A DNA stretch of 64,000 nucleotides from a virus (IMGVR_UViG_3300017527_000643:29972-93971), one strand, 5' to 3'; shown: positions 1-64,000, counted from the first letter of the stretch. The notes: generated from the letters alone by a model not told the origin. A program made the numbers and translations.

Positions 1-1926
1 ATGAGTATTGGGTTAGGAACTATTGTTACTTTACTATTAAAAGCCGCCAACAACATGCGTATGCTTAGCGGAATGACACGCCAAGCTTCTGCGCATTTTG
101 AAGGAGGGCAGAAACAAATCGGTTCAGCTAGGGCAGCGGTAATGCAACTTCGTCGTGGGTTTGCTGCAACTTATGAAGAAGCTGGTGGGGTTGTAAGTTC
201 TTTGGCTCAGATGGGAATGAGTGCAAAAGAGATAGAAGGAACGCATTTCAAGAAAAAAACATGGATTGAAGGCCCCGTGGCGATGACGGAAGAACTGAAG
301 AGATTGTCGAAGAGTGAATATAACGCATTTAAGGATGTTGGTCGATTACAACGAGATTTATCTGATAACCAAACTACTATGACAGATGAAGAATTTGAAC
401 ATAAAAAAGGACTAATGAAAGAACGCATGTGGGATCAGGAATACTCAAGCCAACGACAAATGAGAATTATTAAAGACCAAAAGGAAGCAAGCATAGCAGC
501 ACACGAGGCTTCGGAAAAGACGAGAAGAAGAGAATATAAGACTACATACGGTGCTGCACAAGAATTATACGCCATTGAAAAAGCATTTGGAGTAAAAGTG
601 CAGCAGAGCGGTATGTTTGTTAAGCAGATGGAGCAGGATTATGGAAAAGCAAATGATGAAGCAAGGAAGATGTTAGGGGCTGCGATAGCAACAGCCACCC
701 AAATAGACAATATTGGTGTAGATGAGCTTCTGTCAGATTGGCAGAAAATGATTAATTCAGCACAGACGTACAAAACAGACGTAAATGGTATCCTTGCTTT
801 GTACAATACTATGATGAGAAAAGAAGCACAGATGGGATTGAAGGGTGTTCCAGTTGGCGTGCGTAAAGATATCGCAGCAACAGTGACTTCCTGGAAAGCC
901 TCTATGGATCTAGGTATGAAGGCACGATTAGGAAAGGGTGCTACGCCAGCAGAGCGTGCGCTTGAATTTGAAAATATAGATTATGGAGAACAACTATCGC
1001 GTGCCATGAACTTCCTGCGTGAAATTGTTCCTGAAGGTATTGAAGGCGGCACAGCAGCAGAAAAATCAAGAGCTAAGATAAAAGTTCGTAAAATGGCAGA
1101 GAAGATGGAATTTCCCCCAGATGTACAGAAGCACCTTGCTGATGCTGTTGTGGAAGGAAAAATAACTTCTGAAGAAACAAAAAAGATGAATGCGCAATAT
1201 GAGGCAGAAAGAGACGCAGTAGCAAAAAATGAAAAGATATGGAATGAGCAGCGGGGGAAGTTGATTGAACACGCAGGAAAAACTGCTACAAAGTTATTAA
1301 CAATTCAACAATTGCTAGAAAGAAAAGCAGCAGATTTTGCTGCTAACTATTTACAACCTATAGTGAACTGGTTATCTGAGATATGGGGCGCAGTTTCTAA
1401 ACTTTGGGAAGACCCCGAGCAGAAGCTAGAGAGAAAAGCTATGGAGGAATTGACAAAAACTATGTCCCCTGCACAGGCTAGTTATTACCTGACAGATGTA
1501 ATGAAAAAACATGGAGGAAAAGGTGGGGCACTAGAACCAAAGGAATTTGCAGGAGCTACCGGTTTTGATTTGATACATTCTTACGCTCAGCAGCAAGGGG
1601 AAGGTACTTTGGGGACTGGTATGGCTACGATTGGCGGATTGGCTAAGTGGGTGACCGGTAGCGCGGAAGAAGAAAGAGAAAAATACAGAGTAGCAGCAAC
1701 ATATGCTTCGGCTACTCGGCGTTCTAAAGAGCTAGCAGCAGACCCTGATTGGGGTCCAAAGTATGCGTCAGCACGAAAACAAAGTGGAAAAGCGGCTGCA
1801 AAGGTTTTTAATGATTATCTAGATCACATAAGCGGAAAAAAGACACCAAGCGCCGAAATGCGTATACCGGGTGGTGACGGTGAAAATCTTGCTGGAGAAA
1901 GAACACCGGTTGGATCTAAACTTTAA
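1..1926 (+). CDS. Tail tape measure protein (C-terminal part, probably 5'-truncated by window edge)
   Basis: Long helical Ala/Lys/Glu/Met-rich ORF open from base 1, directly upstream of hub and baseplate genes. Confidence 0.7.
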   Translation: MSIGLGTIVTLLLKAANNMRMLSGMTRQASAHFEGGQKQIGSARAAVMQLRRGFAATYEEAGGVVSSLAQMGMSAKEIEGTHFKKKTWIEGPVAMTEELKRLSKSEYNAFKDVGRLQRDLSDNQTTMTDEEFEHKKGLMKERMWDQEYSSQRQMRIIKDQKEASIAAHEASEKTRRREYKTTYGAAQELYAIEKAFGVKVQQSGMFVKQMEQDYGKANDEARKMLGAAIATATQIDNIGVDELLSDWQKMINSAQTYKTDVNGILALYNTMMRKEAQMGLKGVPVGVRKDIAATVTSWKASMDLGMKARLGKGATPAERALEFENIDYGEQLSRAMNFLREIVPEGIEGGTAAEKSRAKIKVRKMAEKMEFPPDVQKHLADAVVEGKITSEETKKMNAQYEAERDAVAKNEKIWNEQRGKLIEHAGKTATKLLTIQQLLERKAADFAANYLQPIVNWLSEIWGAVSKLWEDPEQKLERKAMEELTKTMSPAQASYYLTDVMKKHGGKGGALEPKEFAGATGFDLIHSYAQQQGEGTLGTGMATIGGLAKWVTGSAEEEREKYRVAATYASATRRSKELAADPDWGPKYASARKQSGKAAAKVFNDYLDHISGKKTPSAEMRIPGGDGENLAGERTPVGSKL

Positions 1927-1940
1927 CGTAGGTAAATCCC

Positions 1941-2714
1941 ATGGGAAAAAATAGTGCACTAGAGATTTCAAAGAAATTTGTAGACTTTCTGACGCCTGAT
2001 GCGCAGGCCGAAAAACTCATATTTAGAAGATACCCCGGCGAAATTCTCCAAGCTGCTGCAGCGTATGGAGAACCCATTAATGAAAAGCAGATCGACAAAA
2101 TCATATTGAAGATCAATCCTCGAAACATAGGTTTTACAAAAGCCAAAGTTATCCAAAAAGTACAGACAAGTGCACCTGACCGTTTTATTGTGTTTGATTG
2201 GGGTCATGAACTTACGGTAATAAATATAGAGGGCGTTACTGGAAATTTGCTTCCTGACTCACTTACAAAAGGCGTCTTAGACCCTGTTGCTGATGCTACT
2301 ATGGAATCGCTAGCATGGTCGCCTAACACGCAACAAAATCTTCGAGGGAATGAAGGCTGGAAAAGTTTCCAAAATGTTAGTTCCCAGATGAACTCTATAT
2401 TTAATGATGTTACTTTGGGCACAATGACATACAGTGAGTTACTAGAATTATCTCCGAAATATAAAACGTTCAAGAAACTAGAAAAGATATATGACGATGC
2501 AGACGCAGATGATGATATCATTACTTTAGAATTGGGAAATGATATCTACAGAGGGTTTTTTGAGCAATTCAATTTTTCAATTTCGGCTGAATCTCCATGG
2601 AGTTGGACTTACAGTCTTGTTTTTGTAATACTTTCTAATCTTTCAGAAAAAGTTAAGAAGCTAGATCCTGCGCATACAGATAAAGATAATACTAACAAAT
2701 TTACAAACAGTTAG
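1941..2714 (+). CDS. Putative tail tube initiator / baseplate-associated protein
   Basis: Position after the tape measure; LKINP...VQT...FDWG...INIEG and YRGFFEQFNFSISAESPWSWTYSLVF pattern typical of myophage tube-initiator proteins. Confidence 0.55.
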   Translation: MGKNSALEISKKFVDFLTPDAQAEKLIFRRYPGEILQAAAAYGEPINEKQIDKIILKINPRNIGFTKAKVIQKVQTSAPDRFIVFDWGHELTVINIEGVTGNLLPDSLTKGVLDPVADATMESLAWSPNTQQNLRGNEGWKSFQNVSSQMNSIFNDVTLGTMTYSELLELSPKYKTFKKLEKIYDDADADDDIITLELGNDIYRGFFEQFNFSISAESPWSWTYSLVFVILSNLSEKVKKLDPAHTDKDNTNKFTNS

Positions 2715-2721
2715 AGATAAG

Positions 2722-4869
2722 ATGCCAATAAAAATCGATACAAATGATCTTATAGCTAAGGCACTTGTCCAGGAATTATATTCCAAACCGGATAAAGAAG
2801 ATCAGGTGCTGGCGACTAACGCGTTGGACAAAAGCGAAATTGTAAAATTTATGGAAGCGTATCCGCTAAAATCATCCCACGTAGACAATAATTTATTAGC
2901 TGTGGTACCACAAGATGTGTATCATCCAGAAATTACAATAGCTATTGATTTTACGCATCAATTTGTACAAAGTACAAAAGCTATTAAAGGGAAGCGCCCA
3001 TTAGACCCTCGGTTTTTTGCAAAATTTGCGGATAAGCTATTTGTATTTACAAAAAGATACTTTGATTATGTGATGTCTGTTGGAGATCGTGTAGATTTTG
3101 TAGCTGATATTACTAAAGATTATGAGTTTTCTTCGCACAATGAAGAGGACATGAACCTTTTTGTGAATCGTATCATTAACTATTTCCTAACGAACGTAAG
3201 TGTAAGTAAAGCACGTAAAGAGATAGGGAACGCATCTCTTACATTCAAGGATATAAAAAATCCACTAAAAGATGGTAAAGGCAACTACAGAATATTTTTT
3301 GATGGAGCATTTAGGATATTCAATCAATTATTAGCGCCTATGCTTCCAATTGTTATTTGGGGAAGGGGTCGTTTGTATAAGAACTGGTATTTTCCAATCT
3401 TTGATGGATTCATTGTTTCAACTTCCCCTACTGATTCTAATGGGTTTGTTGAGTACCAGATTTCTTGCAAGGACGTGCTTGAGTTAGCAAGAATAAGTGT
3501 GGAGATGATTAACCCTGCCATTCAGCAAGAAGCTGAAGATAAAAAAATAGATGCGATCAATCTTTTAAGTAAGCCGTTTTATGGGCATGACCACTTTACT
3601 ATAGTTGACCGCATGTTCAGAGGCGGTAAGCTAGTCTATGATCCTTCAGCACGCGCAAATCAAATTCAAGAAAAATTCAATGTAGATATAACCAGAAAGC
3701 CTACCCTTACAGATGCTCCCGCTATTCCTAAAGTACATGACCCAGAGCATGCCCCAATAGAAGAGGAAGGCTTACCATTAACTGCATTAGGTAGATTCGA
3801 TCCGGTTGATGGGGATGATTTTAAACTGAAGGAGGGTTTAGACGAAATTGGCGTGTATAAAGATCAGTTTACTGACAAATATAGATTAGATTATGTTTCT
3901 CATCAACGCGTGCGCAAACTCATTACATGGGGAGATAAAATGACTCCCTATAGAGTGTGGACGCTCCAATCCCCAGACTTATTTACATCTACCTTTGCTA
4001 CACGATTAGATGTAATAAATGAAGTTGCAGGCAAAGTTTATTATGATTTTTTTGTTGATGGATGCGGGAATGTTCATTATCATCCAATGCGGTTAACCAA
4101 TGACTTTCTAATGAACAATGCAACAACTTATGATCCATCATCTCCCAATAATAAAAAATTTGTTCCACGTTCATTTCCTCATTCCCAAGTAATTACTCCT
4201 GAAGAAACTTTTTCTGTGAATAGTGCATTAAATATTGAAGAATTGGTTACCTTTTTGCGCGTGACTGGTGTAGATGAAGTAATAGGCTCTACCGCTCCAG
4301 AACTTTTAACTTTATATGGAAGCGCTAGAGATAAACGAATGATATCCAAGTATGGATATCGTAGAAAAGAAATTAATAATACACTCTTCAATATCAATCA
4401 GAATATCGCTAAGAAGATAACATTTTTGGACGTAGCAGCTATGGTAATGATGCAGTTTGCTAACGCTGAGTTGTATACTCGTCAGCAGGTTATTGCTTTT
4501 CGACCAGAACTGGAACTGGCATCACCGGTAATTTTTAGTGAAGATAACAATGTATTTTATATAAATTCTATAGAGCATAATTTCGTGGTTGGTGGGGATG
4601 CTACGACCAACATCAATGGCAGTTTTGGAAGAAGAGATTTGGAATTGCCACCAGATTTGAATAGTTTACTAGTGGCAACACAAACCGTGTACGATCTTAA
4701 GGGATTCGAACCAGCAGAATTTTGGAGCAAACTAAAAATTGATGATTGGAAAAATTATTTAGATGCAACCCAAGATACTATTGAAGAACTAGAATTAATG
4801 GAATTTCTGGATAATACTTATGGATCTTCGGACGTAAGTGGGCCGGTTGATGACGATGAGTGGCTTTGA
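2722..4869 (+). CDS. Baseplate hub protein (gp27-like)
   Basis: IFDGFIVS...ISCKD, YDFFVDGCGNVHYHP, RPELELASP...FYINSIEHNF motifs; lies between tube initiator and spike. Confidence 0.65.
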   Translation: MPIKIDTNDLIAKALVQELYSKPDKEDQVLATNALDKSEIVKFMEAYPLKSSHVDNNLLAVVPQDVYHPEITIAIDFTHQFVQSTKAIKGKRPLDPRFFAKFADKLFVFTKRYFDYVMSVGDRVDFVADITKDYEFSSHNEEDMNLFVNRIINYFLTNVSVSKARKEIGNASLTFKDIKNPLKDGKGNYRIFFDGAFRIFNQLLAPMLPIVIWGRGRLYKNWYFPIFDGFIVSTSPTDSNGFVEYQISCKDVLELARISVEMINPAIQQEAEDKKIDAINLLSKPFYGHDHFTIVDRMFRGGKLVYDPSARANQIQEKFNVDITRKPTLTDAPAIPKVHDPEHAPIEEEGLPLTALGRFDPVDGDDFKLKEGLDEIGVYKDQFTDKYRLDYVSHQRVRKLITWGDKMTPYRVWTLQSPDLFTSTFATRLDVINEVAGKVYYDFFVDGCGNVHYHPMRLTNDFLMNNATTYDPSSPNNKKFVPRSFPHSQVITPEETFSVNSALNIEELVTFLRVTGVDEVIGSTAPELLTLYGSARDKRMISKYGYRRKEINNTLFNINQNIAKKITFLDVAAMVMMQFANAELYTRQQVIAFRPELELASPVIFSEDNNVFYINSIEHNFVVGGDATTNINGSFGRRDLELPPDLNSLLVATQTVYDLKGFEPAEFWSKLKIDDWKNYLDATQDTIEELELMEFLDNTYGSSDVSGPVDDDEWL

Positions 4870-4905
4870 TTAGTATTTTTGGTATTGTTTCTTTAGAGGA
4901 TTACC

Positions 4906-5988
4906 ATGGCATTAGACGCATTTTTATTCGAAGCACGCGTAACAGCGGTGTTTCCTGAAGAACGTGTGGTAAGTGCATCATGGCTTAAGTCTGGTGAACA
5001 TCAGATTTTTGATGCGCGTGTCATAATGAGTCATGGGAATTTTTCATTTCCTATGGTAGGCGATATCGTCCTAGTTATTGGTGGTCCTTCAAGTTACTAT
5101 TGCATAGGGAAAATAGATAATCAGTATAAAGTAAAGCTTGGGCTAGGCCAGGAAGATGAGGACGGTAATCCTGCTATAGTTAAGCTAGGTGATGGCACGG
5201 AAATTGGTGAAGATCTAAAAGCTAAAAAGGTACATGGAGGAGAAACTGTCCTTGGAAATTTAGCTAAAGGAATCTGGTTATCGCTTTCCAATTCGCGCAA
5301 TTTTTCCTTGATGGGTGGTGTAAACGAGGGGATCAAATATATTTACAATGCAGGAAAGACCACGATACGAACGCTACAAGTATTAAGTCAAACGATTGTA
5401 AATGATGCAAGCGGGCAAATTACCACATTGGGCGCTGTCATGCGCTTCTTTCCTGGTGTTGGTAACTTTATCGCTAAGAACCCACAAACGCAGCAAGGTG
5501 CAGTAGAAGCTACTACTACAATTTACGATACTGCTACTGCTCTTGCAAAAGCAACGTTCAAACTAGGTGATATTTTTATTGAACCGATTGCCTCTCAAGA
5601 TGCAGGGATACTTCAGCCCCATACGGAAGCAGGAGTCGCTGGTACAGCATCCTGGCTGAATGCCATATTAGCTGTAATGAACGCTGCGGGAATAGAAGTA
5701 GCTTCTATTAAAATGGACGCAGTTGGTAATTTAACAATAAACACTCCACTAGGCGGAAAAACAGTTATAAATTCGAGTACTACTACGCATATTATTAGCA
5801 CGGCGGGTACATGGATTGGCGGAACGACTGAAGGGCCTCCTGTAGACCCGATGGTGTTGGGGCAACAATTATATACTTGGCTTGCTGCGCATAAGCACCC
5901 CACGGGGACTGGCCCATCTGGGCCACCTACACCAGATGACCAAGCTACATTAGCTACAATCCTTAGTCTGAAAAACTTCGTAGACTAA
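4906..5988 (+). CDS. Baseplate central spike (gpV/gp5-like)
   Basis: N-terminal OB-fold-like ARVTAV...FPMVGDIVLV; C-terminal HKHPTGTGPSGPP (HxH metal-binding tip as in P2 gpV). Confidence 0.75.
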   Translation: MALDAFLFEARVTAVFPEERVVSASWLKSGEHQIFDARVIMSHGNFSFPMVGDIVLVIGGPSSYYCIGKIDNQYKVKLGLGQEDEDGNPAIVKLGDGTEIGEDLKAKKVHGGETVLGNLAKGIWLSLSNSRNFSLMGGVNEGIKYIYNAGKTTIRTLQVLSQTIVNDASGQITTLGAVMRFFPGVGNFIAKNPQTQQGAVEATTTIYDTATALAKATFKLGDIFIEPIASQDAGILQPHTEAGVAGTASWLNAILAVMNAAGIEVASIKMDAVGNLTINTPLGGKTVINSSTTTHIISTAGTWIGGTTEGPPVDPMVLGQQLYTWLAAHKHPTGTGPSGPPTPDDQATLATILSLKNFVD

Positions 5989-5989
5989 A

Positions 5990-6481
5990 ATGGCTCTTTT
6001 ACCCGCTACATTAGCTTCAGCATTGATTGCAAACATTGATAACTTCACGATGGAAGCACAGGCAACGGCTGCGTGGGCAGACTCTTTTGATACGTATTTT
6101 CAGACAGCGATGGCTGGTGCTGTTCCTATAATTCCTCCCCCGTTTACTGCTACAGCCGATGCACGGGATCAAATGGAAGACGCACTTACAGGAATGTCGG
6201 TGCAGGATATGGGGTCAACCAAAATCGTAGCTGGAATTACAGCATATTGGACACAACTAACTGCAGATGCAACGACTATTTTTTCTGCATGTACGGCTAT
6301 CGCAGCCCCCGGTGGTTTGGCTGCGCTTAAGGGTCTGTTGGATCTTGATTTTGCATCGAATACGACTGGTGTTGTAGCAAAAGAAGCGGCGTTAACTACA
6401 ATTGCAAATACGATCCATACTGCACAAAGCGGGGGAACTGCGACATTTCCAGCACCGGTTGGTGTGCAAACTATTGTTTAG
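5990..6481 (+). CDS. Putative baseplate/spike-associated protein
   Basis: Ala/Thr-rich ORF immediately after the spike gene. Confidence 0.45.
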   Translation: MALLPATLASALIANIDNFTMEAQATAAWADSFDTYFQTAMAGAVPIIPPPFTATADARDQMEDALTGMSVQDMGSTKIVAGITAYWTQLTADATTIFSACTAIAAPGGLAALKGLLDLDFASNTTGVVAKEAALTTIANTIHTAQSGGTATFPAPVGVQTIV

Positions 6482-7392
6482 CTAATTTCTAAACTATTCA
6501 ATAATTTCCAAACTTTAGCTTCAATTTCTTCGGTAAATTCATAAGGAAATCCTGCTGCACCAGGGTGCCCTCCCCCATCAAAATACTTAGCGATTGCTGC
6601 CACGTCAACTTCACCAGTCCTAGCGCGTAACGAGCACGAGTTTATAATGGGGTTGATGACACAAATATAATTCAGATCCTCAGAAGCTGGGTGGTCTAGG
6701 GCTGCGTGCCCTATTTCTGAAATGTAATCGGTAGCGAATATGATCTTGAATTTATTTCTGAATCCGTCTGCGTACAGCCGTGTTCTTTCTAGCTGTGTCC
6801 TAATTACTTGGGATACATAGCGTTTTTTGCGGGCAATCAAATACCCTATGATGGTCTTGAATGGTTCTTTAGTATCGGCGTCTAGGCTCTCCAGAAAAGC
6901 TTTTACAAATGCATCCTTACCAATAAAGCCTAACAGGGTGTTCATTTGCTCGGAACGTTCTCTATAGGGAGAATCTAGTTGCCACATATCCCAGGCAGTT
7001 ACCGTCTTTACAAAATCAAAATATGTTCCCTGTGTCTTGCCTTCATGAAGAGAAAACAGGATTTCGGTGGCTGATTTGGTTAAATCTACGGTTGCCCATT
7101 CATATTTTTTTACCCAGGCACGCGTTTTGTGATGATCCACTAAAATGACATCCAATCCATTTTTTGCTTCTTTATCAATCAGTAAGGCCGTTTCCTTGGT
7201 GGGGCAGATGTCGCAGATTAATAACCTATCACCGTTGCTGAACTCTTTGTTTTTTATATAATTTACTATTGCTTCATCTATGTTTTTGTAAGTATGATAG
7301 GAAGTAGAAGCAATTTCAAGCCCGGAGGCTTCAGCGACAATGCGAGAACCTACTGCGTCTAGATCATTATGGAGCTTGAGGTGGTCTGCCAT
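6478..7392 (-). CDS. DHH/DHHA1 family phosphoesterase (NrnB-like oligoribonuclease / cyclic dinucleotide phosphodiesterase-like)
   Basis: HNDLD, ICD, VDHH, SLR and GGGHPGAAG motifs; GGGAGG RBS on the minus strand. Confidence 0.85.
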   Translation of the reverse strand: MADHLKLHNDLDAVGSRIVAEASGLEIASTSYHTYKNIDEAIVNYIKNKEFSNGDRLLICDICPTKETALLIDKEAKNGLDVILVDHHKTRAWVKKYEWATVDLTKSATEILFSLHEGKTQGTYFDFVKTVTAWDMWQLDSPYRERSEQMNTLLGFIGKDAFVKAFLESLDADTKEPFKTIIGYLIARKKRYVSQVIRTQLERTRLYADGFRNKFKIIFATDYISEIGHAALDHPASEDLNYICVINPIINSCSLRARTGEVDVAAIAKYFDGGGHPGAAGFPYEFTEEIEAKVWKLLNSLEIS

Positions 7393-7509
7393 ATTAATTT
7401 ACCTCCCGTTTTATAACATAATACTTTAAATCCTAGAATTTCCAAGGAAATTTTTCAGAAGTTAACGTAGGCGGTTCATAGTTGGCTATAGTATACCAGA
7501 GGAATTTTT

Positions 7510-7983
7510 ATGGCAGAATCTAAACTAGAAGACAATGCTTGCCTGTGCGCTTGGGTATCCTTCATTGGGGATTTCCGGGCTACGCTGGAAGCTCTGATTG
7601 ACAGCAGTATTGCGATCTTTACTACGATCAAAGTTACGTTGGCTTTGGTTCCTACGAACCTCACTGACCAGTTGAAGAAGCTGCGTTATGAAGCTGAGCT
7701 AGCTGTGATAGAGCAGGTAATAGCAGTCATTGAAGCTCCTCTAGGCTACGTGGGGCGCTATGCGCGACCTTATGCTGATTGTGACCCTGTGTCGTCGCTT
7801 ATCGTAGCTAATAATAAAGTACGGGAATTTTTGACTGCAGACGTTGAAGAACGGCGATTTGAAGTGGAACAGTTTATTGCGGCACTAAACAGAGAAAGCC
7901 TAAAGATCGAAGAAATCGATCAGATAATTGATGTGCTCACAGAAATAAAATCTGCTATAGAAATCTGTGGTGGCGAGGAATAA
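7510..7983 (+). CDS. Hypothetical helical protein (tail operon)
   Basis: GAGG RBS; 157 aa ORF closely followed by the next gene. Confidence 0.6.
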   Translation: MAESKLEDNACLCAWVSFIGDFRATLEALIDSSIAIFTTIKVTLALVPTNLTDQLKKLRYEAELAVIEQVIAVIEAPLGYVGRYARPYADCDPVSSLIVANNKVREFLTADVEERRFEVEQFIAALNRESLKIEEIDQIIDVLTEIKSAIEICGGEE

Positions 7984-7985
7984 TT

Positions 7986-8741
7986 ATGAAACTTGACCCT
8001 ACCGTTCAATATGATTTGGGAGTTAATTTTAAACAAGAGATAACTGGATTTTCTCCAAAAGCTACCCTTACACTTACTCCGACAGGTGATCTTCAATTTA
8101 TTAATGGAAAAAGTAAACTTGTAACACAATTAATGCGGGCGCTTGTAAACGAAAAGGTAGGTTTACCACTAAATATTCCTGCGGACACATCTGGAAGACA
8201 ACTACAAACATTGATTTCCCTAATTTTGAGAAATTTCAAACGCATTCAAGTGGAAGAAACGGATCTTATAAACCCTAATTTTATTGGATACACAATATAT
8301 AGACGGGGTGGTCCTGTTGACTTTAGTGGAGATACCTCAGATACATTTGTTAAAATATCTAAAAGTGAAGTGACCCACAGATTTTCAGATCTAAACTTAG
8401 AAAATGGAAGTGTTTATGAATATGGTATATCAAAAACTTTTAGAAGAGGTGCAGTGTCGCCGCAGGTTGAGCAGATTAACGTTACTCCATCGCAGTTTTT
8501 GACTAACCAAAAAATTGTAATTGGAACTAACATAGTTGGAATTCCTGGTAATGAATCAGTGACTTTATATGTAAATACAAATAGGCTATATAAGAAATCT
8601 GAATTGTTAGAAACTATTGAAGAAATTAAAACTTATATAGATGAAACGGAACCAAGAAGAATGCTTGTTGATATAGAGATTCGTAATCTGCTCGATGAAT
8701 TTGTTAGTTTGGCTGTTGGAAGGCAGAATCAAATATCTTAA
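7986..8741 (+). CDS. Baseplate wedge gp25-like protein with inserted FN3-like domain
   Basis: TGDLQFINGKSKL N-half and EPRRMLVDIEI C-half; internal GYTIYR...FSDLNLENGSVYEYGI; precedes baseplate J. Confidence 0.6.
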   Translation: MKLDPTVQYDLGVNFKQEITGFSPKATLTLTPTGDLQFINGKSKLVTQLMRALVNEKVGLPLNIPADTSGRQLQTLISLILRNFKRIQVEETDLINPNFIGYTIYRRGGPVDFSGDTSDTFVKISKSEVTHRFSDLNLENGSVYEYGISKTFRRGAVSPQVEQINVTPSQFLTNQKIVIGTNIVGIPGNESVTLYVNTNRLYKKSELLETIEEIKTYIDETEPRRMLVDIEIRNLLDEFVSLAVGRQNQIS

Positions 8742-8750
8742 GAGGTAACC

Positions 8751-10166
8751 ATGGTACAATTCAAATCAAAAGAGACTGTCTTAGGCGAGCTTCAAACATT
8801 TTTGAAAGCCTATAATAGGCAGATTGATACTGGACAAAACAGTCTTACTAAAGATTTTGTACTGCTTCCACAAGCGGTTGGTGGCTCTTTAGTTTTTGAC
8901 CAGATTGAAACAGTCAATGATCAATTCATTTTGTCGCAACAAGACACTGCCGAACTAAATTTAGAAGGAACCAATTATAAATTAGAAAGGTCTGCTGGAA
9001 CATTTGCAATAGTTACTGCTACCTTTTACACGGAAACTATTCCTACCTCTGACATTTTTATTCCTGCAGGTACTCAAATACAAACAGTCGGTACATCATT
9101 TGTTTCTCCAGTGGTTTTTGAAACAGTAGCTGATTACTCCTTAGCAGTATCTGCCATTACCGACTTTTTTTCTTATGACCGCAACAGATATGAATTTCCC
9201 GTGCTATGTACAGCAGAAGAGACTGGATCGGATAGTAATGTTGGTACAGGCACCGTTATTACTATTTCAGGATCAATAACACAGATATCGGGAGTAACGA
9301 ATCTTGCAGCGAGCAGCGGCGGTTCTGATGCAGAATCAAATGAGGATTTTAGAGCTAGAATTCAGGCAACTAAAACAGGAAGAGATTTAAACACGGTCAA
9401 TGGGATTACTGCCTATGTAGAATCAGCAGGATTTATTGATGCGCATGCGGTACGCGTTGAAGATGCTGATTCTGAAAGAGCTACTGGAATCGATGTGTTT
9501 ATTATTGATACATACATAGCTGCAGATACCCAAACGTTTACTTATCAAACGAATACCCCCAGATATTATTTTGAAAATCCACCAGTAGTATCAGTTTCTT
9601 CTGTCTCATCGTCTATTTCGGGAGTTGTCAGTACTGCGGATTATGATGTGCGTTTAGATAATTCTACACCATTAAGACGGAGTGCGCTTGCACAAGATTA
9701 TATTGAAATTAGAGCTTCTGCATCATTAACACCTGGAACTACATTTGAAGTTACATATACATATAGAGCAGACATTGCACAGCTTCAAAGCACGTTTGAT
9801 GAGGATGATAATAATGTGCTTACTGCGGATGCGCTAGTGAAGCACGCATACCCGTTGTCGTTCATTATCAATGCCACGCTGACTTTGAAAACTAATGCAG
9901 ATGGCCCCGCGACTAGAAATAGAGTTAGAAATGCGTTGATTCAATTTTTGGCAACATACAGGTTGGGGCAAGATATTCAGAAGAGCGATATTATAATCGT
10001 ACTCCAAGAAGGATACGGCGATTTTGCGGTGGATTCTGTAGATGCAGTTATAATCAACGAGTACTATCTAGAAGACGAATTTGGAGTTTCATATCTTCCA
10101 GTGGACGAAACGATTGCAGTTTCTGACAAACAATATGTAATACCTGGGACTTTTACGATACTCTAA
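8751..10166 (+). CDS. Baseplate J/gp47-like wedge protein
   Basis: IPAGTQI, TGSDSNVGTG, VTNLAASSGGSDAESNEDFRARI signature. Confidence 0.9.
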   Translation: MVQFKSKETVLGELQTFLKAYNRQIDTGQNSLTKDFVLLPQAVGGSLVFDQIETVNDQFILSQQDTAELNLEGTNYKLERSAGTFAIVTATFYTETIPTSDIFIPAGTQIQTVGTSFVSPVVFETVADYSLAVSAITDFFSYDRNRYEFPVLCTAEETGSDSNVGTGTVITISGSITQISGVTNLAASSGGSDAESNEDFRARIQATKTGRDLNTVNGITAYVESAGFIDAHAVRVEDADSERATGIDVFIIDTYIAADTQTFTYQTNTPRYYFENPPVVSVSSVSSSISGVVSTADYDVRLDNSTPLRRSALAQDYIEIRASASLTPGTTFEVTYTYRADIAQLQSTFDEDDNNVLTADALVKHAYPLSFIINATLTLKTNADGPATRNRVRNALIQFLATYRLGQDIQKSDIIIVLQEGYGDFAVDSVDAVIINEYYLEDEFGVSYLPVDETIAVSDKQYVIPGTFTIL

Positions 10167-12503
10167 ATGGTAGCCTACACCTCACAAGCAAGCGGCGATT
10201 GGTCCAACGCTGGGACGTGGCTTCCTGGTGGTGGCCCTCCTATTGCTGGGGACACCGCTACGATTGCTGGCACACACATTGTTGAGATTGATGGAGATAC
10301 TACAGTAGGTACTTCACCAAACAATCAAACTACGTTTGTAGTTACTGTTCAAAATCGCGGTACATTAAGGTGGAAAGCCCCACCAACAGGCGATTGGACT
10401 TTTGAAGTTCGCGGTAATATGAAGATTGATGCAGGAGGCACCTTTCAGATAGGAAAATCTTCAAGCCCTATTCCAAACACGCGGACGGCTACACTTTATT
10501 TTCCATCGAATTTATCTTCCACCCACCATTGGAGATTGAACAACGATGGTGATGTTGTTATCCACGGTGCACCAGATTACCGCCAGACTTCGGGGGTGCT
10601 TCGTGCACGGCTAGTAGGTAATGTTACCGCAAATCCTGGAACTCCCGTTGCTTTTCAAACAAATATTTCTACGGGCTGGCAAATGGGCGACACAGTATGG
10701 GTAGGGACAGGGGCAAGCCCTACAACTGCACCTACTGCGTGTGAACAGATTGTGATTGCAACTGCCCCTGGTGCTACTTCTTATACCGCTGATTTTGCCA
10801 ATGATCATGTGGCTGGTGATGTGGTTGTTCATGACTCTGGCAATGTACTGATTAGAGGAGGAAGTGCCAGCCCCCTAAAGGGATTAACTTTATATTCAAC
10901 TTCCAGTACTACGCTTACAGCGGCAAACATTAAATACGACATACGGTGGGCACGTTTTCTTTATTGTGCAACGAGCACCACTGACTCACGATCTGCTATA
11001 TATTTTGCATGCTCACCATCGACAATAACCAATGCACATTTTGATCCTAACAATTTCGTACTGGAGGGGTGTATATTTAGCGATCCTGCCACAACTGCAA
11101 CGCCTGGGAAAGTACTCTATTTTCAGTGCACCCTTGATTTGGAAGATCAGCACACTATGATGGATAATTGCCATTGTTGGGATCACTATACCCTAGTTGA
11201 GCTTGCAAGTAATGTAAAAGGAAGACCTGTCATACACGATTGCAGTGCTATAGAAATGTTCGACGCTGGTATCCTTGCTGAATCATCTAATTTGGGGTTG
11301 TATGTAGATGGGTTTATATACGTATCGGATTCTACGTGGTCAGGTAGTGGTCGAATCGGAATTGAGGGGTGGGTCAGATCAGTAGTGAACACAGAAATTC
11401 ATAGAGGATATCACGGAATAAGTATAACTGATAGTGGCGTTCAAACCACACCTGAGTTGATGCTTTTTCGCAATGTTAAGATCTACAATGCTTATTACTC
11501 TGCAGTCACGCATCCTGACGCTCGTCGTGTGAGCATGATGTTTGATACTTGCGAAATTTACAACAATAGACAGAACGGCCTACAGTTTTCTGGAACTCAT
11601 GGAAGAATAGAAATTCTAAATTCCTCATTTGATGATTGTGGAAATGCTGCCTCTAATAAGGGCGCTGTTTATATGACCGGGAAGCCCCGATTGTTACGTT
11701 TCCATACCTGTACTTTCGGATTAAACGATAGAAACAACAATAACAATGTGCATATAGGGGGTACGCAGCTAGGTACAGGAGATTACCGGATTATTGCAGA
11801 GAACTGCACATTCAAAGAACCCGCGAATTGGGTTGCTGGATCGTACCGATGGGCTACAGATGTACATAAGTGGGCGCTTTCATTGGGTGGAGAAAGCAGC
11901 GCAGGAGATTGGCGCACACGCATGGACCAGACGCCCAATGTTTCTGCAGAGTATGTTGATTGTGGGGTCTTAGACTATTCCGATGTAGACCAGTGGCCAG
12001 TTCAATATCCGAATGTTACTCGATTAGCGGTCGGTGCTGGGGGTGGTGAAATTAGAAACGAAACGACTGAGATAATTGACAATACATTCCCAGCAGTCAA
12101 GCTACTACCATTTGGTCCTGCCATAGATTTTATTACAAGACACCGTTCAATATTGCTCCCGTTGACCGCAGGCCAGACGCTGACGGTTACATTATCTATG
12201 AAGAAAACAGCAGATGGCTTAGCCTACCTTCCTGGGATATTCTTGGAAGGACTTGGGATTAATGATGAATCACGCATGACTGCCGCATTGTTAAACACAT
12301 GGGAAGAACTATCTGTTACTGGAACCGCTCAGTGGACTGGTGTGGCTGAATTTTACATATCAGGCGGTTCGAATGTAAATGACCCTTCTGTAACGTTTGG
12401 CGATGACTACTATTCACCACCAGATCCAACCGTCCCTGCGGATTGGGATACCATGTTCGGTTGCAAAGTTTATGCTGATGGGTTCAGCATTACGGTGACG
12501 TAA
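10167..12503 (+). CDS. Tail fibre / receptor-binding protein (G8-like N-terminus, pectin-lyase-like beta-helix)
   Basis: SGDWSNAGTW...GPPIAGDTATI N-terminus, Cys/Asn-ladder beta-helix repeats, C-terminal WEELSVTGTA module; paralog of the next gene. Confidence 0.6.
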   Translation: MVAYTSQASGDWSNAGTWLPGGGPPIAGDTATIAGTHIVEIDGDTTVGTSPNNQTTFVVTVQNRGTLRWKAPPTGDWTFEVRGNMKIDAGGTFQIGKSSSPIPNTRTATLYFPSNLSSTHHWRLNNDGDVVIHGAPDYRQTSGVLRARLVGNVTANPGTPVAFQTNISTGWQMGDTVWVGTGASPTTAPTACEQIVIATAPGATSYTADFANDHVAGDVVVHDSGNVLIRGGSASPLKGLTLYSTSSTTLTAANIKYDIRWARFLYCATSTTDSRSAIYFACSPSTITNAHFDPNNFVLEGCIFSDPATTATPGKVLYFQCTLDLEDQHTMMDNCHCWDHYTLVELASNVKGRPVIHDCSAIEMFDAGILAESSNLGLYVDGFIYVSDSTWSGSGRIGIEGWVRSVVNTEIHRGYHGISITDSGVQTTPELMLFRNVKIYNAYYSAVTHPDARRVSMMFDTCEIYNNRQNGLQFSGTHGRIEILNSSFDDCGNAASNKGAVYMTGKPRLLRFHTCTFGLNDRNNNNNVHIGGTQLGTGDYRIIAENCTFKEPANWVAGSYRWATDVHKWALSLGGESSAGDWRTRMDQTPNVSAEYVDCGVLDYSDVDQWPVQYPNVTRLAVGAGGGEIRNETTEIIDNTFPAVKLLPFGPAIDFITRHRSILLPLTAGQTLTVTLSMKKTADGLAYLPGIFLEGLGINDESRMTAALLNTWEELSVTGTAQWTGVAEFYISGGSNVNDPSVTFGDDYYSPPDPTVPADWDTMFGCKVYADGFSITVT

Positions 12504-15269
12504 ATGGTTGCTTACGTATCCAATACATTGGCGAGTAGTGGAATATGGAATAACCCATTATCATGGCTACCCGTTGGCGTACCTGCACTCGGAGATTCGG
12601 CGCTAATTCAGGCAAATCATACCATAGAAATAACAGCTAATCATTCGATTGGTACCGACCCCAATGCTGATATGGGCGGTAGTCCTGGTGCGTGGACGAA
12701 TGCTGATCTTATTGTTTATGGTTTGTTGAAGTGGGCGGATAACCCAGGTGCGAACCTTACACTTTTAGTTCAAACTAACGTAGTTTTAGATGGTGCAACG
12801 GGTGGGGGCTTAGGTCGTTTTAGAATTGGGCAGAGTGCAGGAAGCCCCCTACCATCGAATAGAACTGCAACAGTACACTTTACAAGTTTAGCTGGATACC
12901 AATATCGAATGCACATTTGGCACGGGGAATTTGTGACACATGGTGCGGTTGCATACCATATGGCAGATGCTACAAGCCAGCGTACAAAGTTAACGGCTGC
13001 TCCGACTACGATTAGTCAATCCGCTAATCAGGTTGCAGTAGCAGATGATGGGGGGGCGCTTACTACTGAAACTGTGGAAGCAAATGACGCCACGGCCAAT
13101 GATATGACACTACTGCCTGCAGTTCCTGCAATGAACGACGCATATTATTGGGGAGATGATGGTAAATTTGCTAAATTGGTGCTCAATCAAGGAACAGCCG
13201 GGGCTGGTACTTGGACGATTTATTGGGAATATTATAATGGAGTAGCTTGGAATAGAATATTAACTCCTGATGGTAATAATCAATCATATGCATTTAAATC
13301 TTCTGGAACGCAAACTATTGAATGGCAAATACCTGGAGATTGGATAAAGACTTCGGTAAACGGCATTAGCGCTTATTGGATTCGTGCGCGTGTAAATTCA
13401 TACTCAGCGGTCACAACACAACCATTGGGTACACAATCTTGGCCATATATATCGGATGCTCCAACTATTTCTTTAGATGACGCTGTAGATTGGTCTGTGG
13501 GGGATGAGCTTGTTGTTGGTCAGGGAGGGGATAAGACCGCTGTTATGTGGACTGCTCCTGGTCCTACACAATCGGGCGATTGGGGAATAGAAAAAACAAC
13601 AATTACGGGTAAAACAGACGCATCAAATTACACATTGGATAGTTTAGCATTTGACCATCAAGCAGGCGATTTTGTGATTCAGTTGGATCGTAATATTATA
13701 ATAAAAGGAGATGCGATCTTACGTGGATTCGTAATTTATGTTCCTAACCACTCTGGTACAGATGATTGGGTAATAGATATTAATTGGACAAAGTTTCAAT
13801 TTATCGGAAGAAGTTCCCCCCCAACAACTTCTGCGGGTTTTAATATTAATCAGGCGATACTCACTGATGGAAATTTAAATATAAAAGATACTGTTCTAGA
13901 TACATGTGCAGGAGGCCAGCCACCTAGTCTTGGTCGGGTGCTACTCATGAATGACTGCACATGCAAAGCAACAACTGATTTGTGTGATGAACTTCATTTT
14001 GTTTTAGCACAAGAAGGCATTCTGAACAATAACTGCGACGGTCGATTCCCGTATGGACATCTTTCATTTATAGGTATTTTTGAAACATGTGTTACGAACA
14101 CCTCTGCATTAGATTTGCAAAGTTTTTGGTCTTCTAATCTTGCTAGAAATCCTGCGTCAGCTAACCAGTATACATTTTCAGGAAATGCTGGAACCGTTCG
14201 TGTGTATAGTGGAGAACATCACTGCGGGGCTGGCGTAGCAGAAATGTCTACAGGAACAACCTATGATAAATTCGGTGGCATTTTTGAAAATATAAAAGCT
14301 TATCATAGCAGGTTGCGTGGAATTACTATAAATAGCCATGCTTTAATTTTTTTCATACGTAACTGCGAATTCTATAATGGATCGGTTGGAATATACATAA
14401 TATCTGATGATAATTGTATGACAATTGTAGAAAATACTTCATTTGATGATTGTGACACAGAGGCAAGCAATACAGGTGCAGTTGTTGTTGCTAGCGATAT
14501 GAACATGAAATTTAGAAACTGCACTTTTGGTACTGTAACAAGAAATTTTCATAATATGATTTTTACCGCTACAGCCCCTTGGATAAATAATGGCGGTACA
14601 TGCGTTTTTGAAAATTGCATTATTAAAGAACCTACCTATTCAACGGCTGTCGCAGGCCCAGATTGGGGCATCCGTCAATGGATCTGGTGGGAAAGTAATT
14701 TGGACGATTATGATGATCTAAGTCTTTGGAATAGGATGTGTGCATATGAATTAGCTGATGTTCAATTGTTGAATAGCAGCGGCGTAAACCAATGGTCTAC
14801 ATTATTCGGGACTGCTTCTCGTGTGATTATTTCTGGCGGGCGTGGGGAAGTGCACCAAGAAGCAAGCACTATCATCGATAATTCGTTTGCGATTAAGCTA
14901 ATTCCGTTTAGTTGCGTAGCTGAATTTTCAGGAACCCACTATCATCCATTGGAAATCCCGGTGGATTCCGGTCAAACAATTACTGTGAAGCTGTCATTGC
15001 AAAAGAACACATCGCTTCCAACCGGGCGGCGTCCAGCAATTCACCTGTTTGGTTTGGGAATCGATGAAGAATCAGAGATGTCGAATGTGAATAATAGCTG
15101 GGAAGAATTGACTGTATCAGGAACAGCATCTGTTAGTGGTTTTGTACGTTTTTGGGTGAGTGGCGGGTATAACACTCATGATAGTTCGAGCCTTGATAAT
15201 TTTTTACGGTCTGATCCATTAGGCACCGTGTTTGCCTACGCTGATGGATTAGATGTGACAATTAGCTAG
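12504..15269 (+). CDS. Tail fibre / receptor-binding protein, paralog of 10167-12503 with extra inserted domain
   Basis: Shared NRTATVHF, DHQAGD, NTSFDDC, CTFG, IIDNSFAIKLIPF, WEELTVSGTA and YADG termini. Confidence 0.6.
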   Translation: MVAYVSNTLASSGIWNNPLSWLPVGVPALGDSALIQANHTIEITANHSIGTDPNADMGGSPGAWTNADLIVYGLLKWADNPGANLTLLVQTNVVLDGATGGGLGRFRIGQSAGSPLPSNRTATVHFTSLAGYQYRMHIWHGEFVTHGAVAYHMADATSQRTKLTAAPTTISQSANQVAVADDGGALTTETVEANDATANDMTLLPAVPAMNDAYYWGDDGKFAKLVLNQGTAGAGTWTIYWEYYNGVAWNRILTPDGNNQSYAFKSSGTQTIEWQIPGDWIKTSVNGISAYWIRARVNSYSAVTTQPLGTQSWPYISDAPTISLDDAVDWSVGDELVVGQGGDKTAVMWTAPGPTQSGDWGIEKTTITGKTDASNYTLDSLAFDHQAGDFVIQLDRNIIIKGDAILRGFVIYVPNHSGTDDWVIDINWTKFQFIGRSSPPTTSAGFNINQAILTDGNLNIKDTVLDTCAGGQPPSLGRVLLMNDCTCKATTDLCDELHFVLAQEGILNNNCDGRFPYGHLSFIGIFETCVTNTSALDLQSFWSSNLARNPASANQYTFSGNAGTVRVYSGEHHCGAGVAEMSTGTTYDKFGGIFENIKAYHSRLRGITINSHALIFFIRNCEFYNGSVGIYIISDDNCMTIVENTSFDDCDTEASNTGAVVVASDMNMKFRNCTFGTVTRNFHNMIFTATAPWINNGGTCVFENCIIKEPTYSTAVAGPDWGIRQWIWWESNLDDYDDLSLWNRMCAYELADVQLLNSSGVNQWSTLFGTASRVIISGGRGEVHQEASTIIDNSFAIKLIPFSCVAEFSGTHYHPLEIPVDSGQTITVKLSLQKNTSLPTGRRPAIHLFGLGIDEESEMSNVNNSWEELTVSGTASVSGFVRFWVSGGYNTHDSSSLDNFLRSDPLGTVFAYADGLDVTIS

Positions 15270-15277
15270 AGGTTATT

Positions 15278-17059
15278 TTGGTAGACTGGCGCGGAGCACA
15301 CCCGTTTTATCTTTGGTTTTCTGAAACGGGTTTATTTGACGGCGGATTCCCTATGGGAACCGGCTCGTTTGCCTATCCGTCGCTAGTGCTTTCTCCTACA
15401 AGCCTGACTTTCAATGCTGTACTCACGCGGGCTGACCCGCAGATACAGACTGTTCAAGTAACTAATGGTGGAGGAGGCACCCTAAATAACATTTCAATTT
15501 CAGAAGGAGCAGATTGGCTTGTAGTTTGGATTGGTGGGAGCGGTGACACTCAGCGGATAATGAACCGCGTAGATATCGAAGGACTTGAGCTAGGAACATA
15601 CACAGCAACTGTGACTGTTTCTTGTAGCAATGCTGATAACTCTCCAATTACTTATTTAGTAACTCTGACTATTGGTATTCATGCTGATTCTACACCACTG
15701 GAACCAAGCATTATTATCTGGGTTGCTACAACGGGCAACGACACTACAGGAACAGGATCGCAGACCAATCCATATTTGACAATTGAAAGAGCGCTTCAAG
15801 ATTTTGTTAGTGGTAGCCAAATTCGTATCGTGCAGGGGACATATACTCCAACGGATACAATTGCGATTAACAATTTAGAGGGATCGATATTCTCGGAAAC
15901 GCCTGGTGGAGCAATAATTCAACCACAAATGACTTCGCAGTATGGGGCAGCAATTGCAATAACAAACTCGTCTAGATTTACAGTGCAGGGTGTACATATA
16001 AAGCAATCAACAGAAACAGTCACAGCAACTTCAGTTCCTAATACCGTTGGGTTGTATGCAACTGCTGTTCAAAACTTTGTGGCGCATACAGTTACTGTTT
16101 CAGATTTCTCTTGCCCATCTGGTTGTGCAGGGATCTGGGCAATAGGATCTGGCCGCATACAGGATTGTGTGATTGAAGATATAACCATTGATAATGGAGA
16201 TCTTTACGGAATTTACGCAAATGGGATCAGTGTTATAGATAATACTGTTAGGAGATTGATAGATAGAGGAAATAGCAGCGCTTCGGGGATATACGTAATA
16301 AATGACTATACACCACCTAGTCCTACACCTACGCCCCCTTCTGGTCCTTTTGGCGGTCACGCAACTCTAACTAACGATTTGGTCCTTTATTATATGTGTA
16401 ATGATGATGCTGCTAATACAACTGTTCTAGATTCAACTCCAAATAATTATGATGCAGCGTCGTTACATGATACTGATGAAATGGCAGATGTTGACGCGCC
16501 CGCTGGTGCATCAAATTCATTTTCAACTAAATTTGCAGTTATTGGAAAACATTCTTGGACAATACCAAACATTTCAGGCGAATGGAATAATGATGCAACT
16601 GATGAAGCAACTTTAGTATTGTGGCTAAAGTTAGTCGATGCAACACCGTCAGCAACAACGAGAACTGGCATTTGTCATTTGTCAACCGGTATTGGTTCAG
16701 CATCTGTTTACCCATGGACTGATGGTAAACTCTACATGGGACAATTTCATAATGTGCGTGCAGACGCAATTGTGCCAGATGCAACAGTTGATCGTGAAAC
16801 TTGGCATATGTTAACAATTACTGAAAAAAGTGGTACTGGAAATTATAAATGGTATCAAAATTTGATTGAAATTCTTTCGACTGGTGGTGTCGGTTTTATA
16901 GGAGGTAGGTTAGATAGTGCCGGTTTGCTATTTGGAAAATCCAATGGTCCTTATTATTTTGATGGGAACATGATGGGAATAGGTATTTGGAACAGAGTTT
17001 TGACGACTCAGGAAAGAACTGATCTGTACAACGGTGGAGATGGTTTATTTTATAGCTAG
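15278..17059 (+). CDS. Virion fibre protein: BACON/Ig-like + DUF1565-like beta-helix + LamG domain
   Basis: SPTSLTF...ADWL...GTYTATVTV; WVATTGNDTTGTGSQTNPYLTIERAL; C-terminal LamG GIWNRVLT; TTG start after GAGG. Confidence 0.6.
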   Translation: MVDWRGAHPFYLWFSETGLFDGGFPMGTGSFAYPSLVLSPTSLTFNAVLTRADPQIQTVQVTNGGGGTLNNISISEGADWLVVWIGGSGDTQRIMNRVDIEGLELGTYTATVTVSCSNADNSPITYLVTLTIGIHADSTPLEPSIIIWVATTGNDTTGTGSQTNPYLTIERALQDFVSGSQIRIVQGTYTPTDTIAINNLEGSIFSETPGGAIIQPQMTSQYGAAIAITNSSRFTVQGVHIKQSTETVTATSVPNTVGLYATAVQNFVAHTVTVSDFSCPSGCAGIWAIGSGRIQDCVIEDITIDNGDLYGIYANGISVIDNTVRRLIDRGNSSASGIYVINDYTPPSPTPTPPSGPFGGHATLTNDLVLYYMCNDDAANTTVLDSTPNNYDAASLHDTDEMADVDAPAGASNSFSTKFAVIGKHSWTIPNISGEWNNDATDEATLVLWLKLVDATPSATTRTGICHLSTGIGSASVYPWTDGKLYMGQFHNVRADAIVPDATVDRETWHMLTITEKSGTGNYKWYQNLIEILSTGGVGFIGGRLDSAGLLFGKSNGPYYFDGNMMGIGIWNRVLTTQERTDLYNGGDGLFYS

Positions 17060-17072
17060 AAGGTTTATATAG

Positions 17073-19127
17073 ATGACGACTTGGCCATCCATATATGCAG
17101 CTTGGTGGGAATTTTCTGCACTTAACAATGTAGATATTACATCTAAAGCTCCCGATCAAACTGCATTCGATCTGGTTGTTAATGATCACTTCTCTTGGGT
17201 GGCAGTAGTAGATCTAGTCAGTACAGCAGACGCTGAATATGCTTGGAAATGGAATGGCATCGGGCGTGGCTGGTACGGACGCAGCACGGTTGCAAATACA
17301 GTTATGCACTATCAAGGAGCAGCCGGTCAAGGTGAGCCACTAATTGCTGGCCCACCCCCCACTGGCGAAAAATTATTAATAGCAGGTGTACTGGAGAATA
17401 TTGGTCCTGATACCTATGATTGTTATGGTTATCGTATCTCTGTTTCGGGAGGGACCGAAACAGACAGTGATTTAGGTAGACTCCTTGGAGGAGTCACTAC
17501 TTTTACGGATTTTCATTTATGGGGTCACCCTGCAGACAACCGTAATCTGGATGGCAAAGCTTATAACTTTTCAATTTGGAAAGGAACAGCACTATCGCAA
17601 GCACAATGTGAGCAGATCTTCACCGAAGCTATTCATCCTACGGATGTTCCTAATTTATTTTTCATGTGGGACGGTTGGCGGGTTCCTTCTCCCGAATACG
17701 ACCCCGAATACCCGGAGGATTCGGTTTCTTACCTCTTAGACGTGTCTGCACCACCTATAGGGTACAGTGGTCCACCCCCAACACCAACGCCTCCGACACC
17801 CCCATCACCTGAACTTCCCCACGCAGACCCTTCTCCATGGCCCCCTGATAGCATTATAATTTGGGTGTCTAAGGAAGGAAGTGACACGACAGGAACAGGC
17901 AGTCAGCAGGAGCCGTACCTGACGATAGAACGCGCCTTTCTGGACTTTACAGCAGGTGATCAGATTCGAATTTTGGATGGGACGTACACGCCAGCCGATA
18001 CGATAGTTTTTGATGGTGTGCCCGGTTCGCTATTTGCTGAAAATCCAAATGAAGTTACGATTCAACCACAGCGAACATCACAATATGGGACCGCATTGGC
18101 AATTTTGAATTCGGATAGATTTACTGTTCAAGGAATAAACATATTACAATCGACAGAGACACAAACAGCTACGTCTGTTGTTAATAATGTAGGTTTATAT
18201 GCAAACAATGTAGAAAATTTCCATGCGTATACTTGTTCAATAAGCGGTTTTGATTGCCCGTCTGGTTGTGCTGGTATTTGGGCAAGTGGTACAGGGCGGA
18301 TTGAAAATTGCACTGTAAGTGACCTAGCTATTGATAATGGGAATTTATATGGAATTTACGCTAATGGGATGAGCATACTAGATAATGAGATCACAGAACT
18401 TATTGACAGAGGATCAAGCGGCGTTTACGGGATGTACGCCATAGACGATTACACCCCACCTGGACCACCTACGCCGCCTACGCCACCTGTATACCCACCG
18501 TTTGATGGGCACCATTCCTTAGTTGTTGACTTGTGGGCCTATTACTCCCTGGACGCACCAGATGGGGCCGATTCGACCGGAAAGCACGATGCTGTTCCTA
18601 CGGGTGCACCAGTCTCTGTGCCGGGTAAACACAATAACGCAATAGACTTTACGATTGCGAACAACTATTTCGATATTGGCGAAACCGGCGCTGACGCAGC
18701 GTGGTCGGTGTCCTGTTGGCTCTATATGCCAAGTACCCGTGGCTGGGCTGGTACTGGGGTTGTTCTGAGCAGCGTAGCGCACGGGTACACTTCGTATGTG
18801 GATACAAATGGTAATCCGGGGATGTACGTTGGTGGTGCTTCTCCATGGCAGACTCATGTAACAAGTTTGGGTACAGATGCGTGGAAACACGTTGTGTACA
18901 GCCAGACCACCGGAGGATTTTACGTTGTGATTGATGGTGACTGGGCTGGAAGGTTATCCGGTGTTGCTCCGGGCAAGACAATGGGGCCAGACAACCTTGG
19001 TGCAGACGGCAATGGGTTCAACGGGCTGAGGTGCTATGGAGATGAAGTTGGGATTTGGTCAAGGGTGCTAACTCAGGCCGAAGTTGAGGAGTTGTACAAC
19101 GCAGGCGCTGGATTGTTTTATTCGTGA
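17073..19127 (+). CDS. Virion fibre protein: LamG-like + DUF1565-like beta-helix + LamG domain
   Basis: WVSKEGSDTTGTGSQQEPYLTIERAF; Pro/Thr linkers; DEVGIWSRVLT; paralog of the previous gene. Confidence 0.6.
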   Translation: MTTWPSIYAAWWEFSALNNVDITSKAPDQTAFDLVVNDHFSWVAVVDLVSTADAEYAWKWNGIGRGWYGRSTVANTVMHYQGAAGQGEPLIAGPPPTGEKLLIAGVLENIGPDTYDCYGYRISVSGGTETDSDLGRLLGGVTTFTDFHLWGHPADNRNLDGKAYNFSIWKGTALSQAQCEQIFTEAIHPTDVPNLFFMWDGWRVPSPEYDPEYPEDSVSYLLDVSAPPIGYSGPPPTPTPPTPPSPELPHADPSPWPPDSIIIWVSKEGSDTTGTGSQQEPYLTIERAFLDFTAGDQIRILDGTYTPADTIVFDGVPGSLFAENPNEVTIQPQRTSQYGTALAILNSDRFTVQGINILQSTETQTATSVVNNVGLYANNVENFHAYTCSISGFDCPSGCAGIWASGTGRIENCTVSDLAIDNGNLYGIYANGMSILDNEITELIDRGSSGVYGMYAIDDYTPPGPPTPPTPPVYPPFDGHHSLVVDLWAYYSLDAPDGADSTGKHDAVPTGAPVSVPGKHNNAIDFTIANNYFDIGETGADAAWSVSCWLYMPSTRGWAGTGVVLSSVAHGYTSYVDTNGNPGMYVGGASPWQTHVTSLGTDAWKHVVYSQTTGGFYVVIDGDWAGRLSGVAPGKTMGPDNLGADGNGFNGLRCYGDEVGIWSRVLTQAEVEELYNAGAGLFYS

Positions 19128-19232
19128 GATAACTATGACAGGTATTACAAGTGCATAAAGGCTAACGAATGTTGAATATCATAGGATTTTTTATGCTATA
19201 CTCAGCCGGTAAGTTTAGCTTTTAGGTGAAAA

Positions 19233-20894
19233 ATGCCAACTATTGAGCAATATTACCCGGATAATGTTTCCATAAACATGGACGATACTGTCTTTGTGCG
19301 CGGGAATAATGTGTCCGATATCACTGGAAACAATGCTATTGCATTTAAGCTACAGAATATCAAAAATCTTAGAGCCAAGAATAACAAAGCTATAAGAATC
19401 AGATCGCCACTTAACAATGCCAAGGGATTTGAAGTTTCGAACATTGAAGATGCTTATTTGCTCTATAATGTAGCCAGCAGAACAGACACTGGCTTCGATT
19501 TTTATACGTTAGAAAAGCTAAACGTTTTCAACATGACGGCACACAATTGCACATCTTGCACAACGGTTGCAGCTACTGGCAATTTCAATAATATTGCGTT
19601 TTCCGCATATCAGGATACTGCGCTATACCGGGTAGCAAAAGGATTTGAGATCGACCCTGCGTATTCGATTAATATTGATTACGTAATTCACTTTGGATTG
19701 GATACTTTAGTTGATGGGACAGCCGTTGAAGGCGATGAAATCTCAGAAAAGCAGATTCTCTATTTAGATGAACCAAATGACGACTTTACCCCTGATTACA
19801 TTTCTGAGCTAGTAAACACAGGTACTGAAAACCCAATCAGAGATGAATATATAGATACTGGAGGAATAGAAAGTTATGTAACCGATGAAGCAACTGCTGA
19901 CCGGAAGTATTGGTATGATATACTTGATAATGTTTTTTGGAATGTTGATGATACCCAATCAATAGAAGTAAGCTTCATTAAGGCTTTCCAAAGCAGGGTT
20001 CTTGCTAGTACAGAGGTCACGGTATCCCAAGTAGAGAATGACACACATTTAAAGTTTGCTGAATCTCTAACCAGATTTTCAGAACTTTATCCTATGTACG
20101 CACGCTACGCAAGTCAGACTAAATTCCACAAACGCGTCATGGATATGTGGTTTTCGGGACTGAACCCTGCGGTAGTTCAGTCTTACCAGAATGGAATTGG
20201 TGGCTACAATTTCTTACCATCTTTCTTCAAACGCATGGAAGACTATGAAGACGGGTGGATTATTGGAGTTTCCTATATAGCACATGATAATTGGCTGAAC
20301 AGCATGGAGGATTTGAAATACGGGATCGGCCTTGATGTATTGGGCACATCTACGATGAACCAAGCTACTTCAGGAGAATGCTACAACAACGTGATGAAGT
20401 CACTTGCCGATATCGCTCCTGTACGCTGGTTTTTGCATGATGAAGTTCAGCCAGATGGCTATTTAATGTTCACGGATATGTATAATAGTTTTGAGGGCTG
20501 CGTTTTAGACAACATGCATTATAACGATGATTTCAATATTTCTATTAATGAAGTAGGCGAAGATGGAGAAGCGGTTACACCAGTAATTAGAACAAGTACA
20601 GTTCTTCCATCAGGTGCGCCGTCTGGTTATGTTGAAGTTTCATTGCTGGACAGGACTTACAGTGAAAATACCACTCGTGAATTTTATTATAGGCAAGGAA
20701 CAAGCGAAGATACAATGCCTGCGTGGGAAGAAATTACGGACTGGATAGGGGGTGTTCTAACGATAGAACAGCCCTATGTACAATTTAAGATAAATGTTGA
20801 AAATGTAATTAGAGAAGTAGATTATGAATTCCAAGGAATAGGACTAAGACAATATTCGAGTGCCCGTGACTGGACTCGACCACAATCAGGGTAG
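19233..20894 (+). CDS. Putative baseplate wedge (tail protein I-like) protein with N-terminal beta-helix segment
   Basis: N-terminal Asn-rich beta-helix repeats; helical central part directly upstream of the main fibre gene; AGGTG RBS. Confidence 0.45.
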   Translation: MPTIEQYYPDNVSINMDDTVFVRGNNVSDITGNNAIAFKLQNIKNLRAKNNKAIRIRSPLNNAKGFEVSNIEDAYLLYNVASRTDTGFDFYTLEKLNVFNMTAHNCTSCTTVAATGNFNNIAFSAYQDTALYRVAKGFEIDPAYSINIDYVIHFGLDTLVDGTAVEGDEISEKQILYLDEPNDDFTPDYISELVNTGTENPIRDEYIDTGGIESYVTDEATADRKYWYDILDNVFWNVDDTQSIEVSFIKAFQSRVLASTEVTVSQVENDTHLKFAESLTRFSELYPMYARYASQTKFHKRVMDMWFSGLNPAVVQSYQNGIGGYNFLPSFFKRMEDYEDGWIIGVSYIAHDNWLNSMEDLKYGIGLDVLGTSTMNQATSGECYNNVMKSLADIAPVRWFLHDEVQPDGYLMFTDMYNSFEGCVLDNMHYNDDFNISINEVGEDGEAVTPVIRTSTVLPSGAPSGYVEVSLLDRTYSENTTREFYYRQGTSEDTMPAWEEITDWIGGVLTIEQPYVQFKINVENVIREVDYEFQGIGLRQYSSARDWTRPQSG

Positions 20895-20903
20895 AGGTAC
20901 GCT

Positions 20904-23900
20904 ATGCAAAGAACAGAATACTGGAACCAGACTCGCCCAACTGATACGCAGTTAAATTGGACTGAAACGTCCAAAACATCCGCAATTAATCAGCGATTGC
21001 GCTCATCTGCTCAGATGGGGATTGCGTGGGGATTTCAGGTAACTGTTAACTCTGTAGATAACACCAAAATTGACGTTGCCCGTGGTGAGGGCTATAGCGG
21101 TGGGGAATTCCTAATCAATGAATTCGAAACTGCAGGTTCGGGACAGCGCATTTCCACCTATACAGATACCCCTAGCGGTACTGATGATACCGGGCCTGCC
21201 GCTACCAGTCAAGGACTTGCAGATTATACTGCCGGGGTACTAAACTATGTATCTTTGGTTTATTCCGAAACTGAATCGCACCCATTGTCTGAAAGAAGCT
21301 ATCCTTTTACAAATCGGCAAACTGTTGTAACAGAGACGTTTACAGTTTCGGTGCTTACCGAAACTCAATGGAATGCTCTTGATGCAGAAGCATTGAACAA
21401 CCGGATACTCGTTGGGATCGTGACTGCACAGGGTGCAGGCACCCCGATTACTTCTGCAAATATTGAACAATTTGTCCAGCCGAAAACACTTCCTTCTTCC
21501 AGCCAGCCTTCTACAATTTCTGGTGTAACAATTGTTGGTATATCTGATGTTACGCCATTAGGAATTGGTACTCTGCGGTGGGAACCAAGTACTAGCAGTA
21601 TGTATTGGACTGCTCCAGGAGATACCGAAGGGACAGCGCTAACAATTAGCGATTCGGGCGTCTTTACCATATATTCTAACAACACGAATTATACACTAAG
21701 TCTAAATGTTGTGTGGGGGTCGTTGTCCTTAGTAGCTGCAGAAACGTCCGAAAATATTAGTATTAGATCTTTATACGGCAGAGAAATTCCTATGTTTAGC
21801 GCAACGGACCAAATCCATAGAGATATGGTGGGGTCTGGCCAACCAAGCACGACAAATCCGCACGCACTGACTTTAGCAGATATCGGAGGTGGAACACTCG
21901 ATCACGCAGATTTATTCCACGTAAATGGGATATCCAAAGATGCGGATAGTACGCAGCTTGAGTGCCAAATAGATGCGATTAATGACCGTATTCAAGTTAC
22001 GAGCTTAGGAGGATTTGAAAATAGTTTTTTGGTGGATGGTGTTACCCTTACAGAAGCTTCTGGATCAAATTATGTAAATTTTGATACGGCACCAGCCCCT
22101 GATTCGGGTGAATATTTGATCTATGTAGACAGCGCTGGCAATCTTGGAAAAGTCCAAATTGGTAATGCTTTTACTAATTTTACTAACTTAGATATATGGG
22201 ACATAAGTAACATTGTAGCTGGAACCGGAGAGATTGAATGGGATGCTACGAATGACAGAATTAGATATAAAGCTCCGGGGGATGCCGTCTGGGGTGATTG
22301 GGTTTATGTAGCAGATAGGGCACCTCCATTGACAGGTAATGGTGGTTTTTACAAAGTGTATTCTAGTACTACAGCTAATTGGATCATTCTTGAATTTTCT
22401 GGAATCATTGGTGCTTCAAATACTGAAACATTTACAGTTGTAAAGGATGAAACCAGTTATTCAGATGAATCCATGCTGAAGCTCTCCGTTGTACATTGGG
22501 ATCAGCCTACTGAGGTATTGTCCAATCTTCGTGACATTCGTAGATTTGTTACTGCAGATAACCGCACTGAGTTTGAAGAAGAACATGATGAAAATGGGCA
22601 CCATACAAAAACACTTAGAAATGGATTAGACATATACAATAGAGAAGCTAATACGTTGCTAGATGTTTATGGCGAAAGTGTTGTTGTGCGTGGAAGAGCC
22701 GTTAGCCATACGGCTGGGTATTTCTCTGCAGAAAGCACTATGGGGTTGGAAGCCCACGCAAGTGATAGCCTTGGAGCAAAAATCCACGCACCGAATTTTG
22801 GTTTGTATGCTAGCGCAGCTACTGAGACTGCTATCTATGCAACCGCCCCAAATACTGTTGTTACTGTTCTTGCAGGCACTGATACTGCAATTAGAGCATC
22901 TGCGGTGGGCAATATTGCTGGGGCTTTTATAGCTGATAATATTCGTGCAGTATACGGGTCTGCTGCGAATGAAGCATGCTATTTCTACGCTGAAACTGAC
23001 ACAGCTATTCGCGGAAATGCAAACGGTGATACAGCAATCATGGGAACTGCTGCTAATACAGCGGTCTTTGGACGAGCAGAAACACGCTACGCTGCCTATT
23101 TCTCAGCACCAAATACTGCTCTTTATGCTACTGCAGCTACGGAAGTCGCGGTAAGCGGGCTTGCTGATTCGAATGCAATTCGTGGGACAGCCGCAGATTC
23201 GTTTGGAGTGGCGGGTCTTGCTGGCGTAAAAGTTGCTGTATGGGGAAGTGCTCCTAATACAGCCGCTTCTTTTTTTGCTAATACCGCAACAGCAATTGAG
23301 GCAAACGCAGACAGGCTAGCTATTTATGCAACCGTTACAGATTCCCAAGGTATTTATGTAACAGCCCCTAATACAGCCGCTCAATTTACTGTAGAAACTA
23401 ATACGGCAGTGGATGCAGGTGCATTGGGCGAAACGGCTGTTCGCGCTGTCGCATCAGCTACTGCTATATGGGTATCAGCTACGAATGAGGGGATACGCGT
23501 TACAGCAGCAGGTGCCACTGCGATATATGCTACCGCAGGAGCCGCCTATGGTGTCGCAGCCCAAGCTAATCAACTTGCGGGCTGGTTTAATGCAAGCAGT
23601 GATTATTCAGGAAATGAGGTACTAGGTTTATATGGCGCAGCTACTAATGCAGCAGCAGGCCATGAGGAGTCTGCAATAGGTGTAAGTGGTTGGGTGGTGG
23701 GATCTTTAGCTACGGCAGTGCATGGGTCTGCTGCACATGCTTCCTATGGAACTGGCGTACTAGGGGAAGCCGGTTCTGGCAACATTGGGGTTGGTGCATA
23801 TGGTGTCTTTGGTAGCGCAGGAGTTGCTGGCATTGGTCTAGCAGGCGTTGCAGGAATTATGGGGGCATCCCTGTCCATAAGTGCCGCTAACGCTGTGGGG

Positions 23901-24068
23901 CTACGCATCGTTGCTGACACTGCTGTTAATGGAACAGGTATGCAAGTTTTTGCATCAAGCTTATTTGCAGAAATTTCTGCACCTACACAAGATGGTCACA
24001 CTGATTCAGCAGAGGAAATTAAAGTTACCTTTAATGGAGCAGCTAGGTGGATTAGGTTGTATACTTAG
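20904..24068 (+). CDS. Main tail fibre with Ala-rich 9-10 residue repeats
   Basis: Baseplate-anchor-like N-terminus, NPHALT motif, repeats such as TAIYATAPN, TAIRASAVGN, TAIMGTAAN. Confidence 0.7.
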   Translation: MQRTEYWNQTRPTDTQLNWTETSKTSAINQRLRSSAQMGIAWGFQVTVNSVDNTKIDVARGEGYSGGEFLINEFETAGSGQRISTYTDTPSGTDDTGPAATSQGLADYTAGVLNYVSLVYSETESHPLSERSYPFTNRQTVVTETFTVSVLTETQWNALDAEALNNRILVGIVTAQGAGTPITSANIEQFVQPKTLPSSSQPSTISGVTIVGISDVTPLGIGTLRWEPSTSSMYWTAPGDTEGTALTISDSGVFTIYSNNTNYTLSLNVVWGSLSLVAAETSENISIRSLYGREIPMFSATDQIHRDMVGSGQPSTTNPHALTLADIGGGTLDHADLFHVNGISKDADSTQLECQIDAINDRIQVTSLGGFENSFLVDGVTLTEASGSNYVNFDTAPAPDSGEYLIYVDSAGNLGKVQIGNAFTNFTNLDIWDISNIVAGTGEIEWDATNDRIRYKAPGDAVWGDWVYVADRAPPLTGNGGFYKVYSSTTANWIILEFSGIIGASNTETFTVVKDETSYSDESMLKLSVVHWDQPTEVLSNLRDIRRFVTADNRTEFEEEHDENGHHTKTLRNGLDIYNREANTLLDVYGESVVVRGRAVSHTAGYFSAESTMGLEAHASDSLGAKIHAPNFGLYASAATETAIYATAPNTVVTVLAGTDTAIRASAVGNIAGAFIADNIRAVYGSAANEACYFYAETDTAIRGNANGDTAIMGTAANTAVFGRAETRYAAYFSAPNTALYATAATEVAVSGLADSNAIRGTAADSFGVAGLAGVKVAVWGSAPNTAASFFANTATAIEANADRLAIYATVTDSQGIYVTAPNTAAQFTVETNTAVDAGALGETAVRAVASATAIWVSATNEGIRVTAAGATAIYATAGAAYGVAAQANQLAGWFNASSDYSGNEVLGLYGAATNAAAGHEESAIGVSGWVVGSLATAVHGSAAHASYGTGVLGEAGSGNIGVGAYGVFGSAGVAGIGLAGVAGIMGASLSISAANAVGLRIVADTAVNGTGMQVFASSLFAEISAPTQDGHTDSAEEIKVTFNGAARWIRLYT

Positions 24069-24364
24069 TAAACGCAATCGTTGTTTGCGATTTTCTCGTT
24101 TACTTCCATTAGTTTTTCAGTGCAGTTGTGCGGTGTCCACCCTTCATACCAGGAATTTTGAACACAGTCCATCGGCTCTTCAACAAAATCTCCGCATTGC
24201 TCCTTGAGATCTGCAAGCGCGTGGCAGTACTCGTAGCATTCCGCATACATTATCTTGAAAAAATCTTCTGTTGTCATTTCGTCCAGTGAGCACTCACATG
24301 TCGGGTCTGCCCCGCAGCCCCCAAGTAGAAATCCTAATGCTGCAATTACTGTAACCATTTTCAT
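24065..24364 (-). CDS. Cys-rich lipoprotein
   Basis: Start re-assigned to the ATG after GAAAGGAGAAC; MKMVTVIAALGFLLGGC lipobox; several further Cys. Confidence 0.65.
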   Translation of the reverse strand: MKMVTVIAALGFLLGGCGADPTCECSLDEMTTEDFFKIMYAECYEYCHALADLKEQCGDFVEEPMDCVQNSWYEGWTPHNCTEKLMEVNEKIANNDCVY

Positions 24365-24385
24365 TTCGTTCTCCTTTCTAAACTC

Positions 24386-24414
24386 AATATCAGGTCGAAG
24401 TTTAGTTTTGTAAA
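24386..24414 (-). promoter_or_regulatory. Early-type promoter TTTACA-17-GATATT
   Basis: Minus strand reads TTTACA aaactaaacttcgacct GATATT, the same spacer family as the 28706 promoter. Confidence 0.7.
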
Positions 24415-24488
24415 GTAATTTTTTATGAGAAATCACTAGACCTTTTGGTAATGATGAGTATAATGTCTCCAGGAACATAGGAGATTCC

Positions 24489-26411
24489 ATGGGCAAACCC
24501 CGAATCCAAGAACTCGAAAAAATCCTTACAAATGCGCAGGATGAGTACTACAACGGCACCTCCATCATGGGAGATGACGAGTACGATGCCCTGGCAGATG
24601 AGCTTGCTGATTTGGACCCTAAGAATAAGGTTCTGAAGCGGGTAGGAGCCTCTGTTTCTGATGATGCCAAGCTCCAGAAAGCTAAACATGCGATTCCAAT
24701 GGGATCGCAGAAGAAAGTAAATGAAGAAGCTGAATTTCGTAGCTGGGTAAAAAAGACAGGTGCAAAAACGCTAGTTTGCCAAGAAAAGCTGGACGGCTTA
24801 TCAATTGATTTGGTATACAAGAAGTCAAAATTAGTTCAGGCAATTACACGCGGAGACGGCGAAACAGGAGAAGACATCACACATAATGTTGTTCATATGG
24901 ATAACGTGCTTCACAGGCTTCCCAAATTTAGTGGCAGTATCCGTGGTGAAATTGTCCTTCCGAAGAGCAGGTTCGAAAAGCATTTTGCAAATGAAGGTTA
25001 CGCAAACCCAAGAAATGCTGCTTCAGGACTTTCAAGGCGTAAAACGGTAAATAAGAAGACACTCCAACATATCAAGATCATTTCCTTTGACTGTACCCAC
25101 TCCAAAATTGACTTCAAGAAAGAACACCACAAAATACGCTTTTTGGAAGGTATGGGCGTTGATTGCGTTTTCACTAAAGTAGTAGATCTGACAAATGCCA
25201 TCAAGGGCTACAATCTATATCAAAAAACCAAGCGTGAAAAGCTCGATCATGAAATCGATGGTATGGTTTTCAAAGTCAACGATGTAGCAGCACAGGAAGC
25301 GCTTGGAGAGACGGACGGAAGACCCAAGGGACAGGTTGCCTGGAAGTTTGCTGCAGAGATGCGTAAAACTATACTGGAGGATGTTTCCTGGGAGGTTGGC
25401 CTTACCGGTAGAATCACTCCTGTAGCGATTTTGAAGCCCGTGGGCGTAGGTGGCGTTACTATCAAACGTGCCAGTCTCCATAACGTGAGCAACATGGAAC
25501 GCCTGGGTGTTTACCCAATGGCAGACGTTTTGGTGAGTCGTCGTAACGACGTTATTCCCTACGTAGAGAAGGTTATTGCGAAAGGCAAATCAAAACAACC
25601 AGGGAAATTCAAGGTTCCTTCAGACTGCCCTGTTTGTGGCGAAGATACAGAATTTGAAGGCGAATATTTGATGTGTTCCAGCAAGGATTGCCCAGCGAAG
25701 AAAGAGGGCGATATTAAGAAGTGGGTAAAGAAGCTCGATATAGATGAAGTCGGAGAATCTTTTATCCGTGCCGCAATCAAGGCAGGTTTCATTGAAGACC
25801 CGGCTGACTTGTATACCTTATCTGCCGATACGGTTGCTACGCTGGACGGCTATCAAAGCAAGAGTGCGAAAACCATCGTGCGCAATATCAATAAGACAAG
25901 AGAATTGCCTCTCAAGAAATTTATGGGAGCATTGAACATTCCCAATGTAGGAACTACCACATTTGCAGCATTGGAAAAGGGTGGCTTTGATACTATTAGA
26001 AGTTTACAAGTAGCAACTTGGGGTGAATTTGCAAAAGTGGATGGAGTGGGAGATACCACGGCTTTGGCTATTTATAACGGGCTAATCGATAAAGAAAAAT
26101 TGATCGAAAAGCTTTTGAAAAACGGTGTGTCAGTAAAAAAGAAGATCGTAGGCAAACTTAGCGGAAAATCATTTTGCTTCACTGGTCAGATTTCAATCAA
26201 ACGTGGCGATGCAATGAAGCTCGTGGAATCCATGGGCGGTGAAATCAAAAGCAGTGTGGGGAAAGGGTTGACCTACTTGGTTCAAGCCAATAAGACTTCT
26301 GCATCAGGCAAATCCCAAAAAGCAAAAAAGTATGGCACTGAAATTCTCGGTGAAAAAGAATTCTTCAAGCTTGTAGACTTTTCATTCAAACGCCTTCAAT
26401 CACTTAGCTAA
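24489..26411 (+). CDS. ligA: NAD-dependent DNA ligase
   Basis: EKLDG adenylation motif, TRGDGETGEDIT, NPRNAASG, DGMVFKV, CPVC zinc finger, HhH repeats, C-terminal BRCT. Confidence 0.97.
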   Translation: MGKPRIQELEKILTNAQDEYYNGTSIMGDDEYDALADELADLDPKNKVLKRVGASVSDDAKLQKAKHAIPMGSQKKVNEEAEFRSWVKKTGAKTLVCQEKLDGLSIDLVYKKSKLVQAITRGDGETGEDITHNVVHMDNVLHRLPKFSGSIRGEIVLPKSRFEKHFANEGYANPRNAASGLSRRKTVNKKTLQHIKIISFDCTHSKIDFKKEHHKIRFLEGMGVDCVFTKVVDLTNAIKGYNLYQKTKREKLDHEIDGMVFKVNDVAAQEALGETDGRPKGQVAWKFAAEMRKTILEDVSWEVGLTGRITPVAILKPVGVGGVTIKRASLHNVSNMERLGVYPMADVLVSRRNDVIPYVEKVIAKGKSKQPGKFKVPSDCPVCGEDTEFEGEYLMCSSKDCPAKKEGDIKKWVKKLDIDEVGESFIRAAIKAGFIEDPADLYTLSADTVATLDGYQSKSAKTIVRNINKTRELPLKKFMGALNIPNVGTTTFAALEKGGFDTIRSLQVATWGEFAKVDGVGDTTALAIYNGLIDKEKLIEKLLKNGVSVKKKIVGKLSGKSFCFTGQISIKRGDAMKLVESMGGEIKSSVGKGLTYLVQANKTSASGKSQKAKKYGTEILGEKEFFKLVDFSFKRLQSLS

Positions 26412-26443
26412 CTGCCGCTCTTACGGCACGTCGGGAGGAAATT

Positions 26444-26779
26444 ATGGAATCAGTATACATTGTAAGTACTGGTACGGGTTTTTTGTATGTTATTCAGGGG
26501 ATTTTTACCACTAGAGAACTCGCAAACAAGTTCTCAGAAGCGTTTGAGGATGCAGTTGTTAATGAGGAGTGCCTATATACGGAATTTCCCAAATTATATA
26601 GATATGAATGCACCATAGATCTGGAAACTGGCAACCTGATCGAAGTGAAAGAGTGCAAACCTTCCGTAAGTCCCATGCTGCTAACTATCGATGGTAAAAC
26701 GCTTTATTCGGTTGGCGAAACTAAGGCCGAGGCGCAGTACAATGCAGAATCTTACCTCAAGAAATTGCGCAAAGAATAA
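26444..26779 (+). CDS. Hypothetical protein
   Basis: GGGAGG RBS; IQGIFTTRELA motif common in small phage proteins. Confidence 0.6.
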   Translation: MESVYIVSTGTGFLYVIQGIFTTRELANKFSEAFEDAVVNEECLYTEFPKLYRYECTIDLETGNLIEVKECKPSVSPMLLTIDGKTLYSVGETKAEAQYNAESYLKKLRKE

Positions 26780-26941
26780 AGTGATTGATTAACAAAGAAA
26801 TAAACAAGTCCTTCCCTGATTTAGCTACCTATTCCTATCAATTGACTCAAAAATCAATTTAGTAGCTGTTTGTAACTTCCAAAAATCACTTTATTTTATT
26901 ACTAAATATTTTTTATTATCTGCTAGTTTAGCCTTTAGCGC

Positions 26942-26970
26942 TTGACAAGCTACCATTGCGACCCTATATT
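26942..26970 (+). promoter_or_regulatory. Early-type promoter TTGACA-17-TATATT
   Basis: TTGACA agctaccattgcgaccc TATATT after an AT-rich intergenic tract. Confidence 0.8.
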
Positions 26971-27016
26971 AGTAATGCGCAAAGGAAAGCGCAACTTATT
27001 AGAAGGGAGAACTAAT

Positions 27017-27916
27017 ATGACGGGCGTAAGCGGACTTTCGGTAATCGGGTACTTCGTGTGGTGGACGGTTAGCAACCAGAAGATTCGTAGGGATGACATG
27101 CAGAAGCTGATCGACGCAGCAGGTGTGAAGGACAATCAGGGGAAGCCGTTCAAGGTTCCTGAAGTGAAGGCGCGGTCTGCCTTCCTGAAGGCTGTCCGTG
27201 AGATTCGCGGGCAGAGCAAGAACAAGGGCATCCTGATTCGCAAGATCAAGAAGGAATCAGAGGAATACCTTTTTGGGCTGGTTGATGAGGATGTGAACAA
27301 GCATGCACAAGAACTGAACTACTCGCACAGCGCCACCATGAAGTTCGATCCTATCCACGGTAATTTGAGTGTGGACCAGCCGCATCGAGGGTTCGATCTG
27401 GTCAAGGAACGGTACGCAGAGTACAAGGATTTCATGAACAGCGATGATGTTCGGGAGATCGTCCTTACCATTCTGAATCAGATTCCCACTGTCAGTGTTC
27501 GTCAGCGCGGCGGCATCTACTTTGTGCCTGAGAAGTTCTCAGCCGAAGTGGAATGCCTGGAATCGCTGGTAGGCTCGCTGCCAGGTGGCGGGGAAGTTGA
27601 TTTAGCTACGGTGGGCACCGGCTCCGCAAACGGCAGTTACCTGGCGGTCGCTCCCCAGATCGATACTGAGAAGTCCAAGAAAGCCATCTACAAGGCATTT
27701 GTCGCTAGCTTGAAGTCCCGTATGCAGAGCTTCGAAAGTGACCTGGAAGAGAACGGTATCACCCAGACACACGCCCTCAAGACCCGTCTCCAGGAATTCA
27801 AGGACATGAAGGCTGAGATCGGATTCTACCGGGATGCGCTCGAATTCCAGGTGGAAGATCTTACTGAAGGCTTGGATGCACTGACCAAGAAGGTGCAGAA
27901 GAAGTTGATGGAATAA
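27017..27916 (+). CDS. DUF6744-like protein
   Basis: Start re-assigned after GAAGGGAGAAC; GYFVWWTV...AFLKAVR...VRQRGGIYFVP resembles the family as I recall it. Confidence 0.55.
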   Translation: MTGVSGLSVIGYFVWWTVSNQKIRRDDMQKLIDAAGVKDNQGKPFKVPEVKARSAFLKAVREIRGQSKNKGILIRKIKKESEEYLFGLVDEDVNKHAQELNYSHSATMKFDPIHGNLSVDQPHRGFDLVKERYAEYKDFMNSDDVREIVLTILNQIPTVSVRQRGGIYFVPEKFSAEVECLESLVGSLPGGGEVDLATVGTGSANGSYLAVAPQIDTEKSKKAIYKAFVASLKSRMQSFESDLEENGITQTHALKTRLQEFKDMKAEIGFYRDALEFQVEDLTEGLDALTKKVQKKLME

Positions 27917-27922
27917 TGATTG

Positions 27923-27945
27923 GGAGGGCTTAGCCCTCCTTTTTG
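27923..27945 (+). terminator. Rho-independent terminator
   Basis: GGAGGGC-TTA-GCCCTCC followed by a T-run. Confidence 0.85.
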
Positions 27946-27975
27946 TTTCTGCAGTATAATGAAAGGAGAAGTCTG

Positions 27976-28341
27976 ATGAAGAAGAAATTGACGAAGGTAA
28001 AAGAAGCCAGAAAGCGACTAGGACTTACACTGCGGGATTTGGAGGAAAAGGTTGGAGTTTCCAGGCAAGCACTGTCAGCATACGAGCGTGGAGATTACCC
28101 CCCGCGTGAGGAAGTTTGGAAGAAGCTGAAGAAAGTTCTCAAGCTGAAAGGCAAAGTGGAAGAATATTGGGGCAGAGTTGCACATACCGGTAAAGCGAGA
28201 CTGTACCATGAAGGTTCGGAATGCTACATTAAGGGTTGCCACATTCAGCCAATTAGCCAGGGGTTGTGCCGCAAGCACTACCAGCGCATTCGTTATCATA
28301 GGATAACCCATGGCATTGCCCCAGAAATTAGCGAAGCTTGA
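27976..28341 (+). CDS. XRE-family HTH regulator with C-terminal Cys/His zinc-finger-like module
   Basis: RKRLGLTLRDLEEKVGVSRQALSAYERG; C-terminal CYIKGC...GLCRKHY; TATAAT and GAAAGGAG upstream. Confidence 0.85.
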   Translation: MKKKLTKVKEARKRLGLTLRDLEEKVGVSRQALSAYERGDYPPREEVWKKLKKVLKLKGKVEEYWGRVAHTGKARLYHEGSECYIKGCHIQPISQGLCRKHYQRIRYHRITHGIAPEISEA

Positions 28342-28687
28342 AAGGCTGGCAAACAAACTAGGATATATAATAGTTCCTGGTAAAGAAAACGCCCTCCTGC
28401 CTGAAACAAAGACGATCACTGTAAACACGCGCCAATCTCCTATAAAACGCGCTTGGAATACCGCGCATGAAATAGGGCACGCAATTACGTTGACTCGTTG
28501 TGTGAACGAGATTGGTAAACGGGCACTTAGCGGTGCGTCCTACGAGTGGCCCACACTAGAGGCAGAATTTCGTGCGTGGCGCGAAGCAGATAAACTCATG
28601 AGAAAACTAAAGTTATACAATGACGCCTACCTTAAGTATAAGCATTCCTGCATAAGATCCTATTATTGCTCATCAAATAAAAAATAA
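28310..28687 (+). CDS. ImmA/IrrE-like HExxH metallopeptidase
   Basis: TITVN...AWNTAHEIGHA...EAEFRAW; overlaps the HTH gene. Confidence 0.7.
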   Translation: MALPQKLAKLERLANKLGYIIVPGKENALLPETKTITVNTRQSPIKRAWNTAHEIGHAITLTRCVNEIGKRALSGASYEWPTLEAEFRAWREADKLMRKLKLYNDAYLKYKHSCIRSYYCSSNKK

Positions 28688-28705
28688 ACTTTGTAAAAAT
28701 TCCGG

Positions 28706-28734
28706 TTGACAAGCTAAACTTCCGACCCTATATT
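28706..28734 (+). promoter_or_regulatory. Early-type promoter TTGACA-17-TATATT
   Basis: TTGACA agctaaacttccgaccc TATATT. Confidence 0.8.
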
Positions 28735-28779
28735 AGAGGTGTCAGCGGGAAAGCTAATATAACCGCAGGGAGAACAAAT

Positions 28780-29925
28780 ATGAAAGCTCTGGAGAAAGTC
28801 AAGAAGTTGCAGGAAGAACTGGATGCCAATATCGTAGAGCGGTCTACCGAGATCGAAGGTTCCCTGGCGGCACTGATTGCGAAGGTGCACGTCCTTTTCC
28901 TGGGGCCTCCCGGAACCGCCAAGTCCCTGTTGGCTGAGAACATCTGCAAGGCGCTTATCGGCGGAAAGTTCTTCCGCTGGCTCATGACCAAGTATACGAC
29001 GCCTGAAGAGTTGTTTGGTCCACCCTCCCTGAAGGGGCTGGAGAACGACGAGTACCGGCGTATCACCAAGAACAAGCTCCCGGAAGCTATTATTGCTTTC
29101 CTGGACGAGATCTTCAAGGCCAATTCAGCCATTCTGAACAGTTTGCTGACGGCTATCAATGAGCGCAAGTTTGACAACAACGGCGACAATGGTCCGATGG
29201 ATATTCCCCTCCTGTCCTGCTTCGGTGCCTCCAATGAGTTGCCGCAGGGCGAAGAACTTGGCGCACTCTATGATAGATTCCTGATGCGCTATTGGGTCAA
29301 GGAAATCCAGGACGATACTAACTTCTGCAACTTGCTTGCTGGCAATATCGGGAACAACGACCCTAGCGTGGAGCTTACCATCGAAGAGATCGATGAATTG
29401 AACAAGCTGGCGGCAGAAGTAACCCTCACGCAGGACATGCTTACCAACATGCGGAAGGTCCAGGCCGATCTGAAGATCAAGGGCGTCACCGCAAGTGACC
29501 GTCGCTGGAAGAGCGCTGTAGGCGTTCTGAAGGCACTTGCGCTGCTGCGCGGGCAGGATGAGGTTACCGGAGAAGAACTGGAAGCGCTGGCAGACATGAT
29601 GTGGCAGAAGCCTGAAGACCGCAGGACCATCCTGGAAGTCGTGAGCCAGTACGGCAACCCTCTGAACCTGAAGGCTATCGAATACCTGGATATGGGCAAG
29701 GAAGTTTACGACAAGTGGGCGCAGGCAGACAAGGATGCCCAGGAAATGGCAGCAATTCAGGCGAACAAGCAGATCAAGGAAATCCTCAAGAGCATCAAGG
29801 CTGACATCCACGGGCGCTCGGACTCCGAAACCCGGAAGCTGCGGGAAACCCAGAAGACCCTGAAGCGCCACCTCAAGACCCTCACCATGAAGATGATGGA
29901 TCTGGATGATTCGGACAGCTTCTAA
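28780..29925 (+). CDS. MoxR/RavA-like AAA+ ATPase
   Basis: GPPGTAKS Walker A, FLDEIFKA Walker B, ASNELP, ALYDRF, SDRRW. Confidence 0.92.
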   Translation: MKALEKVKKLQEELDANIVERSTEIEGSLAALIAKVHVLFLGPPGTAKSLLAENICKALIGGKFFRWLMTKYTTPEELFGPPSLKGLENDEYRRITKNKLPEAIIAFLDEIFKANSAILNSLLTAINERKFDNNGDNGPMDIPLLSCFGASNELPQGEELGALYDRFLMRYWVKEIQDDTNFCNLLAGNIGNNDPSVELTIEEIDELNKLAAEVTLTQDMLTNMRKVQADLKIKGVTASDRRWKSAVGVLKALALLRGQDEVTGEELEALADMMWQKPEDRRTILEVVSQYGNPLNLKAIEYLDMGKEVYDKWAQADKDAQEMAAIQANKQIKEILKSIKADIHGRSDSETRKLRETQKTLKRHLKTLTMKMMDLDDSDSF

Positions 29926-29933
29926 AGATTCAC

Positions 29934-29962
29934 TTGACAAGCTTCCCTCCCGACCTTATATT
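29934..29962 (+). promoter_or_regulatory. Early-type promoter TTGACA-17-TATATT
   Basis: TTGACA agcttccctcccgacct TATATT, 9 nt after the AAA stop codon. Confidence 0.8.
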
Positions 29963-29981
29963 GTCTCTAGCGGAGGAAATA

Positions 29982-31430
29982 ATGAAGGGCAAAACTCTAA
30001 TCGACTATACGAAGTGGGAAAAGGTTCAGAAGGAAGGCTTCCAAGAGAAATACGAACCGATGCAGGAAGCAATCAAGAACGGCGACAACAAGGGATATAC
30101 GTTTGACCCATTCACGCAGGATCTTTTCAGTGCCCTTTACCAATTGAAGCCGCAGTTCCCGGAAGAAGCTACCCCTGGCACGAACTGGCAAAAGGAAGCA
30201 CTCGATACGATGCGGGATCTCCGCGAGTACAAGGATATTCGCAACGGTGGAACCCTCTGCGATAGCTTCCAGTCTGGTCTGGGCGCTACTGTGATGGCAA
30301 AGCATTTTGCAGAAGTGCTGCCTGAAATGGAAGAACCAAATCCCGATGAACTTCAAATGCAGCAAGAAGCTATCGAAGATTTTCTGCAGGAATTCCCCGA
30401 TCACCCGAATAAGGAAAAGCACCAAAAGGCACTCCAGCGAATTGCAGACCAGAACAAGGCTTCGTCAAAGGCATGGCAGGAAGGTGCTATGAAGGGGCAG
30501 GATCTGCGGATTGCCATGCGCCAAGCGTTGACGAAGGCCAAAGAGGCTATCGGAAAAGCAGAAGAAATGGCAGATGCCTACGGGTTTGGCGACGAACCCG
30601 GTAAGGATGGGTACACTGACCCCACTATGAAGTTGCGGATCGCAGAGAAGGTTCGTGCCAATCCTAAGCTGCGCAAGCTGGCTGAACTGGCTGGAAGGTT
30701 CCGTAGAGAGGCTAGGAAGGCCCAGGCGCACAAGAAGTCCCCTGGCCCGGATGAGATCACGGATATCGAGATGGGAGCCGACCTGGGGCGTCTTATCCCT
30801 TCGGAGCTAATGAAGCTGGCTCACCCTCTGATGAAGCTCGAATTTGCCCGCAGGATGCTGGAACGGGGCCTGTCTCAGTATAAAATGGAATCTGTAGAAA
30901 AGAAGACTCGTGGGCCTATCATCGTTTGTATAGACAATTCATATTCGATGAGTGGTCCTAAAGAGATTTGGAGCAAAGCCATTGCGCTGGCTATGTGCCA
31001 GATTGCGGTCGATCAGAAGCGCACTTTCGAGGTTATGCATTTTGATACTAAAGTACAAAAGATCTTTGCATTTCCTGCTGGAAATACTAACCCAGAAGAA
31101 CTGATTCAGTGTATGTCATACTTTAGTAAGGGCGGTACTAAATTTGCTCCGGTGCTTGCAACAGCGTATGACCATATTACGAATGCGGCTGAAAAGGATT
31201 TGAAGGAAGCGGACGTTATCTTTATCACAGACGGCGAAGCTCCACTGAGTACCACAGAACAGCAGATTATCACTGCAGCCAAGAAGGCGACCGGTGCGAG
31301 CCTGTACACGATTTGTTTGGGTGCGACTGCCCCTAGCCTGGAGCCGATCAGCGATAAGTTCCTGGATCTCAAGAATCTGACTTCTCCTGAAGATGAGGAA
31401 CAGGCCAAAGAGCTTATTTTCTCTGTTTAG
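29982..31430 (+). CDS. ViaA-like von Willebrand A domain protein
   Basis: DLGRLIPSEL, GPIIVCIDNSYSM (MIDAS DxSxS), GGTKF, FITDG; start after GGAGG. Confidence 0.9.
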   Translation: MKGKTLIDYTKWEKVQKEGFQEKYEPMQEAIKNGDNKGYTFDPFTQDLFSALYQLKPQFPEEATPGTNWQKEALDTMRDLREYKDIRNGGTLCDSFQSGLGATVMAKHFAEVLPEMEEPNPDELQMQQEAIEDFLQEFPDHPNKEKHQKALQRIADQNKASSKAWQEGAMKGQDLRIAMRQALTKAKEAIGKAEEMADAYGFGDEPGKDGYTDPTMKLRIAEKVRANPKLRKLAELAGRFRREARKAQAHKKSPGPDEITDIEMGADLGRLIPSELMKLAHPLMKLEFARRMLERGLSQYKMESVEKKTRGPIIVCIDNSYSMSGPKEIWSKAIALAMCQIAVDQKRTFEVMHFDTKVQKIFAFPAGNTNPEELIQCMSYFSKGGTKFAPVLATAYDHITNAAEKDLKEADVIFITDGEAPLSTTEQQIITAAKKATGASLYTICLGATAPSLEPISDKFLDLKNLTSPEDEEQAKELIFSV

Positions 31431-31509
31431 CCTTACCACTCCTAGACATTCCTTAATTTTTAGCCTCCACTGTGTGGTACAATACGCCGCATGTTTGGAG
31501 GATTTCATC

Positions 31510-31905
31510 ATGGCACGGGTACTTATAGTTGATGACGATCCATCTATATTGAAATTTGTAGAGGAAATATTAAACAAATATGCGAAAAACGAATATAGTT
31601 CAGATTGGGATTTACGGGTTACTTCAGTTAGCAGCGCGATTAAAGCGCTAGAAATAGTAAAAGAGCATAATTTTGAACTGATTATAACTGATATTCTGAT
31701 GGCGCGTATGGATGGGTGGGAATTTATTAAGGAAATTAGAAAGAAATTTCCGCAGTTTGATACCCCAATTGTAGTTATATCTGCGATCCAAGGGGCAGAT
31801 CTAAAGTATGAAAGTATGCGGCACGGAGCAAGTGCCTGGTTCCATAAGCCATTGCGCCCAAAGGAATTCACCACAGAAATTTTTAAATTGATTCAGGAGC
31901 GTTAG
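31510..31905 (+). CDS. Single-domain CheY-like response regulator
   Basis: RVLIVDDD, IITDILMARMDG (phospho-Asp), IVVISA, WFHKP; start after GGAGG. Confidence 0.9.
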   Translation: MARVLIVDDDPSILKFVEEILNKYAKNEYSSDWDLRVTSVSSAIKALEIVKEHNFELIITDILMARMDGWEFIKEIRKKFPQFDTPIVVISAIQGADLKYESMRHGASAWFHKPLRPKEFTTEIFKLIQER

Positions 31906-31909
31906 GCAG

Positions 31910-32245
31910 ATGGACATCTCTACTATACTTAGCGGTATCTCTATACTCCTCGCAGCATCTTTAGTAATTTGGATGAAAGTCATTTCTGCACGGGCGTTTA
32001 AATCCCTTGATGACAAAATAAAGGATTTACACGACACTGTTGCGGGCTTAGATTCATCTGTGCGAGACATGGAAAAGGAAATCGTTCGCTTCCAAGCTTT
32101 TGAAAAGGGTGTTGATAAAGACATCAAGCAAGTGAAAGCTGACGTTATCCGTGAAGCACAGGTGATGAATAACCATTTGGAGACTGTGCATAAAAAGATC
32201 GACCACGTTGATACTATATTAGAAAAGCTGCGGGATAAAAAGTAG
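31910..32245 (+). CDS. Membrane-anchored coiled-coil protein (holin-like possible)
   Basis: Single N-terminal TM helix followed by heptad repeats. Confidence 0.5.
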   Translation: MDISTILSGISILLAASLVIWMKVISARAFKSLDDKIKDLHDTVAGLDSSVRDMEKEIVRFQAFEKGVDKDIKQVKADVIREAQVMNNHLETVHKKIDHVDTILEKLRDKK

Positions 32246-32255
32246 GGAGCCGATT

Positions 32256-32453
32256 ATGGTAACTGAAAAATTTAAAGAACTTATAGCCTACGTGGCGTCC
32301 TGCAACGGTACTGGGCGAGCAGAATTAGATCAAAAGGTTGCTGCGGGAATACTTAATAAAGACGAAGCTGATTTAGTTTTTTATTATGCTAGCATCAAAA
32401 AGATAAATAATAAATTAGACAACATTACCAAAAAAGCCAAAGCTTCTCTTTGA
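32256..32453 (+). CDS. Hypothetical protein
   Basis: GGGAG RBS, 65 aa. Confidence 0.5.
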   Translation: MVTEKFKELIAYVASCNGTGRAELDQKVAAGILNKDEADLVFYYASIKKINNKLDNITKKAKASL

Positions 32454-32489
32454 GCCTTCTTGAAGTATAATACTTCTAGGAGGCTACCC

Positions 32490-32981
32490 ATGCAACCCTA
32501 CAAAAAAATCATCAGAGATCCCATTCAAGTGTTCAGGCGCAGATGGAATGCTGACGGGCGTGGTAGGCTTATGGAAGGGCTTAGGAACGACGATAAGGCG
32601 TTCTCAGAGGACTTTGGGCAAGCTTACGTGACTACGATCCTTCCTGGGGTTATCAAAGCATGGCACATGCACGAAAAGCAAACTGATCGGATGCTGCTTC
32701 TGCGTGGGACTGTGCGGTTCGTGGCTGTCTTAGGGCTTGTGGCACATACGCCTGAAGGGCTTGGCCCGGATGTAAAAATGGATTTTGTAGTTAGCGATTT
32801 TGACCCATATTTGATTGTTATCCCGCCGACTCTCTACCATGGATTTCAAAATATGGCAGATGAAGAAGCTTATATTTTGAATATTCCTACTAAAGAATAC
32901 AACCGTGAAAACCCGGATGAAAAGCGGCTTGATCCTCATGATATTGTGGACTTTCCCTGGAAAATATCGTTGGATGGATAA
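32490..32981 (+). CDS. rmlC: dTDP-4-dehydrorhamnose 3,5-epimerase-like cupin
   Basis: DGRGRLME, PGVIKAWHMH...QTD, LIVIPPTLYHGFQN; start after TATAAT and AGGAGG. Confidence 0.75.
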   Translation: MQPYKKIIRDPIQVFRRRWNADGRGRLMEGLRNDDKAFSEDFGQAYVTTILPGVIKAWHMHEKQTDRMLLLRGTVRFVAVLGLVAHTPEGLGPDVKMDFVVSDFDPYLIVIPPTLYHGFQNMADEEAYILNIPTKEYNRENPDEKRLDPHDIVDFPWKISLDG

Positions 32982-33194
32982 ATGCCTATCTACTCTTTGA
33001 AATGTAATGCGTGTGGGCACCTCCAAGATGAGCTTATAGGGGTTTCAGAAATAGCAGAATATGATCCAAAGGATATGAACCTATCAGAGCTTAAAGTTAA
33101 GTGCAAAAAGTGTGGTAAACATAAGTTTAGCAAGCAGGTTGCTGCCCATGGTAAAATGCCCCATAACTGGAGCGAGTGGCAGCGAAGGCCATGA
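32982..33194 (+). CDS. FmdB-family zinc ribbon protein
   Basis: MPIYSLKCNACGH...CKKCG. Confidence 0.8.
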   Translation: MPIYSLKCNACGHLQDELIGVSEIAEYDPKDMNLSELKVKCKKCGKHKFSKQVAAHGKMPHNWSEWQRRP

Positions 33195-33400
33195 AAGAGA
33201 GTTTTAAAGAATTAGTAGATTTGATAGGTGACCGTAATAGTTTATGGGTAGAGCTTCGTACAGGAATAAAAATTTGTCTTGTAGCTGTAAATGACTACAA
33301 AAAGAAAGTGCTTACAGGAAGATACACGCCATGTGTGCCAAAAGCCCGGATATTTCCCATAAAATATGAACAAATTAAACGCATAGCTGGAGGTAACTAA
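33191..33400 (+). CDS. Hypothetical protein
   Basis: ATGA overlap with the upstream gene. Confidence 0.55.
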   Translation: MKESFKELVDLIGDRNSLWVELRTGIKICLVAVNDYKKKVLTGRYTPCVPKARIFPIKYEQIKRIAGGN

Positions 33401-33561
33401 TGAAAGCTAAAGACAAAAAGATGGACAAAGTAGCATACCGTAAGAAGATCCATATCCGGTTGGATGACGATCTTCACAGAAAACTAAGGTTGAAAGTAGC
33501 TAATGAAGCTACGACTATTCAAAATTATATTACAAATCTTCTAAGAAAATCCTTAGTTTAG
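33400..33561 (+). CDS. Ribbon-helix-helix (Arc/ParG-like) DNA-binding protein, not in the ORF track
   Basis: 53 aa: KKIHIRLDDDLHRKLRLKVANEATTIQNYITNLL; GGAGG RBS and TAATG overlap. Confidence 0.75.
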   Translation: MKAKDKKMDKVAYRKKIHIRLDDDLHRKLRLKVANEATTIQNYITNLLRKSLV

Positions 33562-33593
33562 GAACTTTATTACTTCCCTTCATAAAAATAAAG

Positions 33594-33622
33594 TTGACAA
33601 ATCTTTAGTAGATGTTTATATT
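33594..33622 (+). promoter_or_regulatory. Promoter TTGACA-17-TATATT
   Basis: TTGACA aatctttagtagatgtt TATATT preceded by an A-tract. Confidence 0.75.
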
Positions 33623-33671
33623 ACATCTGTCGAAGTGCTGTCGGGAACTAAACAATGAAGGGAGAACGAAC

Positions 33672-34031
33672 ATGGGTAACAAGGTAAAGAAAACGGAGCC
33701 GAAGAAGCGGGTAAAGCGGTACGACGACGCTGAGAAGGTGAAGCTCTTGAATGACTATCAGGAACTTCGAAACGGTGGCAAAAACGCTGATGTTGCTGCC
33801 AAGGAAGTTGGCGTTCCCTACATCACTTTGCGGACGTGGCAGAAGGCCAAGGAAAAGAAGCCCAAGGGCAAGAAGAAGGCTGTGAAGGCCCTTGCGCGGG
33901 GCGCGAAGGCCAAGAAGGTACGCACTCCCAAGGCTCCCAGCGCGGCTGTCGTGCTCGTGCTCACGGATGGGACGCGGGTCGAATGTGCCAATGCTACGGA
34001 TGCCGTGGCGTTCATCAAGGCCAATCGCTAA
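33672..34031 (+). CDS. HTH protein with Lys-rich linker (IS66 TnpA-like architecture)
   Basis: RYDDAEKVKLL...AAKEVGVPYITLRTWQK; C-terminal VVLVLTDGTRVEC; GAAGGGAGAAC RBS. Confidence 0.6.
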   Translation: MGNKVKKTEPKKRVKRYDDAEKVKLLNDYQELRNGGKNADVAAKEVGVPYITLRTWQKAKEKKPKGKKKAVKALARGAKAKKVRTPKAPSAAVVLVLTDGTRVECANATDAVAFIKANR

Positions 34032-34061
34032 AACAGAAGTTTAAGCAAAATTCAGTTTTGG

Positions 34062-34094
34062 AGCCAGCATAGCAATATGCTGGCTTTTCTTTTT
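34062..34094 (+). terminator. Rho-independent terminator
   Basis: AGCCAGCATA-GCAA-TATGCTGGCT followed by a T-rich tract. Confidence 0.9.
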
Positions 34095-34133
34095 GTATAA
34101 TACGTGTAGAGACTACTAAGAGGAATTTATTTT

Positions 34134-34499
34134 ATGGCTGATTTAGAGAAAGAAGAAATAAAGTCTGTAAATGCCAAAGTTTTAGCATTTGGATTGGCTG
34201 CTGTAACTCTTCTAGTTGTCGTTATTTGCGGGTGCCTAGTTGTTGCTCTTTTTAGCATGTCTTCAAGATATGTAGCCCAATTAGAAATAGCACAAGAGCG
34301 GCAAGAAATAATACATACGATGCAGCGTGCGCTAGATCGTACAGAAGGCAAATTGTCAGTTTACGAAGAGTTTATTTCGGATAGGCGTGAAGACATTGTA
34401 CAAAAATTAATCGTGAAATATCTGAGGAAATCAAAAAATAAATCTAACGCTGTTACGTTGCAGGATTTTGAAAATTGGATGGGAGTCGGTGGGAGATAA
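34134..34499 (+). CDS. Single-pass membrane protein with coiled coil
   Basis: Hydrophobic VLAFGLAAVTLLVVVICGCLVVALF segment. Confidence 0.6.
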   Translation: MADLEKEEIKSVNAKVLAFGLAAVTLLVVVICGCLVVALFSMSSRYVAQLEIAQERQEIIHTMQRALDRTEGKLSVYEEFISDRREDIVQKLIVKYLRKSKNKSNAVTLQDFENWMGVGGR

Positions 34500-34503
34500 C
34501 ATA

Positions 34504-34836
34504 ATGAGGTCAATAAACGAATACAGTTTATATGACGGTCCCACGGAAGACTATAACGAAATAAAAATACCTGTCGTAACTGAATTGAAATTGCCTAGAG
34601 ATTCTCAAGTACTTTCTGTTTTAGTAGAAAGAAATAGCCAATCATTTTCGATAAAGGTCTACGTGGAAGAAGATGAGAATGGAGATGAGGTAACCAAGCG
34701 GATCGCGCTGGTTACCAAAGATATGCCTGACAAGTATGGGATCGGTTGGCGCTTCCTCAATTCTTTAGTTGTTTCTACTGGCCCGGAAAGCCACCCTAAA
34801 AATACGCCGTATCATGCCTACGTGAAAATATGCTAA
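34504..34836 (+). CDS. Hypothetical protein
   Basis: GGGAG RBS; beta-rich small phage protein. Confidence 0.55.
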   Translation: MRSINEYSLYDGPTEDYNEIKIPVVTELKLPRDSQVLSVLVERNSQSFSIKVYVEEDENGDEVTKRIALVTKDMPDKYGIGWRFLNSLVVSTGPESHPKNTPYHAYVKIC

Positions 34837-34976
34837 ATTGTGGACTTTTTTGTGGAAAACGTGTGAAAAAGAAGAAGTTCGGCTGGTTTTTCGAAGTTTT
34901 GCAGTATAATGTGTATGTAATGTGGTGTGATTTAAACTAAACTTTCTTATTGCTAAACTTTCACGGGGACATTATA

Positions 34977-35186
34977 ATGTCGCTGACTGAAAAAGAAGTA
35001 GAACAGGCGGCAAAGGTCGTGGAAGATCTAAATAGGTCTTTTAAGGAAAAAGGAGTGGCAGAAGCGTTTACGCTAGTCGAAAAAGAGGTAGATGGAAAGA
35101 TTTGCCATTTCTTTGAATTTTCTATGCCTAAATTTGGAATAAAGACATTGACCTTAATTAATTTGCACAAAGAAGAGAGTAAATGA
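34977..35186 (+). CDS. Hypothetical protein
   Basis: GGGG RBS-like site; ATGA overlap with the next gene. Confidence 0.5.
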   Translation: MSLTEKEVEQAAKVVEDLNRSFKEKGVAEAFTLVEKEVDGKICHFFEFSMPKFGIKTLTLINLHKEESK

Positions 35187-35917
35187 GGATTCAAGTTTTA
35201 TCAGATATTCACACTGAATTTCATACTGATTCTGGGGAACAGTTTATCACTGGATATTTGCGCCCAAAGGGTGTTGATGTTTTAATCATTGCTGGGGACA
35301 TCGGTGTAGATGACTCACTGATTTATTCATTGGAACTGATCTCAAAGCATTATAAGAACGCAGCAGTCCTGTACGTACCCGGAAACCACGACTTTTACAA
35401 TAGTGATTTCCCAAATATATTGAACAACCTTAGCGTATTAGAAAGCTCCATCGATAATCTATTTGTCTTGAACAATAAAATGGTTACTATTGATGGTGTA
35501 AATTTTGTTGGTTCTCCGTTGTGGTTTAGGAAGAAAAAAGATTACAAGAAGCATGCATCTATGCTTAACGATTTCAATCTTATAAAGAATTTTGAAGATA
35601 GAGTTTTCAAAGAGAACAGGAAATGTCTAAACTTTTTGAATTGGCATACTACACAAGATTCAGTTGTAATTACGCATCACGTACCGACTGCAAAGAGCAC
35701 GCCTGCACGGTATGTGGGCGACCCTGTTAACATGTTTTTTCTTTGTGATATGGAGAAATTGATCAAAGAAAGAAAACCTAAACTTTGGGTGCATGGGCAC
35801 ACCCACGATAGTTTCAACTATATGTTAGAAAAAACTCATGTAGTATGCAACCCCCTTGGATATGTAGGACGGCAAGTCAACGCTGAGTTTATTCCAAACA
35901 TGATGATTGAACTATAG
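35183..35917 (+). CDS. Calcineurin-like metallophosphoesterase
   Basis: SDIH, AGDI, PGNHD, THH, HGHTH motifs. Confidence 0.92.
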   Translation: MRIQVLSDIHTEFHTDSGEQFITGYLRPKGVDVLIIAGDIGVDDSLIYSLELISKHYKNAAVLYVPGNHDFYNSDFPNILNNLSVLESSIDNLFVLNNKMVTIDGVNFVGSPLWFRKKKDYKKHASMLNDFNLIKNFEDRVFKENRKCLNFLNWHTTQDSVVITHHVPTAKSTPARYVGDPVNMFFLCDMEKLIKERKPKLWVHGHTHDSFNYMLEKTHVVCNPLGYVGRQVNAEFIPNMMIEL

Positions 35918-35923
35918 GATAGG

Positions 35924-36292
35924 GTGCACATGAAAGATAAGAAAAAAGAGGCTTCGCAGGTGCTGATGAAGGCACAGCAGCTTTTCTATAAAAAGCTGGC
36001 GCAAGGGTTATCTCCTGATGAGCGCCGTGCAATAAATACAAAAGTACAAGAAGAATTAGGTGCTGCAAACGATTTAGGTGGTGAAATAACCAAAGCAGTA
36101 TTTAACTACGTTTGTCCTGACACGGGTGCCTTAGTAAACTCCGTTGGCTTCCTGGCACATGGCAATGTAAACCCTGAAACAGGGGATACAGAAGCTATTG
36201 TTACCGTAGAGTGCAAGGCATGCGGGAAGGAACACCCCGTGATGGCCATATCGTTTTCTGAAATGCTTTCAATGCCTTTTATCGAAGAATAA
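35924..36292 (+). CDS. Hypothetical zinc-binding protein
   Basis: CPDTG...CKACGKEH. Confidence 0.55.
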   Translation: MHMKDKKKEASQVLMKAQQLFYKKLAQGLSPDERRAINTKVQEELGAANDLGGEITKAVFNYVCPDTGALVNSVGFLAHGNVNPETGDTEAIVTVECKACGKEHPVMAISFSEMLSMPFIEE

Positions 36293-36365
36293 CCTAACAA
36301 TTATTAAACAATCCTGCGCGTTCGTGCTTATACTCCAAGATAATAAAGCTTGGAGGGAGGCACCG

Positions 36366-36845
36366 ATGCGTGGGCCAATATTGAGAAGATCACAGGACTA
36401 TGGAGAGACGCCACCTACTGATGTAGAAGACTTTTTAGAGATGCCGACTATTGATGTAGATCTTTCTACTGAAGAGTTAAATAAGTGGTTAGATTATGAC
36501 GCTAATTATGTGAAAGCGTTAGATAAGCTGGCGCTAGATACTTTTAAGCAAACTAATAGTATGGATGCAGTTACTAATACGTTAATTTCTTATCTCCAGA
36601 AAACACTTGTTGATGGTGCACTGAAGTTATCGCCTCCTTATCAGGGATTAGCGCTTATAGCATTAGAAGATGTTGATTGGGATAACATCGTAAAGCCTTT
36701 TGCTACAGAAGCTTGGTATGGCGGTCCCGAATACCTGGATGAAGAAGAAGCAGAGTCTGCAGAGTTTGAGTCTTTGGAGCACGCAATCCAAGAAATTCCA
36801 GACTTACCTCCTCCCTCTACTACGCAGCGTGAATGGGCCTTTTAA
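36366..36845 (+). CDS. Acidic hypothetical protein with short basic N-terminus
   Basis: Start after GGAGGGAGG; MRGPILRRSQ then an acidic body. Confidence 0.6.
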   Translation: MRGPILRRSQDYGETPPTDVEDFLEMPTIDVDLSTEELNKWLDYDANYVKALDKLALDTFKQTNSMDAVTNTLISYLQKTLVDGALKLSPPYQGLALIALEDVDWDNIVKPFATEAWYGGPEYLDEEEAESAEFESLEHAIQEIPDLPPPSTTQREWAF

Positions 36846-36855
36846 CAATATAAAC

Positions 36856-36883
36856 TTGACAAACCTCCAATAATGCTTATACT
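36856..36883 (+). promoter_or_regulatory. Promoter TTGACA-16-TATACT
   Basis: Directly visible upstream of the AGGAGG RBS. Confidence 0.7.
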
Positions 36884-36903
36884 GTATTAGAAGGAGGAAG
36901 GTC

Positions 36904-37257
36904 ATGGAAAACGCTCACAACACCCCCGACACTGAAGGGGAAAGCACGCTTGGTACCATTGCAATAATTACTGGATTGATCCTGTTCCTGTGGAGCATTT
37001 TCTCTATTTTCTTTGGCATCATTGAGAACAGAACGCAGAGATTTAGCATTCGGTTCTTTGCTTTTTGCACTGTTGCGTTTGCAGAAATTCAGGCAATCTT
37101 TACACTTTATGACCACGTTTTGGCCCCGCTGCCTGGGGGCGCGTGCCGGTGGCCTGAATACCCGCACAACTTCATCTACTTTGGGATTTTTTATGCAATT
37201 CTTTATATTCTTGCTATGTTGGACACATGGGGGCGGAATAGGCGCTCAAGAGTCTAG
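36904..37257 (+). CDS. Three-helix membrane protein
   Basis: Three hydrophobic segments; strong RBS. Confidence 0.65.
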   Translation: MENAHNTPDTEGESTLGTIAIITGLILFLWSIFSIFFGIIENRTQRFSIRFFAFCTVAFAEIQAIFTLYDHVLAPLPGGACRWPEYPHNFIYFGIFYAILYILAMLDTWGRNRRSRV

Positions 37258-37281
37258 ATATTCTTAGTATTATTAACCATA

Positions 37282-37518
37282 ATGATCTGGCGCACAATCC
37301 CAAAAAAAGATCCTGAAACATCAGAATCAATCACGCGGCACAACGCCCTTCGAAGGGCGTTGTCCTCCATAGACTTTACTCTTTGGTGCCACGACGAACA
37401 ATCCCTAAAGACTAAACTTGAACGATTTTCCATACTAAAGGCCGCAGTTTACGAAGAAAATTACAACGCATTCAAGGTAGAAGACCGGGGTAAAGTCTGG
37501 TACATAATTCTAAAATAG
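37282..37518 (+). CDS. Hypothetical protein
   Basis: 78 aa ORF filling the gap. Confidence 0.45.
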   Translation: MIWRTIPKKDPETSESITRHNALRRALSSIDFTLWCHDEQSLKTKLERFSILKAAVYEENYNAFKVEDRGKVWYIILK

Positions 37519-37586
37519 TTCCAAACATAAATTAAATATATCTGCTTATTTCCCACTATGATATGGAGTACATTTAGGAGGGCTAC

Positions 37587-38645
37587 ATGACTAATTTTCT
37601 TATTGACGCGGACAGTGAAGAAGAAATGCGTCAAGTTCTTAGTTACTTGGATTTGCCAGAGATCATCAAGATTCTTAAAATACAAACGAATGATATGCCT
37701 CCTGAACAACAGAAATTCTATCTGGACGAAATAGAATTGTGGGGAGCAATTGGGGATAAGCAGCAGCTAATCAGTAACATAATCAACATAGCAGAAGAGT
37801 ACGTGGGCCTAGAAGAGGTGATGGAAGTCTTTGAGGTGCTGACAGAGGGTTTGCCTCCAATGGAGGCTCAGACCCGCTTTATGACAAAGGGCGTCCCAGA
37901 AGGCTTTGAATGGTCTGAGGAGACGAGTCCTGAAGAGCGCCTGAAGTGGCTGCGGTACTATCAATACCCAGGCTATTACAGTCGAGAGGAAAAGCAACTT
38001 ATCCAACCACATCCTGAACAAGATTACGCCGATCCAGACTTGCTAAAACGCGAATGGGAAGAGGGAAAGATATTAGGATTAGGGCCTGTTATCCCATCAG
38101 AATTACCAAAATTGGAAGAAGTGGACGAAGTAAACCAAGCCCAATTAAAAAGAATAATGGAACAACAAATTACATCTGCGCTAAATCCCCCTGCGCATAC
38201 TGCAGAAGAAAAGCAACTCCCAGCAGAAGAGCGCAGGGTAATTATATCTACGCCACGCCCATACGTGATGGAAATGGTTTACGACTATTTATACATTTCT
38301 GGGCATGAAGCAGAAGCAGAGAAATTTTTACAGGATGGTGTTTCTTCTCGCTCACGCTTTGGGTTTAGCTTAGAAAGAATTTTAAAGAGAATGTTTGATG
38401 TGATGCCTTTGGAAGACTTATATTTGCATTGGAACTCAATCGTAAACAATAAAACATTACCTTGGGTAAACGAAAATTACGTAAAAGATAGATTTGGTGG
38501 TGGTGCAATGGGGGCGAATATTGAGCCACTGTATCAAACATGGCTGGCTGAGTCAGACGTAGTTAATAATCAAATTGAATGGCCCGAGTCTGTAGAATGG
38601 GTTGAGCGCGTTCCCCCCGCAGAAGCTAATCAGTGGGAATACTAA
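37587..38645 (+). CDS. Acidic hypothetical protein (possible virion-internal)
   Basis: AGGAGG RBS; Glu-rich 352 aa. Confidence 0.65.
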   Translation: MTNFLIDADSEEEMRQVLSYLDLPEIIKILKIQTNDMPPEQQKFYLDEIELWGAIGDKQQLISNIINIAEEYVGLEEVMEVFEVLTEGLPPMEAQTRFMTKGVPEGFEWSEETSPEERLKWLRYYQYPGYYSREEKQLIQPHPEQDYADPDLLKREWEEGKILGLGPVIPSELPKLEEVDEVNQAQLKRIMEQQITSALNPPAHTAEEKQLPAEERRVIISTPRPYVMEMVYDYLYISGHEAEAEKFLQDGVSSRSRFGFSLERILKRMFDVMPLEDLYLHWNSIVNNKTLPWVNENYVKDRFGGGAMGANIEPLYQTWLAESDVVNNQIEWPESVEWVERVPPAEANQWEY

Positions 38646-38660
38646 ATCCCGTGTGCCACT

Positions 38661-38861
38661 ATGGCGAAAATAATCATACAGACGAATAGCGGGGAAGAAG
38701 TAAAAGTCATCTCTGCCAGCGACCATAATTTACGAAATTGTAACCATTCTCTTCTTAGCACCTCTGGCCTAATTACCGAAATAATAAAAGCAATTGAAGA
38801 AGCGCTCGATAAAGATGTGGATAAGGACCGCGAAACAGATCCCAATCTTAGGACACCCTGA
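38661..38861 (+). CDS. Hypothetical protein
   Basis: 66 aa; N-terminus resembles that of 38935 (AKIIIQTNSGE vs AQVLITDDEGR). Confidence 0.5.
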   Translation: MAKIIIQTNSGEEVKVISASDHNLRNCNHSLLSTSGLITEIIKAIEEALDKDVDKDRETDPNLRTP

Positions 38862-38934
38862 CAGAAGTTAATTTCTTTAGCCTTCCTATGCTACTATGCG
38901 CTTTAGAAGGCATACTTGCGCATAGGAGATTACC

Positions 38935-39288
38935 ATGGCTCAGGTGTTGATTACAGATGACGAAGGAAGAGTCCTTTTCGACGGAACGATTAACCAGCAG
39001 CATGCGTTTGATTTGGCCCAATTGGTTAAAGAAGAGTTTATGTCGAAAGAATGGCTCGACGTTCCTGAAGAAGAACTAGGGCTAGAAACTGAAGAAGCAA
39101 TTGAAGATATTCAACAACAAGATGAGGGTTGGCAACAAGTTCCCAAGGGCATTCCAGTCATCCAGCGCAGGCGTGTAGCGAGTGCGATTGCTCGCCTTGC
39201 AAAAGTTGAAAAGAAGATTGAAATTGAAGAATGGGATGATGGAAGCTGCGCCAAGGACAAACGGCGTAAAGTACACCCAAGGAAGTAG
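38935..39288 (+). CDS. Acidic hypothetical protein with RRRVASAIARLAKV motif
   Basis: AGGAG RBS. Confidence 0.65.
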   Translation: MAQVLITDDEGRVLFDGTINQQHAFDLAQLVKEEFMSKEWLDVPEEELGLETEEAIEDIQQQDEGWQQVPKGIPVIQRRRVASAIARLAKVEKKIEIEEWDDGSCAKDKRRKVHPRK

Positions 39289-39290
39289 CA

Positions 39291-39638
39291 ATGCCAGGAA
39301 AGCCAATTCAAGAAGAGGAATGGGAAACCCTTGACGATGAGGGTAACCTCATTGAGCCGTTCAAATATATAGAATTGGAATTTCTATTTACTAGCGATAT
39401 AGAAGGAACACATATCTCTGAGATGGTTGCGTCCATTGTAGAAGAGTTTGACACTCGAATTGCTGAAGCTGAGATAGTACTGGATAAAGATGACCCAGAA
39501 GAAATGAGAAGTCCAGGCGAAGGCGGCGTAGCACTGTACGATATCTACCCAAACAAGCCTGGGTTACTTGAAGCGTTTCAGGAACGCCTAAAAGGTTTTG
39601 ATGTAGAAATTACGATTTGGCCCACCAAAGGGATGTAA
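39291..39638 (+). CDS. Acidic hypothetical protein
   Basis: Starts 2 nt after the upstream stop; Glu/Asp-rich. Confidence 0.6.
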   Translation: MPGKPIQEEEWETLDDEGNLIEPFKYIELEFLFTSDIEGTHISEMVASIVEEFDTRIAEAEIVLDKDDPEEMRSPGEGGVALYDIYPNKPGLLEAFQERLKGFDVEITIWPTKGM

Positions 39639-39647
39639 AATATTCAC

Positions 39648-39676
39648 TTTACAGTTTAGCTTTTAGACCCTACAAT
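39648..39676 (+). promoter_or_regulatory. Early-type promoter TTTACA-17-TACAAT
   Basis: TTTACA gtttagcttttagaccc TACAAT; shares GACCC before the -10. Confidence 0.65.
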
Positions 39677-39695
39677 GTTCATAGCGAGGTGAGCT

Positions 39696-40064
39696 ATGGA
39701 GATTGAATATCTGACTATTTTCAATTTTGACTACCGGGAAATTGCCGGTGAATGTGGCGAAATTGACTGGAAACGTGTCGATTTCCGCAAGGATAAGGAG
39801 GTGTACAAGACTGACAACATTATGGTGTACATCGACTTTGATTTCCCTCCGCATAAACCCGGCGAAGACGTGAAAAAGCCACAGTATTCTGGGAAGTTTG
39901 TGGCGCGTCGGATCAAGCAGACTGTGCGCAATCACCCCGGAATCACAAAAGGCTTTGCTGCAATTTTGCTGGAAGAAACAGAAACAACGAAGGAAATGAA
40001 AAAAGAAGTCAAGAAGATCATCGCCAAATACAAAAAAGAAGGCGGGCTTATCCCCCTCCCCTAA
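39696..40064 (+). CDS. Hypothetical protein
   Basis: GAGGTG RBS. Confidence 0.6.
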   Translation: MEIEYLTIFNFDYREIAGECGEIDWKRVDFRKDKEVYKTDNIMVYIDFDFPPHKPGEDVKKPQYSGKFVARRIKQTVRNHPGITKGFAAILLEETETTKEMKKEVKKIIAKYKKEGGLIPLP

Positions 40065-40125
40065 TAGCTTTTCTTCCTTACAGAAATTGAATTTTAGTTA
40101 ATCCTTTGTGCTAAGCTGCTATTCT

Positions 40126-40416
40126 ATGAGAGCGCTGGCACAGGTTTCAGAAGAAGACTTTTGGAATCATGCGTATACGTTATATATTCCAAATAACGCT
40201 GCGCGTAAATGGGCCACACAGGTGCTGAAGAAATTGAATGTACAGAGACAATATATCAGTAGGCGGCACGGATATTACTTGACGGGAGATCCTGATTATA
40301 TTGCACGGTATCAGGGAATTATAAACAATGATCAGTACCGGGCATTAGCCCAGACTTATTTGCCTTACGCGCCGTATGGTGTTCAATTAGTTTGTCCTGG
40401 ATGCACTGGAATCTAA
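40126..40416 (+). CDS. Hypothetical protein (MRALA N-terminus), possibly leaderless
   Basis: ATG 8 nt after a TG-C-TAAGCT extended -10-like element; no SD. Confidence 0.55.
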   Translation: MRALAQVSEEDFWNHAYTLYIPNNAARKWATQVLKKLNVQRQYISRRHGYYLTGDPDYIARYQGIINNDQYRALAQTYLPYAPYGVQLVCPGCTGI

Positions 40417-40429
40417 AAGGAGCTAACCC

Positions 40430-40843
40430 ATGGCTGTTTCCCCGACATTAGTAGAATTAGTTGGAAGAATAACTTTAGATGGAAATGGTGCTACTGCACA
40501 AGTTAGTGTTGGATCAACAACGCCATTTAAACATCTATGTATCACAACAAAACCACAACAAGACCCAAGCTCGTATACCGTGACTGTGATCACAGATGGA
40601 ATTCAACTTACTCAAAACGTACATGCCGGTGCAAAAGTTATTGACGTGATAAACTATACAGACCGTATTTTTCCAGCAAATCAGGGTACTGACACTATCA
40701 CGGAATTAGCTGGAAAAGAATTTACTGGTCTTCCAATTGGCGTAGAAATTCAAAATGACCAAGCAGGGGTTGCTGTATTCGATGTATATGCCACTTTCGA
40801 ACAAGCCGATCATTGTAGATTCGGGGTAATGGAAGCAGAATAG
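40430..40843 (+). CDS. Putative virion structural protein
   Basis: AGGAG RBS; beta-rich Thr/Gly composition; first of the beta-rich genes in a structural-like cluster. Confidence 0.5.
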   Translation: MAVSPTLVELVGRITLDGNGATAQVSVGSTTPFKHLCITTKPQQDPSSYTVTVITDGIQLTQNVHAGAKVIDVINYTDRIFPANQGTDTITELAGKEFTGLPIGVEIQNDQAGVAVFDVYATFEQADHCRFGVMEAE

Positions 40844-40870
40844 CTTTTTTTATTTGATGTAGGAACCTCG

Positions 40871-42673
40871 ATGACTACACAGATATACAGAGTAAAGAAT
40901 ATTACTTCATATGTAGTTGCACTTCCTTTAGAGGATTCTGCGTCTATCTATATGCTGCCTGGTAGAATTGAAGATCTTATGGCTTGGGCTACTGCGACGT
41001 GGATTTTAAATGATGCAACACTTGCACGCTTTATCTCCGATGGATATTTGGCAGTAGTTTATAGTAATATTTCAGAAGAAATAACTGCTGCAGAAGTTAC
41101 TTACGATAATACTATTTCAGAAGTAATTCCAGATAATGTTCAAGATGCTTTGGATGATATTTATTCGGACTTGGGTGCTGTAGCTCCTGACAACGCAGAA
41201 TCATTAGCTGGTAAAGCTAGCACTCAAACAGGGACAACTTTGTATACTGGCAAACTTTCAGATGGAAATGTAAATTATAAAGTGGGAGATCCTGCTGGGT
41301 CTACAGTTGCTTATATTATCAATGATGCAACCTTTAGTGCTCTTAGCCCGGATAGGACTACTACGTTCAATTATGCAGATCGTGGCACGTTGCGCGTTTA
41401 TATAAACGGAGTCGAAGTAGATAGCTACGATTTGGCTACAGCATTCAATGATTCAGAAAGGGCGGGAAGTCAAAGCTATCCTCCCGATACTGGAGCCGGT
41501 GGAATTCTTAGGATTGATTCCATTGCTTGGTACAACGAATACCCTGACTGGCAAATTGGAAATGCAACTGCGCTGATCACTCCATCTGATCTGCGCCAGG
41601 GCTGGAACACAATTACGTTTGTGCATGTACTAACTGGATTAGCTAATCAAATTACTACACCATTCGATGTGTTCTACGATAATGACGCAGGTGCAGACCC
41701 AAGTATGACTACTCCTACTGTAGTTGAAAATGCTCCGTCAACTAAATATCTATCTGGAATTCTTTTCTATAATAGAACAAGTACGTTTAATCTCTCTTCG
41801 GTTGCTTCTGCTGCTTTCAATAATGTTTATCACCAGACGAGTCCAGTTACATATTCCTCAACAGGTGGCACGTTGGGTAGTGGAAACATAACTGAAACTG
41901 ATTCTAGCGTGAGCGGGGTGTCTAATCCTCCTTCTGTTGGCCAAACAATGACGATAACCAATAAGGCGCTCACTGTACCCAATAGCAATATACGAAGCTT
42001 GAATGCCCGCGTAACAGTTACTCCACGCGACCCCTACGGTTCTTACCTAGCACAGCAGAGCGCCAGCGAGAATAGGCTTGTGGACGCCTACACAACCACG
42101 TCAACAGTGTTGGCTGAGTACTTTGATGACGAGAACAGGCGCATGCCTTCAGGAGCCTACGATGTAGTTCCAGGAGCCATTACAGGCCAGTGGACGAGCG
42201 CGAGTGCGTTATCCAATGGCAACCCGCAGGTGTACAATGGAACGCTTATATACCCGCAAGGCGATTTTAGCTCTGGTTACCTACCTACTCAGGGTGGTGG
42301 AACAGATTACTCAGGCTTTAGCGGCGATCAAGTTTATTATCGAGCATTTTACGACACCGACCCCCACACCAACGGAACATTAGAAGTTCCAGGATCGGGA
42401 TTCACAGATATATCTGCGGTTGGAACTGGAAATTTGAATGTAGAAATCAAGCTTCCATCACAAACAGGATGGTTAGATTTGGGTACGAATTATAGTTTTG
42501 CTACATTTACTGGTGCAGATGGTGATGGCTGCAGGACTGGCAAATCTGGAGATCAGTATAGCTGGACTTCTGGCTCATTCAGCACAAATAATTCTGGCGA
42601 TATGATTATGGTGCGCGTGACCCTTCGCGTGAACACCGTAGTTATTACCCAGATCATAGAATCAGGTTGGTAG
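40871..42673 (+). CDS. Putative virion structural (head/tail appendage) protein
   Basis: TAAEVTYDNT...NVQDALDDI fibre-type motif; Thr/Ser/Gly-rich beta-sandwich composition. Confidence 0.6.
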   Translation: MTTQIYRVKNITSYVVALPLEDSASIYMLPGRIEDLMAWATATWILNDATLARFISDGYLAVVYSNISEEITAAEVTYDNTISEVIPDNVQDALDDIYSDLGAVAPDNAESLAGKASTQTGTTLYTGKLSDGNVNYKVGDPAGSTVAYIINDATFSALSPDRTTTFNYADRGTLRVYINGVEVDSYDLATAFNDSERAGSQSYPPDTGAGGILRIDSIAWYNEYPDWQIGNATALITPSDLRQGWNTITFVHVLTGLANQITTPFDVFYDNDAGADPSMTTPTVVENAPSTKYLSGILFYNRTSTFNLSSVASAAFNNVYHQTSPVTYSSTGGTLGSGNITETDSSVSGVSNPPSVGQTMTITNKALTVPNSNIRSLNARVTVTPRDPYGSYLAQQSASENRLVDAYTTTSTVLAEYFDDENRRMPSGAYDVVPGAITGQWTSASALSNGNPQVYNGTLIYPQGDFSSGYLPTQGGGTDYSGFSGDQVYYRAFYDTDPHTNGTLEVPGSGFTDISAVGTGNLNVEIKLPSQTGWLDLGTNYSFATFTGADGDGCRTGKSGDQYSWTSGSFSTNNSGDMIMVRVTLRVNTVVITQIIESGW

Positions 42674-42674
42674 A

Positions 42675-44531
42675 ATGGCGTTAGACGACACTACAAAAAC
42701 TGATTGGATCTTCAAGAAGCTTATTCAGTTTGGTCGAACGACCAACGATAAAGCGTACTATGAAGAATCCGAATCCAATAAAGTTTTTGTGCATCAGTCA
42801 CAAATCCTTGCGGACACAATACCAACTACACCACCGGCAACCTCTACCTCCGTTATAGCAGCGTACACTCCTTCCGGGGACGGTCGATTACTTCTTACCA
42901 AAGATGCTTCTGTTGCAGGAAGCAAAGCATGGAAGAGCAATCTTACAAATTGGATTCCGCATACATATAACGCAGGTTATTTCCCACGTATCTATGAATC
43001 AGATAATACTACTGAGATTCCTACAACGGATTCCAGTGACTGGTATTTCGATTACGAAACAGGAATCCTAACATTTGAAAACACGCCCCCAGATACAACT
43101 GGCATTTACCTGGAAGGTTATCAGTATATTGGTGCTGTAGGGATTGAGACTCCTGGCAGTGGGATAGTAACGCAGACAACTGAGGATGTTACTTATTATG
43201 TCCGTATAGGTGGGGATGATAGTAATGACGGTCTTACGGTTGGAAATGCGCTTGCTACGATCCAAGCAGCAGTAACTAAAGTTCCAGTGTTTATAAGCCA
43301 CGCAGTAATTATTGATGTTGGAGCAGGGAGTTTTGCTGGTGCAGATATTTCTGGTTTTACGGTTAGAAACCAGGGGACGTTTTTGCTAAGTGGTAATTTA
43401 GACACTCCAACAATTTCTGGAGCTACCAGTGGGACAGCCGACAGTGGATCAACTACACAGTTAATCGATGCTGTTGGCGGCTGGACTGTAAATGAGTTGA
43501 TCGGGATGTTGGTTCTGATTAACGGTGAGTACAGGGTAGTACGTGACAACACAGCTACTGTAATAAACTTTATTGGACCCTACAGCGGTGCGATAGGTAC
43601 GCAAGCGTATTCTATTGTAGAGCAGAAGACCATCATCAATAGTGATGGACCATTTGGCTACCCGCTGTCGGTTCGTAATTGTAACGCTTCTCCATATGTG
43701 TACTATACTTCCATATTTGGTATCGAAGACCTAAAGATGACTGGTAATGCTGTTGCTAATTTTTTACTTCAAAATAGCTCGGGTATTACAATCAGTAGGC
43801 TGCACTCCTACGGCGCTGCCCAAGTTGGATGTTATGTTCGTAGTGGGAGCGCCCTGAATGGGTTTGATAATTTTGCTACTGATGCTACCTACGCGGGATT
43901 CTATTTCCAAGGCGCTGCAGGGATTTATAGACTGTACCGAACGTTTGGTTATGATAATGCGGGTCGCGGGTTTAATTTTGCATATACGACTGTGATGGGT
44001 GCGATCTACTTTATGTACGCAGATGACAACACAGATAATGGCATAGAATCATGGGGAAGCCCCCTTTGGACTGACATAGGTTCAGTACAGGCACGAAACA
44101 ACGGGAAGAGTGGTCTTCATCTGAAGCTGTGTCGCGGGGGTACTGTAGACATAGATACCGGCGCAGTTTTTGAGGACAATGGGAGATATGGTATTGAAGC
44201 GGGGGAATGGGGATACAGTAATGGGGTTGTAGGTGCATCTATTGGCGCAAGGGGAGCCATTACTATCCAGAACAACACGCTAGGTGGGATTCACATATCG
44301 CGTTTGTCGAACATTACATTGACTGCAGCGACTGGTGCTGGAAACGGGGGCTATGGACTCGTATTAGAAGATGGATCAACAGCAATAATTACTGGCGCTA
44401 CTGCGGTTACTGGTGCAGGTGGGGATGCAAGAATAGGTACAAGCGTGTTAGTTTGGGCAACTGATTTTGCATCGGATGGTGATATTGCAAATAACATTAC
44501 AAATGGTTGTCGGATGGAGAGGAAAGACTAG
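42675..44531 (+). CDS. Virion protein with C-terminal right-handed beta-helix
   Basis: WYFDYETGILTF N-domain; YYVRIGGDDSNDGLT...ATIQAAV; NNG-x-G repeats. Confidence 0.65.
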   Translation: MALDDTTKTDWIFKKLIQFGRTTNDKAYYEESESNKVFVHQSQILADTIPTTPPATSTSVIAAYTPSGDGRLLLTKDASVAGSKAWKSNLTNWIPHTYNAGYFPRIYESDNTTEIPTTDSSDWYFDYETGILTFENTPPDTTGIYLEGYQYIGAVGIETPGSGIVTQTTEDVTYYVRIGGDDSNDGLTVGNALATIQAAVTKVPVFISHAVIIDVGAGSFAGADISGFTVRNQGTFLLSGNLDTPTISGATSGTADSGSTTQLIDAVGGWTVNELIGMLVLINGEYRVVRDNTATVINFIGPYSGAIGTQAYSIVEQKTIINSDGPFGYPLSVRNCNASPYVYYTSIFGIEDLKMTGNAVANFLLQNSSGITISRLHSYGAAQVGCYVRSGSALNGFDNFATDATYAGFYFQGAAGIYRLYRTFGYDNAGRGFNFAYTTVMGAIYFMYADDNTDNGIESWGSPLWTDIGSVQARNNGKSGLHLKLCRGGTVDIDTGAVFEDNGRYGIEAGEWGYSNGVVGASIGARGAITIQNNTLGGIHISRLSNITLTAATGAGNGGYGLVLEDGSTAIITGATAVTGAGGDARIGTSVLVWATDFASDGDIANNITNGCRMERKD

Positions 44532-44533
44532 GA

Positions 44534-44737
44534 ATGGCCAGCAAAGATATAGTACAGGGAGATCTTTTTGTAGGTGGCGATTTGACCATAAAAGTGTACT
44601 CTCAAGATGCAGAACCTACGCTTGACACAAACAATAAGATGGCTATATGGATTGATACCAACGATTCAGATCGGGTCTATTTATTGTTTATGCGCGGATC
44701 AGGTGTTCCTGCGCAGGTAAAGATAGAACTAACTTAG
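44534..44737 (+). CDS. Small putative structural protein
   Basis: SQDAEPTL...AIWIDTND motif typical of fibre linkers. Confidence 0.5.
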   Translation: MASKDIVQGDLFVGGDLTIKVYSQDAEPTLDTNNKMAIWIDTNDSDRVYLLFMRGSGVPAQVKIELT

Positions 44738-44754
44738 AGGATAAGGAGATAATC

Positions 44755-45033
44755 ATGAAACGCTTTACGATGGTAATCATAGGTTGTATGGCTTTTATTT
44801 TTGCGTGCTGTCCTGAACCGCAAAAGGTAAAGGACGAAAAGAAAGCCGAAGAACCTAAAGCTGACGAGAAAAAAGCTGATCCAACGATTACGACTGGTGA
44901 TGTAAAAGTAGATACAAAAGTCGAAAAGAAAGAAGAAAAGAAAGAGGAAAAAGCAGTAAAGAAGGAAGAGAAAAAAGAGGAAAAGAAGGAAGCAAAAAAG
45001 GAAGAGAAGAAGGAAGAAAAGAAAAAAGAATAA
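44755..45033 (+). CDS. Lipoprotein with Lys/Glu low-complexity tail
   Basis: MKRFTMVIIGCMAFIFACC signal peptide; KKEE repeats. Confidence 0.65.
   Translation: MKRFTMVIIGCMAFIFACCPEPQKVKDEKKAEEPKADEKKADPTITTGDVKVDTKVEKKEEKKEEKAVKKEEKKEEKKEAKKEEKKEEKKKE
44922..45030 (+). repeat. Coding KKEE (12-nt period) low-complexity repeat
   Basis: AAGAAAGAAGAA-like units. Confidence 0.8.
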
Positions 45034-45034
45034 C

Positions 45035-45062
45035 TTGACAGAACCAAATTAGTTCCTATAAT
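45035..45062 (+). promoter_or_regulatory. Promoter TTGACA-16-TATAAT, leaderless arrangement
   Basis: GTG start at 45069 with only 6 nt between it and TATAAT. Confidence 0.75.
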
Positions 45063-45068
45063 ACGTGC

Positions 45069-45419
45069 GTGAATATCCTTATTTTAGAAGATGACCACGC
45101 ACGTCAACGAATCTTCAGGCGCAACCTGATTGGCACGAATACCGTCATTGTAGAGACGGCTACAGCAGCCATTCAGAAGCTTTCTGAGCGTGTCTGGGAC
45201 TACCTCTTCTTGGATCATGACCTGGGAGGGGCACAGATGGTTGCCTCCGGTCCTGGGACAGGCTATGAGGTTGCGGAGTGGCTTGCTGCACATCCAGAGA
45301 GCCAACCTCCCAACATTATAATTCACAGCTTCAACCCGGCTGGCTCTTCCAGCATGAAGAAAGTACTTCCCGATGCTGTCGTTGCTCCGGGTTGTTGGGA
45401 CAGTATTTCTCTTTCCTAG
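45069..45419 (+). CDS. Cyclic-phosphate-processing-type receiver domain protein
   Basis: ILILEDD, LFLDHDLG, GTGYEVAEWL, IIIHSFNPAG signature. Confidence 0.8.
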   Translation: MNILILEDDHARQRIFRRNLIGTNTVIVETATAAIQKLSERVWDYLFLDHDLGGAQMVASGPGTGYEVAEWLAAHPESQPPNIIIHSFNPAGSSSMKKVLPDAVVAPGCWDSISLS

Positions 45420-45442
45420 TATAATGAGTAAAAGGGGTTTTT

Positions 45443-45757
45443 ATGGGCAAATCTGTGCCTAAAAACAATCCGACTCCGCAAATGGTGGATTATATGCTTA
45501 GTGAATTGCTTAAGCCGCTACCATTTTGGAAGCGTCTTGGGAAAGATGCTCGTGCACGCGCAGTTTATGTTCAAGAGATTTCCAAAGCCTATGAAATTGA
45601 GCATAGCTATGGAAGGAAAATGTTGCAACTGTGTAAGGGTTTGCAAGAATTGAACGAAGGAATCGGTGAAGATTTAAAGAGTTTGAAGAATAAAGTGAAT
45701 GATTTGGTAATGCAGGCCCTTGCAGAAGATAGTAACATAGATGAAACTTTACATTAG
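45443..45757 (+). CDS. Hypothetical protein
   Basis: TATAAT and AGGGG upstream. Confidence 0.55.
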   Translation: MGKSVPKNNPTPQMVDYMLSELLKPLPFWKRLGKDARARAVYVQEISKAYEIEHSYGRKMLQLCKGLQELNEGIGEDLKSLKNKVNDLVMQALAEDSNIDETLH

Positions 45758-45765
45758 GAGCTACC

Positions 45766-45936
45766 ATGACCTATGAAAATAAAGCAGAAAAAGCTGCACA
45801 ACATCTTGAATTGGATAAAGAAGAAACTGCAGAATTGTTAGGAAAAGCTTACTTAGCAGATGCGATCACTAAGGGCCTAAAGCGATTAGCTAAGGTGATT
45901 GATAATATTAGCATTGAAGTACAAGAAGAAGAATGA
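45766..45936 (+). CDS. Small acidic protein (56 aa) with LKRLAKVI motif, not in the ORF track
   Basis: AGGAG RBS; MTYENKAEK...GLKRLAKVIDNISIEVQEEE. Confidence 0.6.
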   Translation: MTYENKAEKAAQHLELDKEETAELLGKAYLADAITKGLKRLAKVIDNISIEVQEEE

Positions 45937-45993
45937 CGATTCTTTAACACTTTTCTTGTTTACCCTTTATACTACGCTGAACTGGAGGCAAGC

Positions 45994-46323
45994 ATGGGCT
46001 GGCCATGGAAACCTGATTTTACTGGAGAGCAATTTTGTATTCGATGCCAGCGCGGGTGTGGCCAAATGCATTGGCTAACCCTCCAACTTCAAAATAACTT
46101 TAGCAGTGATACGACGGACGCCGCATTGGCTAATGGGTGCGTTGTAACTACCATGCAGGGACCATTTTGTCCTGAGTGTTACCAGGAAGTGGTAAAGCAG
46201 CCCGATGTAAACTGCAAAGAATGTGGTAAACCCAAGAATCAAATCGATTACGTTTGGAAATTTGATGGCGCTGAATGGGATTTTAGTTACCCATACTACT
46301 GCGTAAAGGGAAGTTCGCCATGA
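45994..46323 (+). CDS. Cys-rich zinc-binding hypothetical protein
   Basis: CIRC, CPEC, CKEC; GGAGG RBS. Confidence 0.6.
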   Translation: MGWPWKPDFTGEQFCIRCQRGCGQMHWLTLQLQNNFSSDTTDAALANGCVVTTMQGPFCPECYQEVVKQPDVNCKECGKPKNQIDYVWKFDGAEWDFSYPYYCVKGSSP

Positions 46324-46339
46324 TCTAGGGAGTAGGTTG

Positions 46340-46708
46340 ATGTCTAAGCACCGCCTTGGAAAGAGTCTTTCGATTGACCTTTATGGCTGCAAGGGTAGTG
46401 GCTTAGACAATAAGGAATTCGTTGAAGACTTGCTTCAACACGCAGCTAAAGAAGCTAAGGCGACCGTTCTTAATATTTATGTTCATCAATTTTCCCCGCA
46501 GGGCATTACCGGAGTGATTGCGATTTCTGAAAGCCACATGGCTGTTCACACTTGGCCTGAGTACGACTTTGTTAGCGTAGATATCTATACATGCGGCGAT
46601 ATAGCTATGCCTGATAAAGCTAAAGATTATGTGATCAAAAAATTGCAACCGCAACGCCACGAGATAAAAGAACAAACTCGCGGCAATGCAATTTTTCTTG
46701 ACAAGTAG
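46340..46708 (+). CDS. speD: S-adenosylmethionine decarboxylase proenzyme
   Basis: DLYGC, HQFSPQGITG, ISESH (self-cleavage E-S), HTWPE, DIYTCG. Confidence 0.95.
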   Translation: MSKHRLGKSLSIDLYGCKGSGLDNKEFVEDLLQHAAKEAKATVLNIYVHQFSPQGITGVIAISESHMAVHTWPEYDFVSVDIYTCGDIAMPDKAKDYVIKKLQPQRHEIKEQTRGNAIFLDK

Positions 46709-46744
46709 TTCTTGGCTAGTGTACCCCTTGGTATAATGGATACA

Positions 46745-46833
46745 TGGCATAAGCGTGCCACCCCAGACAAGCAAAATAGCTTGTCTTAAATTGTGGGCCA
46801 AGGCTCACAGAAAGGACGTGTCCCATGGGACGC
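46745..46833 (+). promoter_or_regulatory. Structured 5' leader with four tandem inverted repeats
   Basis: TGGCA/TGCCA, AGACAAGC/GCTTGTCT, TGTGGGCC/GGCTCACA, GTGTCCCA/TGGGACGC after TATAAT at 46732. Confidence 0.55.
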
Positions 46834-47328
46834 AACTCTATTAGAATGCTTTCCCCCGCAGAAGAAGAATCCAGAAGAAATGAAATGCGTAAGAATCTGC
46901 GCCCGAAAATAATTCGAAAATGGGCGCAGGATCACGGTTCTAGCCGCCTTCGTGAGCAAATTGAACAAGGGTATGAGGGCTGGCCTTTGTACCTACATGA
47001 GCGACTGGCACAAGACTTCCCAGGCGCTAAGTTGGATAAGCACGCGTGGGATTACGACATGGTTCTGAACCCCACGGAAGAAGAATTGAAATTGACAAGG
47101 GATTTTGCTGAAAGGATTTACGATTTAGAATTAGTAGATGAATTTGAGCAGGCGTTTTCTAAAATGAAACTGAGAGCGTATGATGTGGACGAAGAGTACC
47201 CGGCAGTGGGAGGCTCAGAAATAATTACTCGTGAAGTTCATTGTATTGTATTCAAAGAATATAGGCCGGGGGGATCTTCCAATGCGTTCTCCAGTAAAAC
47301 AATTCGAATCGATCTGCCAAGATCGTGA
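46825..47328 (+). CDS. Hypothetical protein
   Basis: AAGGA RBS; WAQDHGSSRLR motif. Confidence 0.6.
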   Translation: MGRNSIRMLSPAEEESRRNEMRKNLRPKIIRKWAQDHGSSRLREQIEQGYEGWPLYLHERLAQDFPGAKLDKHAWDYDMVLNPTEEELKLTRDFAERIYDLELVDEFEQAFSKMKLRAYDVDEEYPAVGGSEIITREVHCIVFKEYRPGGSSNAFSSKTIRIDLPRS

Positions 47329-47542
47329 TGAATTGAAATGGGACGGCCTATGCTGTCCTGTTTCTGCTATTGCGGATAAATATAATTCGCTGCTTGTAGC
47401 ACTGCAGCCTTTTATCGAGGCAGCTAAACAAATCCCAGAAGGAACTTCACCTGATGATACAGCTTATTCTGTATTTCCGCCATTGGGGTTATTCGTAGGA
47501 GATTTTTATAGTTTACTAAGCACTGTTGGAAGGGGTGACTAG
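47282..47542 (+). CDS. Hypothetical protein
   Basis: Fills the gap; start uncertain. Confidence 0.4.
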   Translation: MRSPVKQFESICQDRDELKWDGLCCPVSAIADKYNSLLVALQPFIEAAKQIPEGTSPDDTAYSVFPPLGLFVGDFYSLLSTVGRGD

Positions 47543-47543
47543 C

Positions 47544-47786
47544 ATGGATTACAATGAATTAATGGATAGTATCGCAAAGGCTGAAGCTGAATTGTCTAAA
47601 TTTTCAAATGAATTATTAGAGAAAAGATTGCATAATGATGAAGTATCTGAATCGATTACGACAAACGTAATGATAGCACACAGTTCTTTATATGTTAGCA
47701 GGATTGCGTTTGAGCGTGCGTGCAAAAAGCTAAATGCGATGGAAAAACAAGTAGAAACGCCGCCAGAAGCTACCGACGAAAATTAA
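47544..47786 (+). CDS. Hypothetical helical protein
   Basis: GGGGTG RBS. Confidence 0.55.
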   Translation: MDYNELMDSIAKAEAELSKFSNELLEKRLHNDEVSESITTNVMIAHSSLYVSRIAFERACKKLNAMEKQVETPPEATDEN

Positions 47787-47809
47787 AGAATACATAGTGT
47801 TTGTGGTAT

Positions 47810-47844
47810 AGTGCACGATGTAAGTTGTCGTGCACTTTACTTTT
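47810..47844 (+). promoter_or_regulatory. Inverted repeat AGTGCACGA/TCGTGCACT overlapping a TG-G-TATAGT -10 (operator or terminator)
   Basis: Perfect 9-bp arms followed by TTACTTTT. Confidence 0.5.
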
Positions 47845-47856
47845 AAGGAGCTACCA

Positions 47857-48054
47857 ATGGGCACTGTAGCTAACATACTAGACGAAATAAAAAAGCAATC
47901 TGAAATGGCATTGCAGCAGATCGGACAAATGTCTTATGGCGTGCCTAGCCATGATTTGTGGGAATTGATAGGTTCGCTAAAATCTACTATTGATACAACC
48001 ATGTTCCTTGTAGATGACGCAAGGAACGAGCTAAATACTGAGAACGTGGAGTAA
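47857..48054 (+). CDS. Hypothetical protein
   Basis: AAGGAG RBS. Confidence 0.55.
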   Translation: MGTVANILDEIKKQSEMALQQIGQMSYGVPSHDLWELIGSLKSTIDTTMFLVDDARNELNTENVE

Positions 48055-48065
48055 TAGGAATTCCA

Positions 48066-48359
48066 ATGAATGCAAATCAATTTAATATCGTAAGAGATTT
48101 TATTCAGGAAGTTCTGGGGGCTACACACCCGGAAGACTTTATGTTTGACCCCGCGTACCGGTCCCATCCTAAGCAGGACTTCCCGGATATAGCGTATACA
48201 ATTGCCGCACGGGTTGTAAGTAATTTTGATTTTATAGAATGGGATGATATTGAAAAAGAAGACCATTGGATCTGGAAGTTAATCCTTTCAGAGTTAGAGA
48301 AAATAGCAGCCGAAGAGGGCGAATGGGATAACGAATCCTGGACTGAATCTCCGTTATGA
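48066..48359 (+). CDS. Acidic hypothetical protein
   Basis: AGGA RBS. Confidence 0.55.
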   Translation: MNANQFNIVRDFIQEVLGATHPEDFMFDPAYRSHPKQDFPDIAYTIAARVVSNFDFIEWDDIEKEDHWIWKLILSELEKIAAEEGEWDNESWTESPL

Positions 48360-48460
48360 ACAACCCAGAAGACATTCCCTCCGCATATTTTTGGCCACTA
48401 ATGTTTATTATTGGTACGATCATCTGTTCAATATTTGTAGCTGCAGGTAGGCACAAATGA
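48356..48460 (+). CDS. Small membrane peptide (34 aa), not in the ORF track
   Basis: ATGA overlaps at both ends; FWPLMFIIGTIICSIFVAA. Confidence 0.45.
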   Translation: MNNPEDIPSAYFWPLMFIIGTIICSIFVAAGRHK

Positions 48461-50022
48461 AAAAATTAGCAACGATGGAAGAGGAGGAACTGCAGCGCAT
48501 ATACGAGTTGACCTACAAATATGGCTGGATCGTATCAGAAGAGCGCGAAAAGGGTTGGCTTCCTGACAGGGCCTATCTAGAAAAATCCAAAATAGAGAGT
48601 GCGTTGAACCACTGGATCAATTATGGGTTAGACGAATTAACAGAAACCTACGATAAGTACATTTACGATCATACCGCAGAAGGTTGGGTAGAGCGCTGGA
48701 TGGAAATGTCTGAAGGGGCAGATCTTCCTTCACTTTTAGAAGCTCTTAAAAGCTGGGCCAAAAGCGGTTCATCAGCATTGGGTGAGCGTGAAATCGAAGA
48801 ACAGTTCCTAGAATCTATATTCGAAGCTGCGGGAGGCGAAGACACTTTTCAACAAGAGTTGTATGAATACCTTGGCCCACAGTTTATAGAAAACCATATA
48901 GAAGAAATGGACGATGTGGAAGACCAAGAAAAAATGGAAGAAGAATGGGAGGAAGTACAAAGCTATTACGGCCCAGAAGAGGGTGCCGAAGATTTCATTT
49001 ACAAACATAACCTTGATAAGCAATTCCAGGAACATATAGCAGAAGCCGACTATGGCACAGTAAATTGGTTCGTAGATACGTACCATATTTCTGATGCGCT
49101 GGAACACTTTGGTCATCTGATTGACAATGAAGGATTCTTTAGAAACCTATTCTTTAATTCTTACGTGAAGAACTTCCCAGGATTGGATGAAACAGTTGAA
49201 GAGGTAGAAAGAGTAAAGGGCGAAATAGAATCTGCAAAGGCATCTGATATAAGTGCCAAGATAATTACCTTTCAATTAGGACTAACTACTGCACATCAGT
49301 TTGGCGCAATGGCAGATCACTTGCTAGAAACTGGCGTAGGAAGCGGTGAAAAAATACTAGATGAAATGTCTTCTGGGCCGCATGTGCAAGAATGGGATAG
49401 AGAGCTTGAACAGATTCTTGGACCAAAAATTCAAACAGAACAGCCTCCTGAGTACTTTACGCCTGGGGCTAATGAGAAATTAGCTCATCTTATGCAGGCG
49501 TTGTATATGCTTGCTTCGAATGATCTGTATCATGTTACCTATCTAAACAACGTTCCAGCAATAGAAGCAAAAGGATTAGCTATTTCTACAGGAGGGTCAT
49601 TTTCTGGCTATGGGTGGGGGGACGAAGGGCGAATTCACCTCACGGATAACGCTGGCATAGGCTTCTGGATGGATCGCTTTGCGCAGTTAGCCGAACACAA
49701 TGTGGAAAATCCTTTGGAAGATGGGCTGCTCCCGGTCGTAGTACGAATTCCAAAAGAAGCGCTGGAAGCTTTTGAACTGGAACTAGACGAGCACGGAACT
49801 AAAGATCAGGCATACGGCGAAGCGTATTACACCACTGCAGATATCCCATCGGATTATTTGGAAATATGGAATGGGAACGGCTGGGTAGCTCTAAGCAGTG
49901 TTGATTTGCTCACGATGCAGTCCACGGCAGAAGAGGCTGCATCAATTGATAAGTATGAAGAAGGCGGGGAAATGCACGAAGATATCATTCCTGATTTTGA
50001 TGTCTTCAACCCAAATATTTAG
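48457..50022 (+). CDS. Acidic two-domain protein: uncharacterised helical domain + ADP-ribosyltransferase-like domain
   Basis: IYELTYK...LPDRAY...TTAHQFGAMA domain; C-terminal LYHVT..NVPAIEAKGL...IHLT...YYTTADIP. Confidence 0.65.
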   Translation: MKKLATMEEEELQRIYELTYKYGWIVSEEREKGWLPDRAYLEKSKIESALNHWINYGLDELTETYDKYIYDHTAEGWVERWMEMSEGADLPSLLEALKSWAKSGSSALGEREIEEQFLESIFEAAGGEDTFQQELYEYLGPQFIENHIEEMDDVEDQEKMEEEWEEVQSYYGPEEGAEDFIYKHNLDKQFQEHIAEADYGTVNWFVDTYHISDALEHFGHLIDNEGFFRNLFFNSYVKNFPGLDETVEEVERVKGEIESAKASDISAKIITFQLGLTTAHQFGAMADHLLETGVGSGEKILDEMSSGPHVQEWDRELEQILGPKIQTEQPPEYFTPGANEKLAHLMQALYMLASNDLYHVTYLNNVPAIEAKGLAISTGGSFSGYGWGDEGRIHLTDNAGIGFWMDRFAQLAEHNVENPLEDGLLPVVVRIPKEALEAFELELDEHGTKDQAYGEAYYTTADIPSDYLEIWNGNGWVALSSVDLLTMQSTAEEAASIDKYEEGGEMHEDIIPDFDVFNPNI

Positions 50023-50067
50023 ACAGAACTTTACTTTCTAGCCCAATTTATTTATAAAATATTCTCC

Positions 50068-50676
50068 ATGAAGCGGAAAGTACCATGGATAGATTTTATT
50101 ATGCACGGCTCATTTACGTTACTTGGGCTGCTTGGTGTAATTTGCGTTTTAGTTTTTGATTATTCTATCGGTGCGATGATCGCATCATCGAGTGCCTTCC
50201 TTGGATTCCTGATTGTATTTATAGTTGTATTTTTCAGATGGGAATCGTCTGAACCAGACTATATCACTAAGCATGGGACCGCTGTTTGGACTGATGGATT
50301 ACCAATAATTGATAGAGAACGGATGGAACAAGCATTAGATTTTTACATAAGAAAGTTACCTTCCTACGCTTCTCAGGTAGAAATCTCTACCGAACAATTG
50401 GAATATATGCTGAAGGGTGCACAAATCGAATGGAGCAGAAAGAAGATCAGTGCAATTGGCATTGGTTGGCAAGTGAAAGATAAAGCAGGATTGCAAAGTG
50501 GAAAAGCAATAAAGGTATATTGGTCTGGATCAATTGTAAATTCTGCCTTGTACCACGAATTGCACCATATGGTGGATGAAATAGTTATTGGACTACCGCC
50601 AGATTACAAGCACGAGCGTACAGGGTGGTGGTCTATTATTCCTGCGTTGAAAAAGGATTTTGGGAGTCAAACATAA
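50068..50676 (+). CDS. Membrane-anchored HExxH metallopeptidase-like protein
   Basis: Two N-terminal TM helices; ALYHELHHMVDE. Confidence 0.6.
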   Translation: MKRKVPWIDFIMHGSFTLLGLLGVICVLVFDYSIGAMIASSSAFLGFLIVFIVVFFRWESSEPDYITKHGTAVWTDGLPIIDRERMEQALDFYIRKLPSYASQVEISTEQLEYMLKGAQIEWSRKKISAIGIGWQVKDKAGLQSGKAIKVYWSGSIVNSALYHELHHMVDEIVIGLPPDYKHERTGWWSIIPALKKDFGSQT

Positions 50677-52817
50677 TGAATAAATCTGCGCGATATGGGA
50701 GTGGTATAGAAACCCAGGTATTAGAAGATATTTATGAATTGACGTACAAGCTGCAAATGCTCAACCAGGAAGAGAAGCGCGGAGATTACGGACTTCCCCA
50801 ATCACTTCCTGATCGGGCTTACATTGAAAAATCAAAAATAGAAACACAATTGTCAAAGAAACTAAGTGAAGTTCATGAAAGAATGGTAGAAGTCTATGAT
50901 GATTGGATTAGCGATCATGCCCCAGACCCAAGCCATTTTTCTGAGCAGGCATACGAATATTGGGGCGAGCGCCGGTATGAAGCAGAACACGGATACGGGC
51001 ATTTGGGGGATGTCGCAGATCTATTTGGAGACAATGATGTATTAGAAACTGTCGTGGAATTTGTGCAAGATTTACGTTCAGAAGAAGAGGAGGAAGAAGA
51101 AGTTGAAGAGGAAGATCCTTATGATGCGTGGATCAAATATTTAGATTCAATCAAAGCTAAAAAAGCCCAGCAACAAGAATTTGAATTTATGGAGTCTCCT
51201 GAGTTTGTACCTACTGAAGTTGAAGAGGTTGAACCGGAAAAACCTCTTGAAGAAATGACCATCGAAGAACTGGCAGAATTAGAAGAAGTCAAAGAGAACT
51301 TATCAGATGTCCTGGATGAAATTGAAAAACAAAATTACTTTGATACTTTTATAGAATGGCAAATAGAAGCAGAACAGGAACAATTCGAGGATGATGGGCC
51401 ATATGCTGATGTAAAGGAAATGCGGTCAGCTATGGATGAATGGGATAGTTTATCCCTTAGTGACAGAATCATATTGTTCCAAGAAGCGCTGACCACCATG
51501 CACAACAGCGGCGAAATGGCTCAATATCTTTTGGATGATGAGAACGCTGTAGAAATTCTAAACCAGTTGTCGGCTGGCCCCCATGTAGAAGAATGGGATT
51601 ACGATTTGTCCAAGATGTTGGGCTATCCACTAGGCTCTAAACTAGCGCCGACGCAGGAGTGGTTCGTGCCTGCAGCACTGAAACACCTAGCTGCAGCAAT
51701 TCTGGCGCTTGAACGCCCAGGGGAAACTATAACTCCTGAAGATTTAAAACAGATTTATGAGGGAACTTACAAACTACAAATGTTAGATCAGGAAGAACAA
51801 TTAGGAGAATATGGGCTTCCTAAACAACTGCCTGATAGAGCTTATATAGAAAAATCAAGAGTAGAAACTCAATTAGCGAAAAAGTTGGATGAAGTTTATT
51901 CTTCAGTAATTGAAGCTTATGATTATTGGATTTCTATACACGATTACCCTATTGATTGGGCGGTAGAACAGGTTCAACAGTTTTGGAAGAACGAAATACG
52001 TTTTTCAATTGAGGATCAGTATCAAGGTCTTAATCTCATTTTTAGTATATTAGATAGAGATGAGGTTATGGGAACTATAAGAGAATTTATAAAAGAAAAA
52101 ATAGCCCAAGGAGATGATACTTTAGTATCAGTTCTTGAATACGCAGGAAAATCTTTAGAAGAAATAGCTTATGAAGACGTTTCTGAAGCGCTTGCTCCGT
52201 ACACGTCCGAACTTCTTGATAGGATTGAGCAGGAAGAGTATTTTGTAAGATCCCTAGCAGACGAGGCAGAAAAGGATCTGCAAGACGAACACGAAGGAAG
52301 TGCCTTGGGTGCAATTAAGCAAATGAGGGCCGCGCTTGACGAATGGAATCAGCAAGATATTAGCGGTAAGATCATATTGTTCCAGGAAGCTTTGACTACA
52401 ATGCACAACAATTCCGAAATGGCCAATTATATTATTAAACACCAAGCTCCTATACAGCTTTTAAATGAATTATCACAAGGCCCAGATGTTCCCCAATGGG
52501 ATTACGATCTAACTAAATTGCTAGGGCATCCTCCTGGGTCTACTATAGCTCCAAAGGAACAGCAGTGGTTCACGCCCGCTTCCTTGAGGGGCATCTCCAG
52601 AGTTATTGCTATGCTTACTGGAGGCGGTATGGAAAAGGTAGCTGTGATTAGAAAGTGCAAGAAAGGTGATTCCGAAGAAGGGAAACCGTGGTGTCTCTAC
52701 ACGCATGATGGGTCTAGATTGCTTGGTAGGCATCCTTCCAAAGAATCTGCGGTCAAGCAGGAACAGGCAATAAAAGCACAGGGCAGGCTAGCAAAAGTTA
52801 TTGCAGTACTCAGGTAG
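50676..52817 (+). CDS. Acidic polyprotein: two copies of the 48457 helical domain + small head-associated-type domain
   Basis: Repeats IYE(L/G)TYKLQML...LPDRAYIEKS...IILFQEALTTMHN..EMA...WDYDL; C-terminal IRKC..KPWCLYTHDGSRLLGRHPSKESAVKQEQAI; TAATG overlap start. Confidence 0.7.
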   Translation: MNKSARYGSGIETQVLEDIYELTYKLQMLNQEEKRGDYGLPQSLPDRAYIEKSKIETQLSKKLSEVHERMVEVYDDWISDHAPDPSHFSEQAYEYWGERRYEAEHGYGHLGDVADLFGDNDVLETVVEFVQDLRSEEEEEEEVEEEDPYDAWIKYLDSIKAKKAQQQEFEFMESPEFVPTEVEEVEPEKPLEEMTIEELAELEEVKENLSDVLDEIEKQNYFDTFIEWQIEAEQEQFEDDGPYADVKEMRSAMDEWDSLSLSDRIILFQEALTTMHNSGEMAQYLLDDENAVEILNQLSAGPHVEEWDYDLSKMLGYPLGSKLAPTQEWFVPAALKHLAAAILALERPGETITPEDLKQIYEGTYKLQMLDQEEQLGEYGLPKQLPDRAYIEKSRVETQLAKKLDEVYSSVIEAYDYWISIHDYPIDWAVEQVQQFWKNEIRFSIEDQYQGLNLIFSILDRDEVMGTIREFIKEKIAQGDDTLVSVLEYAGKSLEEIAYEDVSEALAPYTSELLDRIEQEEYFVRSLADEAEKDLQDEHEGSALGAIKQMRAALDEWNQQDISGKIILFQEALTTMHNNSEMANYIIKHQAPIQLLNELSQGPDVPQWDYDLTKLLGHPPGSTIAPKEQQWFTPASLRGISRVIAMLTGGGMEKVAVIRKCKKGDSEEGKPWCLYTHDGSRLLGRHPSKESAVKQEQAIKAQGRLAKVIAVLR

Positions 52818-52830
52818 CGTATGAACTACC

Positions 52831-53040
52831 ATGAAACCTGGAACCATATTCAATTGTGGGGAGTGCCTTCACACTGAATATTGCGACTCCAGGAATGTAT
52901 TAGCGTCAAACACCCGCCATTATTGCAGATTGATTGACGATAATCCCCCGTACATCGTCATTGAACGGTTTGATGAAACTGGAAAAAGCAAAATGATTCT
53001 CTTCCTGCAGACCGACAACGCCATAATGCAGATTCAATAA
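52831..53040 (+). CDS. Small Cys-rich hypothetical protein
   Basis: CGEC...C...C. Confidence 0.45.
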   Translation: MKPGTIFNCGECLHTEYCDSRNVLASNTRHYCRLIDDNPPYIVIERFDETGKSKMILFLQTDNAIMQIQ

Positions 53041-53049
53041 ATATTCTAC

Positions 53050-53080
53050 TTTACAAAACTAAACTTAGTGCTGATACTAT
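53050..53080 (+). promoter_or_regulatory. Early-type promoter TTTACAAAACTAAAC family
   Basis: TTTACA aaactaaacttagtgct GATACT; matches the 24414(-) and 56559 copies. Confidence 0.6.
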
Positions 53081-53100
53081 CCTTAGCCAAGGAGAGTACG

Positions 53101-53283
53101 ATGGAAAATTGTGGTTGCCTATCCTGCAAAGAAAGAGAAAATGAAACACCGTTTGATGCCATGCTCCGTGCTCTCAAGGTGATGGTGCTTGACAAGCGTC
53201 ACCGGGCCTGGATGAAAGAGAACGACCCCAAGGCGCTGGAACAAGCCGAATACGCAATTGACTTTGCGGAGGGCAAGCTATGA
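53101..53283 (+). CDS. Hypothetical protein
   Basis: AAGGAG RBS; ENDPKALEQAEYAI. Confidence 0.6.
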   Translation: MENCGCLSCKERENETPFDAMLRALKVMVLDKRHRAWMKENDPKALEQAEYAIDFAEGKL

Positions 53284-53561
53284 GCGATCACGATTTTTGT
53301 AGAAGCTTGATGGGCCAGGTAATGGCAGATGTGCGCAAGCATGTCCCGGTAGAGGATCGAAAGAAGGCGTGGGCCTATAAGTTCGATGGCTTTGGTAGCG
53401 TGGAATTCCATGGCCCCAATGACTTCTACTGGCACGGGGGTGGGTGCTGCAAGTGGATGGCCCGCTACGAAGGCTGGAGTGCTTACCTGGCCAAGCTGGC
53501 GCGGGAAGGCAACAAGGAGTTGAAGGGCTACCTTCACGAGTTTGAAAAGGAAGCTTCATAA
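53280..53561 (+). CDS. Hypothetical protein
   Basis: ATGA overlap; GC-rich codons. Confidence 0.6.
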   Translation: MSDHDFCRSLMGQVMADVRKHVPVEDRKKAWAYKFDGFGSVEFHGPNDFYWHGGGCCKWMARYEGWSAYLAKLAREGNKELKGYLHEFEKEAS

Positions 53562-53746
53562 TGCTTTACGTATTCGTCTTCAAGCAGTCCCCTCATTTGA
53601 ACGTTGCTATCGAAGCTGACAACTTCGAAGATGCATATCAAAGTGTAATCACTGACTGGTGGACACACGAGGAAGACGATATCAACAACGAAGGCTTTGA
53701 AGTTATTCCTATCCACCATTACGAACTAAAAAGCGAAAAAGAATAA
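53561..53746 (+). CDS. Hypothetical protein
   Basis: TAATG overlap. Confidence 0.55.
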   Translation: MLYVFVFKQSPHLNVAIEADNFEDAYQSVITDWWTHEEDDINNEGFEVIPIHHYELKSEKE

Positions 53747-53758
53747 TGGAGGAACTCT

Positions 53759-54403
53759 ATGCATGTAGTTACTGTAAAGAAGGCCCGTAAGGATCAGGAT
53801 AATTGTCAGAACTGCGGAAAGGAAATCAAGCGTGGTGATTCGTACAAGTGGGCCAAAAGCAGGTTTGGACCTAAGCTTGTAAAGTGCACCGACTGCAATT
53901 TCCGCCCATCTGAACTGACTTCTAGTAGGATGGGTACAATTTATGATGCCCAGGAAGATATCAATGAGCAAATCGCGGTATGGGAAAGTGACGAATCCAG
54001 CGATCTTAGCTCGATTCTAGAAGAATTCGCGTCAACCGTGCGTGAGGTTGCAGAAGAGTACACGGAGAGCGCAGAGAACATGCCTGAGAGCTTACAGGAG
54101 TCCCCTGTAGCCGAGGAATGCCGTGAGAAGGCTGATGAGCTTGAAGGATGGGCCGATGAGCTTGAATCGGTCGATTTCGAGGATTTCGAATTCGATGAAG
54201 AAGCATCCAGGGAAGACAATCAGGATGCAGCAGAGGCCGCTGCAGATGATTTGAAGAAGACACAGACTATCGCGGAACGCGATAAGTTTATCGAAGAATT
54301 CCTGGTAGATGCAATTGAAGGTGAGCGTCAAGATGCCTTCGAACAATGGGCAGAAGAGCAGCGCAATGCTGCAACTGAAGCTGTAGATAATTGTCCTGGC
54401 TAA
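53759..54403 (+). CDS. Zinc-finger + acidic coiled-coil protein
   Basis: KKARKD..CQNCGKEIKRGDSY...CTDC; GGAGG RBS. Confidence 0.7.
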   Translation: MHVVTVKKARKDQDNCQNCGKEIKRGDSYKWAKSRFGPKLVKCTDCNFRPSELTSSRMGTIYDAQEDINEQIAVWESDESSDLSSILEEFASTVREVAEEYTESAENMPESLQESPVAEECREKADELEGWADELESVDFEDFEFDEEASREDNQDAAEAAADDLKKTQTIAERDKFIEEFLVDAIEGERQDAFEQWAEEQRNAATEAVDNCPG

Positions 54404-54477
54404 CCCACTAATCCCCTGACGGAAGCTAAACAATTTTAGCTCACTATGCTATCCTCCTTTCTTAGGAGGGTTGTGCT

Positions 54478-54663
54478 ATGAAATCCATTATAGCTATCGG
54501 CATAGCTATTGCTTTTTTATTCTTGCCCGGTTGTCCGAAAGAAGTAAAAAAGGATGACCCTAAGCTAGAAGAACCTAAGAACGGTGAGGAAACACCTGCG
54601 TGGTCTAAATTCCCGCTGCCTGATGAAGAAAAAGAAGATAAAGAAGAAAAGGAAGACGAATAA
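54478..54663 (+). CDS. Small lipoprotein
   Basis: MKSIIAIGIAIAFLFLPGC lipobox; charged tail; AGGAGG RBS. Confidence 0.7.
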   Translation: MKSIIAIGIAIAFLFLPGCPKEVKKDDPKLEEPKNGEETPAWSKFPLPDEEKEDKEEKEDE

Positions 54664-54679
54664 ACTTCAGGAGAATATA

Positions 54680-55174
54680 ATGAAACGTATGCGTGTAGTA
54701 GCCCAGGTGTCCCCCATTGAAGCAGCGCTTTTTGAACTGCATAAAGTATTAGATCAGTTCTTTAAGCAAAAAGAAAATATAATCTATGGAACGCTTTATC
54801 TCCATGATGGTTCAACCGACATGGGATATAAAGCACCGTGGGGGGAATACGAAGAAGAAATAGATGTTGAGGTTAACGTAAAATTCACCCATGATGGGGA
54901 CGATTCCTTTATTGAGATTTTGTTTGGCCGTTCTGGTATCGGCGGCATATACGGTGCTCAGTCAGATGACGGAAACATAGAATTCATTATAGATATTGGG
55001 TCTGATGAAGAAACTGTTGGGACTTCTGCGATACCATTGGAAGCAGTTGCTAAAAACGTTTATGATAAAATAGAAGAATCAGACTTACCAGATGAGCACG
55101 CAGTTGACCGTGCGCAAGATGCTTACGATTCTGCGCAAGAAGATAAATGGGATTCACGGCGGGACGACTATTAA
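54680..55174 (+). CDS. Acidic protein with MKRMRVVA leader
   Basis: Start re-assigned after AGGAG; leader shared with five other ORFs. Confidence 0.75.
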   Translation: MKRMRVVAQVSPIEAALFELHKVLDQFFKQKENIIYGTLYLHDGSTDMGYKAPWGEYEEEIDVEVNVKFTHDGDDSFIEILFGRSGIGGIYGAQSDDGNIEFIIDIGSDEETVGTSAIPLEAVAKNVYDKIEESDLPDEHAVDRAQDAYDSAQEDKWDSRRDDY

Positions 55175-55187
55175 CTGGGAGTACCTA

Positions 55188-55601
55188 ATGAAACGTGTGC
55201 GTGTTGTAGCACAAATGTTAGCTAAAGATAAAATTGTTTTTCATTTGAAAAGCGCTATCCTAATATTAGGGGGACTGAAAGACCATGCTAAAACTGAATT
55301 GGGATTAGCTGGGCTATTCGATAAAGATAGTGATTATGATGGTATGATTGGTAAAGCAGTTATGGAATTAGTAGATACATTTGCTTCACAGGGCCATAGC
55401 GGATTTAGCGCCCAATGGGTATTAGAAGTATTTAATGAAGTAGCCCAATTCAAACCGCTTACGCCCATAACCAGTAATTCAGATGAATGGGAAGATGTAG
55501 CACGTTATGGAGATGGTAGTCCTCTTTGGCAGAATAAACGAGCACCAATGTACTTCAGTGAGGATGGTGGTAAAAATTGGTATGATGTAAACGAAATATA
55601 A
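55188..55601 (+). CDS. Phage protein (QGHSGFSA motif) with MKRVRVVA leader
   Basis: Start re-assigned after GGGAG. Confidence 0.75.
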   Translation: MKRVRVVAQMLAKDKIVFHLKSAILILGGLKDHAKTELGLAGLFDKDSDYDGMIGKAVMELVDTFASQGHSGFSAQWVLEVFNEVAQFKPLTPITSNSDEWEDVARYGDGSPLWQNKRAPMYFSEDGGKNWYDVNEI

Positions 55602-55612
55602 TAGTTTTGTAG

Positions 55613-55685
55613 TATAATGGATCTAGGGCTGGATAAGCCAGTCCTATAAACCGGTGTCGATTCGGGTATAAACTCGCGTCGATCC
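55613..55685 (+). promoter_or_regulatory. TATAAT promoter and two-hairpin 5' leader
   Basis: TAGGGCTGG-ATAAG-CCAGTCCTA and TCGA..CGGGT-ATAA-ACTCG..TCGA before the AAGGAGG RBS. Confidence 0.5.
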
Positions 55686-55699
55686 TGAAGGAGGAAGTC

Positions 55700-56542
55700 A
55701 TGATGAAGGTTACTAGCGATCTGTTTCAACTCAAAGTTCTCGTTAACTCCAAACCAATCCAGGAATATCACAAGGATTCCAAGACCTTTGTGGAAGGGCG
55801 GCAAGGTTCGAATTTTGAACTGCTGCTGAAAAACCTTACTCCACGCAGGTTATTGGTACACCCTACCGTGGATGGCTTGTCAGCTATGACAGGCAAGGAA
55901 GCCTCCAGGAACGATTACAGCGAAGGGTACGTACTGAACCCCTTCCAGGAGATGTCTGTACCTGGCTGGAGGCTCGACAACGAGTCTGTGGCCCGTTTCC
56001 TGTTCGCTGGTGAGGGCAGAAGTTACGCAGAGCAGACAGGACAGCCGAAGAATAAGGGAGTCATAGCTGCAGCAGTCTGGGAAGAACGCATACCTACTTG
56101 GCAGTCGAAAGTAATGTTCAATATTGAAACATCGGACTCTATTACATTTACAGATGGCACAGACAATGCCGATCCAGTCGGTGGCATCTATAATGTAAAC
56201 ACTGAGCCTGCATCTCATGGTGGGGAAGAACTGACCATTGGTAGTCTTTACACGCCAGAGCGTGGCGAAAAGCTTTCTAGGGGGCGAAAGCGCCGGGTAA
56301 GCACAAAGAGTGTAAATAACCTGGGAACTGGTTTTGGCAAGAAAGCAGACCACAACGTAATGACAGTCAAGTTTGAAATCAACCAGGCTGAACCGGATGC
56401 TATTGCCGTTATTTACTATGATGACTTCAGGGGGCTAGCAACGCGAGGGATAAAAATAAGCAGAAAGCCCCAAAGTGACAGCCTTCCTAACCCGTTTCCC
56501 AAGGATACGGGGTGTGTTCCGCCGCACGGTTGGCGCGGCTAA
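55700..56542 (+). CDS. Hypothetical protein (Ig-like N-domain)
   Basis: FVEGRQGSNFEL...TVDGLS...VPGWR...GVIAAAVWEE...LGTGFG; strong RBS. Confidence 0.7.
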   Translation: MMKVTSDLFQLKVLVNSKPIQEYHKDSKTFVEGRQGSNFELLLKNLTPRRLLVHPTVDGLSAMTGKEASRNDYSEGYVLNPFQEMSVPGWRLDNESVARFLFAGEGRSYAEQTGQPKNKGVIAAAVWEERIPTWQSKVMFNIETSDSITFTDGTDNADPVGGIYNVNTEPASHGGEELTIGSLYTPERGEKLSRGRKRRVSTKSVNNLGTGFGKKADHNVMTVKFEINQAEPDAIAVIYYDDFRGLATRGIKISRKPQSDSLPNPFPKDTGCVPPHGWRG

Positions 56543-56558
56543 TCTGTCAAGAAATTAG

Positions 56559-56590
56559 TTTACAAAACTAAACATGGTCCTTACTATACT
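56559..56590 (+). promoter_or_regulatory. Early-type promoter TTTACAAAACTAAAC family
   Basis: TTTACA-17-TACTAT; TTAGTTT-aca-AAACTAA dyad. Confidence 0.6.
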
Positions 56591-56607
56591 GGCAGGAGGT
56601 AGGGTCC

Positions 56608-56802
56608 ATGTTTTGTCTAATCTGTTGCAAGCAAATCGATCCAGGCCAACACACCTGCGGTAATTCTTACTGCCAGGAAGCTGACTTCTTCTTCCACCGG
56701 GCCAGAAACTCCAGAAAGAACAGCAAGAAACAGCGGGAAGCGTACAACCATGCGCTGAAGGTTGCCGCCATCCGACATAAACAGGTAGCTCGGCACGCCT
56801 AA
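56608..56802 (+). CDS. Small Cys-rich protein
   Basis: CLIC...CGNSYC; AGGAGG RBS. Confidence 0.55.
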   Translation: MFCLICCKQIDPGQHTCGNSYCQEADFFFHRARNSRKNSKKQREAYNHALKVAAIRHKQVARHA

Positions 56803-56824
56803 TTTAGTATAATGAAAAGAGATA

Positions 56825-57112
56825 ATGGCTAGACGCCTAAAAACTTTAGCTAAAGAGATAAACGACACGCTTCCTGGTTACACAGCGGAGATTGTCCAAG
56901 GCTATTGCAACACAGACCGAAAGATTGCAGGCACACGCCTACGTTGGGAAGGCAAAGGAAGGGAAGGAAATAGGCTTATCGTAAAGAATTCAAAAGGCGA
57001 AGTTGTGTTCGATCACAATTCCGCTGAAACATACAGATGCAACGAAGAAGTGGAAGAATGGGTCAAGTATGTAAAAGAGCATGGCAAACCTTATAATCCG
57101 TTTGAAAGGTAA
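56825..57112 (+). CDS. Hypothetical protein
   Basis: TATAAT upstream. Confidence 0.6.
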   Translation: MARRLKTLAKEINDTLPGYTAEIVQGYCNTDRKIAGTRLRWEGKGREGNRLIVKNSKGEVVFDHNSAETYRCNEEVEEWVKYVKEHGKPYNPFER

Positions 57113-57115
57113 ATA

Positions 57116-57589
57116 ATGGCTAAAAAAATTGTAATGAAAAAGCATTTTGTAACCTTTCTTAGCCCTGGAACGTTCTTCAATGAACAGTCTTCAAAAGAAG
57201 TAAAAAAGTGGGATGTGGTCAAGGCAGTCAAGATGGCCGATACTGTTTTGGAACGCCATGGAGCTACACCCTATGCATTTTATTTCTCCACACAAGGGCG
57301 CGGCGCTAAGGATTTGAACAGCAAAGAAATTGACCGAAGCCCAACGTATTTCCTGGGAGGAAAGATCGAAACGTTGGAAGAAGTAGAAGCACGCAATGCC
57401 CCTGACGAAAAAATTTTACGGTCTAACATGCGGGGCAACAACTACCATAAAATCATAATAAATAACAACTCTTGGAAGATTACAGTTCCATTTAACGAAG
57501 ACGAGGGCGATGTACTTCTGGATTACATTCCTCCGAGGGACAGAAATGAAAAAAAGAAAGCCAAAAGAAGTAAAAAAAGCAAAGCCTGA
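57116..57589 (+). CDS. Hypothetical protein
   Basis: FLSPGTFFNE...RHGATPYAFYF; AAGG RBS. Confidence 0.65.
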   Translation: MAKKIVMKKHFVTFLSPGTFFNEQSSKEVKKWDVVKAVKMADTVLERHGATPYAFYFSTQGRGAKDLNSKEIDRSPTYFLGGKIETLEEVEARNAPDEKILRSNMRGNNYHKIIINNNSWKITVPFNEDEGDVLLDYIPPRDRNEKKKAKRSKKSKA

Positions 57590-57713
57590 ACAGACTGAAC
57601 CCGACTGGACCAAGAAGTGTATTGTCTGTGGGGCAACTCCTATCGTTCCTATGACGGAGATGTGCGGGCCGTGTACTTTTGGAGAGGCTGAAACCGCAGG
57701 AGGAAATTGGTGA
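57546..57713 (+). CDS. Small zinc-finger protein
   Basis: CIVCGATP...MCGPCTFGE; GAGGG RBS. Confidence 0.55.
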   Translation: MKKRKPKEVKKAKPEQTEPDWTKKCIVCGATPIVPMTEMCGPCTFGEAETAGGNW

Positions 57714-57720
57714 GGCGCAA

Positions 57721-57894
57721 ATGACAGAAAAAAACTTAGCTAAAATTTTGGTAGATAATGTTTCCACAGCCATGCAGCGCGAAAAGATGCTGCGTGATGT
57801 CGTCATGATCTTTATGGATAAGATAAAGGAATACAAAATCGAATTGACCGAAGAAGAGAAGTTGAAGATTCAAAAACTTCTGACAATGGAATAA
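57721..57894 (+). CDS. Hypothetical protein
   Basis: GAGG RBS. Confidence 0.5.
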   Translation: MTEKNLAKILVDNVSTAMQREKMLRDVVMIFMDKIKEYKIELTEEEKLKIQKLLTME

Positions 57895-57897
57895 GCC

Positions 57898-58350
57898 ATG
57901 GGCGATCCCACAAAAGAACTTGAAACAATGATGATGCTTGGGCAGATAGCAAAAACTATGCTCGAAGCCCGACAAGCTGAATTCCATAAGTCCAATCCAC
58001 ACATGAACGAAGCTGAATCCAAAGCAGCGGATTTACTTCAGAGCATGGTGCAAAAGAAATTCGATCAGATTATAGAAAAGAACAAAAAGGAAGGCTTTGA
58101 CTTTAGTGGAATGGATGTGCTGGAGTTACGGCTTTGGGCACCTGATGCTAAATGTGTGTTGATGCAGTTGCATGATTACCTCATGAAGGAATATGGGTTG
58201 TTCCACCACGTCGCACTTTCATCCGGGATAGTTATGATTGCTAAAGATAAACTGTTCTTCATCAGCCTGGTCATAAAGAAAATGAGCCAGGAAGATTTGT
58301 TCGGAGACAAAGATGGAATGCCCACTGTGCAAACTGGAAAAGAAGACTGA
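57898..58350 (+). CDS. Hypothetical protein
   Basis: 150 aa ORF in the operon. Confidence 0.55.
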   Translation: MGDPTKELETMMMLGQIAKTMLEARQAEFHKSNPHMNEAESKAADLLQSMVQKKFDQIIEKNKKEGFDFSGMDVLELRLWAPDAKCVLMQLHDYLMKEYGLFHHVALSSGIVMIAKDKLFFISLVIKKMSQEDLFGDKDGMPTVQTGKED

Positions 58351-58585
58351 TTGGTATTTTGAAAACGTGATGCTCGCAGTGCTTGAATGTAAAACCTGCA
58401 ACCTTCCCATGGTCGTGCTCAAACGGCATACCATGGAGCCAACAGCTAAAGAAGAGAAGGCTATGATTAGGGAGCTAACCAAGGTTGCAGACGCCTTCTT
58501 TGATGAAGGCAACTGGGCGCTAAGGAAGTATCAGCGCAACATCAAGGACCACCTTCACTTCCACGCTATCCCCAATAGGAGCTAA
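58313..58585 (+). CDS. HIT-like protein
   Basis: CPLC N-terminus, VVLKRH, HLHFH triad. Confidence 0.7.
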   Translation: MECPLCKLEKKTDWYFENVMLAVLECKTCNLPMVVLKRHTMEPTAKEEKAMIRELTKVADAFFDEGNWALRKYQRNIKDHLHFHAIPNRS

Positions 58586-58588
58586 ACA

Positions 58589-58939
58589 ATGGAAGAATGG
58601 GCGAAGGAATGGCAAGAGGGTGATCCAGACTTCGATGAAGAATCCATCGAATGGCTAAAGAAGCGCCCTTCATCTATAACGAAGTTGCTAATAAGGTTCC
58701 CACCCTCTTGTTTGGTCCAGGCAAACAGAACCCTAATGTGTCCTGCTCCTGGGGAAACAGGCATTGTAACGAGCTATTTTGAACCGGATGATGAGCATCC
58801 TGAAGGAATGGTGTCTGTTAGGAACCACGGCACAGATACACCAGTTAAGGCGCAATGTGAACCTGTATGGCTCAATGTTGTTGGCTACCATAGGGGCATC
58901 ACCCCTGAAGTAGTCAAAAAATTATTGGGGGAAGAATAA
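58589..58939 (+). CDS. Hypothetical protein
   Basis: AGGAGCTAAACAATG junction. Confidence 0.6.
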   Translation: MEEWAKEWQEGDPDFDEESIEWLKKRPSSITKLLIRFPPSCLVQANRTLMCPAPGETGIVTSYFEPDDEHPEGMVSVRNHGTDTPVKAQCEPVWLNVVGYHRGITPEVVKKLLGEE

Positions 58940-58942
58940 AGA

Positions 58943-59182
58943 ATGCACAAAAGAAAAAGAGGCATTAGATCATCAGCGCGTGAATTAGTAGATGAACAAG
59001 CTAAGAAACTTCGTAAACAAAAGCGCCCATACGCGGTAGGTCCAGCCGTCATAACCTTTCCTGGCTGGATGGTCATTCCGCTTCTTTGGGGCGCAATGGA
59101 AATGCTAAGAATGCCAGCGTTCCAGACATGTAAAGAATACATTATAGAAACGCAGAAACTATATAAGAAAGGTAAGGACTAA
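58943..59182 (+). CDS. Hypothetical protein
   Basis: In the operon. Confidence 0.5.
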   Translation: MHKRKRGIRSSARELVDEQAKKLRKQKRPYAVGPAVITFPGWMVIPLLWGAMEMLRMPAFQTCKEYIIETQKLYKKGKD

Positions 59183-59185
59183 ACA

Positions 59186-59404
59186 ATGGAATGCGCTGAA
59201 GGGTGTGAATGTAAATATGTGTTTGCTCACTGTGCAAATTGCCTAAAGAGCAATGAGCCGTCTGGTGTGATGGTTATGCTAATGTTTGACACCACTGTAG
59301 AAGCATATTGCAGGGTGTGCGGTTTACCGGTTTGGAGCCTTACAGGAGATTTTCACTTTGCTAATCTCCAGGAGGCAGAAGAACCGGGTGCACTAAAGCA
59401 TTAA
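59186..59404 (+). CDS. Small zinc-binding protein
   Basis: HCANC...YCRVC. Confidence 0.55.
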   Translation: MECAEGCECKYVFAHCANCLKSNEPSGVMVMLMFDTTVEAYCRVCGLPVWSLTGDFHFANLQEAEEPGALKH

Positions 59405-59414
59405 GGAATAAACA

Positions 59415-59606
59415 ATGACAGACGCGGAAAAGTATAAGCTACACAACCTTTGCTACCAGGCTAAGCTAGGAAAACCTATTAGTGAAGAAGACAGCAAATG
59501 GCTAAGAAAGATGTATAAGGCACACCCAGAAGAATATAAGGTGGTTCATAGAAAAGCTGCTCAAGAAGCAATAGATACCGTCAATCCTTTCGCTAACAGA
59601 ACCTAA
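59415..59606 (+). CDS. Hypothetical protein
   Basis: AGGAATAAACAATG start. Confidence 0.55.
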   Translation: MTDAEKYKLHNLCYQAKLGKPISEEDSKWLRKMYKAHPEEYKVVHRKAAQEAIDTVNPFANRT

Positions 59607-59653
59607 ACAATTTAGTCCCTCCTGGGCTATGCTATACAGCCAGGAGGGTACCG

Positions 59654-60001
59654 ATGAACATCCACGCCCAAAAAGCCATTCTACGCATCTCTAAATGTAC
59701 GAAAATGCTGGCAGATGAAGTGTATCGTCCTGATAAGCATGGGCGTCCTGAAGCATTAGAGATAGCAACTCAAATAGACGATAAATTTGTTGATATCCTG
59801 GAGCTAATAAATGAATTATTAGAGCTAGGCAAATTTGAGCTAAATGATCCTGCATCAGAAGAGTTGGCAGATACGCTTTTCAAGATTACAGAATACGCGC
59901 TTGAACATGTAGAAGCATTTTTAGGGAAAAGTAAACAAAGATCAATAGAAGACATTCCTGATGAAGAACTTGCTGAATCCATTGACTGGATTCAGGAATA
60001 G
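59654..60001 (+). CDS. Acidic protein with basic N-terminal extension
   Basis: AGGAGG RBS after TGCTATAC. Confidence 0.65.
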   Translation: MNIHAQKAILRISKCTKMLADEVYRPDKHGRPEALEIATQIDDKFVDILELINELLELGKFELNDPASEELADTLFKITEYALEHVEAFLGKSKQRSIEDIPDEELAESIDWIQE

Positions 60002-60012
60002 GGAGCAACCTA

Positions 60013-60276
60013 ATGACGCATAAACAGGTTACGAAGCCGCTGTTCAAGAAGACTGCATATGATCCTGTAGAGGAAGCAGAAACTAAAAGTAAACAAGAAC
60101 TGCTGCTGCAGATGATCGATTATAAATATACAAATCCTAAACAAGCTATTGGTGATCTTGTTGAGTCAATGACCAGTGAGGATTTGGACATCTGGCTTTA
60201 TGAACTAAAGAAAGAACTGGATTGGGACAATATAGATTCAGACCCCTCCCACGCACCGGATGGAAGTGACCAATGA
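60013..60276 (+). CDS. Acidic protein with basic N-terminus ending KKTA
   Basis: GGGAG RBS. Confidence 0.6.
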   Translation: MTHKQVTKPLFKKTAYDPVEEAETKSKQELLLQMIDYKYTNPKQAIGDLVESMTSEDLDIWLYELKKELDWDNIDSDPSHAPDGSDQ

Positions 60277-60647
60277 AACGCATGAGAGTGGTGGCGCTAA
60301 CCCGCGAAGAGCTACGAGAAATGGCATTAGAGGATATCCGGGAAACAGACGGCGATTGGCACCAGCGATACACTCAAGCTAAAGGCTTAGTGGAAGATCA
60401 CATAGCTAATGAGCTAGATGAAAAGCTCGCCAAGCTTCATGATCAAATGGCCCACCTTGAAGACCAGCGCCAAGAACTACTAAACTCGCTAGCTGATGAA
60501 GATTGGGAAGCGTTCAATAAAATTCTTCCCCAGAATCTTGTAAACGAGCTTACCTATTTCAATTCTGATCAAGCTATCGAAGACCGCGTACAGGAAATAT
60601 TGAGTGGTGATCTTGATCGTTGGGATGATGAAGTACCACCCGAATAA
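60273..60647 (+). CDS. Acidic coiled-coil protein with MKRMRVVA leader
   Basis: ATGA overlap; leader motif. Confidence 0.75.
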   Translation: MKRMRVVALTREELREMALEDIRETDGDWHQRYTQAKGLVEDHIANELDEKLAKLHDQMAHLEDQRQELLNSLADEDWEAFNKILPQNLVNELTYFNSDQAIEDRVQEILSGDLDRWDDEVPPE

Positions 60648-60650
60648 ACA

Positions 60651-61208
60651 ATGAAACGAATGCGGGTCATAGCGACTAAGCTTCGCGTAGAGTCTTTAGC
60701 ACTCAAAGATTATAATCAGGAATATGTGGACGATCCTGACTTTGTTGGGTTTCACTGCCAGCAAAATGAAAGAAGCAAATACGATGACTTCATTGGAGCA
60801 CAGTACGGGGGTGTGGAAGGTGGCCAGAACTACCTGATACATATCCTGGATGGCTTGTATGACGATATGCGCGACGAGGCAACGGAACTAGGATTGATGG
60901 ACACACCAGACAATCCTTATGACGATGACTATGAAGAGTGGGCGAACAAAGTAGAAGACTTCCTGGCATCCAAAAACATAAAGTGGATCTTCGTATCCGA
61001 AACCAAACCGCTCTCATCCTCTGGTGAAACCTACGGCGGCTATGGCGACAACTGCTACTATGTAATGCTCCCGCAAGATCTTATCATAACCGAATTTCAT
61101 GATGTCGGAGTGAACGATGCGGCTATGGCCTATGTGTACGACGCAAACAAAGGGCAACCTAAACTTATAGAAGTTGAAGAGCAGGAATCCGAAGACGCGG
61201 AATGGTGA
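60651..61208 (+). CDS. Acidic protein with MKRMRVIA leader; possible divergent ADP-ribosyltransferase fold
   Basis: VGFHC ... WIFVS ... YGDNCYYV pattern. Confidence 0.6.
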   Translation: MKRMRVIATKLRVESLALKDYNQEYVDDPDFVGFHCQQNERSKYDDFIGAQYGGVEGGQNYLIHILDGLYDDMRDEATELGLMDTPDNPYDDDYEEWANKVEDFLASKNIKWIFVSETKPLSSSGETYGGYGDNCYYVMLPQDLIITEFHDVGVNDAAMAYVYDANKGQPKLIEVEEQESEDAEW

Positions 61209-61209
61209 A

Positions 61210-63207
61210 ATGAAGCGCATGCGTGTTACAGCACTCTCTGTCAGAGCACAATACCTGTACCACGTTACAGATAGCAAGAACCTCCCCGACATAGCAGCCG
61301 AAGGATTGGCGATTGAAGAAGGTGGCGCACTCTCTAAAGGCCAGCATAAAGAATACTCGCAGGATAAGATCTTCCTTACAGATAAAGACACCATTCCCAA
61401 TTGGGAATATTATGTAAAGGAAATGACCTACCCGGACGACGACCCAGCCGTGCTAAGAGTAAACACCGATTACCTGGAAGAGATCCTGGTGGATGAAAAG
61501 GGTACGCATGACGCTCCTAAACTGATACCATTTGATTACAACAAACCAAGATTCCTGCCTGACCCAGACCCGACCACGTTTTCTTATTATACGGAAGAAA
61601 ACATTCCACCTGAAGCTATAGAAGTGCAAACCCCTGAAGGATGGGTCGCACTAGCAGCCCACCAGATACGTGCGTTCGAATGGCTGAATTACGTAGCTGA
61701 TGTGATACCGGGCGAAGTAGAAGCAGAGCGCATTATAGAAAAGATGGTGGTAAACATTGCCGACAAAATTGGTATAGATAAAGAGTCACTGGCGACTGAG
61801 CAAAAGAATACCACTTCAATTTTGTCAAAAATAGAGAACATGTTTGAGACTAACCCAGAGGCATTCGATAGGCTTTTGGAAAGTTCATTTTCTGCAGCAC
61901 AGCCAGACGATCCGACCCAGTTTGAATTGCCACCAGATGTACGTAACCTATTAGACCCTGCTCATTGGGAATTTCTTACAGAGGAAGACCCACGTCCAGA
62001 AGAAGATGAAGAAGAACCACCAAAAGTAAAGAAGCCGCCAGAAGTAAGGAAACCACTAGAAGTAAAGAAGCCAGTAAAGCGGAAGAAACAAGAACCCAGA
62101 TCAATCTATGATGAATTTGGTTTAGGTACGCCAAAAGACCAACCCAAGAAACCTGTTGAGCCTTCCAGCGTTCCTAAATGGGAACCGCTGGTAGAACAGC
62201 CTAAAAAGAAACCTAAAGAAAGAAAAGTCAAAGAAAAGGAACCTAAAGTAAAGGAACCAAGGCCCCCTAAAAAGCGGACGCCTAAGAAGCACCCCCCTGC
62301 TCCCCCCAAGCCTTACCCGAATTTAATTCCTATGGAAGAGCCACCGGAATCAGTACGGGAAAGCGAATTCTGGCGCGATGATGTGCGGGATGTTCTTAAA
62401 AGTAAATATATCGATCCTGTTGCTGCTCCCCAGGTAATAAACTTTATGTTTTATGTGGTGGAGCAAACCCATCCCGCACCCAGTTATGAGGCGCTGAAAA
62501 ATGAGATAGACTTTCTCTATGCATATCAGCCCGAAGAGTTTACTGAAGTACTAAACACTTCCATTGAGATGTACGAGAAAGAGCAACAGTTTGGACATGT
62601 AATAGAAAGACCTGAAGCAGAACCATTGGGATTTAAAGATTACTTTGAACTACCTGACGTTGAACTTGGCGAACCTGAAGATCCACTAAAGGGCGTTCAG
62701 GTTTCAGAAGAGCTTAAAAAGTATTTGAGAACTCCTATAGATGAGCTTATCCCATATACAGGACCACCAATTTCGCAGAGGAGTAATCAAATAAAGAGAA
62801 TGAGAACCAGGGCAGAAGCAAACCTCCAAACTAAACTCATCCAACTGAAACCACAAATGGCGAACGCTGCCCAGAAAGTTTACGACGAATGGGAACAAGA
62901 CGAAGAAGGCATCGATGAAGTGTTTGGTGCTGGTGGTCCATGTGATCAGATAGCAGATGCAATAGCAGGAGTCATAGTAGACAACATAGATGTAAACATA
63001 ACCGAAGGTGGTCATGAAGGCGACGACCATGCCTGGACCATAGCGTACACAAACACTGAAGCTTATGGAATAGACATCCCTCCAGAAACCTACGAAGAAG
63101 GTGGAGGCTATCGCTGGACTAAACTGAAGGATGTAAAGTTTACTCCAGAAGATGTAGAAATATTTCCACTGCATGAATTCTTGGAAGATATACTTGAGGA
63201 GGAATAA
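61210..63207 (+). CDS. Polyprotein with MKRMRVTA leader: ART-like domain, Pro/Lys-rich linker, acidic domains
   Basis: LYHVTDSKNLPDIAAEGL...IFLT...VLRV...YYTEENIPPEAI; C-terminal GGPCDQIADAI...DDHAW...DIPPETYE domain. Confidence 0.7.
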   Translation: MKRMRVTALSVRAQYLYHVTDSKNLPDIAAEGLAIEEGGALSKGQHKEYSQDKIFLTDKDTIPNWEYYVKEMTYPDDDPAVLRVNTDYLEEILVDEKGTHDAPKLIPFDYNKPRFLPDPDPTTFSYYTEENIPPEAIEVQTPEGWVALAAHQIRAFEWLNYVADVIPGEVEAERIIEKMVVNIADKIGIDKESLATEQKNTTSILSKIENMFETNPEAFDRLLESSFSAAQPDDPTQFELPPDVRNLLDPAHWEFLTEEDPRPEEDEEEPPKVKKPPEVRKPLEVKKPVKRKKQEPRSIYDEFGLGTPKDQPKKPVEPSSVPKWEPLVEQPKKKPKERKVKEKEPKVKEPRPPKKRTPKKHPPAPPKPYPNLIPMEEPPESVRESEFWRDDVRDVLKSKYIDPVAAPQVINFMFYVVEQTHPAPSYEALKNEIDFLYAYQPEEFTEVLNTSIEMYEKEQQFGHVIERPEAEPLGFKDYFELPDVELGEPEDPLKGVQVSEELKKYLRTPIDELIPYTGPPISQRSNQIKRMRTRAEANLQTKLIQLKPQMANAAQKVYDEWEQDEEGIDEVFGAGGPCDQIADAIAGVIVDNIDVNITEGGHEGDDHAWTIAYTNTEAYGIDIPPETYEEGGGYRWTKLKDVKFTPEDVEIFPLHEFLEDILEEE

Positions 63208-63210
63208 ACA

Positions 63211-63450
63211 ATGAAACGCATGCGAGTAGTAGCCTACCAACCGCAGGCTAAAGTCATCGTGGAATGCTCACACTCTGGGGCCGAAGCACTTCAAGCTCTG
63301 ATTGAATATATAAAGTCAAACGGCAACACCGGACACTCCTTTTCTATCATCGTAGACCCTGATGACAAAGATGCCAACGAATCATTCGGCTGGGACGGTG
63401 ACGGATCAGACAGCATCGGGGATATCAAAGTAGAGAACCTGGAGGACTAA
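63211..63450 (+). CDS. Small acidic protein with MKRMRVVA leader
   Basis: GAGGAGG RBS; GHSFSIIVDP...GWDGDGSD. Confidence 0.75.
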   Translation: MKRMRVVAYQPQAKVIVECSHSGAEALQALIEYIKSNGNTGHSFSIIVDPDDKDANESFGWDGDGSDSIGDIKVENLED

Positions 63451-63453
63451 ACA

Positions 63454-63690
63454 ATGACACCATATCAAAGAGGATTGCAGGATTGTTCACTGGATGACAT
63501 GGAGAATGCCCACTTTGCCAGCATCGGTGGGCTAAACAATAGAGACAATCCAGGCACACCAGATTATATAAAAGAATCAGACCGAAAAGAATATCTCCGT
63601 GGATACACAGACCAGGCGAAAGCACTTTACGGCGACGAATGGGAGGGTGTCCAATTCTCCTGGAATCCAATCCTGCAGATCAATCCGTAG
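63454..63690 (+). CDS. Hypothetical protein
   Basis: GGAGG RBS. Confidence 0.6.
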   Translation: MTPYQRGLQDCSLDDMENAHFASIGGLNNRDNPGTPDYIKESDRKEYLRGYTDQAKALYGDEWEGVQFSWNPILQINP

Positions 63691-63719
63691 TTCTGAGTAT
63701 AATGAAGTAGGAGGAGAAT

Positions 63720-63992
63720 GTGAAAGCCTACGCGCTAATCGTAAAAGCTACGGATGAGACAGAGACAATCGAACAAGTTGTAGAAGACCGCATCGTAACA
63801 GGCAATTTCGAAGATGAAGATGGTGCAACCTGGCAAGACGTAGTGGATTTCTTTGAGAAGAAGCACGGTAAAGATAATGTCAGGGTAGCACCTGTAGAAA
63901 TAGATTCCGATCTCAGCGATCCTGATGCTGTGGGCGCAGAACTGTATGAGAAGCTAAACTTGACCGCAAAGATCCCACCTTCCAATAATTAG
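63720..63992 (+). CDS. Acidic hypothetical protein
   Basis: TATAAT and AGGAGG upstream; GTG start; N-terminus ends IVKA. Confidence 0.55.
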   Translation: MKAYALIVKATDETETIEQVVEDRIVTGNFEDEDGATWQDVVDFFEKKHGKDNVRVAPVEIDSDLSDPDAVGAELYEKLNLTAKIPPSNN

Positions 63993-64000
63993 TTTACAAA

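Follow-up and report, generated by a model that had tools for sequence, protein, structure and literature searches.

The window analysed here is a stretch of 64,000 nucleotides from an uncultured-virus contig of 93,971 bases (IMGVR_UViG_3300017527_000643), which represents about half a genome (CheckV 51%). Six genes on the + strand begin with a shared peptide, MKR(M/V)RV(V/I/T)A, hereafter the tag, and all six lie where a sequence-only reading of this DNA had placed them (54680, 55188, 60273, 60651, 61210 and 63211; Table 1). Three of the tagged starts (54680, 55188 and 61210) are concealed within longer, mechanically derived ORFs, as that reading had also claimed. GGAG-type ribosome-binding sites 6-7 nt 5' of the tagged starts favour initiation at MKR, and their spacing disfavours a start at the fourth codon rather than the first. 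The tagged genes sit in a run of small genes that resembles an early or accessory region.

Table 1. Tagged genes and related features, in window positions
Feature	Position	Strand	Description
Tagged gene 1, 164 aa	54680..55174	+	Acidic body (net -26), no family match
Tagged gene 2, 137 aa	55188..55601	+	Tag and short linker, then Tad3 domain (residues 30-132)
Tagged gene 3, 124 aa	60273..60647	+	Acidic, helical-looking, no family match
Tagged gene 4, 185 aa	60651..61208	+	Acidic (net -28), no family match
Tagged gene 5, 665 aa	61210..63207	+	Tag, ART-like YLYHVT domain, Pro/Lys-rich spacer, internal tag copy, Cys-His-Asp domain
Internal in-frame tag copy, gene 5	62791..62817	+	K, R, M, R and A kept; ATA replaces the start codon; Arg encoded by AGA/AGG
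C-terminal Cys-His-Asp domain, gene 5	62818..63204	+	Alignment and AF2 model
Tagged gene 6, 79 aa	63211..63450	+	Acidic, no family match
Untagged ART-like paralogue (C-terminal module of the 48457 protein)	49471..50022	+	Preceded by an amphipathic junction ending in Ala
Multi-module protein	50676..52817	+	Tag-like (R/K)-V-I-A before the last small module and at the C-terminus

The genome-wide scan that had been proposed for the tag was run in six frames over the entire contig; it returned no MKR.R start beyond the six, and a single internal in-frame copy (IKRMRTRAE, at 62791). The pattern MR[VIT].A is found six times in the called proteins, against 0.45 times in within-protein shuffles (maximum 3 in 300 shuffles), and the six tag copies fall within 9 kb. 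Across tag codons 2-8 the pairwise identity is 0.91 for codon positions 1 and 2 and 0.48 for position 3; the corresponding values for codons 9-12, directly after the tag, are 0.27 and 0.18, and the 24 nt 5' of the tagged starts have a pairwise identity of 0.35. Nearly every synonymous form of the Arg, Val and Ala codons is in use in the tag. With its residues fixed, its synonymous sites near random and the upstream DNA unconserved, the tag bears the mark of selection on the peptide rather than of a DNA or RBS repeat, in agreement with the sequence-only reading.

The bodies behind the tag are mutually unrelated (no similarity in BLASTP, E > 0.4) and acidic in all six cases (net charge -8 to -56), both as described before, and four of the six gave no match in Pfam, PHROGs or PDB sequence searches. 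The hydrophobic core (about ten or more residues) of a Sec, Tat or lipoprotein signal peptide is absent, and polar or acidic residues follow residue 8 in all six proteins. The sequence-only reading also listed shorter starts of the basic-x-Ala kind elsewhere in the window, which are weak candidates.

The 55188 protein is Tad3, an inhibitor of the type I Thoeris system (Pfam PF25185, E 2.8e-32, 111.4 bits against a curated cut-off of 27), and the suggestion that effectors carry the tag thus holds for at least one body, a known counter-defence protein. Tad3 binds ThsB (PMC13728456). A search found 554 Tad3 homologues. More than 100 homologues begin at the domain itself without the tag, which was the outcome looked for in homologues of this body; about 11 extra N-terminal residues are present only in the 55188 protein and its nearest relative (79% identity), which has the shorter start MRIVAE. 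A second class of Tad3 proteins with an N-terminal extension was considered as a wider leader family and rejected, because the extension is an extra Tad3 helix in the alignment and the 55188 protein has the same helix after its tag.

The 61210 protein contains two enzyme-like domains. In the ART-like domain, a candidate ADP-ribosyltransferase of the H-Y-E type, the motifs Y-H-x-T, G-L and (F/Y)-Y-x-E are invariant in 27 aligned homologues, and no match to this domain was found in Pfam or in PDB sequences. Many ART-like homologues begin at the domain, and one stand-alone homologue (P0299) is tagged; the 48457 protein, which ends in the untagged paralogue, has no relatives in IMG/VR. In the C-terminal domain, Q28, C51 and H80 are invariant and D95 is near-invariant. 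An AF2 model of this domain (pLDDT 92.5) has C51 at the opening of a helix (51-65), and the internal tag copy is unstructured coil in this confident model. The best structural matches are weak (Z at most 5.8) and all in the papain/transglutaminase superfamily: arylamine N-acetyltransferase (Z 5.8), LapG, the PMT C3 domain, SseI and protein-glutaminase. The model thus predicts a fold like that of transglutaminase/papain-type Cys-His-Asp enzymes.

The two nearest stand-alone homologues of this Cys-His-Asp domain (P0121, and P0122 from a 62.6-kb contig) begin with the exact tag, and the internal tag copy of the 61210 protein aligns exactly with their tagged starts; hence, two genes are fused in 61210. 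About 30 other homologues are without the tag, and none was found in cultured phages. The domain is also present inside a 3695-aa protein of at least eight domains in L028, and K-T-A-A junctions recur in the giant multi-domain proteins that string the same domains together. The tag therefore behaves as the add-on that had been postulated, being absent from more than 100 Tad3 homologues and present on Cys-His-Asp (P0121, P0122) and ART-like (P0299) homologues.

Two more tagged bodies were found at metagenome loci (L060/L150 and L138) that carry homologues of neighbouring window genes. With this phage and its close relatives taken together, the tag occurs on nine or more unrelated body families, and it has been gained and lost independently of the body. 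A capsid protein with 95% identity (P0169) is encoded on a 184-kb contig. The nearest GenBank phage, Rctr197k (63% GC; capsid protein 44% identical), contains no tag cluster. Exact degenerate DNA scans gave three matches in IMG/VR, all internal and attributable to chance, 120 single matches listed in GTDB genomes, all apparently chance, and at least 120 matches in metagenomes, mostly bacterial signal peptides; among the metagenome matches listed, only L060, L150 and L138 are real.

Three relatives whose capsid proteins are 67-84% identical to that of this phage (G001-G003) gave no match to a relaxed tag pattern; a sister motif was recovered in them only through a script that clusters N-termini. 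The sister motifs (core hydrophobic-R-V/I-x-A) are found both at protein N-termini and inside large proteins, between their modules, with tandem internal copies in G002 and one motif within a DUF192 protein between terminase and portal. The relatives retain the motif core with the first residues altered, and in an orthologous gene 5' of the terminase gene the version of the motif is specific to each lineage. Internal copies are not hidden start sites, since the Leu position of the internal sister motifs is encoded by CTC, TTA and CTT.

The head genes of the contig comprise a head-maturation protease (phrog_18299, E 1e-37, a PHROG match only, with no match in Pfam or PDB sequences), a portal, a capsid protein, and a scaffold-like gene with a Pro/Ala-rich product, placed between those for protease and capsid protein. 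Motifs of basic residues and Ala are found in each. The portal carries hydrophobic-(R/K)-(R/K)-x-A about 40 residues into an otherwise variable N-terminus, and this motif is kept in 9 of 10 distinct relative sequences with a full N-terminus, the phage's own not counted. In the N-terminus of the scaffold, (L/I)-R-x-R-(V/I)-A is conserved, as is (K/R)(K/R)-A-Q around residue 20. Apart from the tagged proteins, no product of the contig but the scaffold has R-x-R-V-(x)-A within its first 16 residues. The start of the protease has an invariant (Y/F)-K-T-A. The capsid protein has R82-x-A84-S85 where its N-terminal module of 83 residues ends and an indel-rich linker (pLDDT below 50) follows; the rest of the protein, 294 residues long, matches mature HK97/T5-type capsid proteins. 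The basic residue is at P3 in most of the conserved head-protein motifs, i.e. (K/R)-T-A, and at P4 in the tag, i.e. R-V-x-A; both registers are fitted only by the portal motif.

We propose that this octapeptide serves as a portable N-terminal signal for sorting and processing, by which proteins would be loaded into the prohead and then cut after Ala, a reading to which we give a probability of roughly 0.45. The users of the tag are best explained as a single clade of uncultured myoviruses whose genomes measure roughly 180-200 kb, and its functional core as hydrophobic-Arg-Val/Ile-x-Ala. Through the tag, each protein would dock onto the scaffold or portal in the core of the assembling prohead; the head-maturation protease would cut after the tag Ala, and the trimmed acidic proteins would travel inside the head and reach the host cell together with the DNA. 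Head loading and cleavage after Ala are plausible on this comparison of genes; the early- or accessory-looking gene region and the mismatch between registers P3 and P4 count against this reading. A more tentative extension, which we hold to be less probable, is that the clade fills its capsid with changeable counter-defence and host-modifying proteins through a co-evolving address, with Ala-specific V-x-A trimming like that of herpesvirus assemblin; the capsid set would then include the Thoeris inhibitor, delivered ahead of any phage gene expression.

The peptide could instead be a processing signal only, i.e. a cleavage site at which modules are released or activated (pro-peptide or polyprotein junction) by a non-head protease, such as a host enzyme or the Cys-His-Asp domain that the phage itself encodes, with no capsid loading. 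Such a role would fit a motif that lies between modules of large proteins, the chaining of the same domains in giant proteins with recurrent K-T-A-A junctions, and the tagging of a papain/transglutaminase-like domain itself. A mere cleavage site, however, needs no eight near-invariant residues at the extreme N-terminus, and it is hard to see what a single-domain protein would gain from losing eight residues unless sorting is involved; moreover, homologues of the Cys-His-Asp domain are mostly in phages without the tag, and portal and scaffold hold similar motifs. We consider this explanation unlikely. The same rank is given to a docking tag for some other shared partner (a modifying enzyme, a chaperone, or a degradation adaptor, which could time the removal of early counter-defence proteins), by which the tag would be bound but would not direct head loading. 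As a short, basic and unstructured start of acidic proteins, the tag would serve docking well, and avidity could be gained from the tandem internal copies in G002, but the likeness of the motif to portal and scaffold N-termini is left unexplained, and no conserved enzyme lies beside the tagged genes in G000, L060, L138 and G001. The contig also contains no radical-SAM gene (PF04055), which is not final because the contig is about half a genome and the rest may encode a dedicated partner.

A role at the level of nucleic acid or translation, as an initiation enhancer or as a recombination linker for the shuffling of gene cassettes, appears very improbable: the tagged genes are tightly packed and translationally coupled and the second codon, AAA, favours initiation, but the conservation is in residues and not in synonymous sites or upstream DNA, the motif is also an internal in-frame element with non-start Leu codons, and in relatives the core is kept while the first residues change. 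Single copies of the 8-mer turn up commonly among bacteria, for the most part within signal peptides, and would permit chance or a functionless remnant of paralogy; against six copies in 9 kb (0.45 expected for MR[VIT].A), on unrelated bodies, with the same tag on homologues of different bodies in other contigs, this can be given almost no credence.

Among known systems, encapsulin cargo-loading peptides, which are usually C-terminal and uncleaved, direct diverse cargo into an HK97-fold shell. The tag is likewise a short terminal peptide on diverse proteins, and differs in consensus, in its N-terminal place and in its predicted cleavage. A closer parallel is the capsid-targeting sequence (CTS) of phage T4, by which internal proteins and Alt are loaded into the prohead and trimmed (PMC3012670, PMC9026906, PMC5512222). 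As in IPI-III and Alt of T4, one short N-terminal peptide stands on otherwise unrelated, interchangeable accessory proteins and precedes an unstructured linker, the tagged bodies include a counter-defence protein and an ART-like enzyme, and the phage encodes a prohead protease and a scaffold-like gene. In contrast to the CTS, the residues differ throughout, cleavage is predicted to follow Ala, with Arg at P4, rather than Glu, and the motif also joins modules within large proteins. The different residues and the Ala end therefore make the tag an analogue of the T4 CTS and not a member by descent.

In the polyvalent phage proteins (Iyer, Burroughs, Anand, de Souza, Aravind 2017), effector domains are combined and their delivery with the DNA is predicted (PMC5512222). 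Similarly, ART-like and peptidase-like domains are united in one polypeptide and shuffled between phages, and the 61210 protein shares one of its two enzyme-like domains with the 3695-aa protein of L028; unlike the polyvalent proteins, most effectors here are single-domain genes, each with its own leader, and no MuF or portal fusion was seen. In the giant phages phiKZ and SPN3US, prohead proteases act on a short motif at which numerous head and ejection proteins are trimmed (PMC5694885, PMC10052503). There, too, one short motif is found on portal, capsid protein, scaffold and many non-structural head proteins, but cleavage is after Glu, at (S/A/G)-x-E, and the propeptides are long and dissimilar, in contrast to the fixed 8-mer here.

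Phage prohead proteases are distant relatives of herpesvirus assemblin, which reportedly follows the rule (V/L/I)-x-A, with the cut between this Ala and a Ser. The tag resembles this rule in Ala at P1, Val, Leu or Ile at P3 and often Ser at P1', and the G001 version fits it exactly; assemblin, however, is an enzyme of animal viruses, and the protease of this phage is placed by its PHROG match only. The herpesvirus protease itself ends in Ala (PMC4498786).

The gain, loss and fusion events observed show the movement of effectors between single genes and giant multi-domain proteins. If the tag loads the head, it would provide a simple sequence rule that lists the injected arsenal of an uncultured phage clade, inhibitors such as Tad3 would be predicted to act pre-made and co-injected, an Ala-specific cleavage rule close to that of herpesviruses would be added to phage head maturation, and a short portable peptide for the packing of foreign proteins into capsids would be at hand.

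The eight-residue leader MKR(M/V)RV(V/I/T)A (the tag) was found at the start of all six genes for which the sequence-only reading had proposed it; upstream ORF extensions mask three of the six starts, as claimed there, and ribosome-binding sites 6-7 nt upstream back the MKR start. The proposed scan for more copies gave no further start of this type elsewhere in the contig and a single internal in-frame copy, within the 665-aa protein of gene 61210 (genes are named by their window start). The pattern MR[VIT].A was observed 6 times vs 0.45 in shuffles. Selection on the tag is at the peptide level rather than on the DNA, as had also been suggested, because tag codons 2-8 are 91% identical at the first and second positions vs 48% at the third, the four codons thereafter are poorly conserved (27% at first and second, 18% at third positions), and the DNA upstream of the tagged genes is not conserved (35% identity). 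The bodies behind the tag proved acidic and mutually unrelated (BLASTP E > 0.4), in agreement with the same reading.

Coordinates of the tagged genes and of other features discussed
Feature	Location	Strand	Remark
Tagged genes	window 54680, 55188, 60273, 60651, 61210, 63211	+	
Internal tag copy	window 62791		IKRMRTRAE
End of 50676 protein	window 52600-52817	+	C-terminal module of ~65 residues after R-V-I-A, ends K-V-I-A-V-L-R
90-aa protein	window 58313-58585	+	two CxxC pairs, C-terminal H-x-H-x-H-x-x histidine-triad-like motif
Portal, head-maturation protease, scaffold-like protein, HK97-fold capsid protein	just left of window		
Baseplate and tail genes, NAD-dependent ligase, long run of small genes	within window		
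Capsid N-terminal module	G000 contig 12366-12620		83 residues, conserved; beta strands and one helix; precedes HK97 body
Sigma-70 region-2-like gene	G002:58647-59162; G003:4868-5494		directly upstream of tagged orthologue and terminase/head module
Portal ORF with insertion	L037, about G002:67227-69761		insertion of ~230 residues, starts Cys, ends His-Asn, then Ser
3695-aa ORF	L028:80-11167	+	at least 8 Y-H-G-T (ART-like) domains plus other modules, separated by recurrent K-T-A-A; one module homologous to 61210 C-terminal domain
NAD-related genes	L060:3300-6300	-	nicotinamidase-like, nicotinate phosphoribosyltransferase-like and NAD synthetase-like, in a row
Junction repeat	Virus Rctr197k, KX853510.1 129000-142000 (L167)		DNA-level repeat common to several + strand gene junctions

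The window represents the right two thirds of a virus contig (G000) of 93,971 bases with a myovirus-type structural module; its left end is the 3' end of a terminase gene, and its completeness is 51% (CheckV). The complete genome probably comprises about 180-200 kb, because relatives of the capsid protein (222 in a large protein collection) occur on contigs as long as 199 kb, including one (95% identical) on a 184-kb contig.

The tag is a movable add-on, portable between bodies. The body of 55188 is a Tad3 domain (PF25185, E 2.8e-32); Tad3 binds ThsB, and type I Thoeris is thereby inhibited (PMC13728456). Homologues of this body without the leader, which the sequence-only reading had suggested looking for, are common: in most of the 120 Tad3 matches listed, the domain itself is the start of the protein. 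Members of a second class have an additional helix, which in the 55188 protein follows the tag, and about 11 further N-terminal residues are found, among these 120 matches, only in the 55188 protein itself and in the relative nearest to it (79% identity; start related to the tag but shorter).

The C-terminal 130 residues of the 61210 protein belong to a domain family of their own. The 665-aa protein is, as judged from sequence, a fusion of two formerly separate tagged genes, because the two closest stand-alone members of this family (P0121, P0122) have the exact tag as their start, at the position of the internal copy; about 30 other members begin at the domain, some with other basic N-terminal extensions. 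In the internal copy, the start codon is gone and the Arg codons are now AGA/AGG, with K, R, M, R and A retained. The N-terminal domain has 44 detectable homologues, among them a stand-alone protein with the tag (P0299), many that begin at the domain itself, and three of 1400-2000 aa with 3-6 domain copies each. Two more tagged bodies were found in metagenome loci (L060/L150 and L138) that also hold homologues of genes neighbouring in the window. Homologues of the two 61210 cargo domains from other lineages (P0131, P0146, P0160-P0163, P0284, P0285) have different N-terminal extensions, i.e. an amphipathic M-N-x-L-x-K-A-L-K-L-L type, which occurs on both families, and a Gly/His-rich type; a domain pool may be shared, with different tags per phage lineage. 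The locus with the 3695-aa ORF is a phage fragment, probably of a very large phage (CheckV 26% at 85 kb).

The bodies include counter-defence or putative host-modifying types. The 61210 C-terminal domain has a confident predicted fold (pLDDT 92.5; the internal tag copy is coil in the model) with invariant Gln, Cys (at a helix start) and His and a near-invariant Asp, and its best structural matches, at modest scores, are all transglutaminase/papain-type Cys-His-Asp enzymes (arylamine N-acetyltransferase, Z 5.8; LapG; PMT C3 domain; SseI; protein-glutaminase; vasohibin). ART-like motifs occur in the N-terminal domain of 61210 and in a paralogue within the multi-module 48457 protein, while Pfam, PHROGs and PDB sequence searches returned no match for this domain; the 50676 protein contains two copies of a domain also found in the 48457 protein. 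No family was assigned to the remaining four bodies by database searches. The NAD-related trio of locus L060 is a possible NAD-salvage counter-defence set, as judged from N-terminal sequences only.

Across a phage clade, the tag and sister motifs are used at N-termini and module junctions. The exact tag is absent from three IMG/VR relatives (G001-G003; capsid protein 67-84% identical), which carry a related motif instead, with the common core small residue, Leu/Met/Phe, Arg, Val/Ile, x, Ala. In G001, MRVEAS begins two adjacent genes, and in a third the motif follows four other residues; three internal copies lie in a 674-aa protein and a single copy in the DUF192 protein encoded between terminase and portal. 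G002 carries a tandem pair of internal copies in the homologous protein, and a further copy at an N-terminus. In G003, a gene inserted into the head-tail module has the motif at its N-terminus, and there is an internal copy whose match to the extended leader of G001 spans 12 residues. In the DUF192 protein of G000, the related R-R-I-E-A lies at the exact point where the relatives' proteins stop and the G000 protein continues with an extra C-terminal part. One orthologous gene upstream of the terminase carries each lineage's own version (the exact tag in L138), and in G002 and G003 it adjoins a sigma-factor-like gene, which may encode the clade's late sigma factor. The Rctr197k junction repeat appears as spurious antisense ORFs with like starts.

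Similar motifs are found in the head proteins. In the portal, hydrophobic-(R/K)-(R/K)-x-Ala is conserved at around residue 40 (nine of ten distinct relatives with full N-terminus, and G000 itself); the N-terminus before it is basic and variable, and a Gly/Ser linker follows. Two motifs are conserved in the scaffold, (L/I)-R-x-R-(V/I)-A right at the start and, near residue 20, (K/R)(K/R)-A-Q, which precedes a Pro/Ala-rich stretch; the scaffold is also the only contig protein besides the tagged ones with R-x-R-V-(x)-A within the first 16 residues; the protease begins with an invariant (Y/F)-K-T-A. In 115 aligned capsid proteins, an indel-rich stretch follows R82 (72% basic), A84 (77%) and S85 (65%); in an AF2 model (pLDDT 77), residues 1-83 form a separate small module, 84-91 a low-confidence linker, and the other 294 residues match mature capsid proteins of the HK97, T5 and D3 types. 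Asn55-Ala56, invariant in the 115 relatives, may be a second processing or contact site. The G002 portal insertion, absent from G000, G001 and G003, looks like an intein.

These motifs and the tag fit a protease whose sites have Ala at P1 and a basic residue at P3 or P4. Phage prohead proteases are distantly related to herpesvirus assemblin, whose cleavage rule is (V/L/I)-x-A|S, and the G001 tag fits that rule exactly. From the head-protein motifs we infer a tie between the tag and head assembly. The register of the basic residue varies, with the tag Arg at P4, most head sites at P3, and only the portal site fitting both. That the tag is a docking site for another partner is rather unlikely; a radical-SAM gene was looked for in the contig (51% complete) and not found. 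The copies at module junctions would also suit a motif that is a processing site only, a reading about as unlikely. That the shared start is a translational feature is very improbable in view of the codon pattern; the Leu codons of the sister motifs are not start codons either.

The closest known system to the tag is the capsid-targeting sequence of T4 (PMC3012670, PMC9026906), and the domain shuffling matches that described for polyvalent proteins (PMC5512222). In the proposed role in head assembly, the tag would dock each protein to the prohead core, the head protease would cut after Ala8, and the trimmed bodies would be delivered along with the DNA.
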